From: Kiritimatiellia bacterium | GTDB lineage: Bacteria > Verrucomicrobiota > Kiritimatiellia > RZYC01 | DNA: 64,000 nucleotides | Assembly: GCA_028708815.1 (NCBI GenBank) | Contig: JAQVYB010000001.1 | Location: forward strand, 13,589-77,588 | Direction of reading: 5' to 3' | In this document: one piece after another, positions 1 to 64,000 of the stretch | How positions within the stretch are numbered: the first letter of the stretch is position 1 | Layout of the letters: each line of letters opens with the position of its first letter | Notes under the pieces: model-generated | The model's input: the letters and a program-made list of their open reading frames with translations, nothing else | Databases searched by the model: none | Told to the model about the DNA's origin: nothing | Translations under genes and position numbers: made by a program

Positions 1-122
1 CGATGCGATGGTGAGTCTGCTGGGTGATGAGCCCGTGCGGAGGCGTCTCGGGGAGGCGGCCCGTGCCGCTGTGTTGGAAAAATACACGCCTGAAGCAGTG
101 GCGGCTCAGTATCTGTCCGTCT

Positions 123-3014
123 TCAGGGGACGTCCATGAAGAGGGCGGATGTGAGCCCGGGCAGGTTCAGGGGAACGGTGCGCGGGCCTTGGACATCAAC
201 CGCCTTTTTCAGGCCGTCCATGTTGATCTCCTTGCCGTTTCCGATCATGCGCCAACGCCCGGACGGGAACGGAACGGGGATGGCGGTGGGGTCGTAGGAG
301 GCGTTCAGCAATACGATGAAACGTCGGCCCGGCAAATGCCCGTCGGCGTTGATGATGTATCCCAGTGCGGCCTTTTCGGATGGTTCAATCCATTGATAGT
401 AGTTTTCGGGCGGGCGCTCGGTAAGGCGTAACGAAGCGCCTTCCGGACTGTTGCGCAGGTGAATCAGCCCGCGGTAATAGTCCATGGCTTGTGAAGCAAG
501 GGGGCGCTTGCGCAGTTCCCAGTCCACGGCGTTGATTCGGTCGCCCATGTTGTAGGTGTTTTTCAGGCCTTCCTTGTGGCGGATGAACTCCTGCCCTTCG
601 GCAAGCATAGGGATGCCCAGGGAGGTGAAGAGAATCGTGGCGCCGATGCGGTTGGCGGCGGCATCGTCATGAGAGAGGAGTTTGCCGTTTCGGTCGGGGT
701 GACTGCACAGCTCATCGGCCAAGGTCATGTCGTCGTGACTTTCCAGATAGTTGATGGATTGCAGCGGGGTCGCGGCCCAGGAGTTCATCGAGCCGAAGAT
801 GCAGTTTTTCAGCCACTCACGGTTGTGTCTGCCCATAATGAAGTCCTTGGCGGCATAACGGAATTCATTATTCCAGGCTGACCACTCGGTGCCGGTCAGA
901 TCCTGTTTGTTTTCACCTCGCAGGCTCCACGGTTCCGAGATCAGCAGGACGTTGGGGTTGATGGCACGAGCGGCCTCCTCAATGGTGCGCATGGTGTCCA
1001 TGTCGATCAGTTCCGCCAGGTCTAGGCGGAACCCGTCCACGTGGAATTCCTGCATCCAAAAGAGAATGTTGTCCACGATCAGGCGCCGCATCATGGGGGC
1101 TTCGCTGCGGACATCGTTCCCGCACCCACTGAAATTGCTGAAGGTATAATCATCGTTGAGGCGGAAGAAATACTTGCGGTCAATCATGGAAAAGATGTTG
1201 GGCCATCCCACATGGTTATAAACGACATCCATGACCACTCCGAATCCGCGCCGATGCAGTTCGTTGACCAGGGTCTTGTATTCGAAGTACTGCGAGCCCT
1301 TGAGCGGGCGATGCGCGTAGCTGGCTTCCGGCGCAAAATAGAACACCGTGGAATAGCCCCAGTTGTGGCCGCCGGTGTCGTTGTTAAATTCGTTAAGCGG
1401 CATCAATTCGATGGTGTTAAAGCCCATGCTGCGGAGGTGTTGAAGCCCGGTGTCGGTGTCGTCGGAGGCGATGATCCCATCGTATTTTCCGCGTTGGCTG
1501 TTGGGGACGCCGGAGGAGGGGTGAAAGGTGAGATGGCGCACATGTGTTTCATAGATGACGGCATCCTGGCGGGGAATGGTTTGGTATTCCTGATCCGTCC
1601 AGCCGGAAAACCATTCGTTGGTCTCTTCGGGATCGATAACAATCGCGTTGTTTTCAGCGTGTGCGGCGGCTCGTGCGTAGGGGTCGCCGACTTGCTCGGA
1701 AAAGGAGAATCCTTCGCCTTCGCCGGAGGGGCCATCCACGTTGAAGGAATAATAAGCGCCCACATCGAGACCAACCAGGGAGATTTCCCAAACGCCGTCG
1801 GCGGGATCCTTCCAGAGACGGTAGCGTTCTTTGGGTATATGGCGTTTATAGGCTGGTTTGAAGGTTTGGTAGGCGGGCGTGTCATAGAGGCAGAGATAGA
1901 CCTCTGTGGCCCGCGGGGCGAACAGACGGTAGGTGGTGGCATTTTGTGATCGGTGCAGGATGACGCCCAGTTCTTTTTCGGATGGCGGCGCATCCAGGAT
2001 ATAGCCGGGCGTGGTCATGTGGTGAACCGGTCGTTCGGAGAGACCGTTGATGGTGACCACATAGTTTCGGGCCGGGTCAAGTGGTTCCAGCGTTTCAATG
2101 ACAACGGAGGAGGCGCCGCTGAGTGCCGGATCAATGCGCAGATTGGCATTTTTTGCGCCGTCCGGGGCAAAATTCATGGCGGTACGCGGTGGGAAAAGCC
2201 AGTCCTTTCCATTGATCACAAACTTGAATAGAAGGTCGTTTTCTCCGGGAGGCAGGCGCATGGCCTGTAGAGGAACCGAGAGTTCCCAGTTTCCGTCGCG
2301 GTTTGCATCGTGCAGGGTCCAGCGCGGACCCGGCTGGCTCTTCCATCCATTGAAATTTCCCGCCACCGTGACCTGGGCTCCGGGGGTAAGGTTCAGCCCG
2401 TATGTTTTGGCGGCCAGACGAAACGTGATGACTCCGTTTTGTGCCGTATAGCCTTCCGGGTATCCTCGTTCTTCGGGTGTGGTTAAATGCCATTTTCGCA
2501 CCACGATTTCGGGTGAGACATAAACGCTAATGGGGGCGGAGGGGGGTACCGGTTTGTTGAAAAAAACATCTATCCGATTCGTCGCGGTGACAACGCAGCG
2601 CGCGATCAGGGATGACGGCTCTTCCAGCATGGATTCCATGTTGGCATAGAGCACCCGGTTGGCGCCGGCCTCCCAGTCGCCGTTGACCACGAACTTGTAT
2701 TCATAACGACCGAAAGGAACGGCGAGCGTTCGGCTATCAAAAGTCCAGGTGCCGCTCGGCGCATGCTTCTGCATGGGAAGTTGAACGGACCACTTGTTCC
2801 AGGAGCCTGCAATCATCACGTTGGTGGCCGCTGGGTTCTGATAGAGGAGCCAAGGAGTCGGCTCGTCTTTTCCGGGCATGGCAAAGAGGCGCGGCGTGAG
2901 CACAAGCGGTGGCGCTGCATGCAGGCCGGCAAGCGGAAAGCACAGCATCCACGTCAGAATAATCACCTTTTTCAGCATAAGCAAACTCCACGAAAAAACA
3001 CGCTTACATGACAC
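123..3014 (-). CDS. Secreted glycoside hydrolase family 13 (pullulanase/alpha-amylase type) with N-terminal signal peptide and carbohydrate-binding/Ig-like N-terminal domains
   Basis: 963-aa ORF. GH13 catalytic motifs are visible (VVYNHVG, GFRLDLAELID, YLESHDD). Hydrophobic signal peptide MSCKRVFSWSLLMLKKVIILTWMLCFPLAGLHA. Confidence 0.85.
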   Translation of the reverse strand: MSCKRVFSWSLLMLKKVIILTWMLCFPLAGLHAAPPLVLTPRLFAMPGKDEPTPWLLYQNPAATNVMIAGSWNKWSVQLPMQKHAPSGTWTFDSRTLAVPFGRYEYKFVVNGDWEAGANRVLYANMESMLEEPSSLIARCVVTATNRIDVFFNKPVPPSAPISVYVSPEIVVRKWHLTTPEERGYPEGYTAQNGVITFRLAAKTYGLNLTPGAQVTVAGNFNGWKSQPGPRWTLHDANRDGNWELSVPLQAMRLPPGENDLLFKFVINGKDWLFPPRTAMNFAPDGAKNANLRIDPALSGASSVVIETLEPLDPARNYVVTINGLSERPVHHMTTPGYILDAPPSEKELGVILHRSQNATTYRLFAPRATEVYLCLYDTPAYQTFKPAYKRHIPKERYRLWKDPADGVWEISLVGLDVGAYYSFNVDGPSGEGEGFSFSEQVGDPYARAAAHAENNAIVIDPEETNEWFSGWTDQEYQTIPRQDAVIYETHVRHLTFHPSSGVPNSQRGKYDGIIASDDTDTGLQHLRSMGFNTIELMPLNEFNNDTGGHNWGYSTVFYFAPEASYAHRPLKGSQYFEYKTLVNELHRRGFGVVMDVVYNHVGWPNIFSMIDRKYFFRLNDDYTFSNFSGCGNDVRSEAPMMRRLIVDNILFWMQEFHVDGFRLDLAELIDMDTMRTIEEAARAINPNVLLISEPWSLRGENKQDLTGTEWSAWNNEFRYAAKDFIMGRHNREWLKNCIFGSMNSWAATPLQSINYLESHDDMTLADELCSHPDRNGKLLSHDDAAANRIGATILFTSLGIPMLAEGQEFIRHKEGLKNTYNMGDRINAVDWELRKRPLASQAMDYYRGLIHLRNSPEGASLRLTERPPENYYQWIEPSEKAALGYIINADGHLPGRRFIVLLNASYDPTAIPVPFPSGRWRMIGNGKEINMDGLKKAVDVQGPRTVPLNLPGLTSALFMDVP

Positions 3015-3230
3015 GGGAAAAGGCGGTTCAAGTCAAGCGCTTTAGCCTGAATTCAGGGCGTTGTCCGGCAGGTCGGTGAGCTTTGCCCGTCCGTCCTGAC
3101 GGATGCCATCCCGAGCGACGCCGATGCCGATTTTGATTTCCGGGCTCCCCTCGTTATATGATTTTAAGGTCTTCTCCGAAGGTGAGCAATTCACTTGCCT
3201 TATACCCCGATATGTCATTATCATGAGCGC

Positions 3231-4070
3231 ATGAAAACAGAAGACGTTGCAAATGTGGTGAAGCCGATGAGAAGCATTCTGACCGTTGCTGGATCCGACA
3301 GCGGTGGCGGAGCGGGCATCCAGGCGGATTTGAAAACATTTACCTCTCTGGGGTTGTTCGGTACGTCCGTTGTGACTTGCCTGACCGCACAGAACCCCGA
3401 CCGGGTTTTCGGCATTCTTCCGGTGGATCCCTTGTTTGTGGCGAAGCAGATTGAAGCGGTATGCGACAGTTTTCCCATTTTTGCCATGAAAACGGGGATG
3501 TTGTATTCGCCGGAAATTGTCCGGGTGGTGGCGGATGAGGACATCTATGAAGGCATCGCGGTGATGGTGGTGGACCCGGTTATGGCTTCCGCTTGCGGCG
3601 CGCGGCTTGAAAAGGATCATACCATCGAGGCGATTTGTCGCGAACTGCTGCCGTTGGCCCGCGTAGTGACGCCGAATATTCAGGAGGCGGAAGTGATTTG
3701 GGGGAATTCGATAAGCAGTCAGGATGATATGCGCCGGGCGGCCTGTGACATTGGTCATCGGTATGATGTGGCTTGTGTGATCAAGGGAGCGCATTTGCCC
3801 GGCGATGAGGTGGTGGATGTACTGTATGACGAGGGCGAGGAATTCATTTACTCGTCGTATCGGGTTGAGGCCAGGCAGACGCATGGTGCGGGTTGCACCT
3901 TCTCCGCCGCGTTGACCGCCTTTCTTGCACAGCGTCGGTTGCTGTGCGATGCCGTGGACTTGGCCAAGGAATATGTGGTTCGTGCACTGGAGGAAGCCCG
4001 CCCGACCAGGCCGCATACGCCACTGAATTTTGATGCCGCTGCGGCACTGATGGCATATACGAAGGAATAA
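3231..4070 (+). CDS. thiD: Hydroxymethylpyrimidine/phosphomethylpyrimidine kinase ThiD
   Basis: MKTEDVANV...[22 protein letters not shown]...[13 protein letters not shown] is the classic ThiD/PdxK ribokinase-fold N-terminus. Start chosen at internal Met 3231, not the ORF-track start 3195. Confidence 0.88.
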
Positions 4071-4073
4071 CCG

Positions 4074-6521
4074 GTGTCACACGACGCCTCCCGCCTGATG
4101 GATGTTTCGGTGTCGGTGGGCCCGGTTCGGGTGCGTCGTCCTTTGATGGCGCTTTGTCTGGTCTTTATGCTGGGCGTCTTTGCGGGGGAGTGGATGTCGG
4201 TGGGCTTGGTGATTTCGGCTGCATCCGCTGTCTGTTTGTTCCTTTCCTTTTTTCTGCGTCGGAATGGGTGGGCGCATTTTTTTCTGTATGCCGCACTTCT
4301 GCTTTTCGGTATGTTGTGTGGTGCGGGAGGGCGGCGCGATTTCTCGCCGTGTGCGTTGGAGAATCAGATTTCGTCATCACGGACTTACCTCAGTCTGGAC
4401 GGGGTGATTATGGACGATCCCGTGTTCACTCCGGAGGAGGAAGGCGGGAGCGAGGGGAGCTGTGAGCTGAGACTTCGTTTGCATGGATTGCGTCAGCGGA
4501 TTCCCTGGCAGCAGGCCCGGGGGACTGTTCGTGTTTTTGTGCGAGGGACTTCTCCGGGATTCTTTGAGTTCGGGCAGCGTTGGACGATGGATGGATTGCT
4601 GATCCGCTCCAACTTTGAAAGTATGCGGGATGGTTTTACGTTGTATACGGATGTGGATCACAGTCGCCGGCTTTTCGTCGGTTCACATTGGAATCTCTCC
4701 ATGTATTGTTTTCGCGCCCGCCATCGGTGTGCGGAAATATTGTCGCGTGGGATCGGCGAATCCTCGCAGGCGGCTCTGCTGATTCGGGCCCTTCTGCTTG
4801 GTTATCGGAGTGACCTGCCCGTAGGGCTTCGTGATCTCTTTGCCTCGACCGGTACGTTTCATATCTTCGCTATTTCAGGGCTGCACGTGGGGATTGTTGC
4901 CGTGCTGCTGATCGGGTTACTCAAGCTGTTGGGGCTTTCCCGCGAACACTGGTTCTTCGGGCTGCTTCCGTTGCTGGTGTTGTATACGCTGGGTACCGGT
5001 GGTCGGGCCAGCGCCGTACGCGCCTGTGTGATGGCATTGATTTTCTGGGCGGCGCCAATGGTGGGTCGTCGGGCAGATAGTTTGAGTGCGTTGGCCCTGG
5101 CGGCCCTGGGTATTCTGGTGGTGGACAGCTCGCAGTTGATGCAACCCGGATTTGTGATGAGCTTTGTGGTGGTGGCGGGTCTGATTCTGATGGTTCCAAC
5201 ACTTTCAGCATTTTGGCGCCGGGTGATTCAGCCTGATCCTTTGCGACTTGAGCGCGAGACCGGTCCGGTGGCTCTGTGGCGTGACGCAGCGCGTTGGATC
5301 GGCGACTTATTTTGTGTTTCGCTGGCGGCCTGGCTGGCCTCGGCACCCATGACGGCGTATTACTTCAACCTGGTTTCTCCCGTGTCTCTTCTGGGGAATG
5401 TGCTGGTGGTCCCGGGCACCTTTCTGGTGGTGTTTACGGGCTGCCTTTCGTTGCTGAGCGGATTGATCATTCCACCCGCAGCGGAACTCTTCAATTTTGC
5501 CAATCAAGCATTTCTCGACCTGTTGCTTCTGGTTGTGCGGGGCATGCAACAGGTGCCTGGAGGGCATTATTTTGTTCAGTCGCCGCCGGGATGGATGTTG
5601 GTTGGGTGGTATGCGGGTTTGGCGGTCTTGTTTTTCGGCACGCATTTTCTTCGTCGTTTGCTCTGGGTGGTCATTACGGTATTGATTTGTCTGGGGGTCT
5701 GGTATCACCTGACTGAGCGCACGATGAGTGTGGATGTTCTGGATGTGGGACATGGTTATGCAGCCCTGGTGAATCTGCCGGGGGAGCGCGATGACATGCT
5801 GGTGGATGCGGGCTGTACCCGGAGTGCGATGCCGATTGTGCGCCATCTGCGCCGATGCGGTGTGGATCGTCTCGGGGTGTTGGTGCTTTCCTATCCGGGT
5901 TATGATGTGTTGGCGGGAGCGGAACAAATTCTATTGGCGATACCGGTTCGTGAACTCTGGTGCGTGAATCCGTCGGTGTTTTCGATGTCGTTGCGGGAAG
6001 AGCGCGATGTTCGGTTGTATGAAAGTCTGATTCGCCAGGCGCGGGAGAAAGGGGTGTTCATTCGGTATCTTTCGCGCGGGGATGGTGGCTTTTTGGCCGG
6101 GATGCAATGGGATGTATTTCATCCGCCAGACGGGGGCGAGCCCGGTTCGGTGCGGGATGCCGCCCTGGTGCTTCGGATAGCTCGGGAGGGGGGCGGGGTG
6201 CTGTTTATGGGTGGCGCACGCCGGCGCACGGAAAACGAGATGCTGCGTGGTCGTTCTTTGTTTTCGGCCCCGGTGCTGGTGGCCGGCGCACATGGTGCGG
6301 CAGGGACGTGTTCAAGGCGTTTTCTGGAACGGGTATCTCCGGATGTGGCGATATTAAGCGTAGGTCTGTATAATGTGTTTGGTGATCCGGATGTCGGGGT
6401 GCTGGATCGTCTGGCCGCACGCCGGATTCCTTTTCGCCGAACGGATGAATCCGGCGGCGTGCGCATACGCTGGACCGACGCTCGGTGCGGGCATTATGTG
6501 GTCGAAGCGCTGGACGATTAG
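4074..6521 (+). CDS. comEC: DNA internalization-related competence protein ComEC/Rec2 (polytopic membrane domain plus C-terminal metallo-beta-lactamase domain)
   Basis: 815 aa with many TM segments. Competence-domain motif FHIFAISGLHVGIV is present. C-terminal MBL-like region (LDVGHGYAALVNLPGERDDMLVDAG). Confidence 0.85.
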   Translation: MSHDASRLMDVSVSVGPVRVRRPLMALCLVFMLGVFAGEWMSVGLVISAASAVCLFLSFFLRRNGWAHFFLYAALLLFGMLCGAGGRRDFSPCALENQISSSRTYLSLDGVIMDDPVFTPEEEGGSEGSCELRLRLHGLRQRIPWQQARGTVRVFVRGTSPGFFEFGQRWTMDGLLIRSNFESMRDGFTLYTDVDHSRRLFVGSHWNLSMYCFRARHRCAEILSRGIGESSQAALLIRALLLGYRSDLPVGLRDLFASTGTFHIFAISGLHVGIVAVLLIGLLKLLGLSREHWFFGLLPLLVLYTLGTGGRASAVRACVMALIFWAAPMVGRRADSLSALALAALGILVVDSSQLMQPGFVMSFVVVAGLILMVPTLSAFWRRVIQPDPLRLERETGPVALWRDAARWIGDLFCVSLAAWLASAPMTAYYFNLVSPVSLLGNVLVVPGTFLVVFTGCLSLLSGLIIPPAAELFNFANQAFLDLLLLVVRGMQQVPGGHYFVQSPPGWMLVGWYAGLAVLFFGTHFLRRLLWVVITVLICLGVWYHLTERTMSVDVLDVGHGYAALVNLPGERDDMLVDAGCTRSAMPIVRHLRRCGVDRLGVLVLSYPGYDVLAGAEQILLAIPVRELWCVNPSVFSMSLREERDVRLYESLIRQAREKGVFIRYLSRGDGGFLAGMQWDVFHPPDGGEPGSVRDAALVLRIAREGGGVLFMGGARRRTENEMLRGRSLFSAPVLVAGAHGAAGTCSRRFLERVSPDVAILSVGLYNVFGDPDVGVLDRLAARRIPFRRTDESGGVRIRWTDARCGHYVVEALDD

Positions 6522-6597
6522 CAATCCGTTGGGTGAGAGATGCTTTTATACACGATAGCGTTACTCAACGATGATGGCTACGCTCTATTCCAAATCA

Positions 6598-7938
6598 TCA
6601 TGCCGGATTGCTTTCCACGGGCTGTCCTTCAGGGATGAAACGGAGGGGTTGGCCGGTGGCCTCGTATACGCCGATCCATTCTTCGCCCTCGGGCTCCACC
6701 TTCTTCTTGGCGGCGACAGCCAATGGAATGGGCAGGTGAACAAAGGAACCATCCCACATGCCGATCAGAATCTGAGTTTTCCCGGCCATGCCGGCATCGA
6801 CGGCCCGCCGGGCCAGTTGATCGCACAGCAGCGCGTCGCCGGTGTTGGCCGGAACACTGCGAATGATATAGCTGGGATCAATGTATTTAAGATTGACCGG
6901 CATCTTTTCTCTCTTGAAGTAAGCCTGAATCTCCTCTTTGAGAAAGATGCCCACGTCCGGATGGCGTTTGTTTCCGGAGGCATCCACCCCAAGCGAAGAT
7001 TCGGGCATCAGATTCAGGGCGGCGCCCTCGGCCACGACGACCACCGCATGACGCTTGCGTTGCAGGCGGGCTTTCAACAGCGGAAGAAAACCGCCCTCGC
7101 CCTCCAGATTGAAAGGTACTTCCGGAATCAGGGTGAAATTCACTTCCTGGCTGGCCAGTGTGGCATGGACGGCGATAAACCCAGATTCGCGGCCCATGAC
7201 CTTGACCAGGCCAATGCCGTTGGGGGCCCCTTTGGCTTCGGCGTGCGCGCAATCCAACACCGCTTTGGCCTGCTCAATGGCGGTGGAAAAGCCGAACGAA
7301 CGGGAGATATACATGATGTCGTTGTCGATGGTTTTTGGAATGCCGACGATGGCTATTTCGGCCCCGCGGCGTTCCACTTCATTGGCCAGATCGCGTGCGC
7401 CGCGCAGGGTGCCGTCGCCCCCGATGCAGATGAGAATGCGTATTCTGCGTGCCATCATAAAATCCACCATGACGCTTACATCCTCGGGGCCCCTCGAGGA
7501 GCCCAGCATGGTGCCGCCTTCCCGGTGGATGTCCTCCACCATCTCGTCTTCCATATCAATCGGCGGAAGTCCTTCGTTTGGATTCAGCCCCTGGAAGCCG
7601 TAGCGTATGCCCAGTACTTTCTTTACGCCGTATTTTCGGAACTGGCGGACCACGGAGCGTATCACGTTGTTCAATCCGGGGCAGAGGCCGCCGCAGGTAA
7701 CGACTGCTGCAGTAATCTGCTGTGGATCGAAATAGATCATTTCCCGCGAGCCGGCCTTTTCGAAAAAGATGCCTTCGTAGGGCGGGATGCCGGTGTTGAA
7801 TTCATTTTGATAGCTTATTTTTGCGTTGTCCGGGGTGAAGTTGCCCACGCCATCGCCGTGCCGGATAGACAACGGAAGCGGAGAGCGCACCGTGCAGACG
7901 CCCAGATTCTTGACGATGAATTGCTCGGGTGTGATCAT
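6598..7938 (-). CDS. pfkA: 6-phosphofructokinase, mixed/long type (ATP- or PPi-dependent PFK)
   Basis: 446 aa. Motifs GGLCPGLNNVIRSVV and ICIGGDGTLRGA are present and match PFK family motifs. Length is typical of the about 440-aa 'mixed' PFK group. Confidence 0.85.
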   Translation of the reverse strand: MITPEQFIVKNLGVCTVRSPLPLSIRHGDGVGNFTPDNAKISYQNEFNTGIPPYEGIFFEKAGSREMIYFDPQQITAAVVTCGGLCPGLNNVIRSVVRQFRKYGVKKVLGIRYGFQGLNPNEGLPPIDMEDEMVEDIHREGGTMLGSSRGPEDVSVMVDFMMARRIRILICIGGDGTLRGARDLANEVERRGAEIAIVGIPKTIDNDIMYISRSFGFSTAIEQAKAVLDCAHAEAKGAPNGIGLVKVMGRESGFIAVHATLASQEVNFTLIPEVPFNLEGEGGFLPLLKARLQRKRHAVVVVAEGAALNLMPESSLGVDASGNKRHPDVGIFLKEEIQAYFKREKMPVNLKYIDPSYIIRSVPANTGDALLCDQLARRAVDAGMAGKTQILIGMWDGSFVHLPIPLAVAAKKKVEPEGEEWIGVYEATGQPLRFIPEGQPVESNPA

Positions 7939-7942
7939 AAGG

Positions 7943-10900
7943 TTATCCCAAGGTTATTTCTATTGAGGCGACATCGCCCTGGCGTATGGCTTGGGCGGTT
8001 TGGGTATTCAGGGTTTCCCCGGAGAATTCCTTGACGACCCCGCCGCGTGTCGTAACGTTGAACCGCACCGGTTTCACGGCTTTTGCGCCAAAGGTGTCGC
8101 GCCGTTTTGGATTGCTGTACGTGATCAGTGTCCCGCCCATGAACATGAAGCTGAAGGTGTTTTTCTCAAAGGAGAGTGGCCTTTCCCGTTCTTCCTTCCA
8201 GAGCGTTTTATCCGTCGGCTTTTCAGTGAAAAGCCACGCAGGCAGTGTGGGAGCTGGTGCAAAGAGCAGGCTGCCGTCCGCGTCCTGACGGAAGGGGGTT
8301 GGCCCGACGGTCATCAGGGAGAGCATGTGGGCGAACTCGGCGGTGGAGCCGCTCAGCCTCGCGAAGAAGCCGGCGCCGTGTATCTGGCTGTCCGGATTGG
8401 CACTGCTGGCGATAAAGGAGGAATTCTCCAAAATGCTTCGTCCATAGACCGCCGGATCCTGAAAGGGGACCAGTACGTTCCGGAAGTGGGTGAAAAATTC
8501 CTTGAGGTGTCCTCCGCGCAGCAGCTCAAGCATATACTTGTATTCCATGTGCATCCAGATGGATTCGTTTTCCAGCCAGCCGCGTGCGAATGTTCGGCAG
8601 CGTCCGATTTCGAGGGCCTCGGCGCTCAGGTCGGCATTTACCTTGAACATCTTCAGTTTGCGGTCGAACAGGTCGCTTTTGCGCACCTGTTGTACGAGTG
8701 CCTGTGCCTGGGCGGAGGGGCCTTCGACCCGTAGGAAGTGAACGGGGCCTTCGAGGAAGAGCGGAAGGGCCCGGTGCCGGATCTTCTGCGGAATAAAGCA
8801 GGGCATTCCTTTTGCGTTGGTTTTGACCACCCGTTTTCCGTTCTTGTCGCGGATATGGATCAGGCTGTGTTTCAGTATTTCCGTTCGGAAATAGGTTTTG
8901 ATTACGCCGGTTTTTGAGTCCATGGCTTTGGCTACCGCTCGGTCGAGCTTGCGCTCGAAGCGTTCCAGCATGGCACCCAGTGATTTGATTTTCAGTCCGG
9001 TTTCAGCACCGTCCAGTCCCATGAGGACGGAACGGCGATAAATTTCTTTCAGCGAGGCGGAGGCATCCCAGTAGCGGAAGTCAGCTTCGGCGCTTTTGTT
9101 TTTCAGATTTTTGATGAGGAGTGCGTCGAGTCCGTTCAGAAATTCCAGCACTTCAACGGGCAGGATGACTTCATGTTCCGGTTCGAGATTCAGGCGCTGA
9201 AGAGCCTGGCGGCAGAAGCGTACAAAGCGCTTCAGTTCGAGGGTTTCGGAGATGCTGGAGCCGAACATGCCGGGCAGTCCATTGAGGGCGTCATACCAGT
9301 TGGGGCGCTCCGATTCCATTTCGATGCCGACGCCCGCCATATCCAACGAGGCCATTTTGCAGGTGATCATGGTGAGTAATTTGGCGAGCAGGTTGGTTTG
9401 GTAGACATCGCCCATGCCGTGCCGTGTCCGTACGGCGTGCTTATCTTTATTGCGGGACTGAATCATTTTTTCCTTGGCCGGATCCTGTGCGACAGCCTCG
9501 AGCTGCATCGGGAGCTCATCCCAGAGGACGTATTTATCGGCCCGCGGGCGTACGACATGGCTGTTGTCGTAGAAGGTGAATTGGCGCGTTTCGATCAGGA
9601 GTTCACGCAGTTTATCCGGGTAGACGGCCAGAAAATTGTCAATCAGGTCGAGGCTGTAGTGCCAGTGATCAGACCAGTAGCTGTGGCCATATCTGGTTTC
9701 CTCACTGCGTTCGCACAGCGGGAGGAGTTCGGCGAGAAAGGTGTCGGTCGATGTTTTCAGATTCACGCCCTCTTGTTGCAGTTTCATACAGAGGTCGCCG
9801 GGGCGGAAGGGGCTGGTTACCAGCGTTTCCAGGCGGGTGGTTTTCCCGGGCGGGACGCAGCTCTTCAGGAGAGTCGAAAGAGCTTTGCCTTTTCTGGCGG
9901 TGAAGGAAGAGGGCATGACCGTCAGTGGGTTAAAACCATCCAGTTGGTTTAGGTTAAAGAAGTGGAGAATATTGTTCATGCCCACATTCGGATTGAGGAG
10001 GACATCCATGCGGCGGTTCTGATTGATGTCGCGGTAAGCGCCGTTGCCCTGAGAGTAGGGGGTGGGGTCGATAAAGAAGGAGTTGTAGTCGCGTTCGAGG
10101 TCGCCGTGGGCCCGGGAATAGACGTGAAAGGTGGTTTTCTTTCCGGCTTTGGAGGAGAAAGTAACCGGGAGTCCGCCGCGCAGGGTGTTGTCCAAAAAGT
10201 TCTGTCGGCAGTAATAATCGAATGGGGGGGAATTGCTGCAGATGAAGTTGTATTGTGAGAGCTGCTCCACGACCCGTTTGCCGATTTCACGCTGTTCGGC
10301 AAAAAAGGAGGCCTGAGCGATTCTTGGAATCAGGCGGTTGAGCATATCGCGGTTGCTGCAGTGCCCCGCAATGGCATAGAAGGTGCCGGTTCGTCCGGGG
10401 GCTGCCGTGAGTTTTACGTGGGCGAGGGCACAGGGCAGGACGTTTTCCAGGCGCTGCGCACCGGGCTTGAACGGGCCTTTCGTCTGGAGAAAGTTTTCAG
10501 GATACGATAGGTCCTGGCGGGCGCCGAAAACACAGGCCGGGTCCACCACGGGGTTGACCAGTTTGGTCTTGCCCCGGTTTTCGGTGAACGCTGCGTAGAA
10601 GTTGCCCCGGGTGATGCGGTGTACCTGTGGGGTATCCATCTGCTTCACCTTGCCTTTGAAGAAAGGCACGTTGTTCTCCAGGTTGACGCATTCGACAAAG
10701 GATTGAACGAGATAGCGCATCTCTTTCAGGTTTTCGTTGTCCACGCCGTAGGGAACCATCAGAGCGAGGCCGTCCAATGCTTCGATCTGCACGGGGTTCT
10801 TGCCGGTATTTTCAATTTGCACGGTTCGCAGGAGGGCGGCAAAGGATTCTTCCGAGGCGGGACTGTAGGAAACTCGGAAATTCAGTCCCAGGGTGGAGTT

Positions 10901-11464
10901 TTGTTCTTCCAGAATCAGCGCATTGGGTTCGATGATCATGCGCTGATTTCGTTTCATTCCGATGTGGGTGATGTGATTCTGGAAGGGTTCATAGAATTCT
11001 GTTTCGCCGTTGCGTGTGATTTTCAGGAAGGTTCTGAAGCCTTGGGTGGGGGTAAGCTGGTAGGCCCTGTTGGCGGAAAGGAACTCCATCATGGACTGAT
11101 GCTTGTCGCCTACGCCCGCGCTTGCAATGCATTGGCCGCGATTCACATAGAATGTCCACATGGGGATGCCGTGCATGCCGGCCACGCCGGGGAAAAAGCT
11201 GGAGAAGGGCTTGGCGTCATTGTATTGCTCGATGATGAACTCTCCGCCTGCGCCCAATTGATACGTGACTGACTTCTCCGACATAAACATCCTCCATGGA
11301 ACTGAATTATTTGCTGTTTTCATGACCCGGATGGCTTGCCATCCGCACGGCCTGGATTTGAAAAAATCGCGATCATAGTAAAACAAGAACTTCAAAATGT
11401 ATAGAATGGAGATTGGAAAAAGTCGCCTTCGGGCGGGTGGCGGCTGAAAATTATCTGTTTTCAA
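7943..11464 (-). CDS. Large (1173 aa) conserved protein of unknown function, cytoplasmic; possibly a glycoside hydrolase/phosphorylase-like alpha/alpha-barrel protein
   Basis: Uninterrupted 3.5 kb ORF with coding-like composition. No signal peptide. I do not recognise the family from sequence alone. Confidence 0.6.
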   Translation of the reverse strand: MKTDNFQPPPARRRLFPISILYILKFLFYYDRDFFKSRPCGWQAIRVMKTANNSVPWRMFMSEKSVTYQLGAGGEFIIEQYNDAKPFSSFFPGVAGMHGIPMWTFYVNRGQCIASAGVGDKHQSMMEFLSANRAYQLTPTQGFRTFLKITRNGETEFYEPFQNHITHIGMKRNQRMIIEPNALILEEQNSTLGLNFRVSYSPASEESFAALLRTVQIENTGKNPVQIEALDGLALMVPYGVDNENLKEMRYLVQSFVECVNLENNVPFFKGKVKQMDTPQVHRITRGNFYAAFTENRGKTKLVNPVVDPACVFGARQDLSYPENFLQTKGPFKPGAQRLENVLPCALAHVKLTAAPGRTGTFYAIAGHCSNRDMLNRLIPRIAQASFFAEQREIGKRVVEQLSQYNFICSNSPPFDYYCRQNFLDNTLRGGLPVTFSSKAGKKTTFHVYSRAHGDLERDYNSFFIDPTPYSQGNGAYRDINQNRRMDVLLNPNVGMNNILHFFNLNQLDGFNPLTVMPSSFTARKGKALSTLLKSCVPPGKTTRLETLVTSPFRPGDLCMKLQQEGVNLKTSTDTFLAELLPLCERSEETRYGHSYWSDHWHYSLDLIDNFLAVYPDKLRELLIETRQFTFYDNSHVVRPRADKYVLWDELPMQLEAVAQDPAKEKMIQSRNKDKHAVRTRHGMGDVYQTNLLAKLLTMITCKMASLDMAGVGIEMESERPNWYDALNGLPGMFGSSISETLELKRFVRFCRQALQRLNLEPEHEVILPVEVLEFLNGLDALLIKNLKNKSAEADFRYWDASASLKEIYRRSVLMGLDGAETGLKIKSLGAMLERFERKLDRAVAKAMDSKTGVIKTYFRTEILKHSLIHIRDKNGKRVVKTNAKGMPCFIPQKIRHRALPLFLEGPVHFLRVEGPSAQAQALVQQVRKSDLFDRKLKMFKVNADLSAEALEIGRCRTFARGWLENESIWMHMEYKYMLELLRGGHLKEFFTHFRNVLVPFQDPAVYGRSILENSSFIASSANPDSQIHGAGFFARLSGSTAEFAHMLSLMTVGPTPFRQDADGSLLFAPAPTLPAWLFTEKPTDKTLWKEERERPLSFEKNTFSFMFMGGTLITYSNPKRRDTFGAKAVKPVRFNVTTRGGVVKEFSGETLNTQTAQAIRQGDVASIEITLG

Positions 11465-11505
11465 AGCGGGGTCGATGAGCTACCATTCTCATTAAAGGAG
11501 AGGCC

Positions 11506-12654
11506 ATGCGCGCGGCGGAATGCACCTGCAGAGAGTTTCTGAATGGGAACATACAGTATGTTGTCCCTTCGTTTCAGCGTCCTTATCGCTGGAAAAAGGA
11601 GCGATGGCAGACGTTTCTGGAGGGGGTCTTGGATTTATGCACGAAGGAGAAGCAGGCGGAAATCTTTTTGGGGGCGATTGCAATCATGCCGATTGATTCA
11701 ACGCCCAAGGGGGTGCAGAAGTATCTTTTGGTGGATGGGCAGCAGCGTTTAATTACGGTGCTGGCCCTGCTGGCGGCGCTGCGGAACTGTGCGCGGGATG
11801 CCGGGTTGGAGCTGGCGGAACGGATCACGCGCGAGTGTTTGATCAACGAAGAGGAAGAATGGAATTACCGGTACAAACTGCTGCCGAAAGAGCCGAATCG
11901 AAAGGTTTTTTTTCATACTTTGGAGAATGAACCGCATCCCGAGGGCGAGCCGATGTTCGGGGCCACGGAGTTTTTCATGGAACAACTCACGCTTACGGAG
12001 CGCCCCGTGGATTATCACCAGCTCTATGATCTCCTGCTGCGCCATTTTATGATTGTGCGCGTGGTGTTGGACAAGGATGAGAATCCCTATCCGATCTTCA
12101 AGAGTCTGAACATGACCGATGATCCGGAGCCGGCGGTGGGGCTGGAGGAGTACCACCGCTTTGCCTCGGATCCGCGTGTTATGGCCCTGATTGCCGGAGG
12201 CGAGTCCCAGCAGTTGGAATTTAAGGAGGCGATTTCAACCTACACCACGGATACGCGCGACGCCGAGCGGCACGGCGCAGCGATTGTCCGGACGGTGGCC
12301 GCGTTCATGAACAGCTCGATTGGCGGGACGCTCCTGATCGGCGTAGCCGATGATGGCAAGGTGAGCGGAATCAACATGGAGTATGAGCGGGTGGACAAAG
12401 GCAAACCCAACTGGGACGGCTATCATCTGCATTTGCGCAACTTGCTGCGTTCGCGTATTTCCATTGAAAATCCCTTCAAGTATTACACCATCACCAAGCA
12501 CATGGTGGATGGAAGGGACATCTGCCGCATTACGGTCAAGCCATCTCCCGCACCGGTCTACATTGACAAGCACCTGTATGTGCGCTCAGGGAATCAAACC
12601 CTGGAGATGCGCGGGCCGGATTTGGTGGAGCATGTGCGTACGCGCTGGCCGTGA
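11506..12654 (+). CDS. DUF262 (GmrSD N-terminal / ParB-like nuclease-NTPase) domain fused to C-terminal Schlafen-like AlbA_2 domain; candidate defence protein
   Basis: N-terminus has YVVPSFQRPYRWKKERW and LLVDGQQRLITV (DGQQR motif of DUF262). C-terminal half has QQLEFKEAIS...AAFMNSSIGGTLLIGVADDGKVSGI (AlbA_2/Schlafen core). Strong RBS AAAGGAGAGG before the ATG. GC is slightly lower than in neighbouring genes. Confidence 0.8.
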   Translation: MRAAECTCREFLNGNIQYVVPSFQRPYRWKKERWQTFLEGVLDLCTKEKQAEIFLGAIAIMPIDSTPKGVQKYLLVDGQQRLITVLALLAALRNCARDAGLELAERITRECLINEEEEWNYRYKLLPKEPNRKVFFHTLENEPHPEGEPMFGATEFFMEQLTLTERPVDYHQLYDLLLRHFMIVRVVLDKDENPYPIFKSLNMTDDPEPAVGLEEYHRFASDPRVMALIAGGESQQLEFKEAISTYTTDTRDAERHGAAIVRTVAAFMNSSIGGTLLIGVADDGKVSGINMEYERVDKGKPNWDGYHLHLRNLLRSRISIENPFKYYTITKHMVDGRDICRITVKPSPAPVYIDKHLYVRSGNQTLEMRGPDLVEHVRTRWP

Positions 12655-12802
12655 TGCTGAAAAGAATGGTTCTCGGGCAGGGCGAAGCCTCCGGCAGAGC
12701 CGGTTGTTTGGCGGGAGGGCTGTCTTGTGTTTGCTCTGGTCTTAGAATTTTCTTTTCATTGGTTGCGGATTCGGGTAGCTCAGGTTGCCATGTGGAGCGA
12801 TT

Positions 12803-12887
12803 GGGCGAGTGGTGAAATTGGCAGACACGCCAGACTTAGGATCTGGTGCTTTACGGCTTGCGGGTTCGAGTCCCGCCTCGCCCACCA
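12803..12887 (+). tRNA. tRNA-Leu (anticodon TAG), 85 nt with long variable arm, CCA encoded
   Basis: Acceptor stem GGGCGAG/CTCGCCC, discriminator A then CCA. T-arm GCGGGTTCGAGTCCCGC. Anticodon stem-loop CCAGA-CTTAGGA-TCTGG gives anticodon TAG. Long variable arm is typical of Leu. Confidence 0.85.
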
Positions 12888-12911
12888 CGCTATACATGAT
12901 CGGATGTTGCG

Positions 12912-13253
12912 TTATCGAGTCTTGTAGGCCACTGTTCCGCCTATAGTCAGCGAGCAGGTGTCCACTTGCTCTTTGCCCACATCATACTTTCTGATGTCCG
13001 TTTGACGCAGGTATTCTCCGATGTGGTCCCATTCCACGGTATCCCCTTCGGCGCCTCCGGCATCCATGGCATATCGGGCAATGGCGCCTTCAATCTGTGT
13101 GCAGTTCGTCGCTTTACTGGTGCCCAGTGACTTTTCCCTGGCCTTCATGAAGGACGGGATTCCTATGGCAGCCAGGAGGCCAATGATCGCCACGACGATC
13201 ATGATCTCCACCAGGGTGAAGCCCTGGGGTTTCCTGTTGTTGGTTGAGTTCAT
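12912..13253 (-). CDS. Type IV pilin / T2SS pseudopilin-like protein with prepilin N-terminal cleavage/methylation domain (major pilin paralog 1)
   Basis: MNSTNNRKPQG|FTLVEIMIVVAIIGLLAAIGIPSF carries the PilD G|FTLxE signature. The N-terminal 25 residues of the mature part are identical to the paralog at 13444..13779. Confidence 0.85.
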   Translation of the reverse strand: MNSTNNRKPQGFTLVEIMIVVAIIGLLAAIGIPSFMKAREKSLGTSKATNCTQIEGAIARYAMDAGGAEGDTVEWDHIGEYLRQTDIRKYDVGKEQVDTCSLTIGGTVAYKTR

Positions 13254-13370
13254 TGTGGCGTTTCTTTTTCATGTTTTTATTTTTATTAAGTTCCACCTGG
13301 AGTCCTGAAGAAACTCGAGAATGAGAGGGGTATTCTTCAGTGGACCCCATGTGGGCAAGTTATTACTTGA

Positions 13371-13385
13371 GCAGAAACAATGCCA
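13371..13385 (-). promoter_or_regulatory. Possible sigma-54 promoter (TGGCAT-N5-CTGC) for pilin paralog 1
   Basis: Minus-strand sequence TGGCATTGTTTCTGC keeps the conserved -24 GG and -12 GC. It partly overlaps the A/T tract of the upstream terminator. Confidence 0.35.
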
Positions 13386-13414
13386 AAAAAAGCCCCCGGA
13401 TTTCTCCGGGGGCT
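13384..13414 (-). terminator. Rho-independent terminator downstream of pilin paralog 2
   Basis: Minus-strand hairpin GCCCCCGGA-GAAA-TCCGGGGGC followed by TTTTTTT. Confidence 0.7.
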
Positions 13415-13443
13415 GTGAATCCAGGTTATCCCTGTTTCAGGAC

Positions 13444-13779
13444 TTAATCATTATAGGTAACCGAACCGCCGATCGTAGCCGGGAAGTTAATGGTCTTCGT
13501 GGATACGGTGTAATCGGTCTGGTTTGTTTTCTTCAGGTAAGGTGCGACGTCGGCCCATGTGACGGCCACGGTGCTGTTCGTTGCGCCATTATCCAGAGCC
13601 CACTCCTGAATGGCATCTTCAATCTTGGCAATATTGGCTTCTTTCGTTGTGCCCAGAGCCTTGGTGCGGGCCTTCATGAAAGAAGGAATACCAATAGCGG
13701 CCAGCAGTCCAATAATGGCGACTACGATCATAATCTCGACCAACGTGAAACCAGCTTTGCTTTTTTCTGTCTTTTTCAT
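13444..13779 (-). CDS. Type IV pilin / pseudopilin-like protein (major pilin paralog 2)
   Basis: MKKTEKSKAG|FTLVEIMIVVAIIGLLAAIGIPSFMKAR. RBS AAAGGAG lies 9 nt upstream of the ATG. Confidence 0.88.
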   Translation of the reverse strand: MKKTEKSKAGFTLVEIMIVVAIIGLLAAIGIPSFMKARTKALGTTKEANIAKIEDAIQEWALDNGATNSTVAVTWADVAPYLKKTNQTDYTVSTKTINFPATIGGSVTYND

Positions 13780-13925
13780 TGTCCCATGCTCCTTTGATTT
13801 ATTTTCAGTATTTCTTTTTTATCGTTGTTCATCCTGCGGAAAGGCCCGCAGGCAACTTTGCGCCGGCAGTGAGCCTCTCCGCTCCCCGCCGATCTGCCGG
13901 ATTCCCGGAACAGATGTACTATTCA

Positions 13926-13940
13926 GCAAAAGACGTGCCA
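13926..13940 (-). promoter_or_regulatory. Sigma-54 (RpoN) promoter, perfect -24/-12 consensus TGGCAC-N5-TTGC, driving pilin paralog 2
   Basis: Minus strand reads TGGCACGTCTTTTGC, about 150 bp upstream of the pilin ATG. A sigma-54 activator gene (14280..15665) is adjacent. Confidence 0.75.
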
Positions 13941-14279
13941 AATCTGGATAACGCCTGCTGAACGGTTTGAATTATAGAGCGAATCCGAAAAGGAGCAAGA
14001 AAATAGAAGGGAATGAGTGGGTTGAGCTTCTCAAAAATAAGAATTAATCAACTATGAGAAAACAGGAGGGTGCCTGGGAAGAGACCCGCAGCCCTGCACG
14101 TTTTGAGTAGGGCGAGGCCTTCGCACGAGCCGGCGTTGGGCGATTGACTGGACGCGGGGGGCGGCTCACCGGGACCTGACGTCGCCCAAGGCTATGTCAG
14201 GCACGCAGGTTCGCCCTGTCTTGGTTCTGAGCGGAATCCTTGGCTCCGAACAGAATCATATTGTTGCGCAAGGGGCCAT

Positions 14280-15665
14280 TCAGGATTTGTCGGAGAGTTT
14301 GCGATAAAGGGTCGCCACGCTGATGTCCAGGGCCTGCGCCGCCTTTTCCTTGTCGCCATTGAGATTGTTCATGACATTGGAGAGGTATTCCTTTTCCTTG
14401 GAGCGGAGAAAGGCTTTCAGGGATTTGCCCTTGAACTTGGCGGCTTGACTGGAGGCGGCGGCGTGCGAGCCGCTTTCGCCGGCGGGCATTTCGCCCACGG
14501 ATTCAACGAGTTTGGGAGGCAGGGCGGAGCGGGTGATGGTATTGTTTTCCGCGAAGGCGAGGGCGTGCTGAATCACATTTTCCAGTTCGCGGACGTTCCC
14601 CGGCCAGGGGTGGCGTTCGAGAATGATTTCGGCTTCATGATCGATCGAGATGGTTGGCTGATCGGGACGGGCGCGCCGTTTCAGGAAGTGTTGAACGAGG
14701 GGCAGGATGTCCGTGACGCGTTCGCGCAGCGGGGGAATATCAATGGTAATGACGCTTAGACGATAGAAGAGATCTTCCCGGAAGCGCCCCTGTTCGATGA
14801 GGGATTCCAGCCGTTCGTTGGAAGCGGCAATGAGGCGCACGTCCACGGCGACATTCTGCGTGCCGCCGACCCGGCGTATCTGCATGTCTTGCAGGACGCG
14901 CAGCAGTTTCGACTGAATGGCGAGGGGCATGGCGCCGATTTCGTCGAGGAAGAGTGTTCCGCCGTGGGCGGATTCGAAGAGTCCCTCCTTGTTGGAGGTG
15001 GCGCCGGTGAAGGCGCCTTTGACGTGGCCGAACATTTCCGATTCGAGGAGGGGTTCGGGCAGTGCCGCGCAGTTGACGGCGATGAATTCCTCTTTTTTCC
15101 GGTTGCTGTATTGGTGCAGGGCTCGAGCGACCAGTTCTTTTCCGGTGCCGCTTTCTCCATAGATGAGGACCGTCGTGTCGGTTGGGGCCACGCGCTCAAT
15201 CATTTCGCACACCTGCTTCATGCCGTCGCTCTCCGACACGATGTTGTCGAGCCGGTTGGTTGCCATGAGGCGTTCTTTAAGGCCTTTGTTTTCGGCCAGT
15301 ACGTTGCCGTATTCCAGGGCACGCTGCACGGTGATTTGCAGTTCATCGAGTTTGAAGGGCTTGGTGATATAGTCGTAGGCGCCGCATTTCATGGCCTCGA
15401 CAGCCGTGGAGACGGTTCCGAAGGCGGTGAGCATGATGACCTGGGTCTCGGGGGATTTCTCGCGTGCGAAGCGCAGGACTTCCATACCGTTGACGGGTTC
15501 CATGTTGATGTCCGAAATCAGCAGGTCAAAGGTTTCTTTTTCCAGCAGGTGCATGGCCTCTTCGCCATTTTTTGCCGGTGATACGTCATAGCCGTTGCTG
15601 ATGAGAATTTTGTTGAGGATGTTGAGGATGACCGGTTCGTCATCCACCGTTAGAATACGTGCCAT
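14280..15665 (-). CDS. Sigma-54-dependent response regulator (NtrC/PilR family: REC + AAA+ sigma-54 activator + Fis-type HTH)
   Basis: REC N-terminus (ILTVDDEPVILNIL...DLLISDINMEPVNGMEVLR). Walker A GESGTGKELVARALH and GAFTGA-like ESEMFGHVKGAFTGA. C-terminal HTH AAQALDISVATLYRKL. Confidence 0.9.
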   Translation of the reverse strand: MARILTVDDEPVILNILNKILISNGYDVSPAKNGEEAMHLLEKETFDLLISDINMEPVNGMEVLRFAREKSPETQVIMLTAFGTVSTAVEAMKCGAYDYITKPFKLDELQITVQRALEYGNVLAENKGLKERLMATNRLDNIVSESDGMKQVCEMIERVAPTDTTVLIYGESGTGKELVARALHQYSNRKKEEFIAVNCAALPEPLLESEMFGHVKGAFTGATSNKEGLFESAHGGTLFLDEIGAMPLAIQSKLLRVLQDMQIRRVGGTQNVAVDVRLIAASNERLESLIEQGRFREDLFYRLSVITIDIPPLRERVTDILPLVQHFLKRRARPDQPTISIDHEAEIILERHPWPGNVRELENVIQHALAFAENNTITRSALPPKLVESVGEMPAGESGSHAAASSQAAKFKGKSLKAFLRSKEKEYLSNVMNNLNGDKEKAAQALDISVATLYRKLSDKS

Positions 15666-15681
15666 GAATACTCCTTCTCTG

Positions 15682-16803
15682 TTACATATTGATAATTTCG
15701 CTCATTTTAAAGATGGGCAGGAACATACAAATGACGATACTGCCGATCAGCAGCCCTACGAAAACCATGAGAAGCGGCTCGATCATGGAGGTGAGTCCGG
15801 CGACCATGGTTTCCACTTCGTCCTCGTAAAACTCGGCTGTTTTATCGAGCATTTCCTCGACTTTTCCTGTTTTTTCACCGGCGGCGAGCATGTGGATGAG
15901 CATGCGTGGGTAGTATTTGCTTTTCTGAAGGGCGGTGGAAAGGGGTTCGCCGCGTTCCACGGTGGCCTTGGCTTCGTTGAGTACCTTGCCGATAACGAGG
16001 TTTCCAGTGGCCAACGCGACGATGTCCAGGGCCTGAAGAATCGGTACGCCACTGTGCATGAGCTGGCTGAAGGTGGAGGAAAAGCGGCTGATGGCGAGCC
16101 CCTGGCTGAGTTTGCCGAGCAGCGGGAAGCGCAATTTCATTTCATCCACCATGTAGGCGCCTTTTTTTGTTTTTTTAAAGCGGATGAATCCATAGATCAG
16201 GCCCCCCAGTATGCCAATGGTGAGCAGGGCGTTGTTGCGTATGGCATTGCTGATGTCGAGGAGTGCCTGCGTGGGGCCGGGCAGTCCGGCGCCGAAATCG
16301 GAGAACATGCCGACAAACGTGGGCAAGACGAACACAATCAGGGCCGAGGCCAGGATGATGGCTGCCATCAAAACAATGATGGGATACATCATGGCGGATT
16401 TAACCTTGCGGCGCAGGCGTCCGCTGGCTTCCAGGAAGGTCGCCACGCGGGAGGCGGTTTCGGCCAGAATGCCGCCCATTTCTCCGGCCCGCATCATGTT
16501 GACGTAGAGGCCGTCGAAGATGCCGGGATAGGCCGCGAGGGCTTCGGAGTACATGGAGCCGCCTTCCACCCGCATGCGAACGGAGGAAACAATGGGGCGG
16601 AAGTTGACATCCTCGCTTTGTTCTTCGAGAGCCATCAGGCATTGCACGAGCGGCATGCCCGAACCGAGCATGGCGGAGAGCTGCCGTGTGAAGATGGGCA
16701 GGGCTTTCGTCCGTATCTTTCCGGCGCCACGGACTTTTAAACCCTTCTTCTTTTTTTTCTTTTTGGCATCCTGGGCCGCTTGGGTGAAATCTTTTGTGGC
16801 CAT
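15682..16803 (-). CDS. pilC: Type IV pilus / T2SS inner-membrane platform protein PilC/GspF family
   Basis: 373 aa, two GspF repeats with 3 TM segments. Sits between the PilB-like ATPase and the PilR-like regulator. Confidence 0.85.
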   Translation of the reverse strand: MATKDFTQAAQDAKKKKKKKGLKVRGAGKIRTKALPIFTRQLSAMLGSGMPLVQCLMALEEQSEDVNFRPIVSSVRMRVEGGSMYSEALAAYPGIFDGLYVNMMRAGEMGGILAETASRVATFLEASGRLRRKVKSAMMYPIIVLMAAIILASALIVFVLPTFVGMFSDFGAGLPGPTQALLDISNAIRNNALLTIGILGGLIYGFIRFKKTKKGAYMVDEMKLRFPLLGKLSQGLAISRFSSTFSQLMHSGVPILQALDIVALATGNLVIGKVLNEAKATVERGEPLSTALQKSKYYPRMLIHMLAAGEKTGKVEEMLDKTAEFYEDEVETMVAGLTSMIEPLLMVFVGLLIGSIVICMFLPIFKMSEIINM

Positions 16804-16806
16804 GGG

Positions 16807-18576
16807 TTACTCCGAGGTGGTGACGCGCAGAATTTCTTCGATGGTGGAGACGCCGGCCTCCGCCTGGGTCAGGCCGACATCGCGCAGGGTGGCCATGCCT
16901 TCCTCGATGGCCGCGTTGCGGATGACATTGGCATCGGTGCTTTCGAGAATGGTATGGCGGAGACGTTCGCTCAGGAGGAGAATTTCCATGAGGGCGCCGC
17001 GGCCTTTGTAGCCCATGTTGGCGCATTTGGGGCATCCCACGGCTTCATAGAACGAGGCCTCGCGGAACTTTTCGGGATCGAGGCGGTTCTTCCTCAGTGT
17101 TTCTTCCGGGAAGGCCGTGATTCTTTTGCAGGTGGGGCAGAGTTTGCGGTAGAGGCGCTGGGCCTGCGTCATGATCAGGGAGGAGGCGAGCAGGAAGGGC
17201 TCTATGCCCATGTAGGCGAGACGGGCTACCGCGCCGGCGGCGTCGTTGGTGTGCAGGGTGCTGAGCACGAGATGTCCGGTGAGAGCGGCTTGTACGGCGA
17301 TGGAGCCGGTCTCGTTGTCACGTATTTCTCCGATGAGCACGATGTCGGGGTCCTGACGCAGAATGGAGCGCAGTCCGGCGGCGAAAGTCAGGCCGACTTC
17401 CGCGTGGGTTTGGACCTGATTGATGCCGGGGAGCTGGTATTCAACGGGATCTTCCACGGTGATGATGTTCACATCCGGCTGGTTGAGTTCCTGCAGGGCG
17501 GAATAGAGGGTGGTTGTTTTTCCGCTGCCGGTGGGTCCGGTCACAAGCAGCATGCCGTGCGGCTGACTGATGGCAAACATGAGTTTTTCGTAGTCGGACT
17601 CGCGCAGGTGCAGGGCGGCCAGATTGGGGGCGAGGGAGGATTTGTCCAGGGTACGCATGACGATTTTTTCGCCGTGCACGGTGGGCAGAATGCTGACGCG
17701 CAGATCCACTTCTTTCCCCAGTGCCTTGATCTTGAAGCGTCCATCCTGCGGAACGCGGCGCTCGGCAATGTTGAGGTTGGACATGATCTTGATGCGCGAG
17801 ATGATGGCGTTCTGCAGGCTCTTGGGCGGCTTGGGATTTTCGTAGAGAATGCCGTCTACGCGGTAGCGCAGGCGGATGGATTTTTCCATCGGTTCGATGT
17901 GAATATCGCTGGCCTTTTTGCGCAGGGCTTCGATCAGAATGGAGTTCACAATGCGAATGACGGGGGCATCCTCGGCGCTTTCCATCATTTCATCGAGACT
18001 GGTATCTTCGGCGGCGTTTTCGCCGACTTCAATTTCGTCGTCGTTGGCCATGTCTTTCAGAATGTCTTCCAAGGCCTGCGCGGGTTCCTTGGTGAAACTG
18101 TCGAGTACCCGGTTGATTTCTTTTTCGGTGGCGACGAGGATGACCACGTCGAGTCCGGTTTGTGCCTGAACGTTTTCGATGTCGGGCACGTTGAACGGGT
18201 CACAGGTGGCCACGGTAAGCATCTTTCCGATGCGTGCGATAGGGAGCATCCCGAATTGCTTCCAGGTGGCTTTTGGAAGCAGTTCCATCAGGACATCGTG
18301 CGGGGTGAAGTCGTCGAGGGTAATGGGGCGGATATCCAGATATTCGCCCATGCTGAGAATCAGGTCGTATTCCGTGATCAGTTGTTTATCCAGCAGGATT
18401 TTTTCGAGAGCGACCCCGCTTTGCTCGGACTCGGCCTGTACGGTGTTCAGGACGTGGGCCTCCAGAGACGTCCGTTTCAAGATCGTCTTAACCAGTTGGT
18501 TATGAGAAGCAGTAATCATGTTTTTCGAAATCCGCCCCGTCTTGCTGTGTTTTCTGAACCCGATGCGAGAAAACAT
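16807..18576 (-). CDS. pilB: Type IV pilus assembly / T2SS ATPase PilB/GspE
   Basis: N-terminal T2SSE_N domain. Walker A VTGPTGSGKTTTLYSAL. Walker B region LIGEIRD. C-terminal tetracysteine CPTCKR...CPKC. Confidence 0.9.
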   Translation of the reverse strand: MFSRIGFRKHSKTGRISKNMITASHNQLVKTILKRTSLEAHVLNTVQAESEQSGVALEKILLDKQLITEYDLILSMGEYLDIRPITLDDFTPHDVLMELLPKATWKQFGMLPIARIGKMLTVATCDPFNVPDIENVQAQTGLDVVILVATEKEINRVLDSFTKEPAQALEDILKDMANDDEIEVGENAAEDTSLDEMMESAEDAPVIRIVNSILIEALRKKASDIHIEPMEKSIRLRYRVDGILYENPKPPKSLQNAIISRIKIMSNLNIAERRVPQDGRFKIKALGKEVDLRVSILPTVHGEKIVMRTLDKSSLAPNLAALHLRESDYEKLMFAISQPHGMLLVTGPTGSGKTTTLYSALQELNQPDVNIITVEDPVEYQLPGINQVQTHAEVGLTFAAGLRSILRQDPDIVLIGEIRDNETGSIAVQAALTGHLVLSTLHTNDAAGAVARLAYMGIEPFLLASSLIMTQAQRLYRKLCPTCKRITAFPEETLRKNRLDPEKFREASFYEAVGCPKCANMGYKGRGALMEILLLSERLRHTILESTDANVIRNAAIEEGMATLRDVGLTQAEAGVSTIEEILRVTTSE

Positions 18577-18672
18577 GTATTACACACGATTCTCAAATTT
18601 ATCAAACATAATTCTCAAAAATGAGACGCCTTTTTTGTTGAGTTCGCTTTTCTGTCCTTCTATAAGCAGGCC

Positions 18673-19539
18673 ATGAGTGAGCAGGAAAGAGCCGGTGATT
18701 CGAGTCAGGCCGATGGCGCCTTGCGCGAGACCATCACCATGTTCGAGCAGATCCTGGAGGTCATGCCGGACGACGAAATGGCCATCCGCACCTTGTACGA
18801 CAGTTATAGGCAGGTCGGAGAAACGTCAAAGGCGTTTTCCATGCTCCAGCGTCTGACGGAAATTGTCCTTGCCGAGGATAACCATGATCTTTCGGGTTTT
18901 TTGTTGGATCAGTTCAGTCAGTATGAAGACCTGATCGATGATTCCTGTGTGCCGTTGATTGAGCGGCTTCAGCAGTTTGCGGATACCGCGCCGGTCCTTT
19001 CGGAAGCGGAGACGGCGGAGACGGTGGAGTCGGCGGGGGAAGCACCTGCGCTGCGCGAAGTGAAAATCGGCGAGGAGGACCGCAAGGATGCCGAGGTGGC
19101 CCTGGTGTGGAATCTCTATCAGGCCGGCATGATCACCGAAGACGATTACACCATGATTTTAAAAGATTTGACGGAGATGGTTTCGAAGCAGGCGATGGTG
19201 CCCAGCACGGTCATGCACGTGCTCTTCGACCGCAGCTATTCCCACTTTTCCTCCGTGGTGGCTTACATGGCCAAACAGTCGGGCTCGCCGTTCATTTCGC
19301 TGGCGAATTTTGATGTACCCGGGGAACTGGTGACACTGCTTCCCGCGGAATTTGTCTATCACAATGCCGCGATTGTATTTAAGAAGATTCAGGAGGATCT
19401 GCTGGTGGCCATGCTTAATCCCTTCGACCGCAAGCTCAAGGATGCCGTCGAGGAGATGACCGGTCGAACCTGCCACTATTACCTGATCACGGCAGAAGAA
19501 TACGATGGCCTTCTTAAGAAGATGAAAGAGGCGCTCTAA
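18673..19539 (+). CDS. Protein with C-terminal T2SSE_N (GspE-N / MshEN-like) domain, divergently transcribed from pilB; possible c-di-GMP-binding regulator of the pilus ATPase
   Basis: C-terminal 140 aa (SSVVAYMAKQSGSPFISLANFDVPGELVTLLPAEFVYHNAAIVFKKIQEDLLVAMLNPFD) resembles the GspE N-terminal domain. The acidic N-terminal half is unique. Confidence 0.6.
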   Translation: MSEQERAGDSSQADGALRETITMFEQILEVMPDDEMAIRTLYDSYRQVGETSKAFSMLQRLTEIVLAEDNHDLSGFLLDQFSQYEDLIDDSCVPLIERLQQFADTAPVLSEAETAETVESAGEAPALREVKIGEEDRKDAEVALVWNLYQAGMITEDDYTMILKDLTEMVSKQAMVPSTVMHVLFDRSYSHFSSVVAYMAKQSGSPFISLANFDVPGELVTLLPAEFVYHNAAIVFKKIQEDLLVAMLNPFDRKLKDAVEEMTGRTCHYYLITAEEYDGLLKKMKEAL

Positions 19540-19611
19540 CGGCGTGTCGGGCTTTGGCCCGCCATCCTGCCGGTGAACCACCGCGGATGCGCGGTGGCTC
19601 TGTGTTTGGAA

Positions 19612-20535
19612 TCAAAACATTTCTCCGCCCACGCGCAGGGTACGGATTTCGCCCTGGAATTCCAGTACAATGCCGTCGCCATGGACGGATATGAGCTTGA
19701 TGCCCTGGACGCGCTGCCCGCAGGAAATAATCTGTCCGTCGATGATGGCGAGGCCATCTGCCGACTTGTTTTTGGAGGCCATCACGCCGGTCAGGCGTAT
19801 TCTGGGCCAGGCGATCGGGGCGTCCTGTGCGCCGGGCTCGGTGGTTTTGGTTTCCGCATGTGTCGCGGTGAAGGTTTTTTGCTCAATCGGCGCATTTTTC
19901 GGCAGGGATTTTACGGTGTTCGGTTGTTGTTTCAGGGCCGGCTTGGCGGTGGGTTCCGGGGCGGGTTTTTGTGGGGTGGCGGTGGGTGCCGGCTGCAATG
20001 GTTTTGTTTCGGGCGGCGTTTCGGGCGGGGCGTCCATGAGTGTAGCAGCGGTTTCCCGGTCGGCACGCTCGTTGGCGGTGATTTCTTTTGTTTTTTGAAT
20101 GAGTTTATAGGCGAGGGAGGGGTCCCGCTTGGGTTCCTGTTCCGGTTCGCCGGCTTTTTCGTTTTGTGTTTCGAGTTGGGCGGTCGGTGTGGCGGTGGGT
20201 GTGGGTGCCGGTGCGGGCTTGTCCTTGGTCTTTATTCCGGCAAAGAGTCCGGCTTCCAGGGCGTAGTATCCGGCCACGGCCAGGCCTCCGAGCACCAGTA
20301 GAATGATCAGCCAGACGATGATTGTTTTCACGGCGTTTTGTTTCGGGGGCTGCGGCGGTTCTTCGCCGCGCTGAAAGGCGGGCGGCAGAACGGAGGGGGG
20401 TGCGGGGGGAGGAGGGCTCGGCGGAACGCCGCCGGTGGCTTCGGGGAGATCGGGCGTTTCGGCGGTGGGTTCCGAAGGCGCCCTGCTTTGCTTTTCCTCT
20501 GCTTTTCGTTTCAGTGCTTCCTGAACAAGACTCAT
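19612..20535 (-). CDS. GspB/ExeB-like general secretion pathway protein (Pro-rich, single TM, C-terminal GspB-type domain)
   Basis: Immediately downstream of the ExeA-like AAA ATPase. TM segment IIVWLIILLVLGGLAVAGYYAL. PAPTPTATP-rich linker. C-terminus LAIIDGQIISCGQRVQGIKLISVHGDGIVLEFQGEIRTL. Confidence 0.6.
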   Translation of the reverse strand: MSLVQEALKRKAEEKQSRAPSEPTAETPDLPEATGGVPPSPPPPAPPSVLPPAFQRGEEPPQPPKQNAVKTIIVWLIILLVLGGLAVAGYYALEAGLFAGIKTKDKPAPAPTPTATPTAQLETQNEKAGEPEQEPKRDPSLAYKLIQKTKEITANERADRETAATLMDAPPETPPETKPLQPAPTATPQKPAPEPTAKPALKQQPNTVKSLPKNAPIEQKTFTATHAETKTTEPGAQDAPIAWPRIRLTGVMASKNKSADGLAIIDGQIISCGQRVQGIKLISVHGDGIVLEFQGEIRTLRVGGEMF

Positions 20536-20592
20536 GGACGCCCTTCCTTCTATGTCTAAATTAAGGCCCGATACCGAGTGGTATGATGTTGA

Positions 20593-21456
20593 TCAATGTA
20601 GCATGGTCTCCATTTCCCGCACAGCCTTTTTTACTTCCTGCGGGGAGATTGTATGAGTTCCGGCCACGTACCCGGCCAGGAGGGAGCGGTCGGCAATCAT
20701 ATTGATAACGCGCGGGATGCCTCCGCTTTTTTTCAGGATGAGACGTATTGCGCCTTCGTCAAAATGGGTGGGGTAGCCTCCGCCGGCCACCTGCATGCGG
20801 AAACGCAGGTACTGTTTGACATCTTCGAGTTCCAGTGGGCGCAGGTTGCAGTGTACCATGATACGCTGGCGGAGCTGGCGCCACTCCGGGGCACGCAGGC
20901 GCTTGGCCAGTTCGGGCTGCCCGATCAGAATGAGTTGCATGAGCTTGTGCTGATCCGTTTCAAGATTGGAAAGCAGGCGGACCTGTTCCATGACCTTGGC
21001 TTCGAGATCCTGCGCTTCATCAATCACAATGGCGACGTTTTCGTTGCGTGCGTCGCAGGCCAGGAGAAATTCATTGAGCTGTTCGATGTAGGCGAGGCGG
21101 TCGCGCCCGCGCGGTTTGAGGCCGAGGTCAACCAGGATGGCGCGCAGCAGTTGCGATTCGGTGAGCGAGGGATTGAGCACCAGGGCCGTACGGGTGGGGG
21201 GAGGCAGGCTTGAAAGGACGGCCCGGCAAACGGTGGTTTTTCCGCAGCCCACTTCGCCGGTGAGTGTGATGAAGCCTTTGCGTTGTTCAATGCCGTAGCG
21301 AAGGGAGTCAAAGGCCTCGCGATGCTCCTGGGTGAAGAAGAGAAAACGCGGGTCTGGCGTGACGTTGAAGGGTGGTTCGTTGAGGTTGTAAAAAGCCAGA
21401 TACATACGGGTCTCTTTCGGATGAGGATTAGGGTCCGGTGGATTGTTTCTGTTCAA
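20593..21456 (-). CDS. gspA: ExeA/GspA-like AAA ATPase (general secretion pathway protein A)
   Basis: Walker A GEVGCGKTTVCRAVL. Walker B VAIVIDEAQDL. ExeA family architecture of about 290 aa. Confidence 0.8.
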   Translation of the reverse strand: MNRNNPPDPNPHPKETRMYLAFYNLNEPPFNVTPDPRFLFFTQEHREAFDSLRYGIEQRKGFITLTGEVGCGKTTVCRAVLSSLPPPTRTALVLNPSLTESQLLRAILVDLGLKPRGRDRLAYIEQLNEFLLACDARNENVAIVIDEAQDLEAKVMEQVRLLSNLETDQHKLMQLILIGQPELAKRLRAPEWRQLRQRIMVHCNLRPLELEDVKQYLRFRMQVAGGGYPTHFDEGAIRLILKKSGGIPRVINMIADRSLLAGYVAGTHTISPQEVKKAVREMETMLH

Positions 21457-22069
21457 ACGAATTTCCGCTCAGCAGAAATCCGGCCTGTGGTGTGGTGTTT
21501 GTCTGGAGTTCCGGCGCGGTCTCGGGCCGGGTGAAGGAAATCAGTTTCAGGTTTGGCGCGAGCCGACTGATTGGGCGGAGGGCTGAAAGGGCCTGTTGAA
21601 ACCGGAGCACCAGAATTTCCGCCTCCGGGTGAATGACGAGCCCCTGAATGTCGAGGCTTTGATCCCAGGGGGAGAGAGGGCTGGTTGGGAATTTATCGGG
21701 GGCGGAGATGAAGGTGAGGCGTTGCAGTTGAATGCATTCGGGCGTTTCCTGTGCAATGAGCTGAAGGGGTTTCTGAAGGCGTGGGCTTTCCTGTTTCCAT
21801 CGGGCAAGCGCTTCGGCGGTTTGGCGGTTGTGGCGTAAGGCCTGATCCTTTGCGGTGATGCGGTGGAGGGTGGGCGCCCATTTTTCCAACCGCTGTTGAT
21901 ATTGCCTGATTGTTGCCTGCCTGGCCAAGCGGGCTTGCAGTCGGTGTATGCTTAGAGCAAAGGCGAGGATGATCACGGCGGAGACGGCCAATATCAGGGT
22001 CGTGCGTGGGAGAACCGCCCGGTGCTTCCGGGGTCGTGGCGCTGATGTTGCTGTTGAATTCTTGCGCAT
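21428..22069 (-). CDS. Hypothetical single-pass membrane protein, first gene of the gspA/gspB operon (possibly PilN/GspL/M-like)
   Basis: 213 aa. One TM (LILAVSAVIILAFAL) followed by a predicted periplasmic region. Overlaps the gspA start by 29 nt. Confidence 0.5.
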   Translation of the reverse strand: MRKNSTATSAPRPRKHRAVLPRTTLILAVSAVIILAFALSIHRLQARLARQATIRQYQQRLEKWAPTLHRITAKDQALRHNRQTAEALARWKQESPRLQKPLQLIAQETPECIQLQRLTFISAPDKFPTSPLSPWDQSLDIQGLVIHPEAEILVLRFQQALSALRPISRLAPNLKLISFTRPETAPELQTNTTPQAGFLLSGNSFEQKQSTGP

Positions 22070-22261
22070 GGTTGGCTAATGTAAGGGCAAAAGGTTCGGA
22101 AGGGAAGCTCCAATAGCAGGGTGATTATTTGGGATAAGCGTTGTGACTTTTGGAGGAGAAAGGGTAGAAAAAGAAAGAGCAATGTGACGTATCGTGCCGA
22201 CATGGTACGCATTGTGCTGGTAATAGCATGGGGCAGAATCTTCTGTCCGGGAGAGCACGGC

Positions 22262-22690
22262 ATGCGCGGATTATTCCATAAAAAGGAGCGGCAACAGGGC
22301 CGCCGGGGGTTCACTCTGGTGGAGGTGGTGATTGGTATCACCTTGATGGCCATGGTGTTGTTTGCGATGATTGGCGGCCTGCTTTCGGCCAACAGATTGA
22401 GTGCTTCGGCTTCGCAGCACTATGCCGCTTTTCAGCATGCACGTGCCCGGATTGAGCAGATGCGGGGAACGAATTATTCGGCCCTGACCACGAATGATTT
22501 TCCGGCGGGGCAGGTTGAGCTGGGCTATATCAACGGCTTGCAGCGATTGCCGGTTTACGGCTATTTGTCCAACTCGGTGGCCTCGTATTCGTCGCCCGAT
22601 CGCAAGGTGGTGGACGTTTCCGTGACGTGGAGTTTCCGCGGACGTGGGCGGACCCAGGAGGTGCGTGGTGTCATTTATGATAAAAAATAG
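22262..22690 (+). CDS. Minor pilin / pseudopilin with prepilin-type N-terminal cleavage/methylation domain
   Basis: MRGLFHKKERQQGRRG|FTLVEVVIGITLMAMVLF. Internal Met start chosen; the ORF-track start is 22121. Confidence 0.75.
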   Translation: MRGLFHKKERQQGRRGFTLVEVVIGITLMAMVLFAMIGGLLSANRLSASASQHYAAFQHARARIEQMRGTNYSALTTNDFPAGQVELGYINGLQRLPVYGYLSNSVASYSSPDRKVVDVSVTWSFRGRGRTQEVRGVIYDKK

Positions 22691-23285
22691 CCGAACGATC
22701 CATCAGGGGTCGGATGGAAAGGGGGCGAAGGCCGCCCCTTCGAGCGGCTTTACGCTGATTGAAATTATCATTGCCATGGCTCTCTTTTTCGGGTTTATCG
22801 GGGTGATTACCTCGACCTATCTCAATACGTTGAAGGGGACGCATTCGGGGCTCGCTCAAATGAACTATACCACCCAGGCGCGGTTGAGCGGGCAAAAGAT
22901 CGCGCGCTATATTGAGAGCTGTAAGTTTTTCAATTGTGTTTCCTCGACGGAGCTGTCGTTGTTTTCTCCGAATCCGGTCAGCGGGGTGCTGGAGCAGAGC
23001 CGCCTGCGTTATATTCAAAGCGGGAGTGATGTGAGCACGTATCAAATCTGTCATGAAAAGCTGAACACATATGGGTGTGTGACGGAGACCAACCGTCTGG
23101 CGAGCTATGTCACGGCGATCAGCAATCAGCCGATTTTCAGCAAGCGGAGCAAAGTGGTGTATGTGAGTTACCATATTGGTGATCCGGCGGGTTCTGAGTT
23201 GGCGACGGGCAGTGGCCCAGGCTACCAGGGGCAGGAAGTCCGGTTCTATGTGACTCCCCGAAATGTGCAAACCTGGTTCGACTAA
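22677..23285 (+). CDS. Minor pilin / pseudopilin with prepilin-type N-terminal domain
   Basis: MIKNSRTIHQGSDGKGAKAAPSSG|FTLIEIIIAMALFFGFIGV. Overlaps the preceding pseudopilin gene by 14 nt. Confidence 0.75.
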   Translation: MIKNSRTIHQGSDGKGAKAAPSSGFTLIEIIIAMALFFGFIGVITSTYLNTLKGTHSGLAQMNYTTQARLSGQKIARYIESCKFFNCVSSTELSLFSPNPVSGVLEQSRLRYIQSGSDVSTYQICHEKLNTYGCVTETNRLASYVTAISNQPIFSKRSKVVYVSYHIGDPAGSELATGSGPGYQGQEVRFYVTPRNVQTWFD

Positions 23286-23296
23286 AGGAGCGGCTG

Positions 23297-25180
23297 ATGA
23301 GGAATCATTCTTTCAGACAAGCAACGTTACGCCGTAGCGGCTCGACGGTGATCTTTGCCCTGATCATGATCTTCATTGCTGCCGGGACGCTGACGGTCTA
23401 TATGCGTTACACGATTCAGAATGCTCATATGACGCGACGGGTGATTGATACGCAGAAGGCCCGCATGGTGGCGGAGGCCGGCCTCGAATATGCCGAGTTG
23501 AAACTGAAGGAAAAAATCTTTCAGTATTCACTGGGGCTCCCTTTTCGCAGTCAGATGCAGGCGGTGGTCAATGCCATTCCGACCCCGATGTCTCCCGATC
23601 CGACGTATCAGTACATGACGCCGACCGGCGGCAGTGCATTCAAAATAACCGTGGAAGGGGACGTGCTGTATGATCGGCTCATCGCGGATGGGACCGCCTG
23701 CCGGGGATTGCGGGGCGATGTACAGTACTTCACGATTCGTTCCGGCGCCTACAATCCCTCGTCGGGTGCGGGGAGTGTGTTCAGATTGAAGCTGCAGGCT
23801 GTGGGGGTTTATCTGATCCGCTATGCGCTCTTTTATCAGGATGACCTGGAAATCTGGCCGGGCCCGGATATGTACATCACGGGCCCGACCCATGCCAACT
23901 CGGATATGTATATCGGCTGTAATGCCTCGCTGATTTTTTCGGACCGGGTTTGTTCCGCAGGCAATATTTACAATTTCGGGAAGGACGGTCGAACCGGCGC
24001 CGGCAATGTGCGCATTGTGGATGGCAACCAGGTTCCGCAGGCCATGAACCGCGGGAGTTACCGCCTCGACAGTACGTATGCCAACTGGATCAATCAGTCG
24101 TTGAACCTTTGGGATGCCAACGTCCTCTCCCAGGAGCACGGCATTCAAACGTTGCGCCCACCCGTGGATGCCGACAGCCAGACCAATCTGCATGATTTGA
24201 TCGAACGCCCGCTGACCACCAACTCGGCGCATTATTCCATAGCAACCGAAGCCGAAAAGTTTGCCAACAAGGCGACGATTTTCATTCACATTGATTCCCA
24301 TAATAATATCTGGGCCACCAACCGAGTCAAAACAGGTACGAACAGCTGGAGTTCGGCCGACATCAGCACCAATTTTCAGGTTGCTTACCCCTATGTGAAC
24401 GGCTCCATCAATGGAACCCCGTCGTTCTTGAAAACCAACGGGTATTATGTCACTTCCAATGGCTGTATCGGCCTGGATGTTTCCAATTTCTACGATGATC
24501 GCGAAAACAGCTACATGGCGCCGGTGGATATCTATCTGGATGAGTTTCTGCCCATCATCACGAACAACGCCAATCCGGACTTCAACTTCGGCACGAACGA
24601 CTACAGCGGGTTGATTTACGTCACGCGGGACCCCCCCGCTTCCGGCAGCGCCATTCCGTGTGTCCGTCTTCGCAACGGAAAAGAGATGGCTACTGACCTC
24701 TCCGTGGTGACGGACCTTCCGCTCTACGTGGAGGGGAATTTCAATTCCATCAATACAAAGGCCTCGCTGGTGGCGGGTGACGCCGTGACGCTGCTCTCCT
24801 CCGATTGGCAGGATGCACGTACGGGAGCCTACCGGCTCAATCAGCGCCGCGCCGTGAATACCGCGTTTTTCACCATTATCATGACCGGCAACACACCCAC
24901 TATCGGGAGCAGTTACAACGGCGGCGTGGAAAACGTGTTGCGCTTTTTGGAAGACTGGGGCGGGATCACGACCTACTATCGAGGATCCATCATTGATTTA
25001 TGGTACAGCGAAATTGCCGCGACCCGCTGGAATGACGGGTCCGGCGGCTCGTATTATTCCGCCCCGAGGCGTGACTGGGGGTATGATGAAATGTACCGCA
25101 CCAACTGCCCGCCCGGCATGACGCGCGTGTTCGGAATGGAAGAACTCAACTGGGAACAGGTGAGCTGGGACGTCTTCTGA
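23297..25180 (+). CDS. Large pilus-associated protein (PilX/PilY-like?) with N-terminal hydrophobic anchor
   Basis: 627 aa. N-terminal TM VIFALIMIFIAAGTLTVYM. Directly follows the two pseudopilin genes on the same strand. Function inferred from context only. Confidence 0.5.
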   Translation: MRNHSFRQATLRRSGSTVIFALIMIFIAAGTLTVYMRYTIQNAHMTRRVIDTQKARMVAEAGLEYAELKLKEKIFQYSLGLPFRSQMQAVVNAIPTPMSPDPTYQYMTPTGGSAFKITVEGDVLYDRLIADGTACRGLRGDVQYFTIRSGAYNPSSGAGSVFRLKLQAVGVYLIRYALFYQDDLEIWPGPDMYITGPTHANSDMYIGCNASLIFSDRVCSAGNIYNFGKDGRTGAGNVRIVDGNQVPQAMNRGSYRLDSTYANWINQSLNLWDANVLSQEHGIQTLRPPVDADSQTNLHDLIERPLTTNSAHYSIATEAEKFANKATIFIHIDSHNNIWATNRVKTGTNSWSSADISTNFQVAYPYVNGSINGTPSFLKTNGYYVTSNGCIGLDVSNFYDDRENSYMAPVDIYLDEFLPIITNNANPDFNFGTNDYSGLIYVTRDPPASGSAIPCVRLRNGKEMATDLSVVTDLPLYVEGNFNSINTKASLVAGDAVTLLSSDWQDARTGAYRLNQRRAVNTAFFTIIMTGNTPTIGSSYNGGVENVLRFLEDWGGITTYYRGSIIDLWYSEIAATRWNDGSGGSYYSAPRRDWGYDEMYRTNCPPGMTRVFGMEELNWEQVSWDVF

Positions 25181-25322
25181 ACTATCGCGGAAGCCCCGCA
25201 ATCCAATCAGTTTCTTCTTTTCAATCGGCGTAATCTGCGGCCCAAACGAAAGGTCCGGCCCCTAAACACCCCTTGTACAGCGACTTGGTTTTATGCATAC
25301 TGACGCCAAAGGAGCGGACTTT

Positions 25323-26441
25323 ATGAAAGAGGAGCAGACCGTGTGGGTGCCGTTTGACTTGTTGGAGTCTTTTATGGTGGATGTGTTTCGGTCGATCGGC
25401 GTGCCGGAGGGTGAGGCGCGGATTTGTGCGGATGTGCTGATCACGGCGGATCGGCGGGGCATTGATTCGCATGGGGTGGGGCGGTTGAAGCCCATCTATT
25501 ACGACCGCATTGTCAGGCAGCGTATTCAGAATCCGGTGACGCAGATCGAAGTGGTGCGCGATCGGAAGGCGACTGCCGTGCTGGATGGGCATCACGGCAT
25601 GGGGATGGTCATTGCGAAACACGCCATGGAGATGGCCATCGAAAAGGCCCGCACCTACGGCCTCGGCATGGTGGCGGTGCGGAATTCCACGCACTATGGC
25701 TTTGCCGCCTATTATCCGATCATGGCCTGCGAGGCGGATATGATCGGCGTGACCGGCACCAATGCACGCCCCTCCATGGCCCCCACGCTGGGGGTGGAAA
25801 ACATGCTCGGAACCAATCCGCTGGTTTTTGCCATGCCTTCCGACGAGCCCTTTCCCTTCACCAATGATTATGCCACGTCCATCATTCAACGCGGAAAAAT
25901 CGAGCAATATGCGCGCGAGGGGCGGGCTTGTCCGCCGGGTTTGATTATTGACCGGAACGGCGAAACCCTCACCGACTCCGCACGGATTCTCGAAGCGCTC
26001 ACCGCCGGCGAAGCGGCCCTGGCGCCGATCGGCGGGCTCTCCGAAGAAACCGGCAGCCATAAAGGCTATGGCTTTGCCACCGTGGTGGAAATCCTGAGCG
26101 CCGCGCTTCAGCAGGGCGCATTTCTGCAGATGCTCAACGGCATAGACGAGCACGGCGCACGCGCCCCGTATCGGCTCGGGCATTTTTTCATCGCCATGGA
26201 TATTGCCGCCTTCACCGAACCCGCCGCTTTCAAAAAAACCACCGGCGATATTCTGCGTGCTCTGCGTGCCTCCCGCAAGGCCCCCGGAAACGAGCGGATC
26301 TATACGCATGGAGAAAAGGAATATCTGAACGAAGTGGAGCGCCGTGATCGCGGCGCACCGGTGGTCCCTGCGTTGCAGCGGGAGATCATCGCCATGCGCG
26401 ATGAACAGCAGTTGAATCAATATCGTTTTCCCTTCGAGTGA
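25323..26441 (+). CDS. Ldh_2 family oxidoreductase (malate/L-lactate/L-sulfolactate dehydrogenase family)
   Basis: Motif [22 protein letters not shown] and overall Ldh_2 architecture. Start at MKEEQ; ORF-track start is 25293. Confidence 0.8.
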
Positions 26442-26445
26442 GCGC

Positions 26446-27939
26446 ATGAAAAAAAAGTTTGTGTTGGCATTGGATCAGGGGACGACCAGTTCGCGGGCGA
26501 TTCTCTTTGATGGCGAGGGGCGGGTGGTCGGCTCCGCGCAGAAGGCGTTTCGTCAGTCGTATCCTTCGCCGGGCTGGGTGGAACAGGATCCGATGGAAAT
26601 CTGGGCCACGCAAAGCGGGGTGATGACCGAAGTGATCGAGCGGGCGGGTCTGGGGACCGCACGGCTCGCGGCCATCGGCATCACGAATCAGCGCGAGACC
26701 ACGGTGATCTGGGAGAAGGGCACGGGGACACCGATTTATCCGGCCATCGTTTGGCAGTCGCGCCAAACCTCGGAACTCTGCGAGACGTTGAAAAGCGACG
26801 GACTCGCCGCGCATATACACCGTGTCACAGGGCTCGTGATTGATGCCTATTTCTCCGCCACGAAAATCCGCTGGATACTCGACCACGTACCCGGCGCGCA
26901 GGAACGCGCCGAACGCGGGGAACTCCTGTTCGGTACGGTGGACACCTGGTTGCTCTGGAAACTGACCGCCGGACGCTGCCACGCCACCGATTACAGCAAC
27001 GCCTCGCGAACCATGCTCTTTGACATCACCCGTCTCGAATGGGACCCCGTCCTGTTGGAACGCCTCCGCATCCCGCGGGCGATGCTGCCGGACGTGCGGA
27101 CCTCGAGCGAAGTCTACGGCCTGGCCCGCCTCGGCGGTCATGACGTACCCGTCGCCGGTATCGCGGGCGATCAGCAGGCAGCGCTCTTCGGGCAGGCGTG
27201 CTATTCAAGCGGTATGGCAAAAAACACCTACGGCACCGGCGCCTTTCTGTTGCAGCATACGGGCGGGCATCCCGTCTTCTCGGAGAATGGTCTCCTGACG
27301 ACCCTGGCCTGGGGCGTGGAAGGGACGGTTGACTATGCCCTCGAAGGGTCGGTCTTTGTCGCCGGGGCCGTTGTGCAGTGGTTGCGCGATGAACTCGGCC
27401 TCATTCGCGATGCCGCCGATACCGAATATTTCGCAGGCAAGGTGCCCGACACCAACGGCGTCTATCTTGTGCCCGCCTTTACCGGGCTCGGAGCACCCTA
27501 TTGGGATATGTACGCGCGCGGCATCCTCACCGGCATCACACGCGGAACCAACCGGGATCACCTCGTGCGCGCCGCGCTCGAGGCCGTTGCCTACCAGTCG
27601 GCCGACGTGCTGCGGCTCATGGCGGATGAAGCAGGTGCGCCCCTCCGGGAAGTCCGCGTGGATGGCGGTGCCGGTGCAAACAACTTTCTTATGCAGTTTC
27701 AGGCTGATGTGCTGGGCGTTCCGGTGCTGCGCCCGGAAATCACCGAAACCACCGCCCGCGGGGCGGCCTGTCTCGCAGGCCTGGCCGTGGGCCTCTGGAA
27801 AAACCGTACGGAACTGGCGGCCCTCTGGCGGCTTGAACGCTGCTTCGAGCCGCAAATGGAGCCCGCGCATCGGCAGGCGCTTCTCGAAGGATGGCGTCAG
27901 GCTGTCGCCCGGGCCCGCGGTAATCCGTCGGGTGCTTGA
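26446..27939 (+). CDS. glpK: Glycerol kinase
   Basis: [18 protein letters not shown]...[11 protein letters not shown]. 497 aa FGGY kinase. Confidence 0.92.
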
Positions 27940-28028
27940 TGGTTGCAGCTCCGAGTGCACTGATTCATTGCGATGTTTGGTGCGACAGCCCCCCGCCCGG
28001 CTCGGACGAAATGCCTCGCCCGAGACTT

Positions 28029-28150
28029 TTTCCAACGATTGGAAAAAACGTCCAAAAAGTTTCCAATGATTGGAAAAAACGTCCAAAAAGTTTCCAATGA
28101 TTGGAAAAATGCTCTGAAAAGTTTCCAATGGTTGGAAAAGCCCGGGAAAG
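28029..28150. repeat. Four tandem 31-bp direct repeats, each containing the perfect palindrome TTCCAATGATTGGAA (first copy TTCCAACGATTGGAA)
   Basis: Units at 28029, 28060, 28091 and 28122 have the form TTTCCAA(C/T)GATTGGAAAAAACGTCCAAAAAG. They progressively diverge towards the 3' end. Confidence 0.9.
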
Positions 28151-28187
28151 GTTAGTGGCCCCCCCCCCCGACGGATTGAATTAGGCC

Positions 28188-28216
28188 TTGACCCGGTATG
28201 AGGGTGTCAGTACTAT
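28188..28216 (+). promoter_or_regulatory. Sigma-70-type promoter TTGACC-N17-TACTAT upstream of nusA
   Basis: -35 TTGACC at 28188-28193, 17-bp spacer, -10 TACTAT at 28211-28216. About 110 bp upstream of the nusA ATG. Confidence 0.6.
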
Positions 28217-28327
28217 CCCGCCTTTGATTCTGACGACCTGTTTGCGAAGAGTGGGTTTGCCCCCACTCTTTTGCGTAAAGGGCGGGTGGTGTGGTTCTTT
28301 GAGCGGTAGGACGGCGAGGGTAAAACG

Positions 28328-29593
28328 ATGAATAATGAATTATTGGCCGTATTGGAATATATGGAGAGAGAGCGGGGTATTGAGCGGGAATCCCTCATAC
28401 AGGCTCTGGAATCGGCTTTGTTGAGCGCCGCACGAAAAAGCGTGGTGGAATCCACGGATATTCGCATTAACATCGATCGCGAAACCTATGACATCAAAGC
28501 GATTGCCCGCAAACGGGTGGTCGAAAAAGTCAAAAATCAACACGATGAAATTTCCTGGGTCAAGGCCCGGATGCTGCGTCCCGAAGTGCAGTTGGGCGGT
28601 ACGGTGGACGTCGAGGTGACCCCGAAAAACTTCGGACGCATCGCCGCACAGACCGCCAAACAGGCGATTATGCACAAGATACGCCAGGCGGAAAAAGAGC
28701 GCGTCTATGATGAATATCGCGACAGCGCGGGAGATATCGTCAGCGGTGCGGTGCGCCGCTTCGAGCGCGGCGACGTGGTGGTGGATCTGGGCCGCGCCGA
28801 GGGGCTGATGCCCATGCGCGAGCGGGTGCCGATCGAAGAATATCAGGTGGGCGACCGGCTTCGTGCGTATGTGGTGCGCGTGGATAATACGCCGCAGGGC
28901 GCGGAAATCATTCTTTCGCGCAGTCATCCGAATTTTGTGCGCCGTCTTTTCGAACTCGAGGTGTCGGAGATTTCAGATGGCACGGTGGAAATCAAGGGCA
29001 TCGCCCGTGAGGCGGGATTCCGCAGCAAAATAGCGGTGCATTCACACGATGAAAAAGTGGATCCGGTGGGCGCGTGCGTTGGGATGCGCGGCATCCGGGT
29101 GAAGAACATTGTCCGCGAGTTGTCGGGTGAAAAGATTGACATTGTCCGCTGGAGCGACGATATACGCACGTTTGTGACGAACTCTCTTGCGCCCGCGAAA
29201 CTGAGACATGTGAGCGTGGAGGAAGCCGAACACAAGATTTGCGTTCAGGTGGATAACGATCAGCTTTCTTTGGCCATTGGTAAGAAAGGGCAGAACGCCC
29301 GGCTCACGGCCAAGCTGACCGGCTGGAAGGTGGATATCCAACGCGAAGAGACCGATGGCGGTTTTGCGGAAAAAGTCGCAAAAGCCGTTGCCGATCTGGC
29401 CCAACTCGAAGGCGTTGGCCCGGAACTGGCGGAGAAACTGGTGCATGGCGGCTTTGCCTCCATGGAAGGCATCGTGACTGCCGAGCTGGAAGATATCGCC
29501 GCACTGGATGGTTTTGATGCGGAACTGGCCAGCCAGGTCCATCAGGCCGTCGAAAAAGCATACGAAGCAATGAACGGACCGATAGAGGATTGA
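28328..29593 (+). CDS. nusA: Transcription termination/antitermination factor NusA
   Basis: N-terminal, S1, KH and AR1-like domains. Immediately followed by infB with a 4-nt overlap. Confidence 0.93.
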   Translation: MNNELLAVLEYMERERGIERESLIQALESALLSAARKSVVESTDIRINIDRETYDIKAIARKRVVEKVKNQHDEISWVKARMLRPEVQLGGTVDVEVTPKNFGRIAAQTAKQAIMHKIRQAEKERVYDEYRDSAGDIVSGAVRRFERGDVVVDLGRAEGLMPMRERVPIEEYQVGDRLRAYVVRVDNTPQGAEIILSRSHPNFVRRLFELEVSEISDGTVEIKGIAREAGFRSKIAVHSHDEKVDPVGACVGMRGIRVKNIVRELSGEKIDIVRWSDDIRTFVTNSLAPAKLRHVSVEEAEHKICVQVDNDQLSLAIGKKGQNARLTAKLTGWKVDIQREETDGGFAEKVAKAVADLAQLEGVGPELAEKLVHGGFASMEGIVTAELEDIAALDGFDAELASQVHQAVEKAYEAMNGPIED

Positions 29594-31731
29594 TGAGAGT
29601 TTACGAATTAGCAAAAGAATTGAATGTTTCCAGCAAAGAGATACTGGAAAAACTGAACGGTTTCGGAGTCGAGGCCGCCAACCACATGTGTGCACTGACC
29701 GCTGAACAAATGGCGGTGGTTCATGAAAAACTGGCCGAAGAAGGGGTGACTCTTTCCGGCAAGCCGTCCGAGGCCTCCGGCGACGCGCCCGGGGAGCCGT
29801 CCATCGAGGAGGAAGAAGAGGAAGAAGAAACGCCTCCCGAGGAAGAGGAAGGGCCCAAGGCCATTCTGGTGGATGGCCCGATCATTGTGAAAGATTTCGC
29901 GACGGATCTGGGCATGAAACCCAATCAGTTGATTGCCGAATTGATGAAGCTCAACGTGTTTGCTTCCATCAACGCCAAACTGGATTTCAAAGTTGCGCAG
30001 AAGCTGGCCGAAAAGCACGACATGGTGCTGGAACTGCCGAAAAAAGAGCCACCGCCGCCTCCGCCGGCGCCTGTTGCGCCTCCCGTTGTGGAAGGGGGAG
30101 CCCTTCCGGAAGCGGAGGATGGGTCTGCTGCCACGCCGGAGGATGTCCGTGCCGCCGTAAAACGCCGCAAGGAAAAGGAAAAGAAAAAGAAGGCCAAGGC
30201 CTCGGAAGTGCAGGATGTCTATCAGGTGGATGCGCCGCCGGTGGTGACGTTTCTTGGTCACGTGGACCACGGCAAAACCTCGCTGCTCGACCGCATCCGG
30301 AATGCACGCGTAGCCTCCGGAGAAGACGGAGGAATCACACAGCATATCGGCGCCTATACGGTGGAATACAACGAGAAGAAAATTACGTTTTTGGATACAC
30401 CGGGGCATGCCGCCTTCACCTCCATGCGTGCACGCGGCGCCAACCTGACGCATGTGGCCGTACTCGTGGTGGCCGCCGATGATGGGATCATGCCGCAGAC
30501 CCGCGAAGCCATGCAGCACGCCCTGGCGGCGGAAGTCTGCATTATCGTGGCAATCAATAAAATGGATTTACCCAATGCCAACCCGGATCGCGTGAAGCAG
30601 CAGCTTCAGCAGGAAGGGCTCGCCCCGGAAGAATGGGGCGGGGAAGTGGGATGCTGCCTCGTCAGCGCGGCCACGGGCGAAGGGATTGATGAACTGCTCG
30701 GGCGTATTCTGCTCGAAGCGGAAATGCTTGAGCTTAAATGTACCCCCAACAAACCCGCCGATGGCTATGTGATCGAGGCGCAGATGGAGGCCGGAAGAGG
30801 CCCCACGGCGTCCATCCTGATCAGCGATGGCACGCTCAAGGTCGGGGATGCCGTGACCTGCGGTACATCCTGGGGCCGGGTGAAGTCGCTGATCAACGAC
30901 CATGGCATTATTGTGCGTACGGCGGGGCCCTCCACGCCCGTCAAGTGCATGGGCCTGACCAGCGTTCCGGAAGCGGGCGCGCGACTGGAAGTGCATAAGA
31001 ACGACAAGGAAGCCCGCGCCGTAGCCGAATCGCGTCAGGCGGATCGGCGGATGGATAATCTGACGCCGAAAAAGATGTCGCTGGATGACTGGATCGGCCA
31101 AACGGCGGAAAACAAGGCCAAGGAGATGGCCATTGTGCTGAAGGCGGACGTGAAAGGTTCGCTCGAAGCCATCAGTCAGGCCTTGGCGGATATCAAGAGC
31201 GACAAGGTGTCGGTCAATATTGTTCTGATGGGTGTGGGTAATATCAGCAACAACGATGTGCTGCTGGCCAGTGCCTCGAATGCGATTATTGTCGGCTTCC
31301 ACGTGGGTATGGAAAACGGCGTGCAGAAAACCGCCAAACACGAGGGCGTAGAAATGCGCCTGTATAACATTATTTACGAGCTGTTGGATCAGGTGCGCGA
31401 GGCCATGTCCGGGATGTTGGATCCCGAGGTGCGCGAGAGTGTCACGGGGCATGCGAAGGTGCTGCAGGTGTTCTCGCTGGGCAAGCGAAACCGGGTGGCC
31501 GGCTGTGTCTGTACGGATGGGCGCATCGCCTCGAAGTCCAATGCGCGCGTGCTGCGCGATGGTTCGGTTGTTTTCCAGGGGCGCCTGGCGTCGCTGAAGC
31601 GTTACCAGAACGATGCGGCCGAAGTGCGTGAAACACAGGAATGCGGGCTGCGTATCGGTGATTTTGAGGATTACAAGGAAGAGGACATCATCGAGTTTTT
31701 CCAAGTGGAGCGGATTACGCAGGCTCTGTAA
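29590..31731 (+). CDS. infB: Translation initiation factor IF-2
   Basis: G-domain motifs [21 protein letters not shown] and NKMD, plus the C-terminal beta-barrel domains. Confidence 0.95.
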
Positions 31732-31806
31732 TCAGTCGAATTTTTCCATTCTCCATCGGGCGGTTTCCGCGAGGCGCCGCTAACACATTTATTCCAGGGG
31801 TGATGT

Positions 31807-32217
31807 ATGTCTGAAAAGCGCATGGTCAGGGTGAATGAGCTGATCAAACGAACGCTGGCCGAGCACATGCACCGCGTACTGGGGGCGTCCGGGTTTGACC
31901 TGGTGGCGGCCACCATCACGCGCGTCAAGACCAGCCCCGACCTGCGGGATGCCTACGTCCATGTGAGCATCCTCGGCCACGAGGGGGAACGCGACGACAT
32001 GATCCGTTTCCTGGATCACCACCGCAAGGATTTTCAGGCCGATCTGGGGCGCTCCGTTCGTCTGCGTTATACCCCGCGCCTCTGGTTTCGACTGGATGAA
32101 TCCATTGAAAAGGGCGATCATGTGCTTGGGATCATGGCCGAAATCGAGCGGGAAACCCCGCTGAATGCCGAAGAACCGACGCCGGAAACGGATGGAGAAG
32201 AACGGCATGACGATTGA
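31807..32217 (+). CDS. rbfA: Ribosome-binding factor A
   Basis: MSEKRMVRVNELIKRTLAEHMHRVL. 136 aa with an acidic C-terminal tail. Confidence 0.9.
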   Translation: MSEKRMVRVNELIKRTLAEHMHRVLGASGFDLVAATITRVKTSPDLRDAYVHVSILGHEGERDDMIRFLDHHRKDFQADLGRSVRLRYTPRLWFRLDESIEKGDHVLGIMAEIERETPLNAEEPTPETDGEERHDD

Positions 32218-32962
32218 TGGGAGTAGGATGTATGCCGCGCCGCGCAGCTCGCAGGATTCCCTTGACGGCCTGCTGCTGGTGGATAAGCCCTCCGGCTTCA
32301 CCTCGCACGATGTGGTCGCTAAGTTCCGCTCCACGTTTCGCTTTAAAAAAGTGGGTCACGGCGGGACACTGGATCCGGCGGCGACCGGTCTGCTGGTGCT
32401 GCTTCTTGGTCGAGGAACCAAGCTTTCCGATCGCGTAATGGGCGGCGACAAGGCCTATGAAGGTACGATCAGGCTGGGGGTGGCCACCAACACCCAGGAT
32501 GCCGATGGCGAGATCCTGGAAGAACGTGACGCCTCGCAGGTGACGCGCGACATGCTGGAAGCCGAAATGCAGCGGCTCACCGGGGATATCATGCAAACGC
32601 CGCCGATGGTGTCGGCCATTAAGCAGAACGGCGTCCCCCTCTATAAACTCGCCCGAAAAGGTGTGGAGGTCGAGCGTGCCGCACGACTGATTCACATTTA
32701 CGATTTTCGCCTGTTGGATTTTGAAAATCCTTGCGCTCGGTTTTCGGTGCGCTGCACGAAGGGAACCTATGTGCGCACGCTGTGCGCCGACATCGGCGCA
32801 GCGTTGGGCTGCGGGGCGCACCTGGAGTCGCTGTGCCGGACGCGGAGCGGGGCGCTCAGTCTGAGCGACGCCCTCCCGCTCGCGGATATTCTACGCATGT
32901 CGCGCGAGGAACTGCGCCCGCATCTGATTTCCATACACGACGTCATTCGCAGAGGGTTGTGA
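32207..32962 (+). CDS. truB: tRNA pseudouridine(55) synthase TruB
   Basis: LLLVDKPSGFTSHDVV...VGHGGTLDPAATGLLVLLLG, including the catalytic Asp motif. Start uncertain; the ORF-track start is 32165. Confidence 0.88.
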   Translation: MTIDGSRMYAAPRSSQDSLDGLLLVDKPSGFTSHDVVAKFRSTFRFKKVGHGGTLDPAATGLLVLLLGRGTKLSDRVMGGDKAYEGTIRLGVATNTQDADGEILEERDASQVTRDMLEAEMQRLTGDIMQTPPMVSAIKQNGVPLYKLARKGVEVERAARLIHIYDFRLLDFENPCARFSVRCTKGTYVRTLCADIGAALGCGAHLESLCRTRSGALSLSDALPLADILRMSREELRPHLISIHDVIRRGL

Positions 32963-32969
32963 GTATGCC

Positions 32970-33926
32970 ATGAAGGTGATCCGCTATCCCGAACAGCAGC
33001 TGGAAGACCAAGGGGCGGTGGTGCTGGCCATTGGTTTTTTTGATGGTGTTCATCTGGGGCATCGGGCCGTGCTGGAGGAGGCGGTGCGCCGTGCGCGTGA
33101 GGCGGGAGGCGAGGCTTGGGTGATGACGTTTGATCCTCATCCGCTCAGTGTGATCAACCCATCGTCCGCGCCGCGCTTGCTGACCTCTGCCGATCACAAA
33201 TGCCGTCTCTTCGAAGAACTTGGTCTGGATGGATGCATTCTGATGAGCTTTGACCGCGCCATGCAGCAACGCTCCCCGGAAGATTTCTTTCACCTGCTGA
33301 CGGAGCAGATTCCCGGCCTGCTGCGAATCGTGGTTGGGCGCAATTGGACGTTCGGCTCCGGGCACCGGGGCGATACGGCCCTGCTGCGTTCCCTGGCCGA
33401 GACCCGGGGTATACGGATATCGGTGGTGCCGCAGGTGATCAGCGGCGATGGCTCTATTTCCAGTACGCGCATCCGCGAGGCGGTTTTGATGGGGGATTTG
33501 GAACAGGCGCGTGCCTGGCTCGGTCGCCCGTTCAGCATCTTCGGCCAGGTGGTGCATGGACATAAAATCGGACGCGAACTCGGCTATCCCACAGCCAACG
33601 TCAAACCGCACAATGAAGTGCATCTGCCCGATGGTATTTATGCCGCACGCGCCAAGCTCGATGGTGAAACCTATCCCGGCGCCGCCTATGTGGGGTGCCG
33701 CCCCACCTTTCAGGGAACGGCCTGGGTGGTGGAAATATTTCTGCTCGATCAGCGCTTTGATTTGTACGGGCGCGACATGGAAATCCAGTTTCTTCACAAA
33801 GTGCGTGATGACCGCGCCTTCTCCGATGCCGCCGCCCTGCGTGCGCAAATCACTCTCGACATCGAAACAGTCCGCCGCCTGATCGCACAGCAAGGCTGTG
33901 CGGCGCGGGAGGCAGACCCGCGTTGA
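32970..33926 (+). CDS. ribF: Bifunctional riboflavin kinase / FMN adenylyltransferase RibF
   Basis: VLAIGFFDGVHLGHRAVLEEA is the FAD synthetase HxGH-type motif. C-terminal riboflavin kinase domain. Confidence 0.9.
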   Translation: MKVIRYPEQQLEDQGAVVLAIGFFDGVHLGHRAVLEEAVRRAREAGGEAWVMTFDPHPLSVINPSSAPRLLTSADHKCRLFEELGLDGCILMSFDRAMQQRSPEDFFHLLTEQIPGLLRIVVGRNWTFGSGHRGDTALLRSLAETRGIRISVVPQVISGDGSISSTRIREAVLMGDLEQARAWLGRPFSIFGQVVHGHKIGRELGYPTANVKPHNEVHLPDGIYAARAKLDGETYPGAAYVGCRPTFQGTAWVVEIFLLDQRFDLYGRDMEIQFLHKVRDDRAFSDAAALRAQITLDIETVRRLIAQQGCAAREADPR

Positions 33927-34158
33927 AATCATCCAAATAAAAATCGGCATTTCAATAGCGGTTTTGTCTTGGATTCCGGCCCCGATTTCGATAGCGATAG
34001 CGATGGGGATGGAGCCGCGAGGACGGGATTGATCTGCCTCGGGCCGACAGGATGGAAAAAAGTGAACATGGGGCTTTACAATGAACAGGGGCCTATCTAT
34101 ATTGGCCGCCCAAACAAACAGAAGTAAGAAAGCAGTAGAGAATTCTACAAAGGTAGTT

Positions 34159-34422
34159 ATGGATACAGAGACCAAGACCACGATTGAAAAAGAGTACCAG
34201 ATGCACGAACGCGATACCGGTTCATCCGATGTGCAAATTGCCCTCCTTACGCGTCGTATTCAGGAATTGACCGATCACCTTAAGCTGCATAAGAAGGATC
34301 ACAGTTCGCGTCGCGGCCTGATCATGATGGTCAGCAAGCGCCGCCGTCTGCTGGATTATGTCAAAAAGAAAAATACCGAGCACTACCGGGAGCTGATTCA
34401 GCGCCTCGGTTTGCGCCGCTAA
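34159..34422 (+). CDS. rpsO: 30S ribosomal protein S15
   Basis: Near-universal S15 sequence [39 protein letters not shown]. Start at MDTETK; ORF-track start is 34081. Confidence 0.93.
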
Positions 34423-34494
34423 TGTTTTCTTCAGCGCACCCAGTTTTATTATCCGTCCCGGCAAAAACGGGATCACCTAAGTCGAAACAGCAAT

Positions 34495-34530
34495 CTGCGG
34501 AATGCGGCGGCCTGTCTGCCGCCCCCGCAG
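34495..34530 (+). promoter_or_regulatory. Extended GC-rich hairpin in the pnp 5' leader (candidate RNase III processing / PNPase autoregulatory stem-loop)
   Basis: CTGCGG-AATGCGGCGGCC-TGTCT-GCCGCC-CCCGCAG forms a nested hairpin between rpsO and pnp. Confidence 0.5.
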
Positions 34531-34623
34531 AAGGTCTGTATTCCTCTTTCAGCCATTCACATCTTCTGTCGGAATACGAATGAGACCGCGGACAAACCGC
34601 AAGTAGGAGAAAAGAGAATAAGT

Positions 34624-36735
34624 ATGACAAAAATAACCAGGGTAGAAGCAGATATAAACGGGAAACCCCTCGTTTTCGAAACAGGCCTGCTGGCTTCGCA
34701 GGCACAGGGCGCCGTCACTGTACGCGCCGGAGACACCGTCCTTTTTTCGGCGGTGACCATCAGTAAAACCGTGCGCGAAGGAGTGGATTTCTTTCCGCTT
34801 CAGGTCGAATACCGCGAAAAATTCTATGCCGCAGGGCGTTTTCCCGGCGGATACTTCAAACGGGAGGCCAAACCCTCGGAAAAAGAAGTGCTGACGATGC
34901 GCGTGACGGATCGTCCCATTCGCCCACTTTTCCCGGACGGGTATTACAATGAAGTGCAGATTAACAACATGGTCATGTCGGCGGACGGCCAGAACGAGCC
35001 GGACGTCCTCAGCATCAACGGCGCGAGCGCCGCACTGATGCTTTCGGAAGCCCCGTTCATGGGCCCGATCGGCGCCGTGCGCGTTGGGCGGGTCGATGGC
35101 AATTTCATCGTCAATCCAACGCATGACGAAGTTCAGGCGGGCGATCTGGATCTGGTCTATGTGGGCCACCGTACGCTCCCGATGATGATCGAAGGCAGTG
35201 CGAAGGAACTCTCCGAGGCCGATCTGGTCGCGGCGATGAAATTTGCCCAGCCGTTTGTTGAAAAGATCATTGCGGCGCAGCTTGAGCTGCGGCGTGAGGC
35301 CGGTCTGCCGGATAAGGTGATGACGGAACCTGAAAAGGATACCGCTCTGCTGGACAAGGCACGCGAGCTGGTGGGTGAGAAGTTTTCCGCCGCCCTGCTC
35401 ATCGCAGGCAAGCAGGAACGGCACGATGCCGTGACGGCCATCAAGGAAGAGCTGAATGCGAAGCTCCTGGAAATCAATCAGGAACTGGAAGCCGGAACGT
35501 TTTCCCATCTGTTTGATGAACTCGAAATTGAACTGGTCCGCAAAAACGTATTGCTTCACGGCAAGCGTATTGACGGGCGCGCCTCCAACGAACTGCGTCC
35601 GCTGGGCGGGCAGGTTGGCCTGTTGCCCCGTACGCACGGCTCCTCGCTGTTTAATCGCGGTGAAACGCAGGCCATGGCCGTGGTCACCCTGGGCACCATG
35701 AAGGACACGCAGAGCGTGGATGCGGTGACCGGCGGTGTGGCGGAAAAGAAATTCCTGCTGCACTACAACTTCCCGCCGTATTGCACGGGCGAGGTGCGTC
35801 GTCTTGGTTTTACCAGCCGTCGTGAAATCGGACACGGCAATCTGGCCGAACGCTCCCTGCTGCAGGTGGTGCCGGAGGATTATCCCTACTCGATTCGCGT
35901 GGTTTCCGAAATCATGGGCTCGAACGGTTCGTCATCCATAGCGAGCGTCTGTGCGGGTTGTCTGGCGCTGATGGATGCGGGTGTGAGCATCACTAAGCCG
36001 GTGGCCGGCATTTCGATTGGTCTGTTCACCGGCGAAGGCAAAGCCGAACTGGTGACGGATATTCTCGGTGCCGAAGACCACTGCGGTGACATGGACTTCA
36101 AAGTATCCGGGACGAAAGACGGCATCACTGGTTTTCAGGTGGACCTGAAAATTCGTGGTCTGGAGTGGGATTTGGTTGCCGGCGCCTTTGAACAGGCCCG
36201 CGTAGCCCGCCTGCAGATTCTGGAATTCATGAAAGGCGTTATCGAAGCGCCTCGCAGCGAGCTTTCCGAGTATGCCCCGCGTATTCATGTTATGAAAATT
36301 GATCCGGAGAAGATCGGCCTGCTGATCGGACCGGGCGGAAAGAACATCCGCGGGATCACCGAACGTACGGGCACCCAGATTGATATCGAAGACGATGGCT
36401 CTGTAAGCATTTTTGCCGTGGATAAAACCGCGCTGGATGCCGCCATCATGGAAGTCTCCGCGCTGACTGCCGAGGCCGAGATCGACAAGATCTATCACGG
36501 TCGCGTCACGGGCATCAAAGACTTCGGCGCCTTCGTCGAAATCATCCCCGGAAAAGACGGGCTTGTCCATATCAGCCAACTGGCTGATTTCCGCGTGAAG
36601 GCGGTGGAGGATGTTTGTCAGATCGGCGATATGATGTGGGTGAAGTGCATCGGAGTCGATGATCGCGGCAAGATCAAACTCAGCCGCAAGGAAGCCATGG
36701 AAGAAATGGACGGCACCGCCGCCGCCGAAGAATAA
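34624..36735 (+). CDS. pnp: Polyribonucleotide nucleotidyltransferase (PNPase)
   Basis: Two RNase PH domains followed by KH and S1 domains. 703 aa. Confidence 0.95.
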
Positions 36736-36760
36736 AATTCCGGCTTCGGAAATCGTGTAA

Positions 36761-36791
36761 AGGGCGTTGCTTCGGCAACGCCCTTTTTTTA
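36761..36791 (+). terminator. Rho-independent terminator after pnp
   Basis: Hairpin AGGGCGTTGC-TTCG-GCAACGCCCT followed by TTTTTTT. Confidence 0.85.
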
Positions 36792-36795
36792 TCCT

Positions 36796-37458
36796 GTGCC
36801 CATGCCCTTGAAAAAAGTTTCGCCGTCCGAGAAAAAAAGAGCGCAGCGGATTCTGCGCGGTTTTCGCGTCATGTATCCCGAAGCGCAGTGCGAGCTGATT
36901 CACGCCAATTCCTTTCAATTGGCCGTGGCGGCGATTCTTTCCGCGCAGTGTACCGACAAGCGCGTGAATCAGGTCACCCCGCCGCTCTTTAAGAAATACC
37001 CTCGTGTGGAGGATTGGGCCGCCATCCCGCAGGCCACCCTCGAAAAGGATATTCATTCCACCGGGTTTTTCCGCAACAAGGCCGCGAATATCCGGGGGTT
37101 GGCCAGAGAGCTGCTGGAACGATTCAATGGGGAACTCCCGCAAGATCTCGAAACCCTGATCACCTTGCCGGGCATCGGCCGAAAAACCGCGAATGTACTG
37201 CTTATCAGTGCCTTCGGACGGCCCGGCATCACCGTGGATACGCATTGCAGGAGGGTCACTCAACGCCTCGGTTTTACGAAAAGCGTCAACCCCGAACACA
37301 TCGAAACCGAATTGAAGGTGCTCCTGCCGGAAAAAGACTGGGGCGACTGGTCGCACGGAATCGTATTTCACGGGCGCTACTGCTGCAAGGCCCGAACCCC
37401 CGCCTGTGATCAATGCCGAATCGCTGCCGACTGCCCGTCCCGGAAAGGACAGGCGTGA
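36796..37458 (+). CDS. nth: Endonuclease III (DNA glycosylase/AP lyase)
   Basis: HhH-GPD motif LPGIGRKTANVLL. C-terminal 4Fe-4S cluster ligands CKARTPACDQCRIAADCP. Confidence 0.9.
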   Translation: MPMPLKKVSPSEKKRAQRILRGFRVMYPEAQCELIHANSFQLAVAAILSAQCTDKRVNQVTPPLFKKYPRVEDWAAIPQATLEKDIHSTGFFRNKAANIRGLARELLERFNGELPQDLETLITLPGIGRKTANVLLISAFGRPGITVDTHCRRVTQRLGFTKSVNPEHIETELKVLLPEKDWGDWSHGIVFHGRYCCKARTPACDQCRIAADCPSRKGQA

Positions 37459-37752
37459 GCAACGGGTTTGCAGATCGAGAAGGTCTTCATAAAGAAAGGC
37501 GATGAATCTCTGTCTGTCTTTCCGTTCCTGAGTGCCGGTCTCCAGATGATGTTGAGGGGATGGTCATTCACGTGGCAGAAGGCAACGGGGATTGATCATA
37601 GACCGGAACAGGATGCTGCTGAAAAAACGCAGTACGGGAGTGTTTCCGAGCTTCCGGATCAGGGCGGGGTGTGGGTCGCCTTCAGCCGCTATAAACAGGC
37701 AATCTGTTGGTAGTTCATGGCATGCCCCGCAACCGGTTGGCGAAGGAAAAGA

Positions 37753-37828
37753 TGGAGCCGGCTCTCGGATTCGAACCGAGGACCTGCTGATTACAAGTCA
37801 GCTGCTCTGCCAACTGAGCTAAGCCGGC
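37753..37828 (-). tRNA. tRNA-Thr (anticodon TGT), 76 nt, CCA encoded
   Basis: Minus strand reads GCCGGCT-TA-GCTCAGTTGGCAGAGC-AGCTGA-CTTGTAA-TCAGC-AGGTC-CTCGGTTCGAATCCGAG-AGCCGGC-T-CCA. Confidence 0.85.
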
Positions 37829-37912
37829 TCCGTGCAGGATGGAGTATCCTGTAAAACGGGGGCATTATCTGGCTTTTGACTGCGTTGTCAAGCCGGTAAC
37901 CCGATAGCGATT

Positions 37913-38332
37913 TTAGCGGAAAGAGGTACGCATCACAAACTTGCCGGCAATCATCAGGGCGATGCCGATGATCAAACAGGCAGCGGCTTTCAGAATGATC
38001 AGGATGGTGATTTCCTTCACGTGGAAAAAGCTCAATGAACCGATGATGGCGGTGATGAAGCCGATGATTCCGATAAAAAATCCCATGTATGGATTCATCA
38101 GCAGGCTTCGAATTAAGATTCGCCGTGAGGGGAGGGGGCGTCCTTTGATTCGGGCGTGTCTCCGCTCGCTGCGGTAGTCCGACACCGAAAAGGCCACGCC
38201 GACAAAAGGCAGCGCCAAGATGCAAATGCCCAAAAAAACGGGGCCTGACTCAAACATAAACCCAAGTGCTACCATTTTGTCTGCTCCTGTCCATTCCGGG
38301 AAATGCATAACAGGAAGCGGGAGATGAGTCAA
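37913..38332 (-). CDS. Small polytopic membrane protein, hypothetical
   Basis: 139 aa with 3-4 hydrophobic helices. Start uncertain. Confidence 0.45.
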   Translation of the reverse strand: MTHLPLPVMHFPEWTGADKMVALGFMFESGPVFLGICILALPFVGVAFSVSDYRSERRHARIKGRPLPSRRILIRSLLMNPYMGFFIGIIGFITAIIGSLSFFHVKEITILIILKAAACLIIGIALMIAGKFVMRTSFR

Positions 38333-40660
38333 CGCTTGCCATCCGGGAGGGGTTTGGGCAGTATCCCGCGTATGTTAGAGAAATACATGCTTCATTTGAT
38401 GAATGAACCGTCGCGCGTGGTTGCCTTCACGGATCGAGTGGGTGGTTTTTGGGATGGTCAGACGTTTTCCCGGAATCAACATGAAGGCTATATGATTTCG
38501 GGTCGGCGCTATCTGAAGGAGTTGTATCTGGCGGCGGATGAAACGACGCTGGATCCGGCGAATGCGGTGTCGGTGGATGTGTGCCCGCATCAGTTGGTGC
38601 AGCGTTGGGGCGAGGGCTTTTCGGCGGGTTGGACGGTTCTACAGGGCGAGCATGGTCTCATCGTTACGCTGAAGGCGGAACGCCCGGTGGTTTGGCGTGT
38701 GGCTGCGGTTTTTCATGAGGCGCCGGAGCAGGAGACGGTTTCGACGGATGGCCGGATGCTTCGGGTGGAGAGGGAAGCGGGCGACTGGCAGACGGGTTTT
38801 CGGCTGGATGGTCCGGCGAAATGTACCTCACTGGATGCAGGGGCCGGCCCGACCCGTGCGCCGTGGGAGGATGCCCGGTGTTGCAGCAACCAACTTGAAT
38901 CGGAGCCGCTGGCCACCTGCTCGCTGATTATACTGTTTGACCTGGAAGGGGACGCGCTGGAGCGGCGCTTGAAGGAATGGGCAGCCGATCCGGCGCGTGC
39001 CGCGAGGGAACGCTCGGAGCGGGTGGAGAATCTGCTCGCGCAATCCTGGGTGGAAACGAATGATCCCGAGTATGATCGGGCGCTGGCCTGGGCGAAAATT
39101 TCGGCGAATGAGCTGGTCGTGAAGGAGTTCAGCAAAGGGATCTGGGCCGGGTTGCCTTGGTTTCATCAAGGATGGGGGCGTGATACGTTTATCTCTCTGC
39201 CGGGTACGTCGATGGTCACCGGGCAGTTTCAGGATGCGGCGGATATTATACGCGGGTTTGCGGGTTATCAGATTACCGATCCGAATCATCCGTTATATGG
39301 ACGGATCCCGAACCGCGTTTGCTCTCCTACGGACATCATTTACAACACGACAGATGGTACGCCCTGGCTGATTCGTGAAATTGCCGAATATGTGCTTTGG
39401 ACGGGTGATCGGGCGTTTGCGGAGGAGATGCTTCCTGTGGTGCGGCGCGCCATCGAGGGCGTGCTGAAACATTTCACGGATGAATTTGGTTTTATGACGC
39501 ACGAGGATGCGGATACGTGGATGGATGCGAAGCTGGATGGGCGGGAGGCCTGGTCGCCCCGCGGCAATCGGGCGGTGGATATTCAGGTGTTGTGGCACAC
39601 GCAGCTTGAAGCGGGTGCCTGGATGGCCCGCTTGAACGGGCATGAGGCGGAGGCGGAGGCCTGGCAGCGGCAGGCCGACCGGTTGAAAGAGAATTTCAGG
39701 CGCCTCTTCACGGATGCGGAGCATGAGGCGTTGTTTGATCATTTGAATGAGGATGGTTCGCCGGATCATCAGGTGCGGCCCAACCAACTCTTCGCGCTCA
39801 CGATTCCGCTCTTCGGTGAACTGATCGAGCCGTCGTTGCAGAGCGGAGTCGTTCACCAGGTCGTGACGGAGTTGACCTACCCCTACGGCGTGGCGTCGCT
39901 GGCTCAGCAGGATGCGCATTTTCATCCGTATCATCACAATCAGATTTATCATTTTGATGCAGCGTATCACAATGGGCTCTGCTGGCAATGGAATGCGGGT
40001 CCGGCGGTGGGCGGTATGGTGAAGGTGGGGCAGAGCGATCTGGCTTTTGAGCTGACGAAGAATCTGGCCGGCCAGATTCTGGGCGAGGGCATGCCCGGCT
40101 CGATGTCCGAATTGGTGGAGCCGCTGAAGGATGACGAGGGGCACCTGGTGCTGACAGGAACCTATTCGCAGGCGTGGTCGGTAGCGGAATTCGTCCGTAA
40201 TTTTTATCAGGATTACCTGGGGATTCGGGTGGATATGACGGAGCGGCGGTTGGTGTTCGAGCCGCGCCTTCCGAAGGCGCTGCAGCAGATTTCCTGCGTG
40301 CTGACTCTTGGAAACAAAGAGCAGATCAAGGTGTCCAGGGAGGGGTCGGACCGGATCGGCGTTGAGGCGTCGCATCTGGATGCCCCGCTTACGCTACTGG
40401 TACGGCTGCCCGATGAGCAGCGGGCGATTCATGAAATTTCGATGGTTTTGGAACCGGGAGCTGCTCGAATGCTGGAGGTGCAGGATCGGGTGGCCATGCG
40501 GGTGACGCTGGATGGTCGGGACTGCCGGGCGGTCCGGACCGATGCCTGTCTTTCGGCGCCTGATCCCTCGTTTCATTTTCAGACGCCCCGCCTTGAGCCC
40601 GACCTGCAAACGCTCAAGGTTCCGGATTTTCTGCAGCGGATTATTCGTCCGGGCTCGTGA
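38303..40660 (+). CDS. Amylo-alpha-1,6-glucosidase / glycogen debranching enzyme, archaeal-type GDE_C family
   Basis: Central (alpha/alpha)6 barrel region (GIWAGLPWFHQGWGRDTFISLPG, TDGTPWLIREIAEYVLWTGD) is typical of the GDE_C family. Start ambiguous; internal Mets at 38324 and 38372. Confidence 0.7.
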   Translation: MHNRKREMSQRLPSGRGLGSIPRMLEKYMLHLMNEPSRVVAFTDRVGGFWDGQTFSRNQHEGYMISGRRYLKELYLAADETTLDPANAVSVDVCPHQLVQRWGEGFSAGWTVLQGEHGLIVTLKAERPVVWRVAAVFHEAPEQETVSTDGRMLRVEREAGDWQTGFRLDGPAKCTSLDAGAGPTRAPWEDARCCSNQLESEPLATCSLIILFDLEGDALERRLKEWAADPARAARERSERVENLLAQSWVETNDPEYDRALAWAKISANELVVKEFSKGIWAGLPWFHQGWGRDTFISLPGTSMVTGQFQDAADIIRGFAGYQITDPNHPLYGRIPNRVCSPTDIIYNTTDGTPWLIREIAEYVLWTGDRAFAEEMLPVVRRAIEGVLKHFTDEFGFMTHEDADTWMDAKLDGREAWSPRGNRAVDIQVLWHTQLEAGAWMARLNGHEAEAEAWQRQADRLKENFRRLFTDAEHEALFDHLNEDGSPDHQVRPNQLFALTIPLFGELIEPSLQSGVVHQVVTELTYPYGVASLAQQDAHFHPYHHNQIYHFDAAYHNGLCWQWNAGPAVGGMVKVGQSDLAFELTKNLAGQILGEGMPGSMSELVEPLKDDEGHLVLTGTYSQAWSVAEFVRNFYQDYLGIRVDMTERRLVFEPRLPKALQQISCVLTLGNKEQIKVSREGSDRIGVEASHLDAPLTLLVRLPDEQRAIHEISMVLEPGAARMLEVQDRVAMRVTLDGRDCRAVRTDACLSAPDPSFHFQTPRLEPDLQTLKVPDFLQRIIRPGS

Positions 40661-40833
40661 GCGGACGGCGGCGCATCGGGTAGGGTGAATGCCTCCGGCT
40701 GAGCCGTGGAGGTTGGCTCACCAGAAGGGATTGCATGACCGTCAACGACGGCTCACCGGGACGGTTCGCCCTACCAACGTCCGCTCGGCGAGCGGTCGGC
40801 CACTTGCATACGAAATATTGAAAACGGATTGCT

Positions 40834-43800
40834 TTATTCTGCGAGCGAAACGGCGACCAGATCATCAAGTACGATATACGCATTGGTGGAATCGAAGTTC
40901 TGAAATTCGATATGCGGGTAGACGCCGTAGTGGTAAACGGCGTTGGCATCGGGGATGCCGTGATCCACATCAATGATTTTTTTTCTGTTGTAAAATACCT
41001 TCAGGCGTTTGGCATCCATTTGCACCGCGAGGGGCGCGCCGTCCACATAGGGAGTGTTCGCCGGGAGCCCGAGTTCTTCGCGGTCACCCTGAATGCCGCG
41101 GTGGCGGAAGGGGAGAAATCCGATCTCCTCGTCTGCGCGCCACATTTCCACATAGATGGCCTGGCGAAAATAGTCGTTCCAGATGTTGCCAAAGAAGGGC
41201 TCCGGCATGAAACAGAATTTGGCGCGACCTTCGGTGAAGGCAGAGAGGGTGGCGGCGAGGCCGACCGCGTGTTGTTCATCAAAGCGCAGGCCAAGCGGAT
41301 TCTGATAATCCCGGTAGAGATTCATCCATACGCTTTGGTAGTTTTCGTCATTCGGGAGAAACACGGCGGCGCTGTCCTGGATGAAGGAGGAGGTGCTGCG
41401 GGAGGTGGACCAGGTGCGCAGGATGTTGAGCTGATCGGTCAGGGCACGCAGCATCATCATCTCGGGTGCGTCGTTGAACGTATGGACATACCACGTATCG
41501 GCGGGTGCGTCGATTTGCTGCACGCGCAGGTGGTCGAGTTCCACGAATTGTTCCCGCCCGGGGCGACCCTTGGCGGTAATGACGGCGAGACCGCCTTCGG
41601 GCCAGTCGGCCAGGGCGTATCCGTGGGCGATTGGCTCGGAGGTCCAGTCGCCGTAGATGAGGGAGGCCCCGGATTCGTTCATCTTCAGGATGAATGCCGC
41701 GCCGGGGATGAACGGCATCCAGTCGCTTTCGGTCAGGACGGTTTCTGCGGTGTCCATGGACGATAGGCAGGCTTTGACCCGATTGGTTCCGTCATAGAGT
41801 AAGCGGGCGGCAATGGAGGGCCCAAAGGTGCTCGGAAGGGCATTGGTGATCAAATCCCGGGTGAAGCACAGGCTCAGCTCGGTGCCGGAGGCGTTTTCCT
41901 CGCCGCCAAAGGCAGAGACGGCGGCGGAGAAGAGGCATCCCTCTCCGTTGAGGTTGAAGTGAGCTTCGGTTTCTTTGCGTGATTTGAGGCGCAGTGCGGC
42001 CGGTCCGTCGCCGGTGGCGATGCGGAGTTGCCGGTTGCTGATTGAAAAGGCCTCGGGGCGTCCGACAAGGGTAACCATGTCGCCGCACCAGCCGTAATCG
42101 AGGCGTTTGGTGTCGGGGGCTGCAAAGGTGGTCTGGAAAAGATCGGTGAAGAGGGTTTCTCCGGCGAGTCGGTTTCGGGGTTCAATGACGTGTATAAGGT
42201 GTGCGTTGGGTTGGAAATCGGCGGATTCGAAGGCGTCGAATTTTTCAGCGAGCGTGTCAAAGGAATCGGTTTGCAGGTCCACGAGTTCCGGGGTGTGTGG
42301 GTTGATTCGATATTGGAGGCCCCAGTGATCCCATCCGCGCTCGGGGAATTGGCGGTTGCCCCAGCCGGCTACTTTGAAATTCCAGTGGCACCAGTGAATG
42401 CCGAAGCGGTTGTAGCGGCGCAGGGCATAGTCATAGTTTTCGGGTGCGACGGGCTGAAATTCACCAATGAAGACGGGTACGTTCCGTTCGTTTTGAAAGC
42501 GGACGATGCGTTGGATGTTTTCATCGGCGACATTCTTTTGGGTGAGGACATCGCTGTCTCGCCAGTCGCCATGGGTGGAGTTTAGGGCGTGTTCATAACT
42601 GTGTATTTCGTAGACGACGTTGCTCCAGTTTTCTTTTTGTGGATCCGGGAGTTTGTCAAGAAAGCGGGCGTTCCAGGTCATGTGGGCGTTGTCTTCCATA
42701 AAGATGAGGTGATCGGGATCTTCGGCGCGTATGGCCTCGTACAGGCGACGGTGCAGCGGGAGAATGTATTGATTATATCGGGCGGGGAGTTCGTTGTTCA
42801 TGTCGCTGCTGTGCCACCAGGGGGCGGGTTCGTTGATGAGATCGTAGCCGGCTACGGCGGGATTTCCTTTGTAGTGTCTGGCCACGGCGGCCCAGAGGCG
42901 GACGGTGCGGTCCTGATGCTCCGGGACGTACCAGAGGCGGTTTCGGATGCCTTCCTTGCGCATGCACTGCTCATAATCATTCTGCCCGCCGGGGGTGGCG
43001 TGGAGGTCCAGGATGCAAAACATACCGCGTTTCGCACATTCGGCGACCACCCCGTCGAGGCGCGGGCTCCATTGCTGCTCGGGGAGCATTTCTCCGGCGT
43101 CATTCATGATCAGATCATAATTAAAGGGGAGGCGGATGCAGTTGATTCCGATGGACTGGAGCCAGTCGAGATCGGTGGCGGTGAAATAGGCGTCGCGGTG
43201 GCGCTCGATCAGGGCATTGGCGCGGTCGGCTCTGAAGAAGCGGAGGGAGTGGAGGTTTCCGACATCGCCGACGCCCTTGCCGGTGATGCCGGTGATCCGT
43301 ATGGTGCATGGTCCGGCGGGCAGCAGTGTGCCGTTGTAGATGGCGTATTCTTCGTAATTGTTCCATCCGCCGGAGTTGAAGAGAGGCACTTCGCCGAAGA
43401 GGTGTTGGGCGCCGGAGGCGTCGGTGATTTCAATGCGGAAGCGCCCGTCGTATTCAGGGTGGTCGTTTCCTGTGGCGGCGATGAGGGAAAGGTTGGTGAG
43501 TCCGGCAGGCAGGTTCACATTTTGAAATTCAATGAAGTCGCCGTTGCCGTAGCCGCCGATACCGTCCGGTTGGCAATCATAGGCGATGTTCACGCCGGAT
43601 GTTTTTTGCGCGTTGGTGGCATAGAGGGTGAGTGAGGCATCCACATTATCCACGAGCAGATCATACAGTTCCTCGGCGGAGGCTTTGTTTTCGATATCGA
43701 TCAGGCTGAGGTGCAGGAAGGCGGCGTTGCTGGGGCCGTCGGGATGGCGGGCGACAAGATAGAGGTCGTGCGGGCCGTCGAGGGAGGTAAGGAGGAGTCC

Positions 43801-44355
43801 GCGTGCTTCGGCGTTGTGGCATTCCTCTCCTTTGGAGTAGGCTGTTTCGATGAGGGCCAGAAGCGGGCCGTCCACCGCATCGGCGCGAAGCTCGAAGGTT
43901 CCCGGGACTTCATTGGATTGCACGTAGCGGAAAATATAAGCACCCAAGTAGGTGTTGAACGGGATCTTTTTAAAGCGGAGATAATCGCCGGGGCCGAATC
44001 CGGTGGCCGCTTTCTGCCAACACAGTTCCCGGAGTTCTGTTCCGGAGCCTTCGGCCTGAGCGGGTTCGAGTTCAATCCGGTTGCTTTTGTCTCCTTCGCC
44101 GACAATTCGCCCGAGCTGGTTGAAAAAGCGGTCGGGTTTGAAGCGCTGAATCCATTGTTCCCACGCGAGCCAATTGCCGATGTTTTCGGCCCGCAAGTGG
44201 ACGGTTTGGCCCTCTTCGTTCACAATATCCCCGTTTTCGGCCCGCAGCATGGAGAGTGCGGGGGGGGCATCGGGGGTGGTGGATTCGGCGGAGGCGAATG
44301 CGCCGGTTCCGGCAAAGAGCAGGAAGGCGAGGGAGAGTACAACTCGTGTCAACAT
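40834..44355 (-). CDS. Secreted multidomain glycoside hydrolase family 5 enzyme (1173 aa)
   Basis: Signal peptide MLTRVVLSLAFLLFAGTGAFASA. GH5 catalytic NEP motif (AGYDLINEPAPWW) and upstream FCILDLHATPGGQ. Long N- and C-terminal accessory (CBM/Ig-like) regions. Confidence 0.8.
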   Translation of the reverse strand: MLTRVVLSLAFLLFAGTGAFASAESTTPDAPPALSMLRAENGDIVNEEGQTVHLRAENIGNWLAWEQWIQRFKPDRFFNQLGRIVGEGDKSNRIELEPAQAEGSGTELRELCWQKAATGFGPGDYLRFKKIPFNTYLGAYIFRYVQSNEVPGTFELRADAVDGPLLALIETAYSKGEECHNAEARGLLLTSLDGPHDLYLVARHPDGPSNAAFLHLSLIDIENKASAEELYDLLVDNVDASLTLYATNAQKTSGVNIAYDCQPDGIGGYGNGDFIEFQNVNLPAGLTNLSLIAATGNDHPEYDGRFRIEITDASGAQHLFGEVPLFNSGGWNNYEEYAIYNGTLLPAGPCTIRITGITGKGVGDVGNLHSLRFFRADRANALIERHRDAYFTATDLDWLQSIGINCIRLPFNYDLIMNDAGEMLPEQQWSPRLDGVVAECAKRGMFCILDLHATPGGQNDYEQCMRKEGIRNRLWYVPEHQDRTVRLWAAVARHYKGNPAVAGYDLINEPAPWWHSSDMNNELPARYNQYILPLHRRLYEAIRAEDPDHLIFMEDNAHMTWNARFLDKLPDPQKENWSNVVYEIHSYEHALNSTHGDWRDSDVLTQKNVADENIQRIVRFQNERNVPVFIGEFQPVAPENYDYALRRYNRFGIHWCHWNFKVAGWGNRQFPERGWDHWGLQYRINPHTPELVDLQTDSFDTLAEKFDAFESADFQPNAHLIHVIEPRNRLAGETLFTDLFQTTFAAPDTKRLDYGWCGDMVTLVGRPEAFSISNRQLRIATGDGPAALRLKSRKETEAHFNLNGEGCLFSAAVSAFGGEENASGTELSLCFTRDLITNALPSTFGPSIAARLLYDGTNRVKACLSSMDTAETVLTESDWMPFIPGAAFILKMNESGASLIYGDWTSEPIAHGYALADWPEGGLAVITAKGRPGREQFVELDHLRVQQIDAPADTWYVHTFNDAPEMMMLRALTDQLNILRTWSTSRSTSSFIQDSAAVFLPNDENYQSVWMNLYRDYQNPLGLRFDEQHAVGLAATLSAFTEGRAKFCFMPEPFFGNIWNDYFRQAIYVEMWRADEEIGFLPFRHRGIQGDREELGLPANTPYVDGAPLAVQMDAKRLKVFYNRKKIIDVDHGIPDANAVYHYGVYPHIEFQNFDSTNAYIVLDDLVAVSLAE

Positions 44356-44657
44356 GGCGGTTCCTTTGTCTGTTCGTGGTTGGTGCTGGAAATGAAAATA
44401 AGTTCGGTATCGGTTCCATGATAGTGCAAAGAGCGCCCGGGGATCAATCGTCGAAGTCCGTGTTTCTTGAAAAATGTAACAGGCGCGTACGGGGATCGAT
44501 TGGGAAGGGATTCAACCCTGATATTCATGTGACGCCGAAGAACCTTGACTGCATACTAGGAAACAACTAGTCATGTTTTGCACGGATGCGGTGTTTTCGA
44601 TTGGAGAAGGCTTTTTGTTTTCAGGTGAAGGCCGCATGCATCGTTACGGGGAGTCTT

Positions 44658-46823
44658 ATGAAAAAATGGTTTTTGATCGCCGGTTACTTTCTTTTCTGGA
44701 GCATGGCGGGTTGGGCTCAATCGTCGTTTTTTCACACGTCCGGCCAGCAGATTCTGGATGGCAATAATGAGGTCTACGTGGCTCATGGTCTGGTGCTCAG
44801 CGGCTGGCTGATACCCGAGGCGTATGGATTGAAGCTCGACGAGGTTCACGATCGGCACATAAACGCCTACACCGATATACGCGCCAACATCCGTGCCCTT
44901 CTCGGCAATGATGCCGATGCCAAGCTGTTCTGGGATACCTACACCTCCAACTATGTCACCACGGCGGATCTGGCGGCATTCAAAGCGATCGGGTTCAATT
45001 CAGTTCGTCTTCCTTTTAATTATCGGCTTTTGATGAGTGTGACCAATGAACCGGATGTGTTTCTGGAGGAAGGGTTTCAATTTCTTGATAACGTGATCCA
45101 GCTATGCAAAACGAATGGGTTGTCGGTGTTGCTTGATATGCATGCCTGTCCCGGTGGCCAGTCGCACGATGCGTATGCCGATCCCGAACACACGTATTGG
45201 TCGGAGGACGGGAACGGGGTATGGCGAGAACACGGCGTGGCGGTGCTATGGGAATCCAATGCGCAATATTATGCGGCCACGGGCCGTACGCCGGAGGCCA
45301 ATAAGCAGCGAACGATCAATCTGTGGCGGGAGATTGCCCGGCGCTACGTCAACGAGCCGGCCATTCTGGGTTATGAACTGATCAACGAACCCTATTTTTA
45401 TACGTCATCCGGGGTCACCACGAATGACCTACGCGACCTGTTCATCCGAATCACGTCCGCCATCCGGGAGGAGGATACCAATCACATCGTTTTTGTGGAG
45501 GGAAATATCTTTGCCGAATTCATTGATGGTCTGACCCCGCCCTGGGATGACAACATGGCCCTCGCTTTTCACCGGTACTGGCGTGAGACGGGCTATGAGG
45601 ACGGGGTGGTTCAATCGTATCTCGATGCACGCTCCACCTACAATGTTCCGCTCCTCATGACCGAATCCGGTGAAAATTCCAATCCGTGGGTTTATGAAAT
45701 CAACCAATTGATGGAAAGCAATGGGATTGGCGGTTTTTGGTGGGGTTTTAAAAAGGTGGACGTCAATTCCGTGGTCTACCATGTCGACAAGACGGAGGAC
45801 TACCAGTATGTCATCGACAACTGGCGTGACGCCCCGGCGGTTGATGAGGTTCGTGTCAAGGGTGGGCTTATGGACCTTGCGAATCGTGTCTCGACAACCC
45901 ATTGCACCTATATTCCCGGCTATTTCGAGGCTTTGTTCGATCCGCAGTTCCCTGTGCTTTCTCGGCCGTTTGCGGACCATGTGATTCCCGGCGTTGTGTA
46001 TTTTTCGGACTACGATGTGGGGAATGAGGGCATTGCGTATCACGATAGTCGGTATAAAAACACCACGTATGAGGGGGAGGGGTGGAATTTGGGGTGGACC
46101 TATCGAAGCGATGGTGTAGACCTTTCCACCTGCGGCACGGGCAATCAGTACAACGTGGCGTACATCGATTCCGATGAGTGGGTGAAATACACCGTTCGGA
46201 TTCTTCACGCCGGGGTGTATGATTTAGATATCTGTGCCGCCACGCCCTATGCGGATCGGCGCATCCAATTCTTCCTCGATGGGGTCGATCTGACCGGTGC
46301 GGTGATGCTTCGGCAGGGCACCGGATGGGATGACTGGCAGCACGTGATCGTCACCAATCTCACCCTACCTGTCGGACCCCATGTGTTGAAAGTACTCATG
46401 CTTACGAACGATTTTGATCTCTCCGGCATGTCGTTTGAACTGTCCAACCGTGACTTTGTGGACCGTGACGGGGACCAAATCGATGACCATTGGGAAATCC
46501 GGTATGGCGGCGATTTGGATCCTGCGGCAAATGCCGATCAGGATGGGTTGAATAATCTGCAGGAGTACTTCGCCGACACGGATCCGACCAACGCCGCGTC
46601 CTCGCTGGTCGTTGCGATGCTTCTTCCCAATGAGCCGGGGAAAATTCTTGAAGTGTCCTCTTCCACCGGGCGGCTTTATACCCTGCAATACAGGGCTTCT
46701 TTGTTGTCCGGGGGCTGGAGCAACCTGCAATCCAACGTGGCGGGGGACGGCGGTATGCTTTCCCTGTCGGACACCAATGCGTTTCCGTCAGGATACTACC
46801 GTGTGGGTGTGTCACGGCCCTGA
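44658..46823 (+). CDS. Secreted glycoside hydrolase family 5 enzyme with C-terminal calcium-binding type-3-like repeats and a terminal beta-sandwich domain
   Basis: Signal peptide MKKWFLIAGYFLFWSMAGWAQS. Motifs VLLDMHACPGGQS and ILGYELINEPYF. C-terminus DRDGDQIDDHW...DPAANADQDGLNNLQEY. Start at 44658; ORF-track start is 44586. Confidence 0.82.
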   Translation: MKKWFLIAGYFLFWSMAGWAQSSFFHTSGQQILDGNNEVYVAHGLVLSGWLIPEAYGLKLDEVHDRHINAYTDIRANIRALLGNDADAKLFWDTYTSNYVTTADLAAFKAIGFNSVRLPFNYRLLMSVTNEPDVFLEEGFQFLDNVIQLCKTNGLSVLLDMHACPGGQSHDAYADPEHTYWSEDGNGVWREHGVAVLWESNAQYYAATGRTPEANKQRTINLWREIARRYVNEPAILGYELINEPYFYTSSGVTTNDLRDLFIRITSAIREEDTNHIVFVEGNIFAEFIDGLTPPWDDNMALAFHRYWRETGYEDGVVQSYLDARSTYNVPLLMTESGENSNPWVYEINQLMESNGIGGFWWGFKKVDVNSVVYHVDKTEDYQYVIDNWRDAPAVDEVRVKGGLMDLANRVSTTHCTYIPGYFEALFDPQFPVLSRPFADHVIPGVVYFSDYDVGNEGIAYHDSRYKNTTYEGEGWNLGWTYRSDGVDLSTCGTGNQYNVAYIDSDEWVKYTVRILHAGVYDLDICAATPYADRRIQFFLDGVDLTGAVMLRQGTGWDDWQHVIVTNLTLPVGPHVLKVLMLTNDFDLSGMSFELSNRDFVDRDGDQIDDHWEIRYGGDLDPAANADQDGLNNLQEYFADTDPTNAASSLVVAMLLPNEPGKILEVSSSTGRLYTLQYRASLLSGGWSNLQSNVAGDGGMLSLSDTNAFPSGYYRVGVSRP

Positions 46824-46862
46824 TAATCCGCCATTTTTAAACGCAAAACCCTTTGGAACGCT

Positions 46863-48266
46863 CTATCTCGCAGAGAACCTGATTCGATTGAAGGATAGGG
46901 GAGGCAAGTCGGTCGGAAGGCTTCGTCCGTCCGCACCCTCTGCCATTTCGTGGCTCACCCTGATGCCGGGCGAGACGAATGACTCGGCATGAGCCTTCGT
47001 GGCATCGAAACCGGCGTTTTCAATAATAAACTGCACGGATGCGGCTTCATTGCCCTTGTTGATCAGATAGACCTGGAGGTCGCCTTCCTGCCCCAGGGCG
47101 GCAAACCCATATACGCTTTTGGCTGAAGATTCCGTCTCCAACAGCTCGTTCCCCATGGCGTGTGCAACCATCTCGAAAACATGGGCGATGGGATTGAGTT
47201 TCAGGAGTCGTCTCTTGCTATCCGTGGTGACGAGAATCCGAGTCTCTGCCGGGCCCATATTGAGATTCCAGCAGCAGGCCTGATAGACGTCGTTCCGGAA
47301 CACTTCAATCAGGTAATCCGCCGCAACGAGCGCCTGATCAAACTCGTTTCCATCGGTCAGTTTCCCTACGCCCCATTCATTGAACGCCAGCTTGACGTTT
47401 GGGCGCCCTGCGCTTTTCATCGCCCGATAAAATGTGCGGATGCAGTCGCCGAATTTGCCGTGATAGAGTGGGCATTCATTTTGCCAATCGGAAATGCTCC
47501 CGCCTTTGGAAAGGGACCAGTCGTTTCCCCACTTTTCGTGAATGTCGAGCACGTCCAACTGTTTGGATGTGGCGGCGACCTCGATGCTTTGGGCCAATCG
47601 GTTTTTCGATTCCGGCGCGAATTTCCAGTCGCCGATAATCACAATGTTTGGATCGACGGATCGAAGAACCTCTGCATAACGGTCGATATATCGGGCATAT
47701 TCTCTGGGTTGAAAGCCTTTAAAGCACTCGTTTCCGATGTACCAGAACCTGACGGCGTACTCTTTCTCCCGGCAGTAGGTAATCAGCCTGCGCGCTTCCT
47801 CGATGGACTCCGCCTCCCGCTTGTATTTTTTCCCGGACTTGATGTTGATTCCAACCATGGGTTCTGCGCCGGCCCGGCGACAGAACGCGATATATTCGTC
47901 CAGATCCATGTACTCCTTTGGATCGGCAGACGCGGCCTGGTAGTCGGGGCTCCAGCTATCCTGTTTGAATGCAATTCCGTTGAGATTGTCCCAGTGATAA
48001 TTCTGTACGGCGGTTCCGCCCGGCCAGCGAATCACTCCCACCTTGCTCCTGCGCATCCAGTCGGTAATCCGTTCATCCGCGTAGAGGGAGTCCCTTTCAA
48101 AGGCGTAGACGAAGTGAGCGCCGGTCAGATACTTTGATATGGTCCCCAACGGGTGGTCCATGTCGATGCTTACGCGCACCTGATCCGGTTCGGCGGACTC
48201 TGCCAAGGGGCAGATTCGAAAGGCGGCAATCAGCAGGACAGTGAAACTCAGGCGGATGTTTGACAT
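46863..48266 (-). CDS. Secreted clan GH-A (TIM-barrel) glycoside hydrolase, GH51/GH39-like
   Basis: Signal peptide MSNIRLSFTVLLIAAFRICPLAESA. Catalytic acid/base-like motif WYIGNECF. Start at internal Met 48266; the Arg-rich 133-aa extension in the ORF track is rejected. Confidence 0.6.
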   Translation of the reverse strand: MSNIRLSFTVLLIAAFRICPLAESAEPDQVRVSIDMDHPLGTISKYLTGAHFVYAFERDSLYADERITDWMRRSKVGVIRWPGGTAVQNYHWDNLNGIAFKQDSWSPDYQAASADPKEYMDLDEYIAFCRRAGAEPMVGINIKSGKKYKREAESIEEARRLITYCREKEYAVRFWYIGNECFKGFQPREYARYIDRYAEVLRSVDPNIVIIGDWKFAPESKNRLAQSIEVAATSKQLDVLDIHEKWGNDWSLSKGGSISDWQNECPLYHGKFGDCIRTFYRAMKSAGRPNVKLAFNEWGVGKLTDGNEFDQALVAADYLIEVFRNDVYQACCWNLNMGPAETRILVTTDSKRRLLKLNPIAHVFEMVAHAMGNELLETESSAKSVYGFAALGQEGDLQVYLINKGNEAASVQFIIENAGFDATKAHAESFVSPGIRVSHEMAEGADGRSLPTDLPPLSFNRIRFSAR

Positions 48267-48367
48267 GATCCCTCTTTTTCGAGTGCTCATCCGTGGGTTT
48301 TTCCGCAGGGCGTTATATGCGAAACAAACACAATAGTTCACAAATTGTTCGGGGTTTTTTTTTGGGG

Positions 48368-49165
48368 TTATTTTGGTTTTACAGGGGTGACCACAGGCAG
48401 GTTGAACCGGTGGGCGAGGGCGAGTGCGTCGGGTATGTTTTTGGTGAGGTCGGCGGGGCGGTGCGCATCCGAATTGATGGTGACGGTTACGGGGAAGCGG
48501 GCGGCGGTTTCCCAGAAGGGGGGCCAAGGATACATGCATCGTATGCCGGACGGGGTTTCTATCTTTTCGCGCCGGAATCCGAGGGCATTGATTTCGAGAG
48601 GCATGTTCAGTTCGGCGGCGGCTTCGGCTATGGCTGCGGCGCAGGCCTCGGCATGGGCATCCCATACGGGATAGTCATTTCCAAAGATGTCCGGATGCGC
48701 GGTAAAGGCGAAGAGTTCGGTCTGCATAGCCCGGATGGTGTGATTGGTGTAGGCGGTGAGGCGTTCGGGGGTGTTGGTTTGTCCAAAGCACCCGAGCCAT
48801 TCCCCTTGGCATGGAAACCAGTGTTGCGCGCAGACGAGGTAATCCATCCCAAGCCGCCCGAGGAGTTCTTCTTCATAGAAGTGATGGTATTCGGGGATGT
48901 ACTCGCATTCGAGTGCCATGAGAATGGTGAGTTGGGGCCAGGCTTCGCGTGCCTCGCGGACGGAGTCGATGTAGAGTGGCAGGGAGGCCATGGGCATGCG
49001 TACGCCGGGCCAGCGGTCGTCCGGGATGGGTGTGTGATCCGAAATTCCGAGTATAGATAGACCACGGCGTACGGCCTCGGCGGCATAGTCTGTGGGCATC
49101 CCTTCTGCATGGCGACACAGTTGCGTGTGCGAGTGATAGTTTCCGGCGAGAAGAGGGGTGGGCAT
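48368..49165 (-). CDS. PHP-family phosphoesterase (histidinol-phosphatase HisJ-like)
   Basis: NYHSHTQLCRHAEG...ILGISDHTP. The PHP domain His/Asp metal ligands are present. Confidence 0.75.
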   Translation of the reverse strand: MPTPLLAGNYHSHTQLCRHAEGMPTDYAAEAVRRGLSILGISDHTPIPDDRWPGVRMPMASLPLYIDSVREAREAWPQLTILMALECEYIPEYHHFYEEELLGRLGMDYLVCAQHWFPCQGEWLGCFGQTNTPERLTAYTNHTIRAMQTELFAFTAHPDIFGNDYPVWDAHAEACAAAIAEAAAELNMPLEINALGFRREKIETPSGIRCMYPWPPFWETAARFPVTVTINSDAHRPADLTKNIPDALALAHRFNLPVVTPVKPK

Positions 49166-49168
49166 GGC

Positions 49169-49921
49169 TTATATCCGCGGAATCACGGTGCGGAGCAGCC
49201 GGGTCACGTTTTGTACGTTCTGCCCGAAAATGCGCAGTATTTCGGACCATTCAACGGGGGCTTCATCGGTTTTCCAGCAATCGTAGTCGGTCGCCATGGC
49301 CACGGCGGCGTAGGGAATGCCCGCTTCATTGGCAAGGGCGGCTTCGGGCGCGATGGACATGTTGACAACGTCGGCACCCCATATTCGAAACATGTTGGAT
49401 TCGGCACGCGTGGAAAAGCGCGGGCCTTCAATGGTGACGACGGTTCCGCGTTCGTGATGGCGTACTTTCAGTTCGCGGCAGGCCTGAACGAGGGTGTTGC
49501 GCAGTTCGGCGGCGAAGGGGTCGGCCATGGGGGTATGTTTGGCGTTTTCGGGGCCCGGTTGAAAGATTTCGTAAAAGGTGTTCATGCGGCGGTGGGTGAA
49601 GTCGATGAACTGGTCGAGAATGACGAGGTCGCCGCGCCGGATTTGTTCGCGGAGGGAACCGCAGGCGGTGGTGGCGAGGATATGGGTGCAGCCGCACTCT
49701 TTAAGGGCGTGAATATTGGCCCGGTAGTTAACTCCGGAGGGCGTGTGAGTGTGCTGGTGGCCGTGTCGGGCGATCAATACAATTTCGGTGCCCTCGATGG
49801 TGCCGCAGGTGAGGGGGGAGGAGGGGGCTCCAAAGGGGGTTTCCGCGGTCAGGTGTTTTGCGTTGGTGAGGATGTCGGGCTGGTCAAGTCCGGAGCCGCC
49901 GATAATGCCTATTTTATTCAT
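49169..49921 (-). CDS. mtnP: S-methyl-5'-thioadenosine phosphorylase (MTAP / PNP family)
   Basis: MNKIGIIGGSGLD...IARHGHQHTHTPSGVNYRANIHALKECGCTHILATTACGSLRE. Confidence 0.88.
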   Translation of the reverse strand: MNKIGIIGGSGLDQPDILTNAKHLTAETPFGAPSSPLTCGTIEGTEIVLIARHGHQHTHTPSGVNYRANIHALKECGCTHILATTACGSLREQIRRGDLVILDQFIDFTHRRMNTFYEIFQPGPENAKHTPMADPFAAELRNTLVQACRELKVRHHERGTVVTIEGPRFSTRAESNMFRIWGADVVNMSIAPEAALANEAGIPYAAVAMATDYDCWKTDEAPVEWSEILRIFGQNVQNVTRLLRTVIPRI

Positions 49922-50973
49922 AATGGATGATTGCTCAGGGGGAGTTTTTCATTGGGAGGCGAGTCGATTGCAACGGAACGGGAGAGAATTGCCGTTTCAT
50001 CGGGTAGATGCGCGATGGTGTGTATATCGGTGATGGCGCAGCGGATGTAGCCGAGGGCCAGTCCATAGTTGGCGAGCAGGGGGGTCATACCCCAGGCGGG
50101 AGTCTCTTTCGCGAGTTGTTTGAGCACGGGGTCGTCCAGTTGCGAGGCCATCTCTTCGAAGGAGGTAGCCCACATGCTGAAATCCCGGCTCTTGATTTTC
50201 GGAGCTTCGCGGGCCGGCATGACTTCCGCGCAGAGGGTCGGCCAGGCTTTACCGAGAATGGAAAGGTTTTCGCGGGAGGTTTGGGCGGCGAAGGGGACGG
50301 CCAGTCCGTCGCAATTGATCATGAGGCGGAAGTCGGATTCGGGGGTGATGAGGTCGCGGCGTCCGTGATAGACATCGGAGACCATTTGCAGGACCTTGGA
50401 GACTTCTTTTCCCTGGGTTGCCATATCGGCGGCCCCGGTGAGGTTGGTTTGGATTTCGCCGGTCAGATAGTTTTGCGCGTAATAATCGAGGGAGCCGTTT
50501 TCCAGATCATAGACGGCCGTGTGTTCGATGCGTTTGGCTTTTTTGAAGGGGGGGTTGATGTACTCATCCGTTTTTTTCATATAGAGGATGGTATTGAGGC
50601 CGGGCATGGTGGAAACGGAGACGAGGTGGTCATTGATGTAGATGCGTCCGTTTTTTTTGGTCTCTTCGTCGCATCGGGTGGATTGCAGGCGGATGCTGAT
50701 GAGGCAGCAGGGTTCCGTGCGCCTGCTTTCGGGGTAGGTCCAGTAGCCTTCGGTGGCCTCCATGGTGGCGGTTGCGACGCTGAGCATGTGGATGCCGAGC
50801 AGGCGGTAGGTGACGTTGTACGTCATCACCACGGTTGGTTTGGAGGGGGAGAAGTGGGTGGTGAGTTTGTCGAAGCAGGCCTGTTCATCCAGCCCATACG
50901 CTGCGGCGCAGGCGGCCAGCAGGCAGACAACGGAAATCATGCGCGTGAGGTAAAGGTGCCGAAAAAAGGTCAT
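49918..50973 (-). CDS. Hypothetical secreted protein
   Basis: 351 aa. N-terminal signal/anchor MISVVCLLAACAAAYG. Overlaps the MTAP start by 4 nt. Confidence 0.5.
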   Translation of the reverse strand: MTFFRHLYLTRMISVVCLLAACAAAYGLDEQACFDKLTTHFSPSKPTVVMTYNVTYRLLGIHMLSVATATMEATEGYWTYPESRRTEPCCLISIRLQSTRCDEETKKNGRIYINDHLVSVSTMPGLNTILYMKKTDEYINPPFKKAKRIEHTAVYDLENGSLDYYAQNYLTGEIQTNLTGAADMATQGKEVSKVLQMVSDVYHGRRDLITPESDFRLMINCDGLAVPFAAQTSRENLSILGKAWPTLCAEVMPAREAPKIKSRDFSMWATSFEEMASQLDDPVLKQLAKETPAWGMTPLLANYGLALGYIRCAITDIHTIAHLPDETAILSRSVAIDSPPNEKLPLSNHPL

Positions 50974-50979
50974 AGGCTG

Positions 50980-51372
50980 TCAGTCTATATGCCAATTTAC
51001 GTCATACTCATCATATCGCGAACCGATGTAGACCTTCATGACGGTCTTCTTGCCTTCCATGACGTCGGCATCGCCGAACCAGGCGCGATCGCCCCGCTTT
51101 TCTTCGAGGGCCACGCGGTAGGTTCCGGGGTCGCGGTCATAGAATTCGTAGTCGTCACTGCTTACCTTTTCCTGCTCGCGTCCCGAGATGTAGACATAGA
51201 TGTCGGAGAAGGTTCGGTTGTCAATGACCAGAGTACCCATTCCGTCCGGTATGTCATGGTCGTAGTTATCGTCGTCATCCCTTTCGCAGGATGAACAAAG
51301 GAGAGCGATCGTCAGCGCGCAGGTCAGTGTCAGAAAGGCATTCAGGCACCAGGTTTTTTTTGATGTAGTCAT
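50980..51372 (-). CDS. Hypothetical lipoprotein
   Basis: 130 aa with a lipobox-like LTLTCALTIALLCSSC followed by an acidic stretch. Confidence 0.5.
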   Translation of the reverse strand: MTTSKKTWCLNAFLTLTCALTIALLCSSCERDDDDNYDHDIPDGMGTLVIDNRTFSDIYVYISGREQEKVSSDDYEFYDRDPGTYRVALEEKRGDRAWFGDADVMEGKKTVMKVYIGSRYDEYDVNWHID

Positions 51373-51388
51373 CGTTTTACCCCTGTTG

Positions 51389-51829
51389 TTAAGAGATTTT
51401 TTTGATCATACGCATACGGTTTCGTTCGTCGGGAAGCCTTTCGTAATCCACCGAATCCATGAGCGACATCATCAGGTAAAGTCCGGCGCCGCGTATGTTG
51501 TCTTCGTGCATCCAATGGTCGGGGAATTTGTTGCGGACCCGGTTGTTGAAATCGAAGGAGGGGCCGGAATCCACGATGTCCACAATGAAGTCTTTTCCGT
51601 CTGCCTGCACGAGTACCTCGACAGGCGGGTGCGGCGTAAGGTTTTCATAGCTGTGCTCAACAACGTTGGTGCAGGCTTCATCCACGGCCACTTCCACTCG
51701 ACCGACCTGCTCCTCGGAAAGGCCTGCTTCGCGGGCAATGGCTGTGACGACCATGCGAATCAGAGAGAGAGACTTTGGATCCCCCGGCACAATTAGCTCA
51801 TAGGGATCCATTTGCACATTGGTTTCCAT
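51389..51829 (-). CDS. Anti-sigma regulatory factor, serine-protein kinase (RsbW/SpoIIAB-like HATPase_c)
   Basis: 146 aa. AVDEACTNVVEHSY (N-box), DSGPSFD and GAGLYLM match the GHKL ATPase motifs. Confidence 0.8.
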   Translation of the reverse strand: METNVQMDPYELIVPGDPKSLSLIRMVVTAIAREAGLSEEQVGRVEVAVDEACTNVVEHSYENLTPHPPVEVLVQADGKDFIVDIVDSGPSFDFNNRVRNKFPDHWMHEDNIRGAGLYLMMSLMDSVDYERLPDERNRMRMIKKIS

Positions 51830-51851
51830 GGTCGCTCCCGGGATTGATGAG

Positions 51852-52280
51852 TTACTTTTCGACGATCAGTCGTTGGATTTCGTTGAAGGCTTCATCCCGG
51901 TTTTCGAACAGGCGAAACACGGGAATCAACCCGAGTATGTCCAGGATGTTATACATTTGAGAGCTGACGTTGCAGAGCGCAAAGTAGCGGTTTTTTGCAT
52001 GGCTGGTCTTGTTGTAGCAGGAGAGCAGCCCGAACACCTGACTGCTGGCGTACGAGAGGTTGGAGCAGTCCATCACCACATGGTTATCCGACTCATTGAA
52101 GAGCGGGTCCAGTTCGCTTTTAAAGCGGCGGAGATTGGAAGAATCCAGTGCGCCGCTGATGGTGACCACGGTGATGTCTCCCTGAACTTCCATGTTGATC
52201 TCAATTTTACGGTCGGACATGGTTGCAGAACCTTCCTGATTTTTGCCGGTTATGCCGGTCTGAATATGCGGGAACGACAC
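51852..52280 (-). CDS. STAS-domain anti-sigma-factor antagonist (SpoIIAA/RsbV-like)
   Basis: GDITVVTISGALDSSNLRRFKSELDPLF...VVMDCSNLSYASSQVFGLL, including a phosphorylatable Ser. Start may be an internal Met. Confidence 0.75.
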   Translation of the reverse strand: MSFPHIQTGITGKNQEGSATMSDRKIEINMEVQGDITVVTISGALDSSNLRRFKSELDPLFNESDNHVVMDCSNLSYASSQVFGLLSCYNKTSHAKNRYFALCNVSSQMYNILDILGLIPVFRLFENRDEAFNEIQRLIVEK

Positions 52281-52352
52281 AGTTACAACGAGAAAAAATA
52301 GTCGTTCCCAAGTGTTTTGTCTAGGAAAGATTAGGGATTATTCGGCAGTTCT

Positions 52353-52380
52353 TGAATTGAAACACAGCGTATTGTATTAT
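52353..52380 (+). promoter_or_regulatory. Sigma-70-type promoter TTGAAT-N16-TATTAT upstream of clpB
   Basis: -35 at 52353-52358, -10 at 52375-52380, about 55 bp upstream of the clpB ATG. No CIRCE element seen. Confidence 0.5.
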
Positions 52381-52433
52381 GCCGTCCGTTTTTGGACGTA
52401 TGAGTCATTTGATGAAATGGATGAGGTGAGGAT

Positions 52434-55079
52434 ATGCAACTGGACAGACTGACGATTAAAGCACAGGAAGCGGCACAGCAGGCGCGGCGTATGGCCGAAA
52501 CGCATGGCCACGGGGAAGTCGACGTGGAACACCTGGTGGGTGCGTTGGTTGAACAGGAGGAGGGGGTGGTCACACCGCTGCTGGCGCGGTTGGGCGTGGA
52601 TAAGAATCTTCTGCGTGAGCGCCTGGAGGCGGTGTTGGGCCGGCGTCCCCGCGTGGAAGGCGCTTCGGTGGAAATCCACATGTCGCGGCGGCTGAAAAAG
52701 CTTTTTGACGATGCCTTTGATCTGGCGGGAAAGATGAAGGATGAGTACGTCAGCACAGAGCATCTTTTTTTGGCTTCTTTGCAGCAGAGCGGAAGCGAGT
52801 GGAAAACAATAGCGGACGATTTGGACCTGACTTCCGATGCCGTCCTCAAGGCCTTGCAGGCGGTACGCGGGCGGCAGCGGGTCAGCGATCAGAATCCGGA
52901 GGATAAATACGAGGTAATGAAGAAGTATGGGGTGGACCTGACCGCAGCGGCCCGCAATGGTAAGTTGGACCCCGTCATCGGGCGGGACAATGAGATTCGC
53001 CGGGTGATTCAGGTGCTCTCGCGCCGCACCAAGAACAATCCCGTGCTGATTGGCGAGCCGGGGGTGGGGAAAACCGCCATAGCCGAAGGGTTGGCGCAGC
53101 GGATGGTGGCCGGCGATGTGCCTGAAGGGTTGAAGGATAAAAAAGTCATTTCACTGGATTTGGGTGCGATGCTGGCCGGTGCCAAGTTCCGAGGTGAATT
53201 CGAGGATCGCTTCAAGGCCTTTATGAAAGAGGTGATCGAGGCCGAGGGGGCGATAGTGCTGTTCATCGATGAGCTGCATACACTGGTGGGAGCGGGGGGT
53301 GCCGAAGGCGCGGTGGATGCCTCGAACATGATCAAACCCGCGCTCGCCCGAGGCGAATTGCGCTGCGTGGGCGCTACGACACTGGATGAATACAGGAAAT
53401 ACATCGAAAAAGACGCCGCGCTTGAGCGCCGCTTTCAGCCGGTGATGGTGGACGAGCCGTCGGTGGAGGATACCATTGCCATTTTGCGTGGTTTGCGCGA
53501 ACGGTATGAGGTGCATCACGGGGTGCGCATTCAGGATGCCGCGCTGGTGGCCGCCGCCAACCTTTCGGCACGGTACATCAGTGACCGCTTTCTGCCGGAT
53601 AAGGCCATCGACCTGGTGGACGAGGCGGCCAGCCGCCTGCGCATGGAAATCGACAGCCTGCCCACCGAAATTGATGAAGTCGATCGGCGTATCATGCAGC
53701 TTGAAATCGAGCGCCAGGCCTTGCGACTCGAAAAAGACGAGCCCTCGAAGGAGCGTTTGCAGAAGATTGAGGAGAATCTCGGGCATCTGCGCGAGGATAG
53801 CGCCCGCATGAAGCTGCACTGGACCAAGGAAAAGGAACTCATCGCCGAAATACGCGGTCTCACCCAGGCACTGGAACTGCTCCGTGGGGAAGAGGAAGCC
53901 GCCAAGCGCGACAACAATCTCGAGCGGGCCGCAGAAATCATGTATGACCGCATCCCGAAAACGGAAAAACAGGTCAAGGCCGCCCAGGCCCGCCTGAATG
54001 AACTGCAAAAAAATCTGAAGATGCTTAAAGAGGAAGTGGATGATGAAGACATCGCCCAGGTGGTGGCCTTCTGGACGCATATTCCGATCAGCCGTCTGCT
54101 CGAGAGTGAAAAAAGCAAGCTGCTGCAGATGGAAGATCGTCTACGCGAGCGGGTGATTGGGCAGGAGGAGGCGATTTCCGCCGTATCCAATGCGGTGCGT
54201 CGGTCCCGTTCGGGCTTGCAGGATCCGAACCGCCCGATCGGGTCGTTTGTTTTCATGGGGCCGACCGGGGTTGGTAAAACGGAACTGGCTCGTGCCCTGG
54301 CGGAATTTCTCTTCGATGATGAGCACGCGATGCTCCGGGTGGATATGTCGGAATTCATGGAGAAGCACAGCGTGAGCCGGTTGATCGGCGCGCCGCCGGG
54401 CTATGTGGGCTACGACGAGGGCGGCTACCTCTCCGAGCATGTGCGCCGCAAGCCGTATTCCGTCGTGCTCTTCGATGAAATCGAGAAGGCCCATCCGGAT
54501 GTCTTCAACATCATGCTTCAGATTCTGGATGACGGACGCCTCACCGATGGGCACGGGCGGACGGTGGATTTTACCAACACCATGTTGATTCTGACCTCGA
54601 ACATCGGCAGTTCCATCATTCACGAGACGCTTGAGTTGTATCCTCGTTTGCAGCGTGCCGATCCGGAATACCGGGAGATGGAGCGAAAGGTGCAGGAGGC
54701 CCTGCGGGCGAATTTCCGTCCGGAATTTCTAAATCGGATTGATGAGATCATCATCTTCCACAGCCTGACGCGCGAGCAGTTGACCCGTATTGTGGATATC
54801 CAGATCAAGCGGGTGCAGGGCTACCTGGCGCCGCAGCATATTCAGCTCACGCTGAGCGATGAGGCGCGGAAATTTCTGGCCGAAGAGGGATATGATCCGG
54901 CCTTTGGGGCCCGCCCGCTGAAGCGGGTGATTCAGCGGCGGATTCTGGATCGGTTGGCGGAGGAGATTCTGCGCGGAACGGTTCAGCCCGGTTCAAACCT
55001 GACGGTTTCGGTGGGTGAAGAACGAGGCGGAAAGGTGATTGAGTTTGTGCCGGAAGACGATGGGAAGAGAGCAAAGTAA
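52434..55079 (+). CDS. clpB: Chaperone ClpB (Hsp104-type disaggregase)
   Basis: Two AAA+ modules ([15 protein letters not shown]; [15 protein letters not shown]), a long coiled-coil M-domain, 881 aa. Confidence 0.95.
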
Positions 55080-55277
55080 ACCCGCAGGCGGTCGGTCGAA
55101 TAAACAAAGTGTTGAAAAGCGTTGATTCCGCGGGAGCCGGTTTCGTTAAATAGACGATGTTCAAAACAGGCGGACGGATCAAGGAGTGAAGGCGTATGGA
55201 ATCGATTTTGTCGGGTCTGATGATTATCGGTATTTTTTTTATGGTGTGGTACATTACACGAGGCATGTAGGGAAAGG

Positions 55278-55460
55278 GTGTTTATGAGCAAAAAGATGAT
55301 ATGGGCGCTGTTGATGCTGGCGCTGGTGGTGATTGTGGTGGTGCTGAGTCGCGGGAACACCGAGGTGAACCTGCTGTTCACAAAAGTAAGCGGAATGAAA
55401 TCGTTAATTTTTCTGGCCTTCACGGCCTGGGGCGTGGTGATCGGCCTGTTGCTGAAGTAA
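55278..55460 (+). CDS. Small membrane protein (LapA/DUF1049-like, 60 aa)
   Basis: Two hydrophobic helices MIWALLMLALVVIVVVL and LIFLAFTAWGVVIGLLL. Confidence 0.4.
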   Translation: MFMSKKMIWALLMLALVVIVVVLSRGNTEVNLLFTKVSGMKSLIFLAFTAWGVVIGLLLK

Positions 55461-55464
55461 GCGC

Positions 55465-56043
55465 ATGACTTTCGACGCCTCCATAGAGCACTTGGCCGAT
55501 TGGATTGATGAGGCCGCTTCGATTGTCGTATTAACCGGGGCGGGCATTTCCGTGCCCTCCGGCATCCCTGATTTTCGATCTGCGGGTGGACTCTACTCCC
55601 TGGAGCAGAATCGCAATGTCTTTGATTTGGATGCCTTTCGTGAAGACCCGACGTGGTATTATCGCTTTGCCAGGGAGTTTTATCCGTTGGTGTGGTCGGC
55701 TGTTCCCAATATCGCTCACCGCATGACGGCGGGCTGGGAACGCGGCGGGCGCAAGGTGGAAGTAGTGACCCAGAACGTGGATGATTTGCATCAGCGTGCC
55801 GGTTCTTCGAGCGTGTATCCGTTGCACGGGGATATGATGCAGAGCACCTGCCTGCGTTGTGGTCGGCAAACAGAGGCGATGTCCCTGAATGAAGTCATCC
55901 GCCGCGGCGAAGTGCCGCATTGTACGTGCGGTGGCGTTTATAAACCGAATATCACTTTTTTCGGGCGATTTGATTCGTGTCTTCGAGGCCTTACGGGACC
56001 AGGCCGGGATTCAAGCTTAACCAGCAACAGGGAAATGCAATGA
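55465..56043 (+). pseudogene. Sir2-family NAD-dependent deacylase (CobB-like), 3'-truncated and frameshifted after the Zn-ribbon
   Basis: N-terminus IVVLTGAGISVPSGIPDFRSAGGLYS, QNVDDLHQRAG, HG and zinc CxxC...CxC are intact through ...KPNITFFG. Sir2-like sequence then continues in another frame (DLIRVFEALRDQAGIQA) and stops at about 56030. The C-terminal Rossmann half is absent. Confidence 0.5.
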
Positions 56044-57236
56044 GTAGAGAAAACAACGATGGATGGATCAGCCAAGGGGTGAAATTGATCGACTCGGAGT
56101 CGGTGTATATTGATCCGGCTGTTCCGGCGGGGCATATTGCGGAGGGCGTGACGATTTATCCCGGATGCCGGATTATGGGGGAGAAGACGGCGATTGGGCC
56201 GGGTTGCGTGATTGGACGCGAAGCGCCCGCCACGGTGCTGAACTGTCAGTTGGCCTCCAAGGTGGATCTGGCGGGCGGGTATTTTGAAGAGTCGGTGTTT
56301 TTGTCGAAGGCCTCGGCGGGGAGTGGTGCGCATATTCGTCCGGGCTGTCTGCTCGAAGAAGAGGCGGGCGTGGCGCACAGCGTGGGCTTGAAGCAGACCG
56401 TGTTTCTGCCCTGCGTGACAGCGGGAAGCCTGATCAATTTCTGCGATGCACTGATGGCGGGCGGTCGGAACCGAAAAGAACACAGTGAAATCGGATCATC
56501 GTATATTCATTTTAATTTTACGCCGCATGGAGACAAGGCCACGCCGTCGCTGATCGGTGATGTGCCGCGTGGCGTGCTGATGGATAATGATCCCGTATTT
56601 CTGGGCGGGCAGGGCGGCTTGGCCGGGCCGTGCCGTGTGGCGTTCGGCACCGTGATTCCGGCGGGCTCGGTGCTGCGCAGTGATGTGCTGCAACCGGGTA
56701 TGCTGCATCTTCCTGCCGCGTCGTCGCCCAAAACGGAGTGTTACGATATGCGTGTGTATAAACGGATTCGGCGGGTGGCGCAGAACAATCTGCATTATAT
56801 CGGCAACATATACGCGCTGCGGGAGTGGTATCGGAACGTGCGGTCGCGCATGATGACCGAGACCGTGGCGGACCGGGCGTGCTGCACCGGCGCCATTCGC
56901 GTGCTGAACCTGATTCTGGATGAACGGATGAAACGCCTGAAACAGTGGACCGAAAAACTGGGCGTATCGTATGAGTTGATTCAGGAGAATGCCGCTCTGC
57001 GCGAGTGCGCGGAAGAGCAGGTGGAGTGGATTCGGCAATGGCCCGAGCGCGAGACGTTGCTGAAGACGCTCTTGGGGCAGGAGGCCGATGCGACCGGCAT
57101 CGCGGAGATTGCCACCTCGGCCGCAAATCATGCAAAGGATGGTTTTCTGACCTGGGTGAAGGGCCTGGACGATGCGCAGAAAACGATCATTCGCGCCTGG
57201 TTGGATGAACTGGTTTTGCGTTTTTATGTACGGTGA
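56040..57236 (+). CDS. Left-handed beta-helix (hexapeptide-repeat) domain protein with C-terminal helical domain, function unknown
   Basis: Repeating [LIV]-G-x-x-x-x-I hexapeptide pattern (GVTIYPGCRIMGEKTAIGPGCVIGREA...). Start at MSRENN; ORF-track start is 55977. Confidence 0.55.
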   Translation: MSRENNDGWISQGVKLIDSESVYIDPAVPAGHIAEGVTIYPGCRIMGEKTAIGPGCVIGREAPATVLNCQLASKVDLAGGYFEESVFLSKASAGSGAHIRPGCLLEEEAGVAHSVGLKQTVFLPCVTAGSLINFCDALMAGGRNRKEHSEIGSSYIHFNFTPHGDKATPSLIGDVPRGVLMDNDPVFLGGQGGLAGPCRVAFGTVIPAGSVLRSDVLQPGMLHLPAASSPKTECYDMRVYKRIRRVAQNNLHYIGNIYALREWYRNVRSRMMTETVADRACCTGAIRVLNLILDERMKRLKQWTEKLGVSYELIQENAALRECAEEQVEWIRQWPERETLLKTLLGQEADATGIAEIATSAANHAKDGFLTWVKGLDDAQKTIIRAWLDELVLRFYVR

Positions 57237-57248
57237 ATGTTGCCGGGG

Positions 57249-57860
57249 TTATTCGTACATCCGCAGCTTCTTCATGGTTTCAATGGTGTCGGGATATAAC
57301 TCGCCCAGCGCGGGTCCGTTGGTCATGGAGATGTCGTCCAGATGAAACCCGTGGGCGCAGAAAACGCCGTAGAGTCCCCAGGCATCGGGGGAGTCGTCGG
57401 CCATGCGGAAGCCCATCCAGGTGTTTGCCGGGATGATGATCTGCGGTTGTTGGCCCAGGCGCGGGTCGGGACCGAGGACGAAGGTTTTGAAGGAACCATC
57501 GGGATAAATGAGCATTTGATTCATGGGTGCGCCGGCATGGTAGGCGAGCAATTCGTCACAGGTGATTTTGTGCCAGGGATCAAAGAGGCCGCCGGACATG
57601 AGATAATAGATGCTGCTGGCGGCGGCGCGGGGTTTATCGATGTCAGCCTTCACGTTGCATTCATAGAGTTCTTTGTAGTAACCGATGCAGGCGCCGTCGT
57701 TCATGGGGATCAGCCCAAGGCCGTCGATGATTTCCTGTCGGGTTGGCGCGGGTGTCGGTTCTGATGCGCAACAGGCGGCATGAAGGGGCTCGGCCGTCAC
57801 CAAGACGTTAAATATAAACAGAGCGGCTCCGGTTGTTATGAATCGTGTTGAGTTCTTCAT
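57249..57860 (-). CDS. Secreted cupin-like protein, hypothetical
   Basis: Signal peptide MKNSTRFITTGAALFIFNVLVTAEPLHA. Polypyrimidine Shine-Dalgarno GGAGGAGGAGGAGG upstream. Confidence 0.5.
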   Translation of the reverse strand: MKNSTRFITTGAALFIFNVLVTAEPLHAACCASEPTPAPTRQEIIDGLGLIPMNDGACIGYYKELYECNVKADIDKPRAAASSIYYLMSGGLFDPWHKITCDELLAYHAGAPMNQMLIYPDGSFKTFVLGPDPRLGQQPQIIIPANTWMGFRMADDSPDAWGLYGVFCAHGFHLDDISMTNGPALGELYPDTIETMKKLRMYE

Positions 57861-58148
57861 GGTTGTTCCTCCTCCTCCTCCTCCTTCTTTATGCAGTGTG
57901 AACGATACAGTCAGTACCTTAAAACTTCACTTCCTGCAAAAAAATATAAAGGAGAATTTCATGCATTAAAACAATGAATATTCATCACGGCACGGGCTTT
58001 AGGCGCGTGTGATTCGGCCCTGAAGGGCCGCCAATGTTTCCAAAATCGCGCCGGCGATTTTCACTAAAGCGGGCTGGAACCCGCCGATAACTCACTCCCC
58101 AATGCGGAAAATATCCATACACGTTAACTGGGTTGCGGGGCACCCGCT

Positions 58149-60692
58149 TTAGATCGGCTGTCCCTGTTTGTCGATGTGGATGTCGAGGGCGTGAATGATG
58201 GGTTTTGCTTTCGGCTGTGTGGTTCGGCAGGGCAGGGCGGCCATCTGCATGAGTTCGCACATGACGCCGTCGATCACTTCGCCGGGAACGCCGTAGAAAA
58301 GGAAATTCACGGGCATGCCATCGGCGATAAGGATGATTTCGCGCTGATCGGATTCGGCGGATTTTGAATGGAACGTGAAACGGATACGCGTTCCGAGATT
58401 CATGTGCGTCAGCGGGTCGCGCAGGTCGTAGGTATGCAGATCGACATCGCGTCCGCCGATGGTGGGCGTCGAGGCATCTCGGAGTTCCTGAATCCAGCGG
58501 GAGATATCCGAGAATTCGGCTGTTTTGGTTGAGCCGCTGGCCAGATAAATTCTTTTTTTGCGTCCGTGCAGCAGGAGGCGCTCCATATGCCCGGCTTGTA
58601 ATACGGAGACGCCTGTGATGCCCAGAAACACGTCCAGTTCCAGAAAAATATCGTCGGGGATATCGTCCAGCCGCACATATTCCGGAGCATTGCAGAGGAT
58701 GGCGCTGGATTCGGGCGAGGCCTGGAGGTCGGTGCCGATGGCGTGGTTGTCCGGCAGGCGCTGTGCAAAGAGGGAAAGCAGAAAGCGTCCGATGTTGCCG
58801 CGCGAGCCGATCACGGCGCCGTGCCGGTTGAAGAGACAATCCCCCAGGCCGTTCATCACCAGTTCGGTGGTCATCAGCAGCGAGAGTGCGCAGGCTCGGG
58901 CTTCTTCCACGTTCTTGCAGATGGATAGGGCGATGGTATAGGCCGGGAAATGAAGGCGACCGAAGGCCTGCTGCACCTCGAGCAGTTGGTCGTATCCGTT
59001 GCGCGTGTGTTCCACCGTGGCGTGGACAACCCCGGCCAGCCAGTCGGACAGTGGGACCTTGGTCGGGTCGGGTTCCGAGGGGTCTTTCCAGGTCTCGGGC
59101 GCGATATGGAAGTGGCTCATAAAATCGGCGACCGTTCTGTTTTCCAGGCAGAATTGATTCATCAGCGGCGCGAGGTAGCCGCCATCTTCAATGAGCAGGA
59201 CCTGGCCGTCGCGCTCTTTGGCCCGGATGACTTCCTGAAAGAAAATGTGCGCCGTAGCCAGTCGCATAGCGGGTGTATATTCCACCGGTTGGCTGTGCAG
59301 GTGTTCGTCCAGATGTTCCAATCCGGTGGTTGGGGAAAACTGATGCGACAGCACATACATGCCGCACAACAGGTCGTCGGAATCCATTTGCTGCAACGCA
59401 TGAAAGGAGAACCGCTCTTCCGGCAGGGCCAGCAGCGCCTCCACGAAGGAGTCCGGCACAATGCCTTTGTAGCGGATGAAGAGCGTGTGCAGCGCAGCGC
59501 AGCCTGTTTCGCTCAGCGCCTGAATGAGACCCAGTACTTCCGAGGTGAGGTGATGCACGAGCACAACGGATGTTTTGGCAAACAGGTCGTGGTTTTGCTC
59601 TGCGAATGCGTGCAGGGCGGGCATGCGTTCGAGATGGGTTTTCAGCGAGGGAATTTCCCGTCGTTCATCCAGATTGATGTTCAGGCAGGTGTTGCGGCGG
59701 GAAAGGTCCAGAAAGGCCCGCCGTCCACCGGAAATCACTTCAATGACCCGGTGTTCATTCAGGATGGCGGCGGCACTGGTGTTTTCGAGCAAGAGGAGGG
59801 CGCGCCCGATCAGTTCGATGATATCGCGCTGCTGTCCGAGCAGGAACGGCACCATCCGGGTGGAATCCCAACGGAAGCGGAGCGTGTTCACAGCGTCCAG
59901 TCCGTTGCCGGCCAGCATGTCAAAGAGGGCAGACTGGCGTCCGGGCACTTCGACATATTCTTCCCGCTGATTCTGGCATTCATGATGGATGGCCGTGGCG
60001 ATGATGGAGGCGAGGGCATCCACATCCTGGAGCAGCAGGTGGTCGCCGCAAGCCTCCGAGGCCCGGTGCGGGATGCGCTTCAGGTTCAGGCGCGGTTTCC
60101 AGGTGTGGTCCAGCGTCAGGCGGATGAAACGGTTTTCGCGTTCGTATTCAAACAGGATTTCAAAGCCGGTTTCCACGGGTTCGCGCGGGAAGGTAAAGAG
60201 CCAGGAGGAGGCGGTCTCTGTCTGTATTTCAGCGGATTTATCGCCCGACTGTCGTTCCTTCCAGAGGTGCTGCACGGCGCTGAATACGCGCAGGAGGCAT
60301 TGATAAAAGAAATCGCGGTCGTCGGTCAGCAGGCGAGCCGGTTCATAGAGTGCAGAGAGCGAGACGTAGCGGATATCCATCTCGGCCAGCTCGGGGGTCA
60401 GGAGTTCATCGACCGGTTGGTGAATGAGGAGGTCGGTGTCTGAGGTTCGTATTTGTTCAAAGAATTGATTGGCCAGCGTTTGGACAAACTGCGGAATGCC
60501 TTTGAAGACCGTACAGGTGGAGAGGTCGATTTGATAATGTCCGTCCTCCTGCATGAGCAGGGAACTGCCCAGAAAGGTCGGGCGGGCGTTGGGTGTGGTA
60601 ACGCGTGGTCTGGCTTCAAAGCGTTCCGCCGTACGCAGGCGGCTCAGAATGCCATTGATGTTTTTCTTTGCCGGGTGTTGTTGATTATTCAT
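58149..60692 (-). CDS. Large (847 aa) cytoplasmic protein of unknown function, third gene of a MinD-like/HAMP operon
   Basis: Long ORF with no recognisable motifs. Overlaps the upstream HAMP gene stop by 8 nt, implying translational coupling. Confidence 0.6.
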   Translation of the reverse strand: MNNQQHPAKKNINGILSRLRTAERFEARPRVTTPNARPTFLGSSLLMQEDGHYQIDLSTCTVFKGIPQFVQTLANQFFEQIRTSDTDLLIHQPVDELLTPELAEMDIRYVSLSALYEPARLLTDDRDFFYQCLLRVFSAVQHLWKERQSGDKSAEIQTETASSWLFTFPREPVETGFEILFEYERENRFIRLTLDHTWKPRLNLKRIPHRASEACGDHLLLQDVDALASIIATAIHHECQNQREEYVEVPGRQSALFDMLAGNGLDAVNTLRFRWDSTRMVPFLLGQQRDIIELIGRALLLLENTSAAAILNEHRVIEVISGGRRAFLDLSRRNTCLNINLDERREIPSLKTHLERMPALHAFAEQNHDLFAKTSVVLVHHLTSEVLGLIQALSETGCAALHTLFIRYKGIVPDSFVEALLALPEERFSFHALQQMDSDDLLCGMYVLSHQFSPTTGLEHLDEHLHSQPVEYTPAMRLATAHIFFQEVIRAKERDGQVLLIEDGGYLAPLMNQFCLENRTVADFMSHFHIAPETWKDPSEPDPTKVPLSDWLAGVVHATVEHTRNGYDQLLEVQQAFGRLHFPAYTIALSICKNVEEARACALSLLMTTELVMNGLGDCLFNRHGAVIGSRGNIGRFLLSLFAQRLPDNHAIGTDLQASPESSAILCNAPEYVRLDDIPDDIFLELDVFLGITGVSVLQAGHMERLLLHGRKKRIYLASGSTKTAEFSDISRWIQELRDASTPTIGGRDVDLHTYDLRDPLTHMNLGTRIRFTFHSKSAESDQREIILIADGMPVNFLFYGVPGEVIDGVMCELMQMAALPCRTTQPKAKPIIHALDIHIDKQGQPI

Positions 60693-61722
60693 TTTCCAAT
60701 CGCAGTTGAGAGGCTTTGGATTTCAGGGTTTTAAAATAGTCGGTTCCGGTGATGCGTGCGACTTCTTTCTGCTGTTTCACCTTGTTGATCTCGATGTGCA
60801 GTTCCTGCACCTGCGATTGCAGCAGGCGTTCGCGTTCGTGAACTTTGGCCGCCATGCATTGGAAGGCGGAGGCCAGTTGTCCGAGTTCGTCGGGTCGCGT
60901 GCAAAGGGAGTCGAGTCCGGTAATCGCCTGATAGTCGCCCGCCGCCACTTGATCGGAAACCTGAGTGAGGTGAATGATGGGGGCGGTGAGCCGTTTAATG
61001 AAAAAGGACGCGGCGATGAAGCCAATCACAATCACCAGCAGGGCCATAATCCCGATCACATACAAATCATTCGCCGCCACCGAAGAGAGCGCATTCCGTC
61101 CCCAGACCGTAACCATCGCCGCCGCATACGTGCCCAGTACGGCCAGACTGGTGAGGTAGGTCGAAAGCAGAAACGTACCGGTGGGGATGGACGGCTTCAG
61201 CAAGCCGAACAGCAGCATAAAAAAGGGAATCAGAATCACGGCAAAGAGCGCATCGGTGATAAATATGGGCAAAAAAAGCTGAAAAAAGGCTGCTTTCAGC
61301 GGGAGATGCCCGTACAGCACCTCCATGCCCGACGAAAACAGAAAGGGGAGCAGCGCCGCGAGAATCAGGAGGAAATACACTTTTTGCATGGCGCGAAGAT
61401 TCGTGACCACGCGCGCGCCGGGGCCCCCGGCCAAGCCCGGAATGAGGCCCATGAGTCCATTGGCCAACGCCCAGTACCAGAGCGGTATCGGATTCTTCGC
61501 CGCCAGCACATAGCCCAGACTGTCGCCTGCGGCCCCGGTAACAAAGCCCGCGAGCGGTCCGAAATACAGCCCCAGGAACATGGGAATGCAGACCTGTGGA
61601 CGCAATTCGGCGAACGAGCAGCCGGGCAGAAAGTGGATGCCGGAGAGATAATTCATCACGCCATACAGGGCCACCCCGACAAAACAGCAGAAATAAACTG
61701 AAGCGGAGGCGTGACGTTTCAT
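60685..61722 (-). CDS. Polytopic membrane protein (ECF-transporter S-component-like helical bundle) with C-terminal HAMP domain and coiled coil
   Basis: At least 6 TM helices in the first 240 aa. HAMP-like segment FFIKRLTAPIIHLTQVSDQVAAGDYQAI...ELGQLASAFQCMAAKV, then a coiled coil. Confidence 0.65.
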   Translation of the reverse strand: MKRHASASVYFCCFVGVALYGVMNYLSGIHFLPGCSFAELRPQVCIPMFLGLYFGPLAGFVTGAAGDSLGYVLAAKNPIPLWYWALANGLMGLIPGLAGGPGARVVTNLRAMQKVYFLLILAALLPFLFSSGMEVLYGHLPLKAAFFQLFLPIFITDALFAVILIPFFMLLFGLLKPSIPTGTFLLSTYLTSLAVLGTYAAAMVTVWGRNALSSVAANDLYVIGIMALLVIVIGFIAASFFIKRLTAPIIHLTQVSDQVAAGDYQAITGLDSLCTRPDELGQLASAFQCMAAKVHERERLLQSQVQELHIEINKVKQQKEVARITGTDYFKTLKSKASQLRLENE

Positions 61723-61726
61723 GGAC

Positions 61727-62485
61727 TTATTGCCCGGTGAGTTGGTTCATGAGGCGTTGATAATGTTGAGTGGTTGGATGATTCGGGAAGCGGCAGACAA
61801 ACAGATCGTGGCTGGCCAGCAGCATCATCTCGTCGCTGTGCGGAATGGCGACCGCCGGCGGAATGCCGTAGGCCGCTTCGATGCGTTTGGAAAGTTCGTC
61901 GATATTTTGCGAGGGCGGAATTTTGTTGGCCAGCAGCAGAATGCGGGGCACTTCCAGCTCGCGCGCCACTTCGATGGTGATGCCGGTGCCCTGATAATCC
62001 TGATAATCCGGACGCATTACAATCACCAGGCTGTTGGAAAGGGCCAGCGAGAGGAGCGTTTCTTCGTTCAGGCCGGGATGCGTATCGATCAGCAGGTAAT
62101 CCAGTTTCAGGTGCGTGATCAGACTGCGAAAGCCTTCGCTCAGCAGGTTGATGTCGTACCCTTCCTGAATGATCCGGGCAATGTCGCCCGCATTGACGCT
62201 GGAGGGAATGAGAAAAATGCGACCGGTGGCGGCTGGTCCGAGCCGATCAGTGACGTCGTAGGCGGTCTCCTGGATTTCGCAGCGACCCCAGAGAAAATCA
62301 TTGAGCACGTGGGTGAAGGATTCCTCGTCCTTTCCGAAAATCACATGAATGCCCGGCGACTGAATATCCGTATCCACAATTCCGACGCGCTTCCCGCTCA
62401 GGGCCATCAGGGCGGCGAGGTTGGCCGTGGTGTTGGATTTCCCGGTACCCCCGCGAAACGAATGGACGGATATGATCTCGGGCAT
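61727..62485 (-). CDS. MinD/ParA-family P-loop ATPase
   Basis: Deviant Walker A SFRGGTGKSNTTANLA. Walker B-like LLIDTHPG. RBS AGGAAA upstream of MPEIISVH. The ORF-track start at 62548 is probably an extension. Confidence 0.8.
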   Translation of the reverse strand: MPEIISVHSFRGGTGKSNTTANLAALMALSGKRVGIVDTDIQSPGIHVIFGKDEESFTHVLNDFLWGRCEIQETAYDVTDRLGPAATGRIFLIPSSVNAGDIARIIQEGYDINLLSEGFRSLITHLKLDYLLIDTHPGLNEETLLSLALSNSLVIVMRPDYQDYQGTGITIEVARELEVPRILLLANKIPPSQNIDELSKRIEAAYGIPPAVAIPHSDEMMLLASHDLFVCRFPNHPTTQHYQRLMNQLTGQ

Positions 62486-62809
62486 AGAGCCGTTTCCTGC
62501 CTTCCTGTGTGAATGATCCTTGTTTACGGGTTTGATACTATAGCGCAAGGATCAGGTTGTACAGGAGGAAAGCGCCGTCCCAGTCATTGGACATAAGCTC
62601 GTAACAGAAGCCTCGATGCGCCGGGGACACCGAGCCTCTTTGGATTCGTAGCATTTGAGTGTTCCTGCACCCCGTCCGGGGCGCTTGAGTTCTTTTGTTT
62701 TCCTATTCCCGGGGTTATTCGCCCCCGGGCTGTATTCCCAGACCCCTCCGGGGTCATTCCTGGAATGTGTCTGGATGCCGCGGTTGGACGAGTAGACGAA
62801 TGCCGATGA

Positions 62810-64000
62810 TCAATTCGCCGGGTAAAGCAGCATGGCTTCGGCTTCTTTCGGCGTTTCGATGTGCGGTTTATATTTTTCCACTTCGTTATGAATCCGTGCC
62901 GCCAACTCTTCGTCATTCAGTTGCACAAGCAGTTCATCCAGTTCTTCGATGTTATAGGGCGGTTGGGCGTATAAAGCGATAAGTTTGAGTTCAAGTGCTT
63001 TTCTGTATACTTTGATAGTATTTCGAATACCTTCCTGACGATTGTTATATGCGGAGACTTCTTTTATCTCAATGTTTCCGTCATCTTTCAGATACATATT
63101 TGCATCTGGGGTCCAATTGTCATCTTGTAATGATAGCATTACATTCCAGGCTTTTACCCATTGTTCCACCTGAACCCTTCGAGATGAAAAGTCTTGGGAA
63201 CCAGAGGTAAGAGTGCTAATAGAATCACAGATGTTGATCGACGAACTATGATCAGTTTTGTCAAACATAAATCGTAGGTGGTCTTGTAAAAACCGTGATT
63301 CGTCGTCGGAACAGTCATATTCCTGATTCAGAGAGGTAGACCATGCTGATTCATTTACGATATTATTTTGAGAAGAAACCTTTTTCTTGAATCTATCGAA
63401 AAGGATTTCCCTGGTAGTTGGATCATAAATATAGGCCTTTGCTGGTATTTTATCCTTTGTAACGGTTACATTTCCAAAAGCGTCAGAGGTAAATATTTGC
63501 TGGGCGGTTCCAAGCAAATGAATATCTTTTCCGTTTACGGTGTAACAAACAGGAATATCAAGCTGAAGATATCCGATGCCATACTCCTTCGGAACAGTAT
63601 TCATTATAATCGCATCATCTTTACCTACGGCAACCGGGGTTTCATTAGCAACAGGAGCAGGCAACCACATCCAACCAGATGCTCCATGAGTGTTGGTTGC
63701 AAATTTTGTCCACAAGCCTGTTGCAAGCGAAGGCATACAATCAATTTCTCTGAAGGCGACATGTTCAAAAGAAACATCGAAAGGCGGTACGTAGTATTTT
63801 GTAGTAAGTGCGACGCTAGAGTATCCATATATATGCCCTACACCTTCTTTTGCGTCTTCCAGATAATAATTAGTGGGGGCTACAATAGTGAGCTCGTTAG
63901 AATAAACATAACCGTCATATTTCCCCAGTATACACATGGTGCCTTTTTCGGGAGGAGCAACAGCAGATGCTGTAGTGCCACGTGTATGGTAGTTACTGCC
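62810..64000 (-). CDS. Partial ORF (5' end beyond window) encoding a protein of unknown function in a low-GC segment
   Basis: The reading frame stays open to the window edge. GC about 40% against about 60% elsewhere. No recognisable domain. Confidence 0.5.
   Translation of the reverse strand, partial: GSNYHTRGTTASAVAPPEKGTMCILGKYDGYVYSNELTIVAPTNYYLEDAKEGVGHIYGYSSVALTTKYYVPPFDVSFEHVAFREIDCMPSLATGLWTKFATNTHGASGWMWLPAPVANETPVAVGKDDAIIMNTVPKEYGIGYLQLDIPVCYTVNGKDIHLLGTAQQIFTSDAFGNVTVTKDKIPAKAYIYDPTTREILFDRFKKKVSSQNNIVNESAWSTSLNQEYDCSDDESRFLQDHLRFMFDKTDHSSSINICDSISTLTSGSQDFSSRRVQVEQWVKAWNVMLSLQDDNWTPDANMYLKDDGNIEIKEVSAYNNRQEGIRNTIKVYRKALELKLIALYAQPPYNIEELDELLVQLNDEELAARIHNEVEKYKPHIETPKEAEAMLLYPAN

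What the first reader, a model, noticed from the sequence alone, without database searches (positions are those of the whole stretch)
62550..64000. Abrupt compositional shift (about 60% to about 40% GC) with CCCGGG-rich micro-repeats at the boundary and a partial unknown ORF
From about 62.9 kb to the window end the sequence becomes markedly AT-richer than the preceding 62 kb. The intergenic stretch 62620-62770 just before the shift carries 3-4 degenerate direct repeats of (T)ATTCC...CCCGGGG, with the palindromic CCCGGG core recurring three times. The ORF on the minus strand (62810 to beyond 64000) has no recognisable domain and continues past the window edge. This pattern is typical of a horizontally acquired island boundary, possibly an att-like or regulatory repeat.
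Basis: seen in the sequence. Interest (0 to 1): 0.55.

Follow-up and report, generated by a model that had tools for sequence, protein, structure and literature searches.

The report
Foreign low-GC patch inside one gene
The GC drop is real, but it is a ~1.5-kb foreign-looking stretch forming the body of one strain-specific secreted-protein gene in a swap-prone slot of a Kiritimatiellae genome, not the edge of a large island; this is an ordinary event, though the gene carries an uncharacterised protein domain.

Summary
The GC shift is confirmed: 0.566 falls to 0.41, z = -6.3, and tetranucleotide distance is about 11 sd from the window norm. A Logan contig of the same genome (L001) runs 1,095 nt past the window edge. 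It shows the low-GC tract is only about 1.5 kb (window 62866 to about 64381) and lies wholly inside one ORF.

That ORF is a 630-aa signal-peptide protein (MDD4734523.1, Kiritimatiellae MAG). Its first ~100 codons, and the HEAT-repeat gene abutting its start, have host-like GC3 (0.62 and 0.61). The rest has GC3 of 0.33-0.42.

Four closely related assemblies and one more distant relative lose homology or synteny at the start of the neighbouring ParA-like operon. A 98.8%-identical sister MAG carries a ParE/antitoxin pair there instead. The locus is therefore a strain-variable slot.

No integrase, tRNA, flanking direct repeat or attC was found. The "CCCGGG repeats" are two exact CCCGGG and four CCGGGG forming three or four short GC hairpins in the gene's 3' spacer. 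They cluster locally but recur nowhere else examined, and are most simply terminator or insulator stem-loops.

The protein is not a true orphan. Residues 200-432 (an Ig-like segment plus a 160-aa beta-sandwich) belong to an unannotated family usually found at protein C-termini, sometimes on RHS or PAAR scaffolds.

The parts
62866..64000 (.). Low-GC, compositionally foreign tract (GC ~0.40). It continues to about 64381 in window-equivalent coordinates, so it is ~1.5 kb in all and lies wholly inside the ORF.
   Evidence: Three-segment maximum-likelihood change-points on L001 at 715 and 2230 correspond to window 64381 and 62866. Segment GC is 0.545 / 0.403 / 0.554, LLR 27. GC profiles. Tetranucleotide distance 0.546 vs 0.245 +/- 0.027.
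62810..64000 (-). 3' 397 codons (residues 235-630 plus stop) of a 630-aa strain-specific secreted protein, MDD4734523.1 / PHP44_00295, from a Kiritimatiellae MAG.
   Evidence: Translation. 100% match to P0001. The signal peptide MKHTPLYLLPTLLILFAPLQHARA|QD is read directly from the sequence. GC3 is 0.62 for codons 1-90 and 0.33-0.42 afterwards, against 0.659 +/- 0.054 for window genes.
63890..64000 (-). C-terminal part (residues 235-271) of the Ig-like segment (residues ~200-275) that precedes the conserved domain.
   Evidence: Aligned to all family members. Beta strands with pLDDT 72-91.
63407..63889 (-). Conserved ~160-aa beta-sandwich domain (residues 272-432) of an unannotated family. Invariant P, H, P, V, F, D, G and K; near-invariant E, H and I-P.
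62813..63406 (-). 198-aa mostly helical C-terminal extension (residues 433-630) found only in this member of the family.
   Evidence: In nearly all relatives listed the module ends within a few residues of the C-terminus. Helices at pLDDT ~40-70. No similarity to anything, including the partner ORFs of other family loci.
62486..62809 (.). Spacer between the orphan's stop codon and the ParA-like ATG. Its GC is host-like (~0.55-0.58). The part upstream of ~62566 is unique to this strain.
62612..62634 (-). Hairpin 1. It is the only terminator-like site: an 8-bp stem followed by the tail GCUUCUGUUA.
   Evidence: dG -15.1 kcal/mol, z = -1.8.
62667..62684 (.). Hairpin 2, GCGCCCC-GGAC-GGGGUGC, containing CCCCGTCCGGGG.
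   Evidence: dG -15.8 kcal/mol, z = -2.9..
62708..62729 (.). Hairpin 3, CCCGGGG-N8-CCCCGGG. It holds both exact CCCGGG sites.
   Evidence: dG -17.2 kcal/mol, z = -3.2..
62741..62755 (.). Hairpin 4, GACCCC-N3-GGGGUC, which is marginal.
   Evidence: dG -13.3 kcal/mol for the 37-nt context, z = -1.1..
62535..62566 (-). Diverged copy of the promoter/operator-like motif conserved upstream of the ParA-like operon in relatives (TCCTGTACAACC at 62555-62566; TATAGTAT at 62535-62542).
   Evidence: Alignment with L002-L005. The same motif is present in L011.
61727..62485 (-). ParA/MinD-family (KGGVGR-type) ATPase gene, the first gene of the conserved operon that forms the fixed edge of the variable slot.
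   Evidence: Pfam and NCBIfam. DNA homology of L002-L005 (87-99% identity) ends at 62486, and translated synteny with the more distant L011 ends at about 62497.

Best explanation
The window ends inside a strain-specific accessory gene. That gene occupies a variable slot immediately upstream of a conserved ParA-like/HAMP/847-aa operon in a Kiritimatiellae genome. The gene is compositionally mosaic. Its first ~100 codons (Sec signal peptide plus a disordered linker) and the HEAT-repeat gene abutting its start codon have native composition. Codons ~100-613 are a ~1.5-kb tract of low-GC DNA, most likely acquired horizontally and joined in frame to a native 5' end; this step is inferred.

The foreign part encodes beta-sandwich domains followed by a unique helical tail. 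The beta-sandwich part includes an Ig-like segment plus a 160-aa module that belongs to an unannotated family. The product is most likely an exported surface, binding or effector-type protein; this is also inferred.

The CCGGGG-rich 'micro-repeats' are three or four short GC-rich stem-loops in the gene's 3' untranslated spacer. They most plausibly end or stabilise its transcript and insulate the ParA-like promoter just downstream. This is inferred with low certainty. They are not attachment sites.
For: Composition. GC is 0.566 vs 0.41. GC3 is 0.33-0.42 in the gene body, against 0.659 +/- 0.054 in 45 window ORFs. Tetranucleotide distance is ~11 sd out. Change-points fall at window 62866 and ~64381.

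Return to native composition: L001 is 99.93% identical to the window with one mismatch, and it encodes MESD + P0001 exactly. It shows GC 0.545 and GC3 0.62 for codons 1-90, and 0.61 for the upstream HEAT_2 gene, whose stop lies 1 nt before the ATG.

Variable slot: L002 (98.8% identity over 9.8 kb), L003, L004 and L005 all lose homology at 62486. L011 (73% aa identity) loses synteny at ~62497. L002 and L003 carry a ParE_toxin/Unstab_antitox pair with GC 0.46-0.48 there.

Not an assembly chimera: two assemblies agree across both junctions, and one intact reading frame spans them.

Protein: signal peptide. Confident beta-rich core, pLDDT 80-98. 59 remote homologs.

Hairpins: they sit between the stop codon and the next promoter. 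Two are clearly more stable than shuffles (z = -2.9 and -3.2), and one has a terminator-like tail.
Against: The far edge of the slot was not seen; only 1,095 nt beyond the window could be recovered. It is therefore unknown whether the HEAT gene and the native-looking 5' end are conserved in sister strains.

No donor lineage was identified. Composition alone cannot prove transfer.

Three of the four hairpins lack a U-tract on the gene's strand. The spacer as a whole folds no better than shuffles (z = -0.3). There is no homologous spacer to test for covariation.

The window ORF set used for the GC3 baseline is a crude greedy map and contains some antisense shadows.
Confidence: 0.65

Rival explanations
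1. Polymorphic-effector cassette swap. The gene is a Sec-exported member of an undescribed polymorphic toxin/effector family, and its variable C-terminal part (codons ~100-630) was replaced by recombination with an incoming cassette, as in Rhs, CdiA and MafB C-terminal displacement. That would explain a native 5' end joined to a foreign 3' body.
For: The Ig + beta-sandwich module sits at the extreme C-terminus of nearly all relatives. Those relatives include an RHS-repeat/DUF6531 protein (P0046, RHS_repeat E = 3e-28) and PAAR proteins (P0042; P0029 weak). L006 holds a full-length 730-aa member followed by a fragment, a frameshifted copy and a complete short copy. Module copies are followed by a conserved ~185-aa partner ORF in L006 (twice, 39% identical) and in unrelated L013 (E = 4e-12). 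A conserved junction motif (TSET..P.DR.R.K.GVGE) precedes the module in short ORFs. The composition is mosaic. Definition of the system: PMC4436062.
Confidence: 0.2
2. Edge of a large horizontally acquired genomic island that continues beyond the window, with the CCCGGG-rich repeats acting as an att-like site.
For: There is an abrupt GC drop and foreign tetranucleotide usage. The segment is strain-variable. CCGGGG motifs cluster locally at the boundary.
Against: GC returns to 0.545 about 380 nt beyond the window, and the next gene has host-like GC3. The 3' compositional edge lies inside the ORF, not at the repeats, and the spacer itself has host-like GC. There is no matching repeat at the other edge, no tRNA nearby, and no integrase in the 10 kb on the conserved side.
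Confidence: 0.05
3. Assembly or binning artefact: a chimeric contig joining DNA of a low-GC organism to the Kiritimatiellae genome.
For: This is metagenome-assembled DNA. The composition changes abruptly. Assemblies of relatives break near this locus.
Against: Both compositional junctions lie inside one uninterrupted 630-codon reading frame. A separately generated Logan contig reproduces both junctions with a single mismatch in 1,525 nt. Native-composition DNA flanks the tract on both sides.
Confidence: 0.04
4. Integron-type or other site-specific gene cassette, with the hairpin region acting as an attC-like recombination site. The sister strain's toxin-antitoxin pair would be a typical cassette cargo.
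For: There is alternative cargo at one position, with a TA module in the sister strain. Structured GC-rich DNA lies just 3' of the ORF.
Against: No R''/R' (RYYYAAC...GTTRRRY) pair occurs in the spacer, in L002 1-1260 or in L001 1-420. There is no long imperfect palindrome, and the whole-spacer fold is at shuffle level. The gene is 1.9 kb with a native-looking 5' end and is tightly coupled to an upstream gene. No IntI-like gene was seen.
Confidence: 0.03
5. A native, old gene whose low GC is maintained by selection or by local mutational bias rather than by transfer.
For: The gene is in frame with, and tightly coupled to, native upstream sequence. Surface proteins are sometimes compositionally odd.
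Against: The deficit is at third codon positions (0.33-0.42 vs 0.66) and switches abruptly around codon 101-133. The gene is absent from a 98.8%-identical sister strain at this position. Apart from a near-identical Logan copy, nothing in 5.8 billion proteins matched it at E <= 0.001 in the word-indexed search.
Confidence: 0.05

Closest known systems
Strain-specific accessory genes in chromosomal integration hotspots (variable slots between conserved core genes; concept from comparative genomics, own knowledge)
   Same: A fixed conserved flank (the ParA-like operon) has different cargo in near-identical strains: the orphan gene here, and a ParE/antitoxin pair in the sister MAG. The cargo has lower GC than the genome. 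Assemblies fragment at the site.
   Different: Only one flank of the slot was seen. The foreign tract is a single partial gene fused in frame to native sequence, not a multi-gene insert. No mobility gene was detected.
Polymorphic toxin systems with C-terminal cassette displacement (Rhs, CdiA, MafB; reviewed in PMC4436062)
   Same: A native N-terminal part is joined to a compositionally foreign C-terminal part. The conserved module occupies the C-terminal tip of RHS and PAAR proteins elsewhere. Arrays of short 'orphan' copies, each followed by a small partner ORF, occur in L006.
   Different: The window locus has no downstream partner or immunity ORF, no orphan copies and no trafficking domain beyond a Sec signal. 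The module has a generic beta-sandwich fold with no known toxin relative. The partner proteins are conserved across loci, whereas immunity proteins are usually highly variable.
Intrinsic (rho-independent) terminators and 3'-UTR stabilising stem-loops
   Same: Short GC-rich stems lie between a stop codon and the next promoter. Two are significantly more stable than shuffled sequence, and one has a U-containing tail.
   Different: Three of the four lack a U-tract on the gene's strand. Four hairpins in tandem is more than a simple terminator needs. Function was not tested.
REP / MITE-like repetitive extragenic palindromes
   Same: Clustered GC-rich palindromic units lie in an intergenic spacer. 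Sister lineages do carry a conserved 28-nt palindromic element (L002 79-106 and 196-222; L011 18792-18877, 96% identity).
   Different: The window's hairpin motifs occur once only in 64 kb, are absent from all related loci, and are unrelated to the L002/L011 element.

Membership tests
Genomic island (classical) | Atypical base composition relative to the host genome | tested here: met
   GC 0.41 vs 0.566. GC3 0.33-0.42 vs 0.66. Tetranucleotide distance ~11 sd out.
Genomic island (classical) | Large multi-gene segment (typically >10 kb) | tested here: not met
   The low-GC tract is ~1.5 kb and lies inside one ORF. GC is back at 0.545 by ~380 nt beyond the window.
Genomic island (classical) | Integrase or other mobility gene at an edge | tested here: inconclusive
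   None in the 10 kb on the conserved side, and none in the 1.1 kb recovered on the other side.
Genomic island (classical) | Insertion next to a tRNA/tmRNA gene with flanking direct repeats (att sites) | tested here: not met
   The nearest tRNA is at 37.8 kb. No repeat of the spacer motif occurs at the other compositional edge.
Genomic island (classical) | Present or absent among closely related strains | tested here: met
   The sister MAG, 98.8% identical in the flank, has a ParE/antitoxin pair instead.
Polymorphic toxin system (PMC4436062) | Multidomain protein with an N-terminal trafficking region and a polymorphic C-terminal toxic domain | tested here: inconclusive
   The Sec signal peptide and mosaic composition fit. 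The module is at the C-terminal tip of RHS and PAAR proteins elsewhere. Here it is followed by 198 further residues, and toxicity is unknown. The fold is a generic beta-sandwich.
Polymorphic toxin system (PMC4436062) | Immunity gene immediately downstream of the toxin gene | tested here: not met
   Downstream lie a 324-nt spacer and then the conserved ParA-like operon, which is also present in strains that lack this gene. The in-frame tail is unrelated to the partner ORFs of L006 and L013.
Polymorphic toxin system (PMC4436062) | Orphan C-terminal modules with cognate partners nearby | tested here: not met
   There is no second module copy in the 64-kb window or in L001. This feature is met in L006 for other family members.
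Integron gene cassette | attC site (R''/L''...L'/R' imperfect palindrome) 3' of the ORF | tested here: not met
   No RYYYAAC-N40-135-GTTRRRY in the spacer or in the variable parts of the related loci. The spacer fold is at shuffle level.
Integron gene cassette | IntI integrase and cassette array | not testable with these tools
   The rest of the contig was not retrievable.
REP / MITE repeats | Many dispersed copies per genome | tested here: not met
   The motifs occur only at 62.6-62.8 kb within the 64 kb and are not in the related loci. The 22-mer has no match in JGI metagenome contigs. The whole genome was not available.
Intrinsic terminator | GC-rich stem-loop followed by a U-tract on the transcribed strand, downstream of a stop codon | tested here: inconclusive
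   One site (62634..62612, minus strand) passes the scan, at a rate equal to shuffles. Hairpins 2 and 3 are stable (z about -3) but lack U-tracts.
Known RNA family (Rfam 15) | Covariance-model match at the gathering score | tested here: not met
   Only the two tRNAs in the window reach it. In the spacer, the best match has E = 2.2, far below gathering.

The most novel reading that the evidence does not exclude
The Ig-like + 160-aa beta-sandwich module (P0001 residues 200-432) defines an undescribed family of exchangeable C-terminal effector modules, paired with a conserved ~185-aa helical partner protein. These modules are delivered on RHS, PAAR or Sec-signal scaffolds and propagate as orphan cassettes. 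The window's gene would be a fresh cassette replacement, in which a low-GC module-bearing segment displaced the 3' end of a native exported protein. That would make the GC step inside the gene a visible recombination scar.
Probability: 0.2. Interest if true: 0.55.

Novelty: new member of a known kind. Interest (0 to 1): 0.3.

Why it matters
For the scan, this shows that a striking GC cliff at a window edge need not be an island boundary. Here it is a 1.5-kb foreign patch inside a single gene, and about 1 kb of extra sequence was enough to settle that.

Biologically it is a clean example of strain-level cargo exchange at a fixed chromosomal slot in an uncultured Kiritimatiellae lineage, and of an apparently in-frame mosaic gene.

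The one lead worth keeping is the protein. It exposes an unannotated module family (no Pfam, no PDB relative, confident AF2 model) that recurs at the C-terminal tip of RHS and PAAR proteins and travels with a conserved partner gene. If experiments showed it to be an effector-partner pair, that would add a new family to the catalogue of inter-bacterial conflict systems.

Tried and rejected
1. Extending the contig. Exact look-ups of P0001 and of the ParA-like protein found no contig on record. The GTDB species-representative scan found no relative of P0001. JGI metagenome scans with a spacer 22-mer and a degenerate ParA 5' pattern gave 0 matches and then only the already-known L005 contig. Only the Logan contig L001 gave extra sequence, 1,095 nt.

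2. Far edge of the slot. A search with the 129-aa HEAT fragment returned nothing, not even the source protein, so the far boundary could not be traced in sister genomes.

3. RNA element in the spacer. No Rfam match was found at the gathering score or at a permissive E-value. The whole-spacer fold is at shuffle level on both strands.

4. att or direct repeat. L001 has only 11-27-nt chance-level repeats, none involving the spacer motif apart from an 11-mer.

5. attC. The regex found no candidate.

6. Dispersed repeat. The motifs are not enriched in the window, and the spacer has no copy in the window or in any locus.

7. Protein function by sequence. Pfam, NCBIfam, PADLOC, PHROGs and PDB sequence or profile searches were all negative for the orphan and its family.

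9. 'Fused partner' idea for the 198-aa tail. BLASTP, phmmer and hhalign against the L006 and L013 partner ORFs were all negative, with hhalign probability 0.1%.

10. Profile-based locus search. The word-indexed profile search returned only 6 proteins and little taxonomy.

11. Source study. No paper mentions the runs or assemblies.
Full report
**1. The observation**

The GC shift is real. The window has GC of 0.50-0.65 in every 1-kb bin except the last, which is 0.407. At 200-nt resolution GC falls from 0.54-0.585 at 62600-62899 to 0.365-0.45 from 62900 onward. The last 1,100 nt lie 6.3 sd below the distribution of all other 1,100-nt windows (mean 0.565, sd 0.025, minimum 0.492). The tetranucleotide L1 distance of the low-GC tract from the window average is 0.546. 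Other 1.6-kb chunks give 0.245 +/- 0.027, with a maximum of 0.331.

The minus-strand ORF is also as described. Its stop codon is at 62810-62812 and it is open to the window edge. It has no Pfam, NCBIfam, PADLOC, PHROG or PDB sequence match.

The repeats are only partly as described:
- Exact CCCGGG occurs twice (62708, 62724), not three times. It is under-represented in the window as a whole (18 seen, 28.6 expected).
- CCGGGG occurs four times (62621, 62676, 62709, 62748).
- Five CCGGGG/CCCCGG sites fall within 140 nt. The maximum elsewhere in the window is three, and only 1 of 300 Markov-1 simulations reaches five. The cluster is therefore locally unusual.
- ATTCCYRG occurs three times in 60 nt but is not enriched window-wide.
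- Structurally these are three or four short GC hairpins rather than direct repeats.

**2. What lies beyond the window**

The ORF is 100% identical to residues 235-630 of MDD4734523.1 (PHP44_00295). This is a 630-aa hypothetical protein of a Kiritimatiellae MAG, on a 90,407-nt contig. That contig could not be fetched.

A 2,620-nt Logan contig from run SRR22315502 (L001) could be fetched. It matches window 64000..62476 with a single mismatch (at window 62495). It encodes exactly MESD + P0001, and it extends 1,095 nt beyond the window.

On L001, a three-segment maximum-likelihood fit puts the GC change-points at L001 715 and 2230. These correspond to window 64381 and 62866, with segment GC of 0.545 / 0.403 / 0.554. 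The low-GC tract is therefore about 1.5 kb and lies entirely inside the ORF.

Codon-position analysis agrees:
- Codons 1-90 have GC3 of 0.62.
- Codons 91-630 have GC3 of 0.33-0.42.
- The 45 ORFs of a crude window gene map average 0.659 +/- 0.054.

The 2-lnL support interval for the 5' junction is codons 101-133. Upstream, a HEAT_2-repeat gene (E = 5e-7) with GC3 of 0.61 ends 1 nt before the NCBI start codon, so the two genes are tightly coupled. The spacer that carries the hairpins has host-like GC of 0.525-0.585.

**3. Comparison with relatives: a variable slot**

The cluster of the neighbouring ParA-like protein led to four other assemblies. Their identity to the window on the conserved side is:

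| Locus | Source | Identity to window |
|---|---|---|
| L002 | Sister MAG GCA_028681075.1 | 98.8% over 9,772 nt (52715-62486) |
| L003 | Logan SRR22315503 | 96.3% |
| L004 | Logan SRR16951081 | 87.2% |
| L005 | GCA_011640815.1 | 88.7% |

All four lose detectable homology at the same base, 62486, one nucleotide upstream of the ParA-like ATG. A multiple alignment shows a weakly conserved promoter/operator-like motif (TCCTGTACAnCC ... TATAGnAT ... TCATTCAC) extending to about 62566. Beyond that the sequences are unrelated.

In L002 and L003 the position is occupied by a ParE_toxin/Unstab_antitox pair on the opposite strand, with GC of 0.46-0.48.

A species-level relative from the GTDB set (L011, 73% aa identity) keeps the three-gene operon and the downstream Cupin_5 gene. 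It again loses synteny at the ParA-like start, and it has a scaffold gap next to the same promoter motif.

All the related assemblies break or gap within 0.1-1.2 kb of this point. That is what strain heterogeneity at a hotspot produces.

The sister strain's cargo, L001's 5' part and the window's spacer have no other copy in the window or in any other locus.

**4. Tests of the island/att interpretation**

- No tRNA lies nearer than 37.8 kb.
- The 10 kb on the conserved side encodes ClpB, SIR2, Cupin_5 and the ParA/HAMP/847-aa operon, with no mobility gene.
- No repeat of the spacer motif occurs near the other compositional edge.
- No attC-like R''/R' pair is present.
- No Rfam family matches the spacer.
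- The 261-nt spacer folds no better than shuffles on either strand (z = -0.31 and -0.21).

Taken individually, hairpins 62667-62684 and 62708-62729 are clearly more stable than shuffles (z = -2.9 and -3.2). Hairpins 62612-62634 and 62741-62755 are marginal. The first of these four is the only site with a terminator-like tail on the gene's strand.

The simplest reading is that they are 3'-end stem-loops of the orphan's transcript, placed just upstream of the ParA-like promoter. This is an inference from position and stability only.

**5. The protein**

The sequence shows a Sec-type signal peptide (MKHTPLYLLPTLLILFAPLQHARA|QD). An exhaustive phmmer search of 1.84 billion representatives found 59 remote relatives (E from 3.6e-11 to 1e-3, 23-35% identity). 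All of them align to residues ~200-432.

The shared region is an Ig-like segment plus a ~160-aa domain. The domain has invariant P, H, P, V, F, D, G and K, and near-invariant E, H and I-P. In nearly all the relatives it ends within a few residues of the C-terminus. Only the window's protein carries a further 198 residues.

The family has no Pfam model and no PDB sequence relative.

Structure prediction and fold searches gave the following:
- AF2 with the family alignment gives a confident beta-rich core (pLDDT 80-98 for residues 200-430), a disordered N-terminal ~130 residues, and a helical tail of moderate confidence.
- The domain-only model has pLDDT 90.2 and pTM 0.86.
- Foldseek on the full model finds only tandem Ig-like chains.
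- Nothing viral matches.

N-terminal partners in relatives include RHS repeats with DUF6531 (P0046), PAAR (P0042; P0029 weakly), TSP3/Binary_toxB-like repeats, a lectin-like domain, and a family-2 glycosyltransferase.

In L006, a 730-aa member is followed on the same strand by a module fragment, a frameshifted copy and a complete short copy. The last two copies are each followed by a ~195-aa signal-peptide helical protein; these two proteins are 39% identical to each other. A homolog of that partner (E = 4e-12) also follows the PAAR-like member in the unrelated locus L013.

This organisation resembles polymorphic toxin loci as defined in PMC4436062. The window's own locus fails the defining tests, however. 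It has no downstream partner or immunity ORF and no orphan copies. Its in-frame tail is unrelated to the partner family.

**6. Verdict**

Shown:
- A ~1.5-kb compositionally foreign tract lies inside one intact gene.
- Composition is native on both sides.
- The gene sits in a segment that differs between near-identical strains.
- No island hallmarks appear in the sequence that could be examined.

Inferred:
- The tract was acquired horizontally and joined in frame to a native 5' end.
- The gene product is an exported beta-sandwich protein with a binding or effector role.
- The hairpins act as terminator or insulator elements.

Its 'island boundary / att-like repeat' interpretation is not supported, although 'horizontally acquired' is.

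As a genomic phenomenon this is ordinary. The residual interest lies in the uncharacterised module-plus-partner family that the gene belongs to.

Noticed in passing
window 58149-62485 (-): A conserved three-gene operon: a KGGVGR-type ParA/MinD ATPase, a membrane protein combining an ECF-transporter S-component-like domain with HAMP, and an 847-aa protein with no Pfam, NCBIfam, PADLOC or PHROG match. It is syntenic down to a relative with 73% aa identity. Its function is unknown.
   Followed up: partly
window 62535-62566; L002 1130-1200; L004 55-120; L011 ~8115-8170: A promoter/operator-like motif, TTCATCCTGTACAnCC ... TATAGGATG, is conserved upstream of the ParA-like operon across lineages. 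The window's copy is much more diverged (~60%) than the adjacent coding sequence, which is 98.8% identical to L002. This suggests the recombination breakpoint lies at the start codon.
   Followed up: partly
L002 79-106 and 196-222; L011 18792-18819 and 18851-18877: A 26-28-nt inverted-repeat element (GCTCGCGAGGACGCTCGCCCTCCA...) is 96% identical between two lineages whose proteins are only ~73% identical. It looks like a REP/MITE-type palindrome and is absent from the 64-kb window.
   Followed up: no
L006 964-7046 (ENA ERZ28573538 scaffold_23905), also L007 and L008: A same-strand array: a 730-aa family member, a 248-aa ORF, a module fragment, a frameshifted module copy, a 192-aa partner, a complete 264-aa module ORF, a 196-aa partner, and then a YkuD L,D-transpeptidase gene. 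GC dips to 0.38-0.41 in the middle of the array.
   Followed up: partly
L013 7001-9270 (JGI 3300044712): The PAAR-like family member P0029 is followed by a 181-aa ORF without a signal peptide. That ORF is homologous to the signal-peptide-bearing partners in L006, sharing the motif VAPP...P(E/A)SI(K/E)DP..R..Y. Partner localisation seems to track the delivery mode of the module protein.
   Followed up: no
Junction before the module in short family ORFs (P0011, P0018, P0020, P0022, P0036, P0069-P0072); P0001 residues ~195-215: A conserved pre-module motif, (I/L)TSET.A..P.DR.R.K.GVGE, marks where the short ORFs begin. It is reminiscent of the demarcation motifs of exchangeable C-terminal cassettes.
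   Followed up: no
window 12803-14279: Next to tRNA-Leu (12803-12887) lies a mildly low-GC stretch (0.499 for 13001-14000). It holds two small prepilin-type N-methylation-motif genes (12912-13253 and 13444-13779, both minus strand) and the hairpin CCCCGGATTTCTCCGGGG at 13394.
   Followed up: partly
window 26001-28000: This is the highest-GC stretch of the window (0.61-0.65), overlapping a ~498-aa ORF at 26446-27939. It was not examined.
   Followed up: no
L001 3-392 / search: The HEAT-repeat fragment upstream of the orphan found no protein at all in the 5.8-billion-protein collection, not even a parent protein from the NCBI MAG. The upstream gene may be unannotated or annotated as a pseudogene in that record, or the word index may have missed it.
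   Followed up: no
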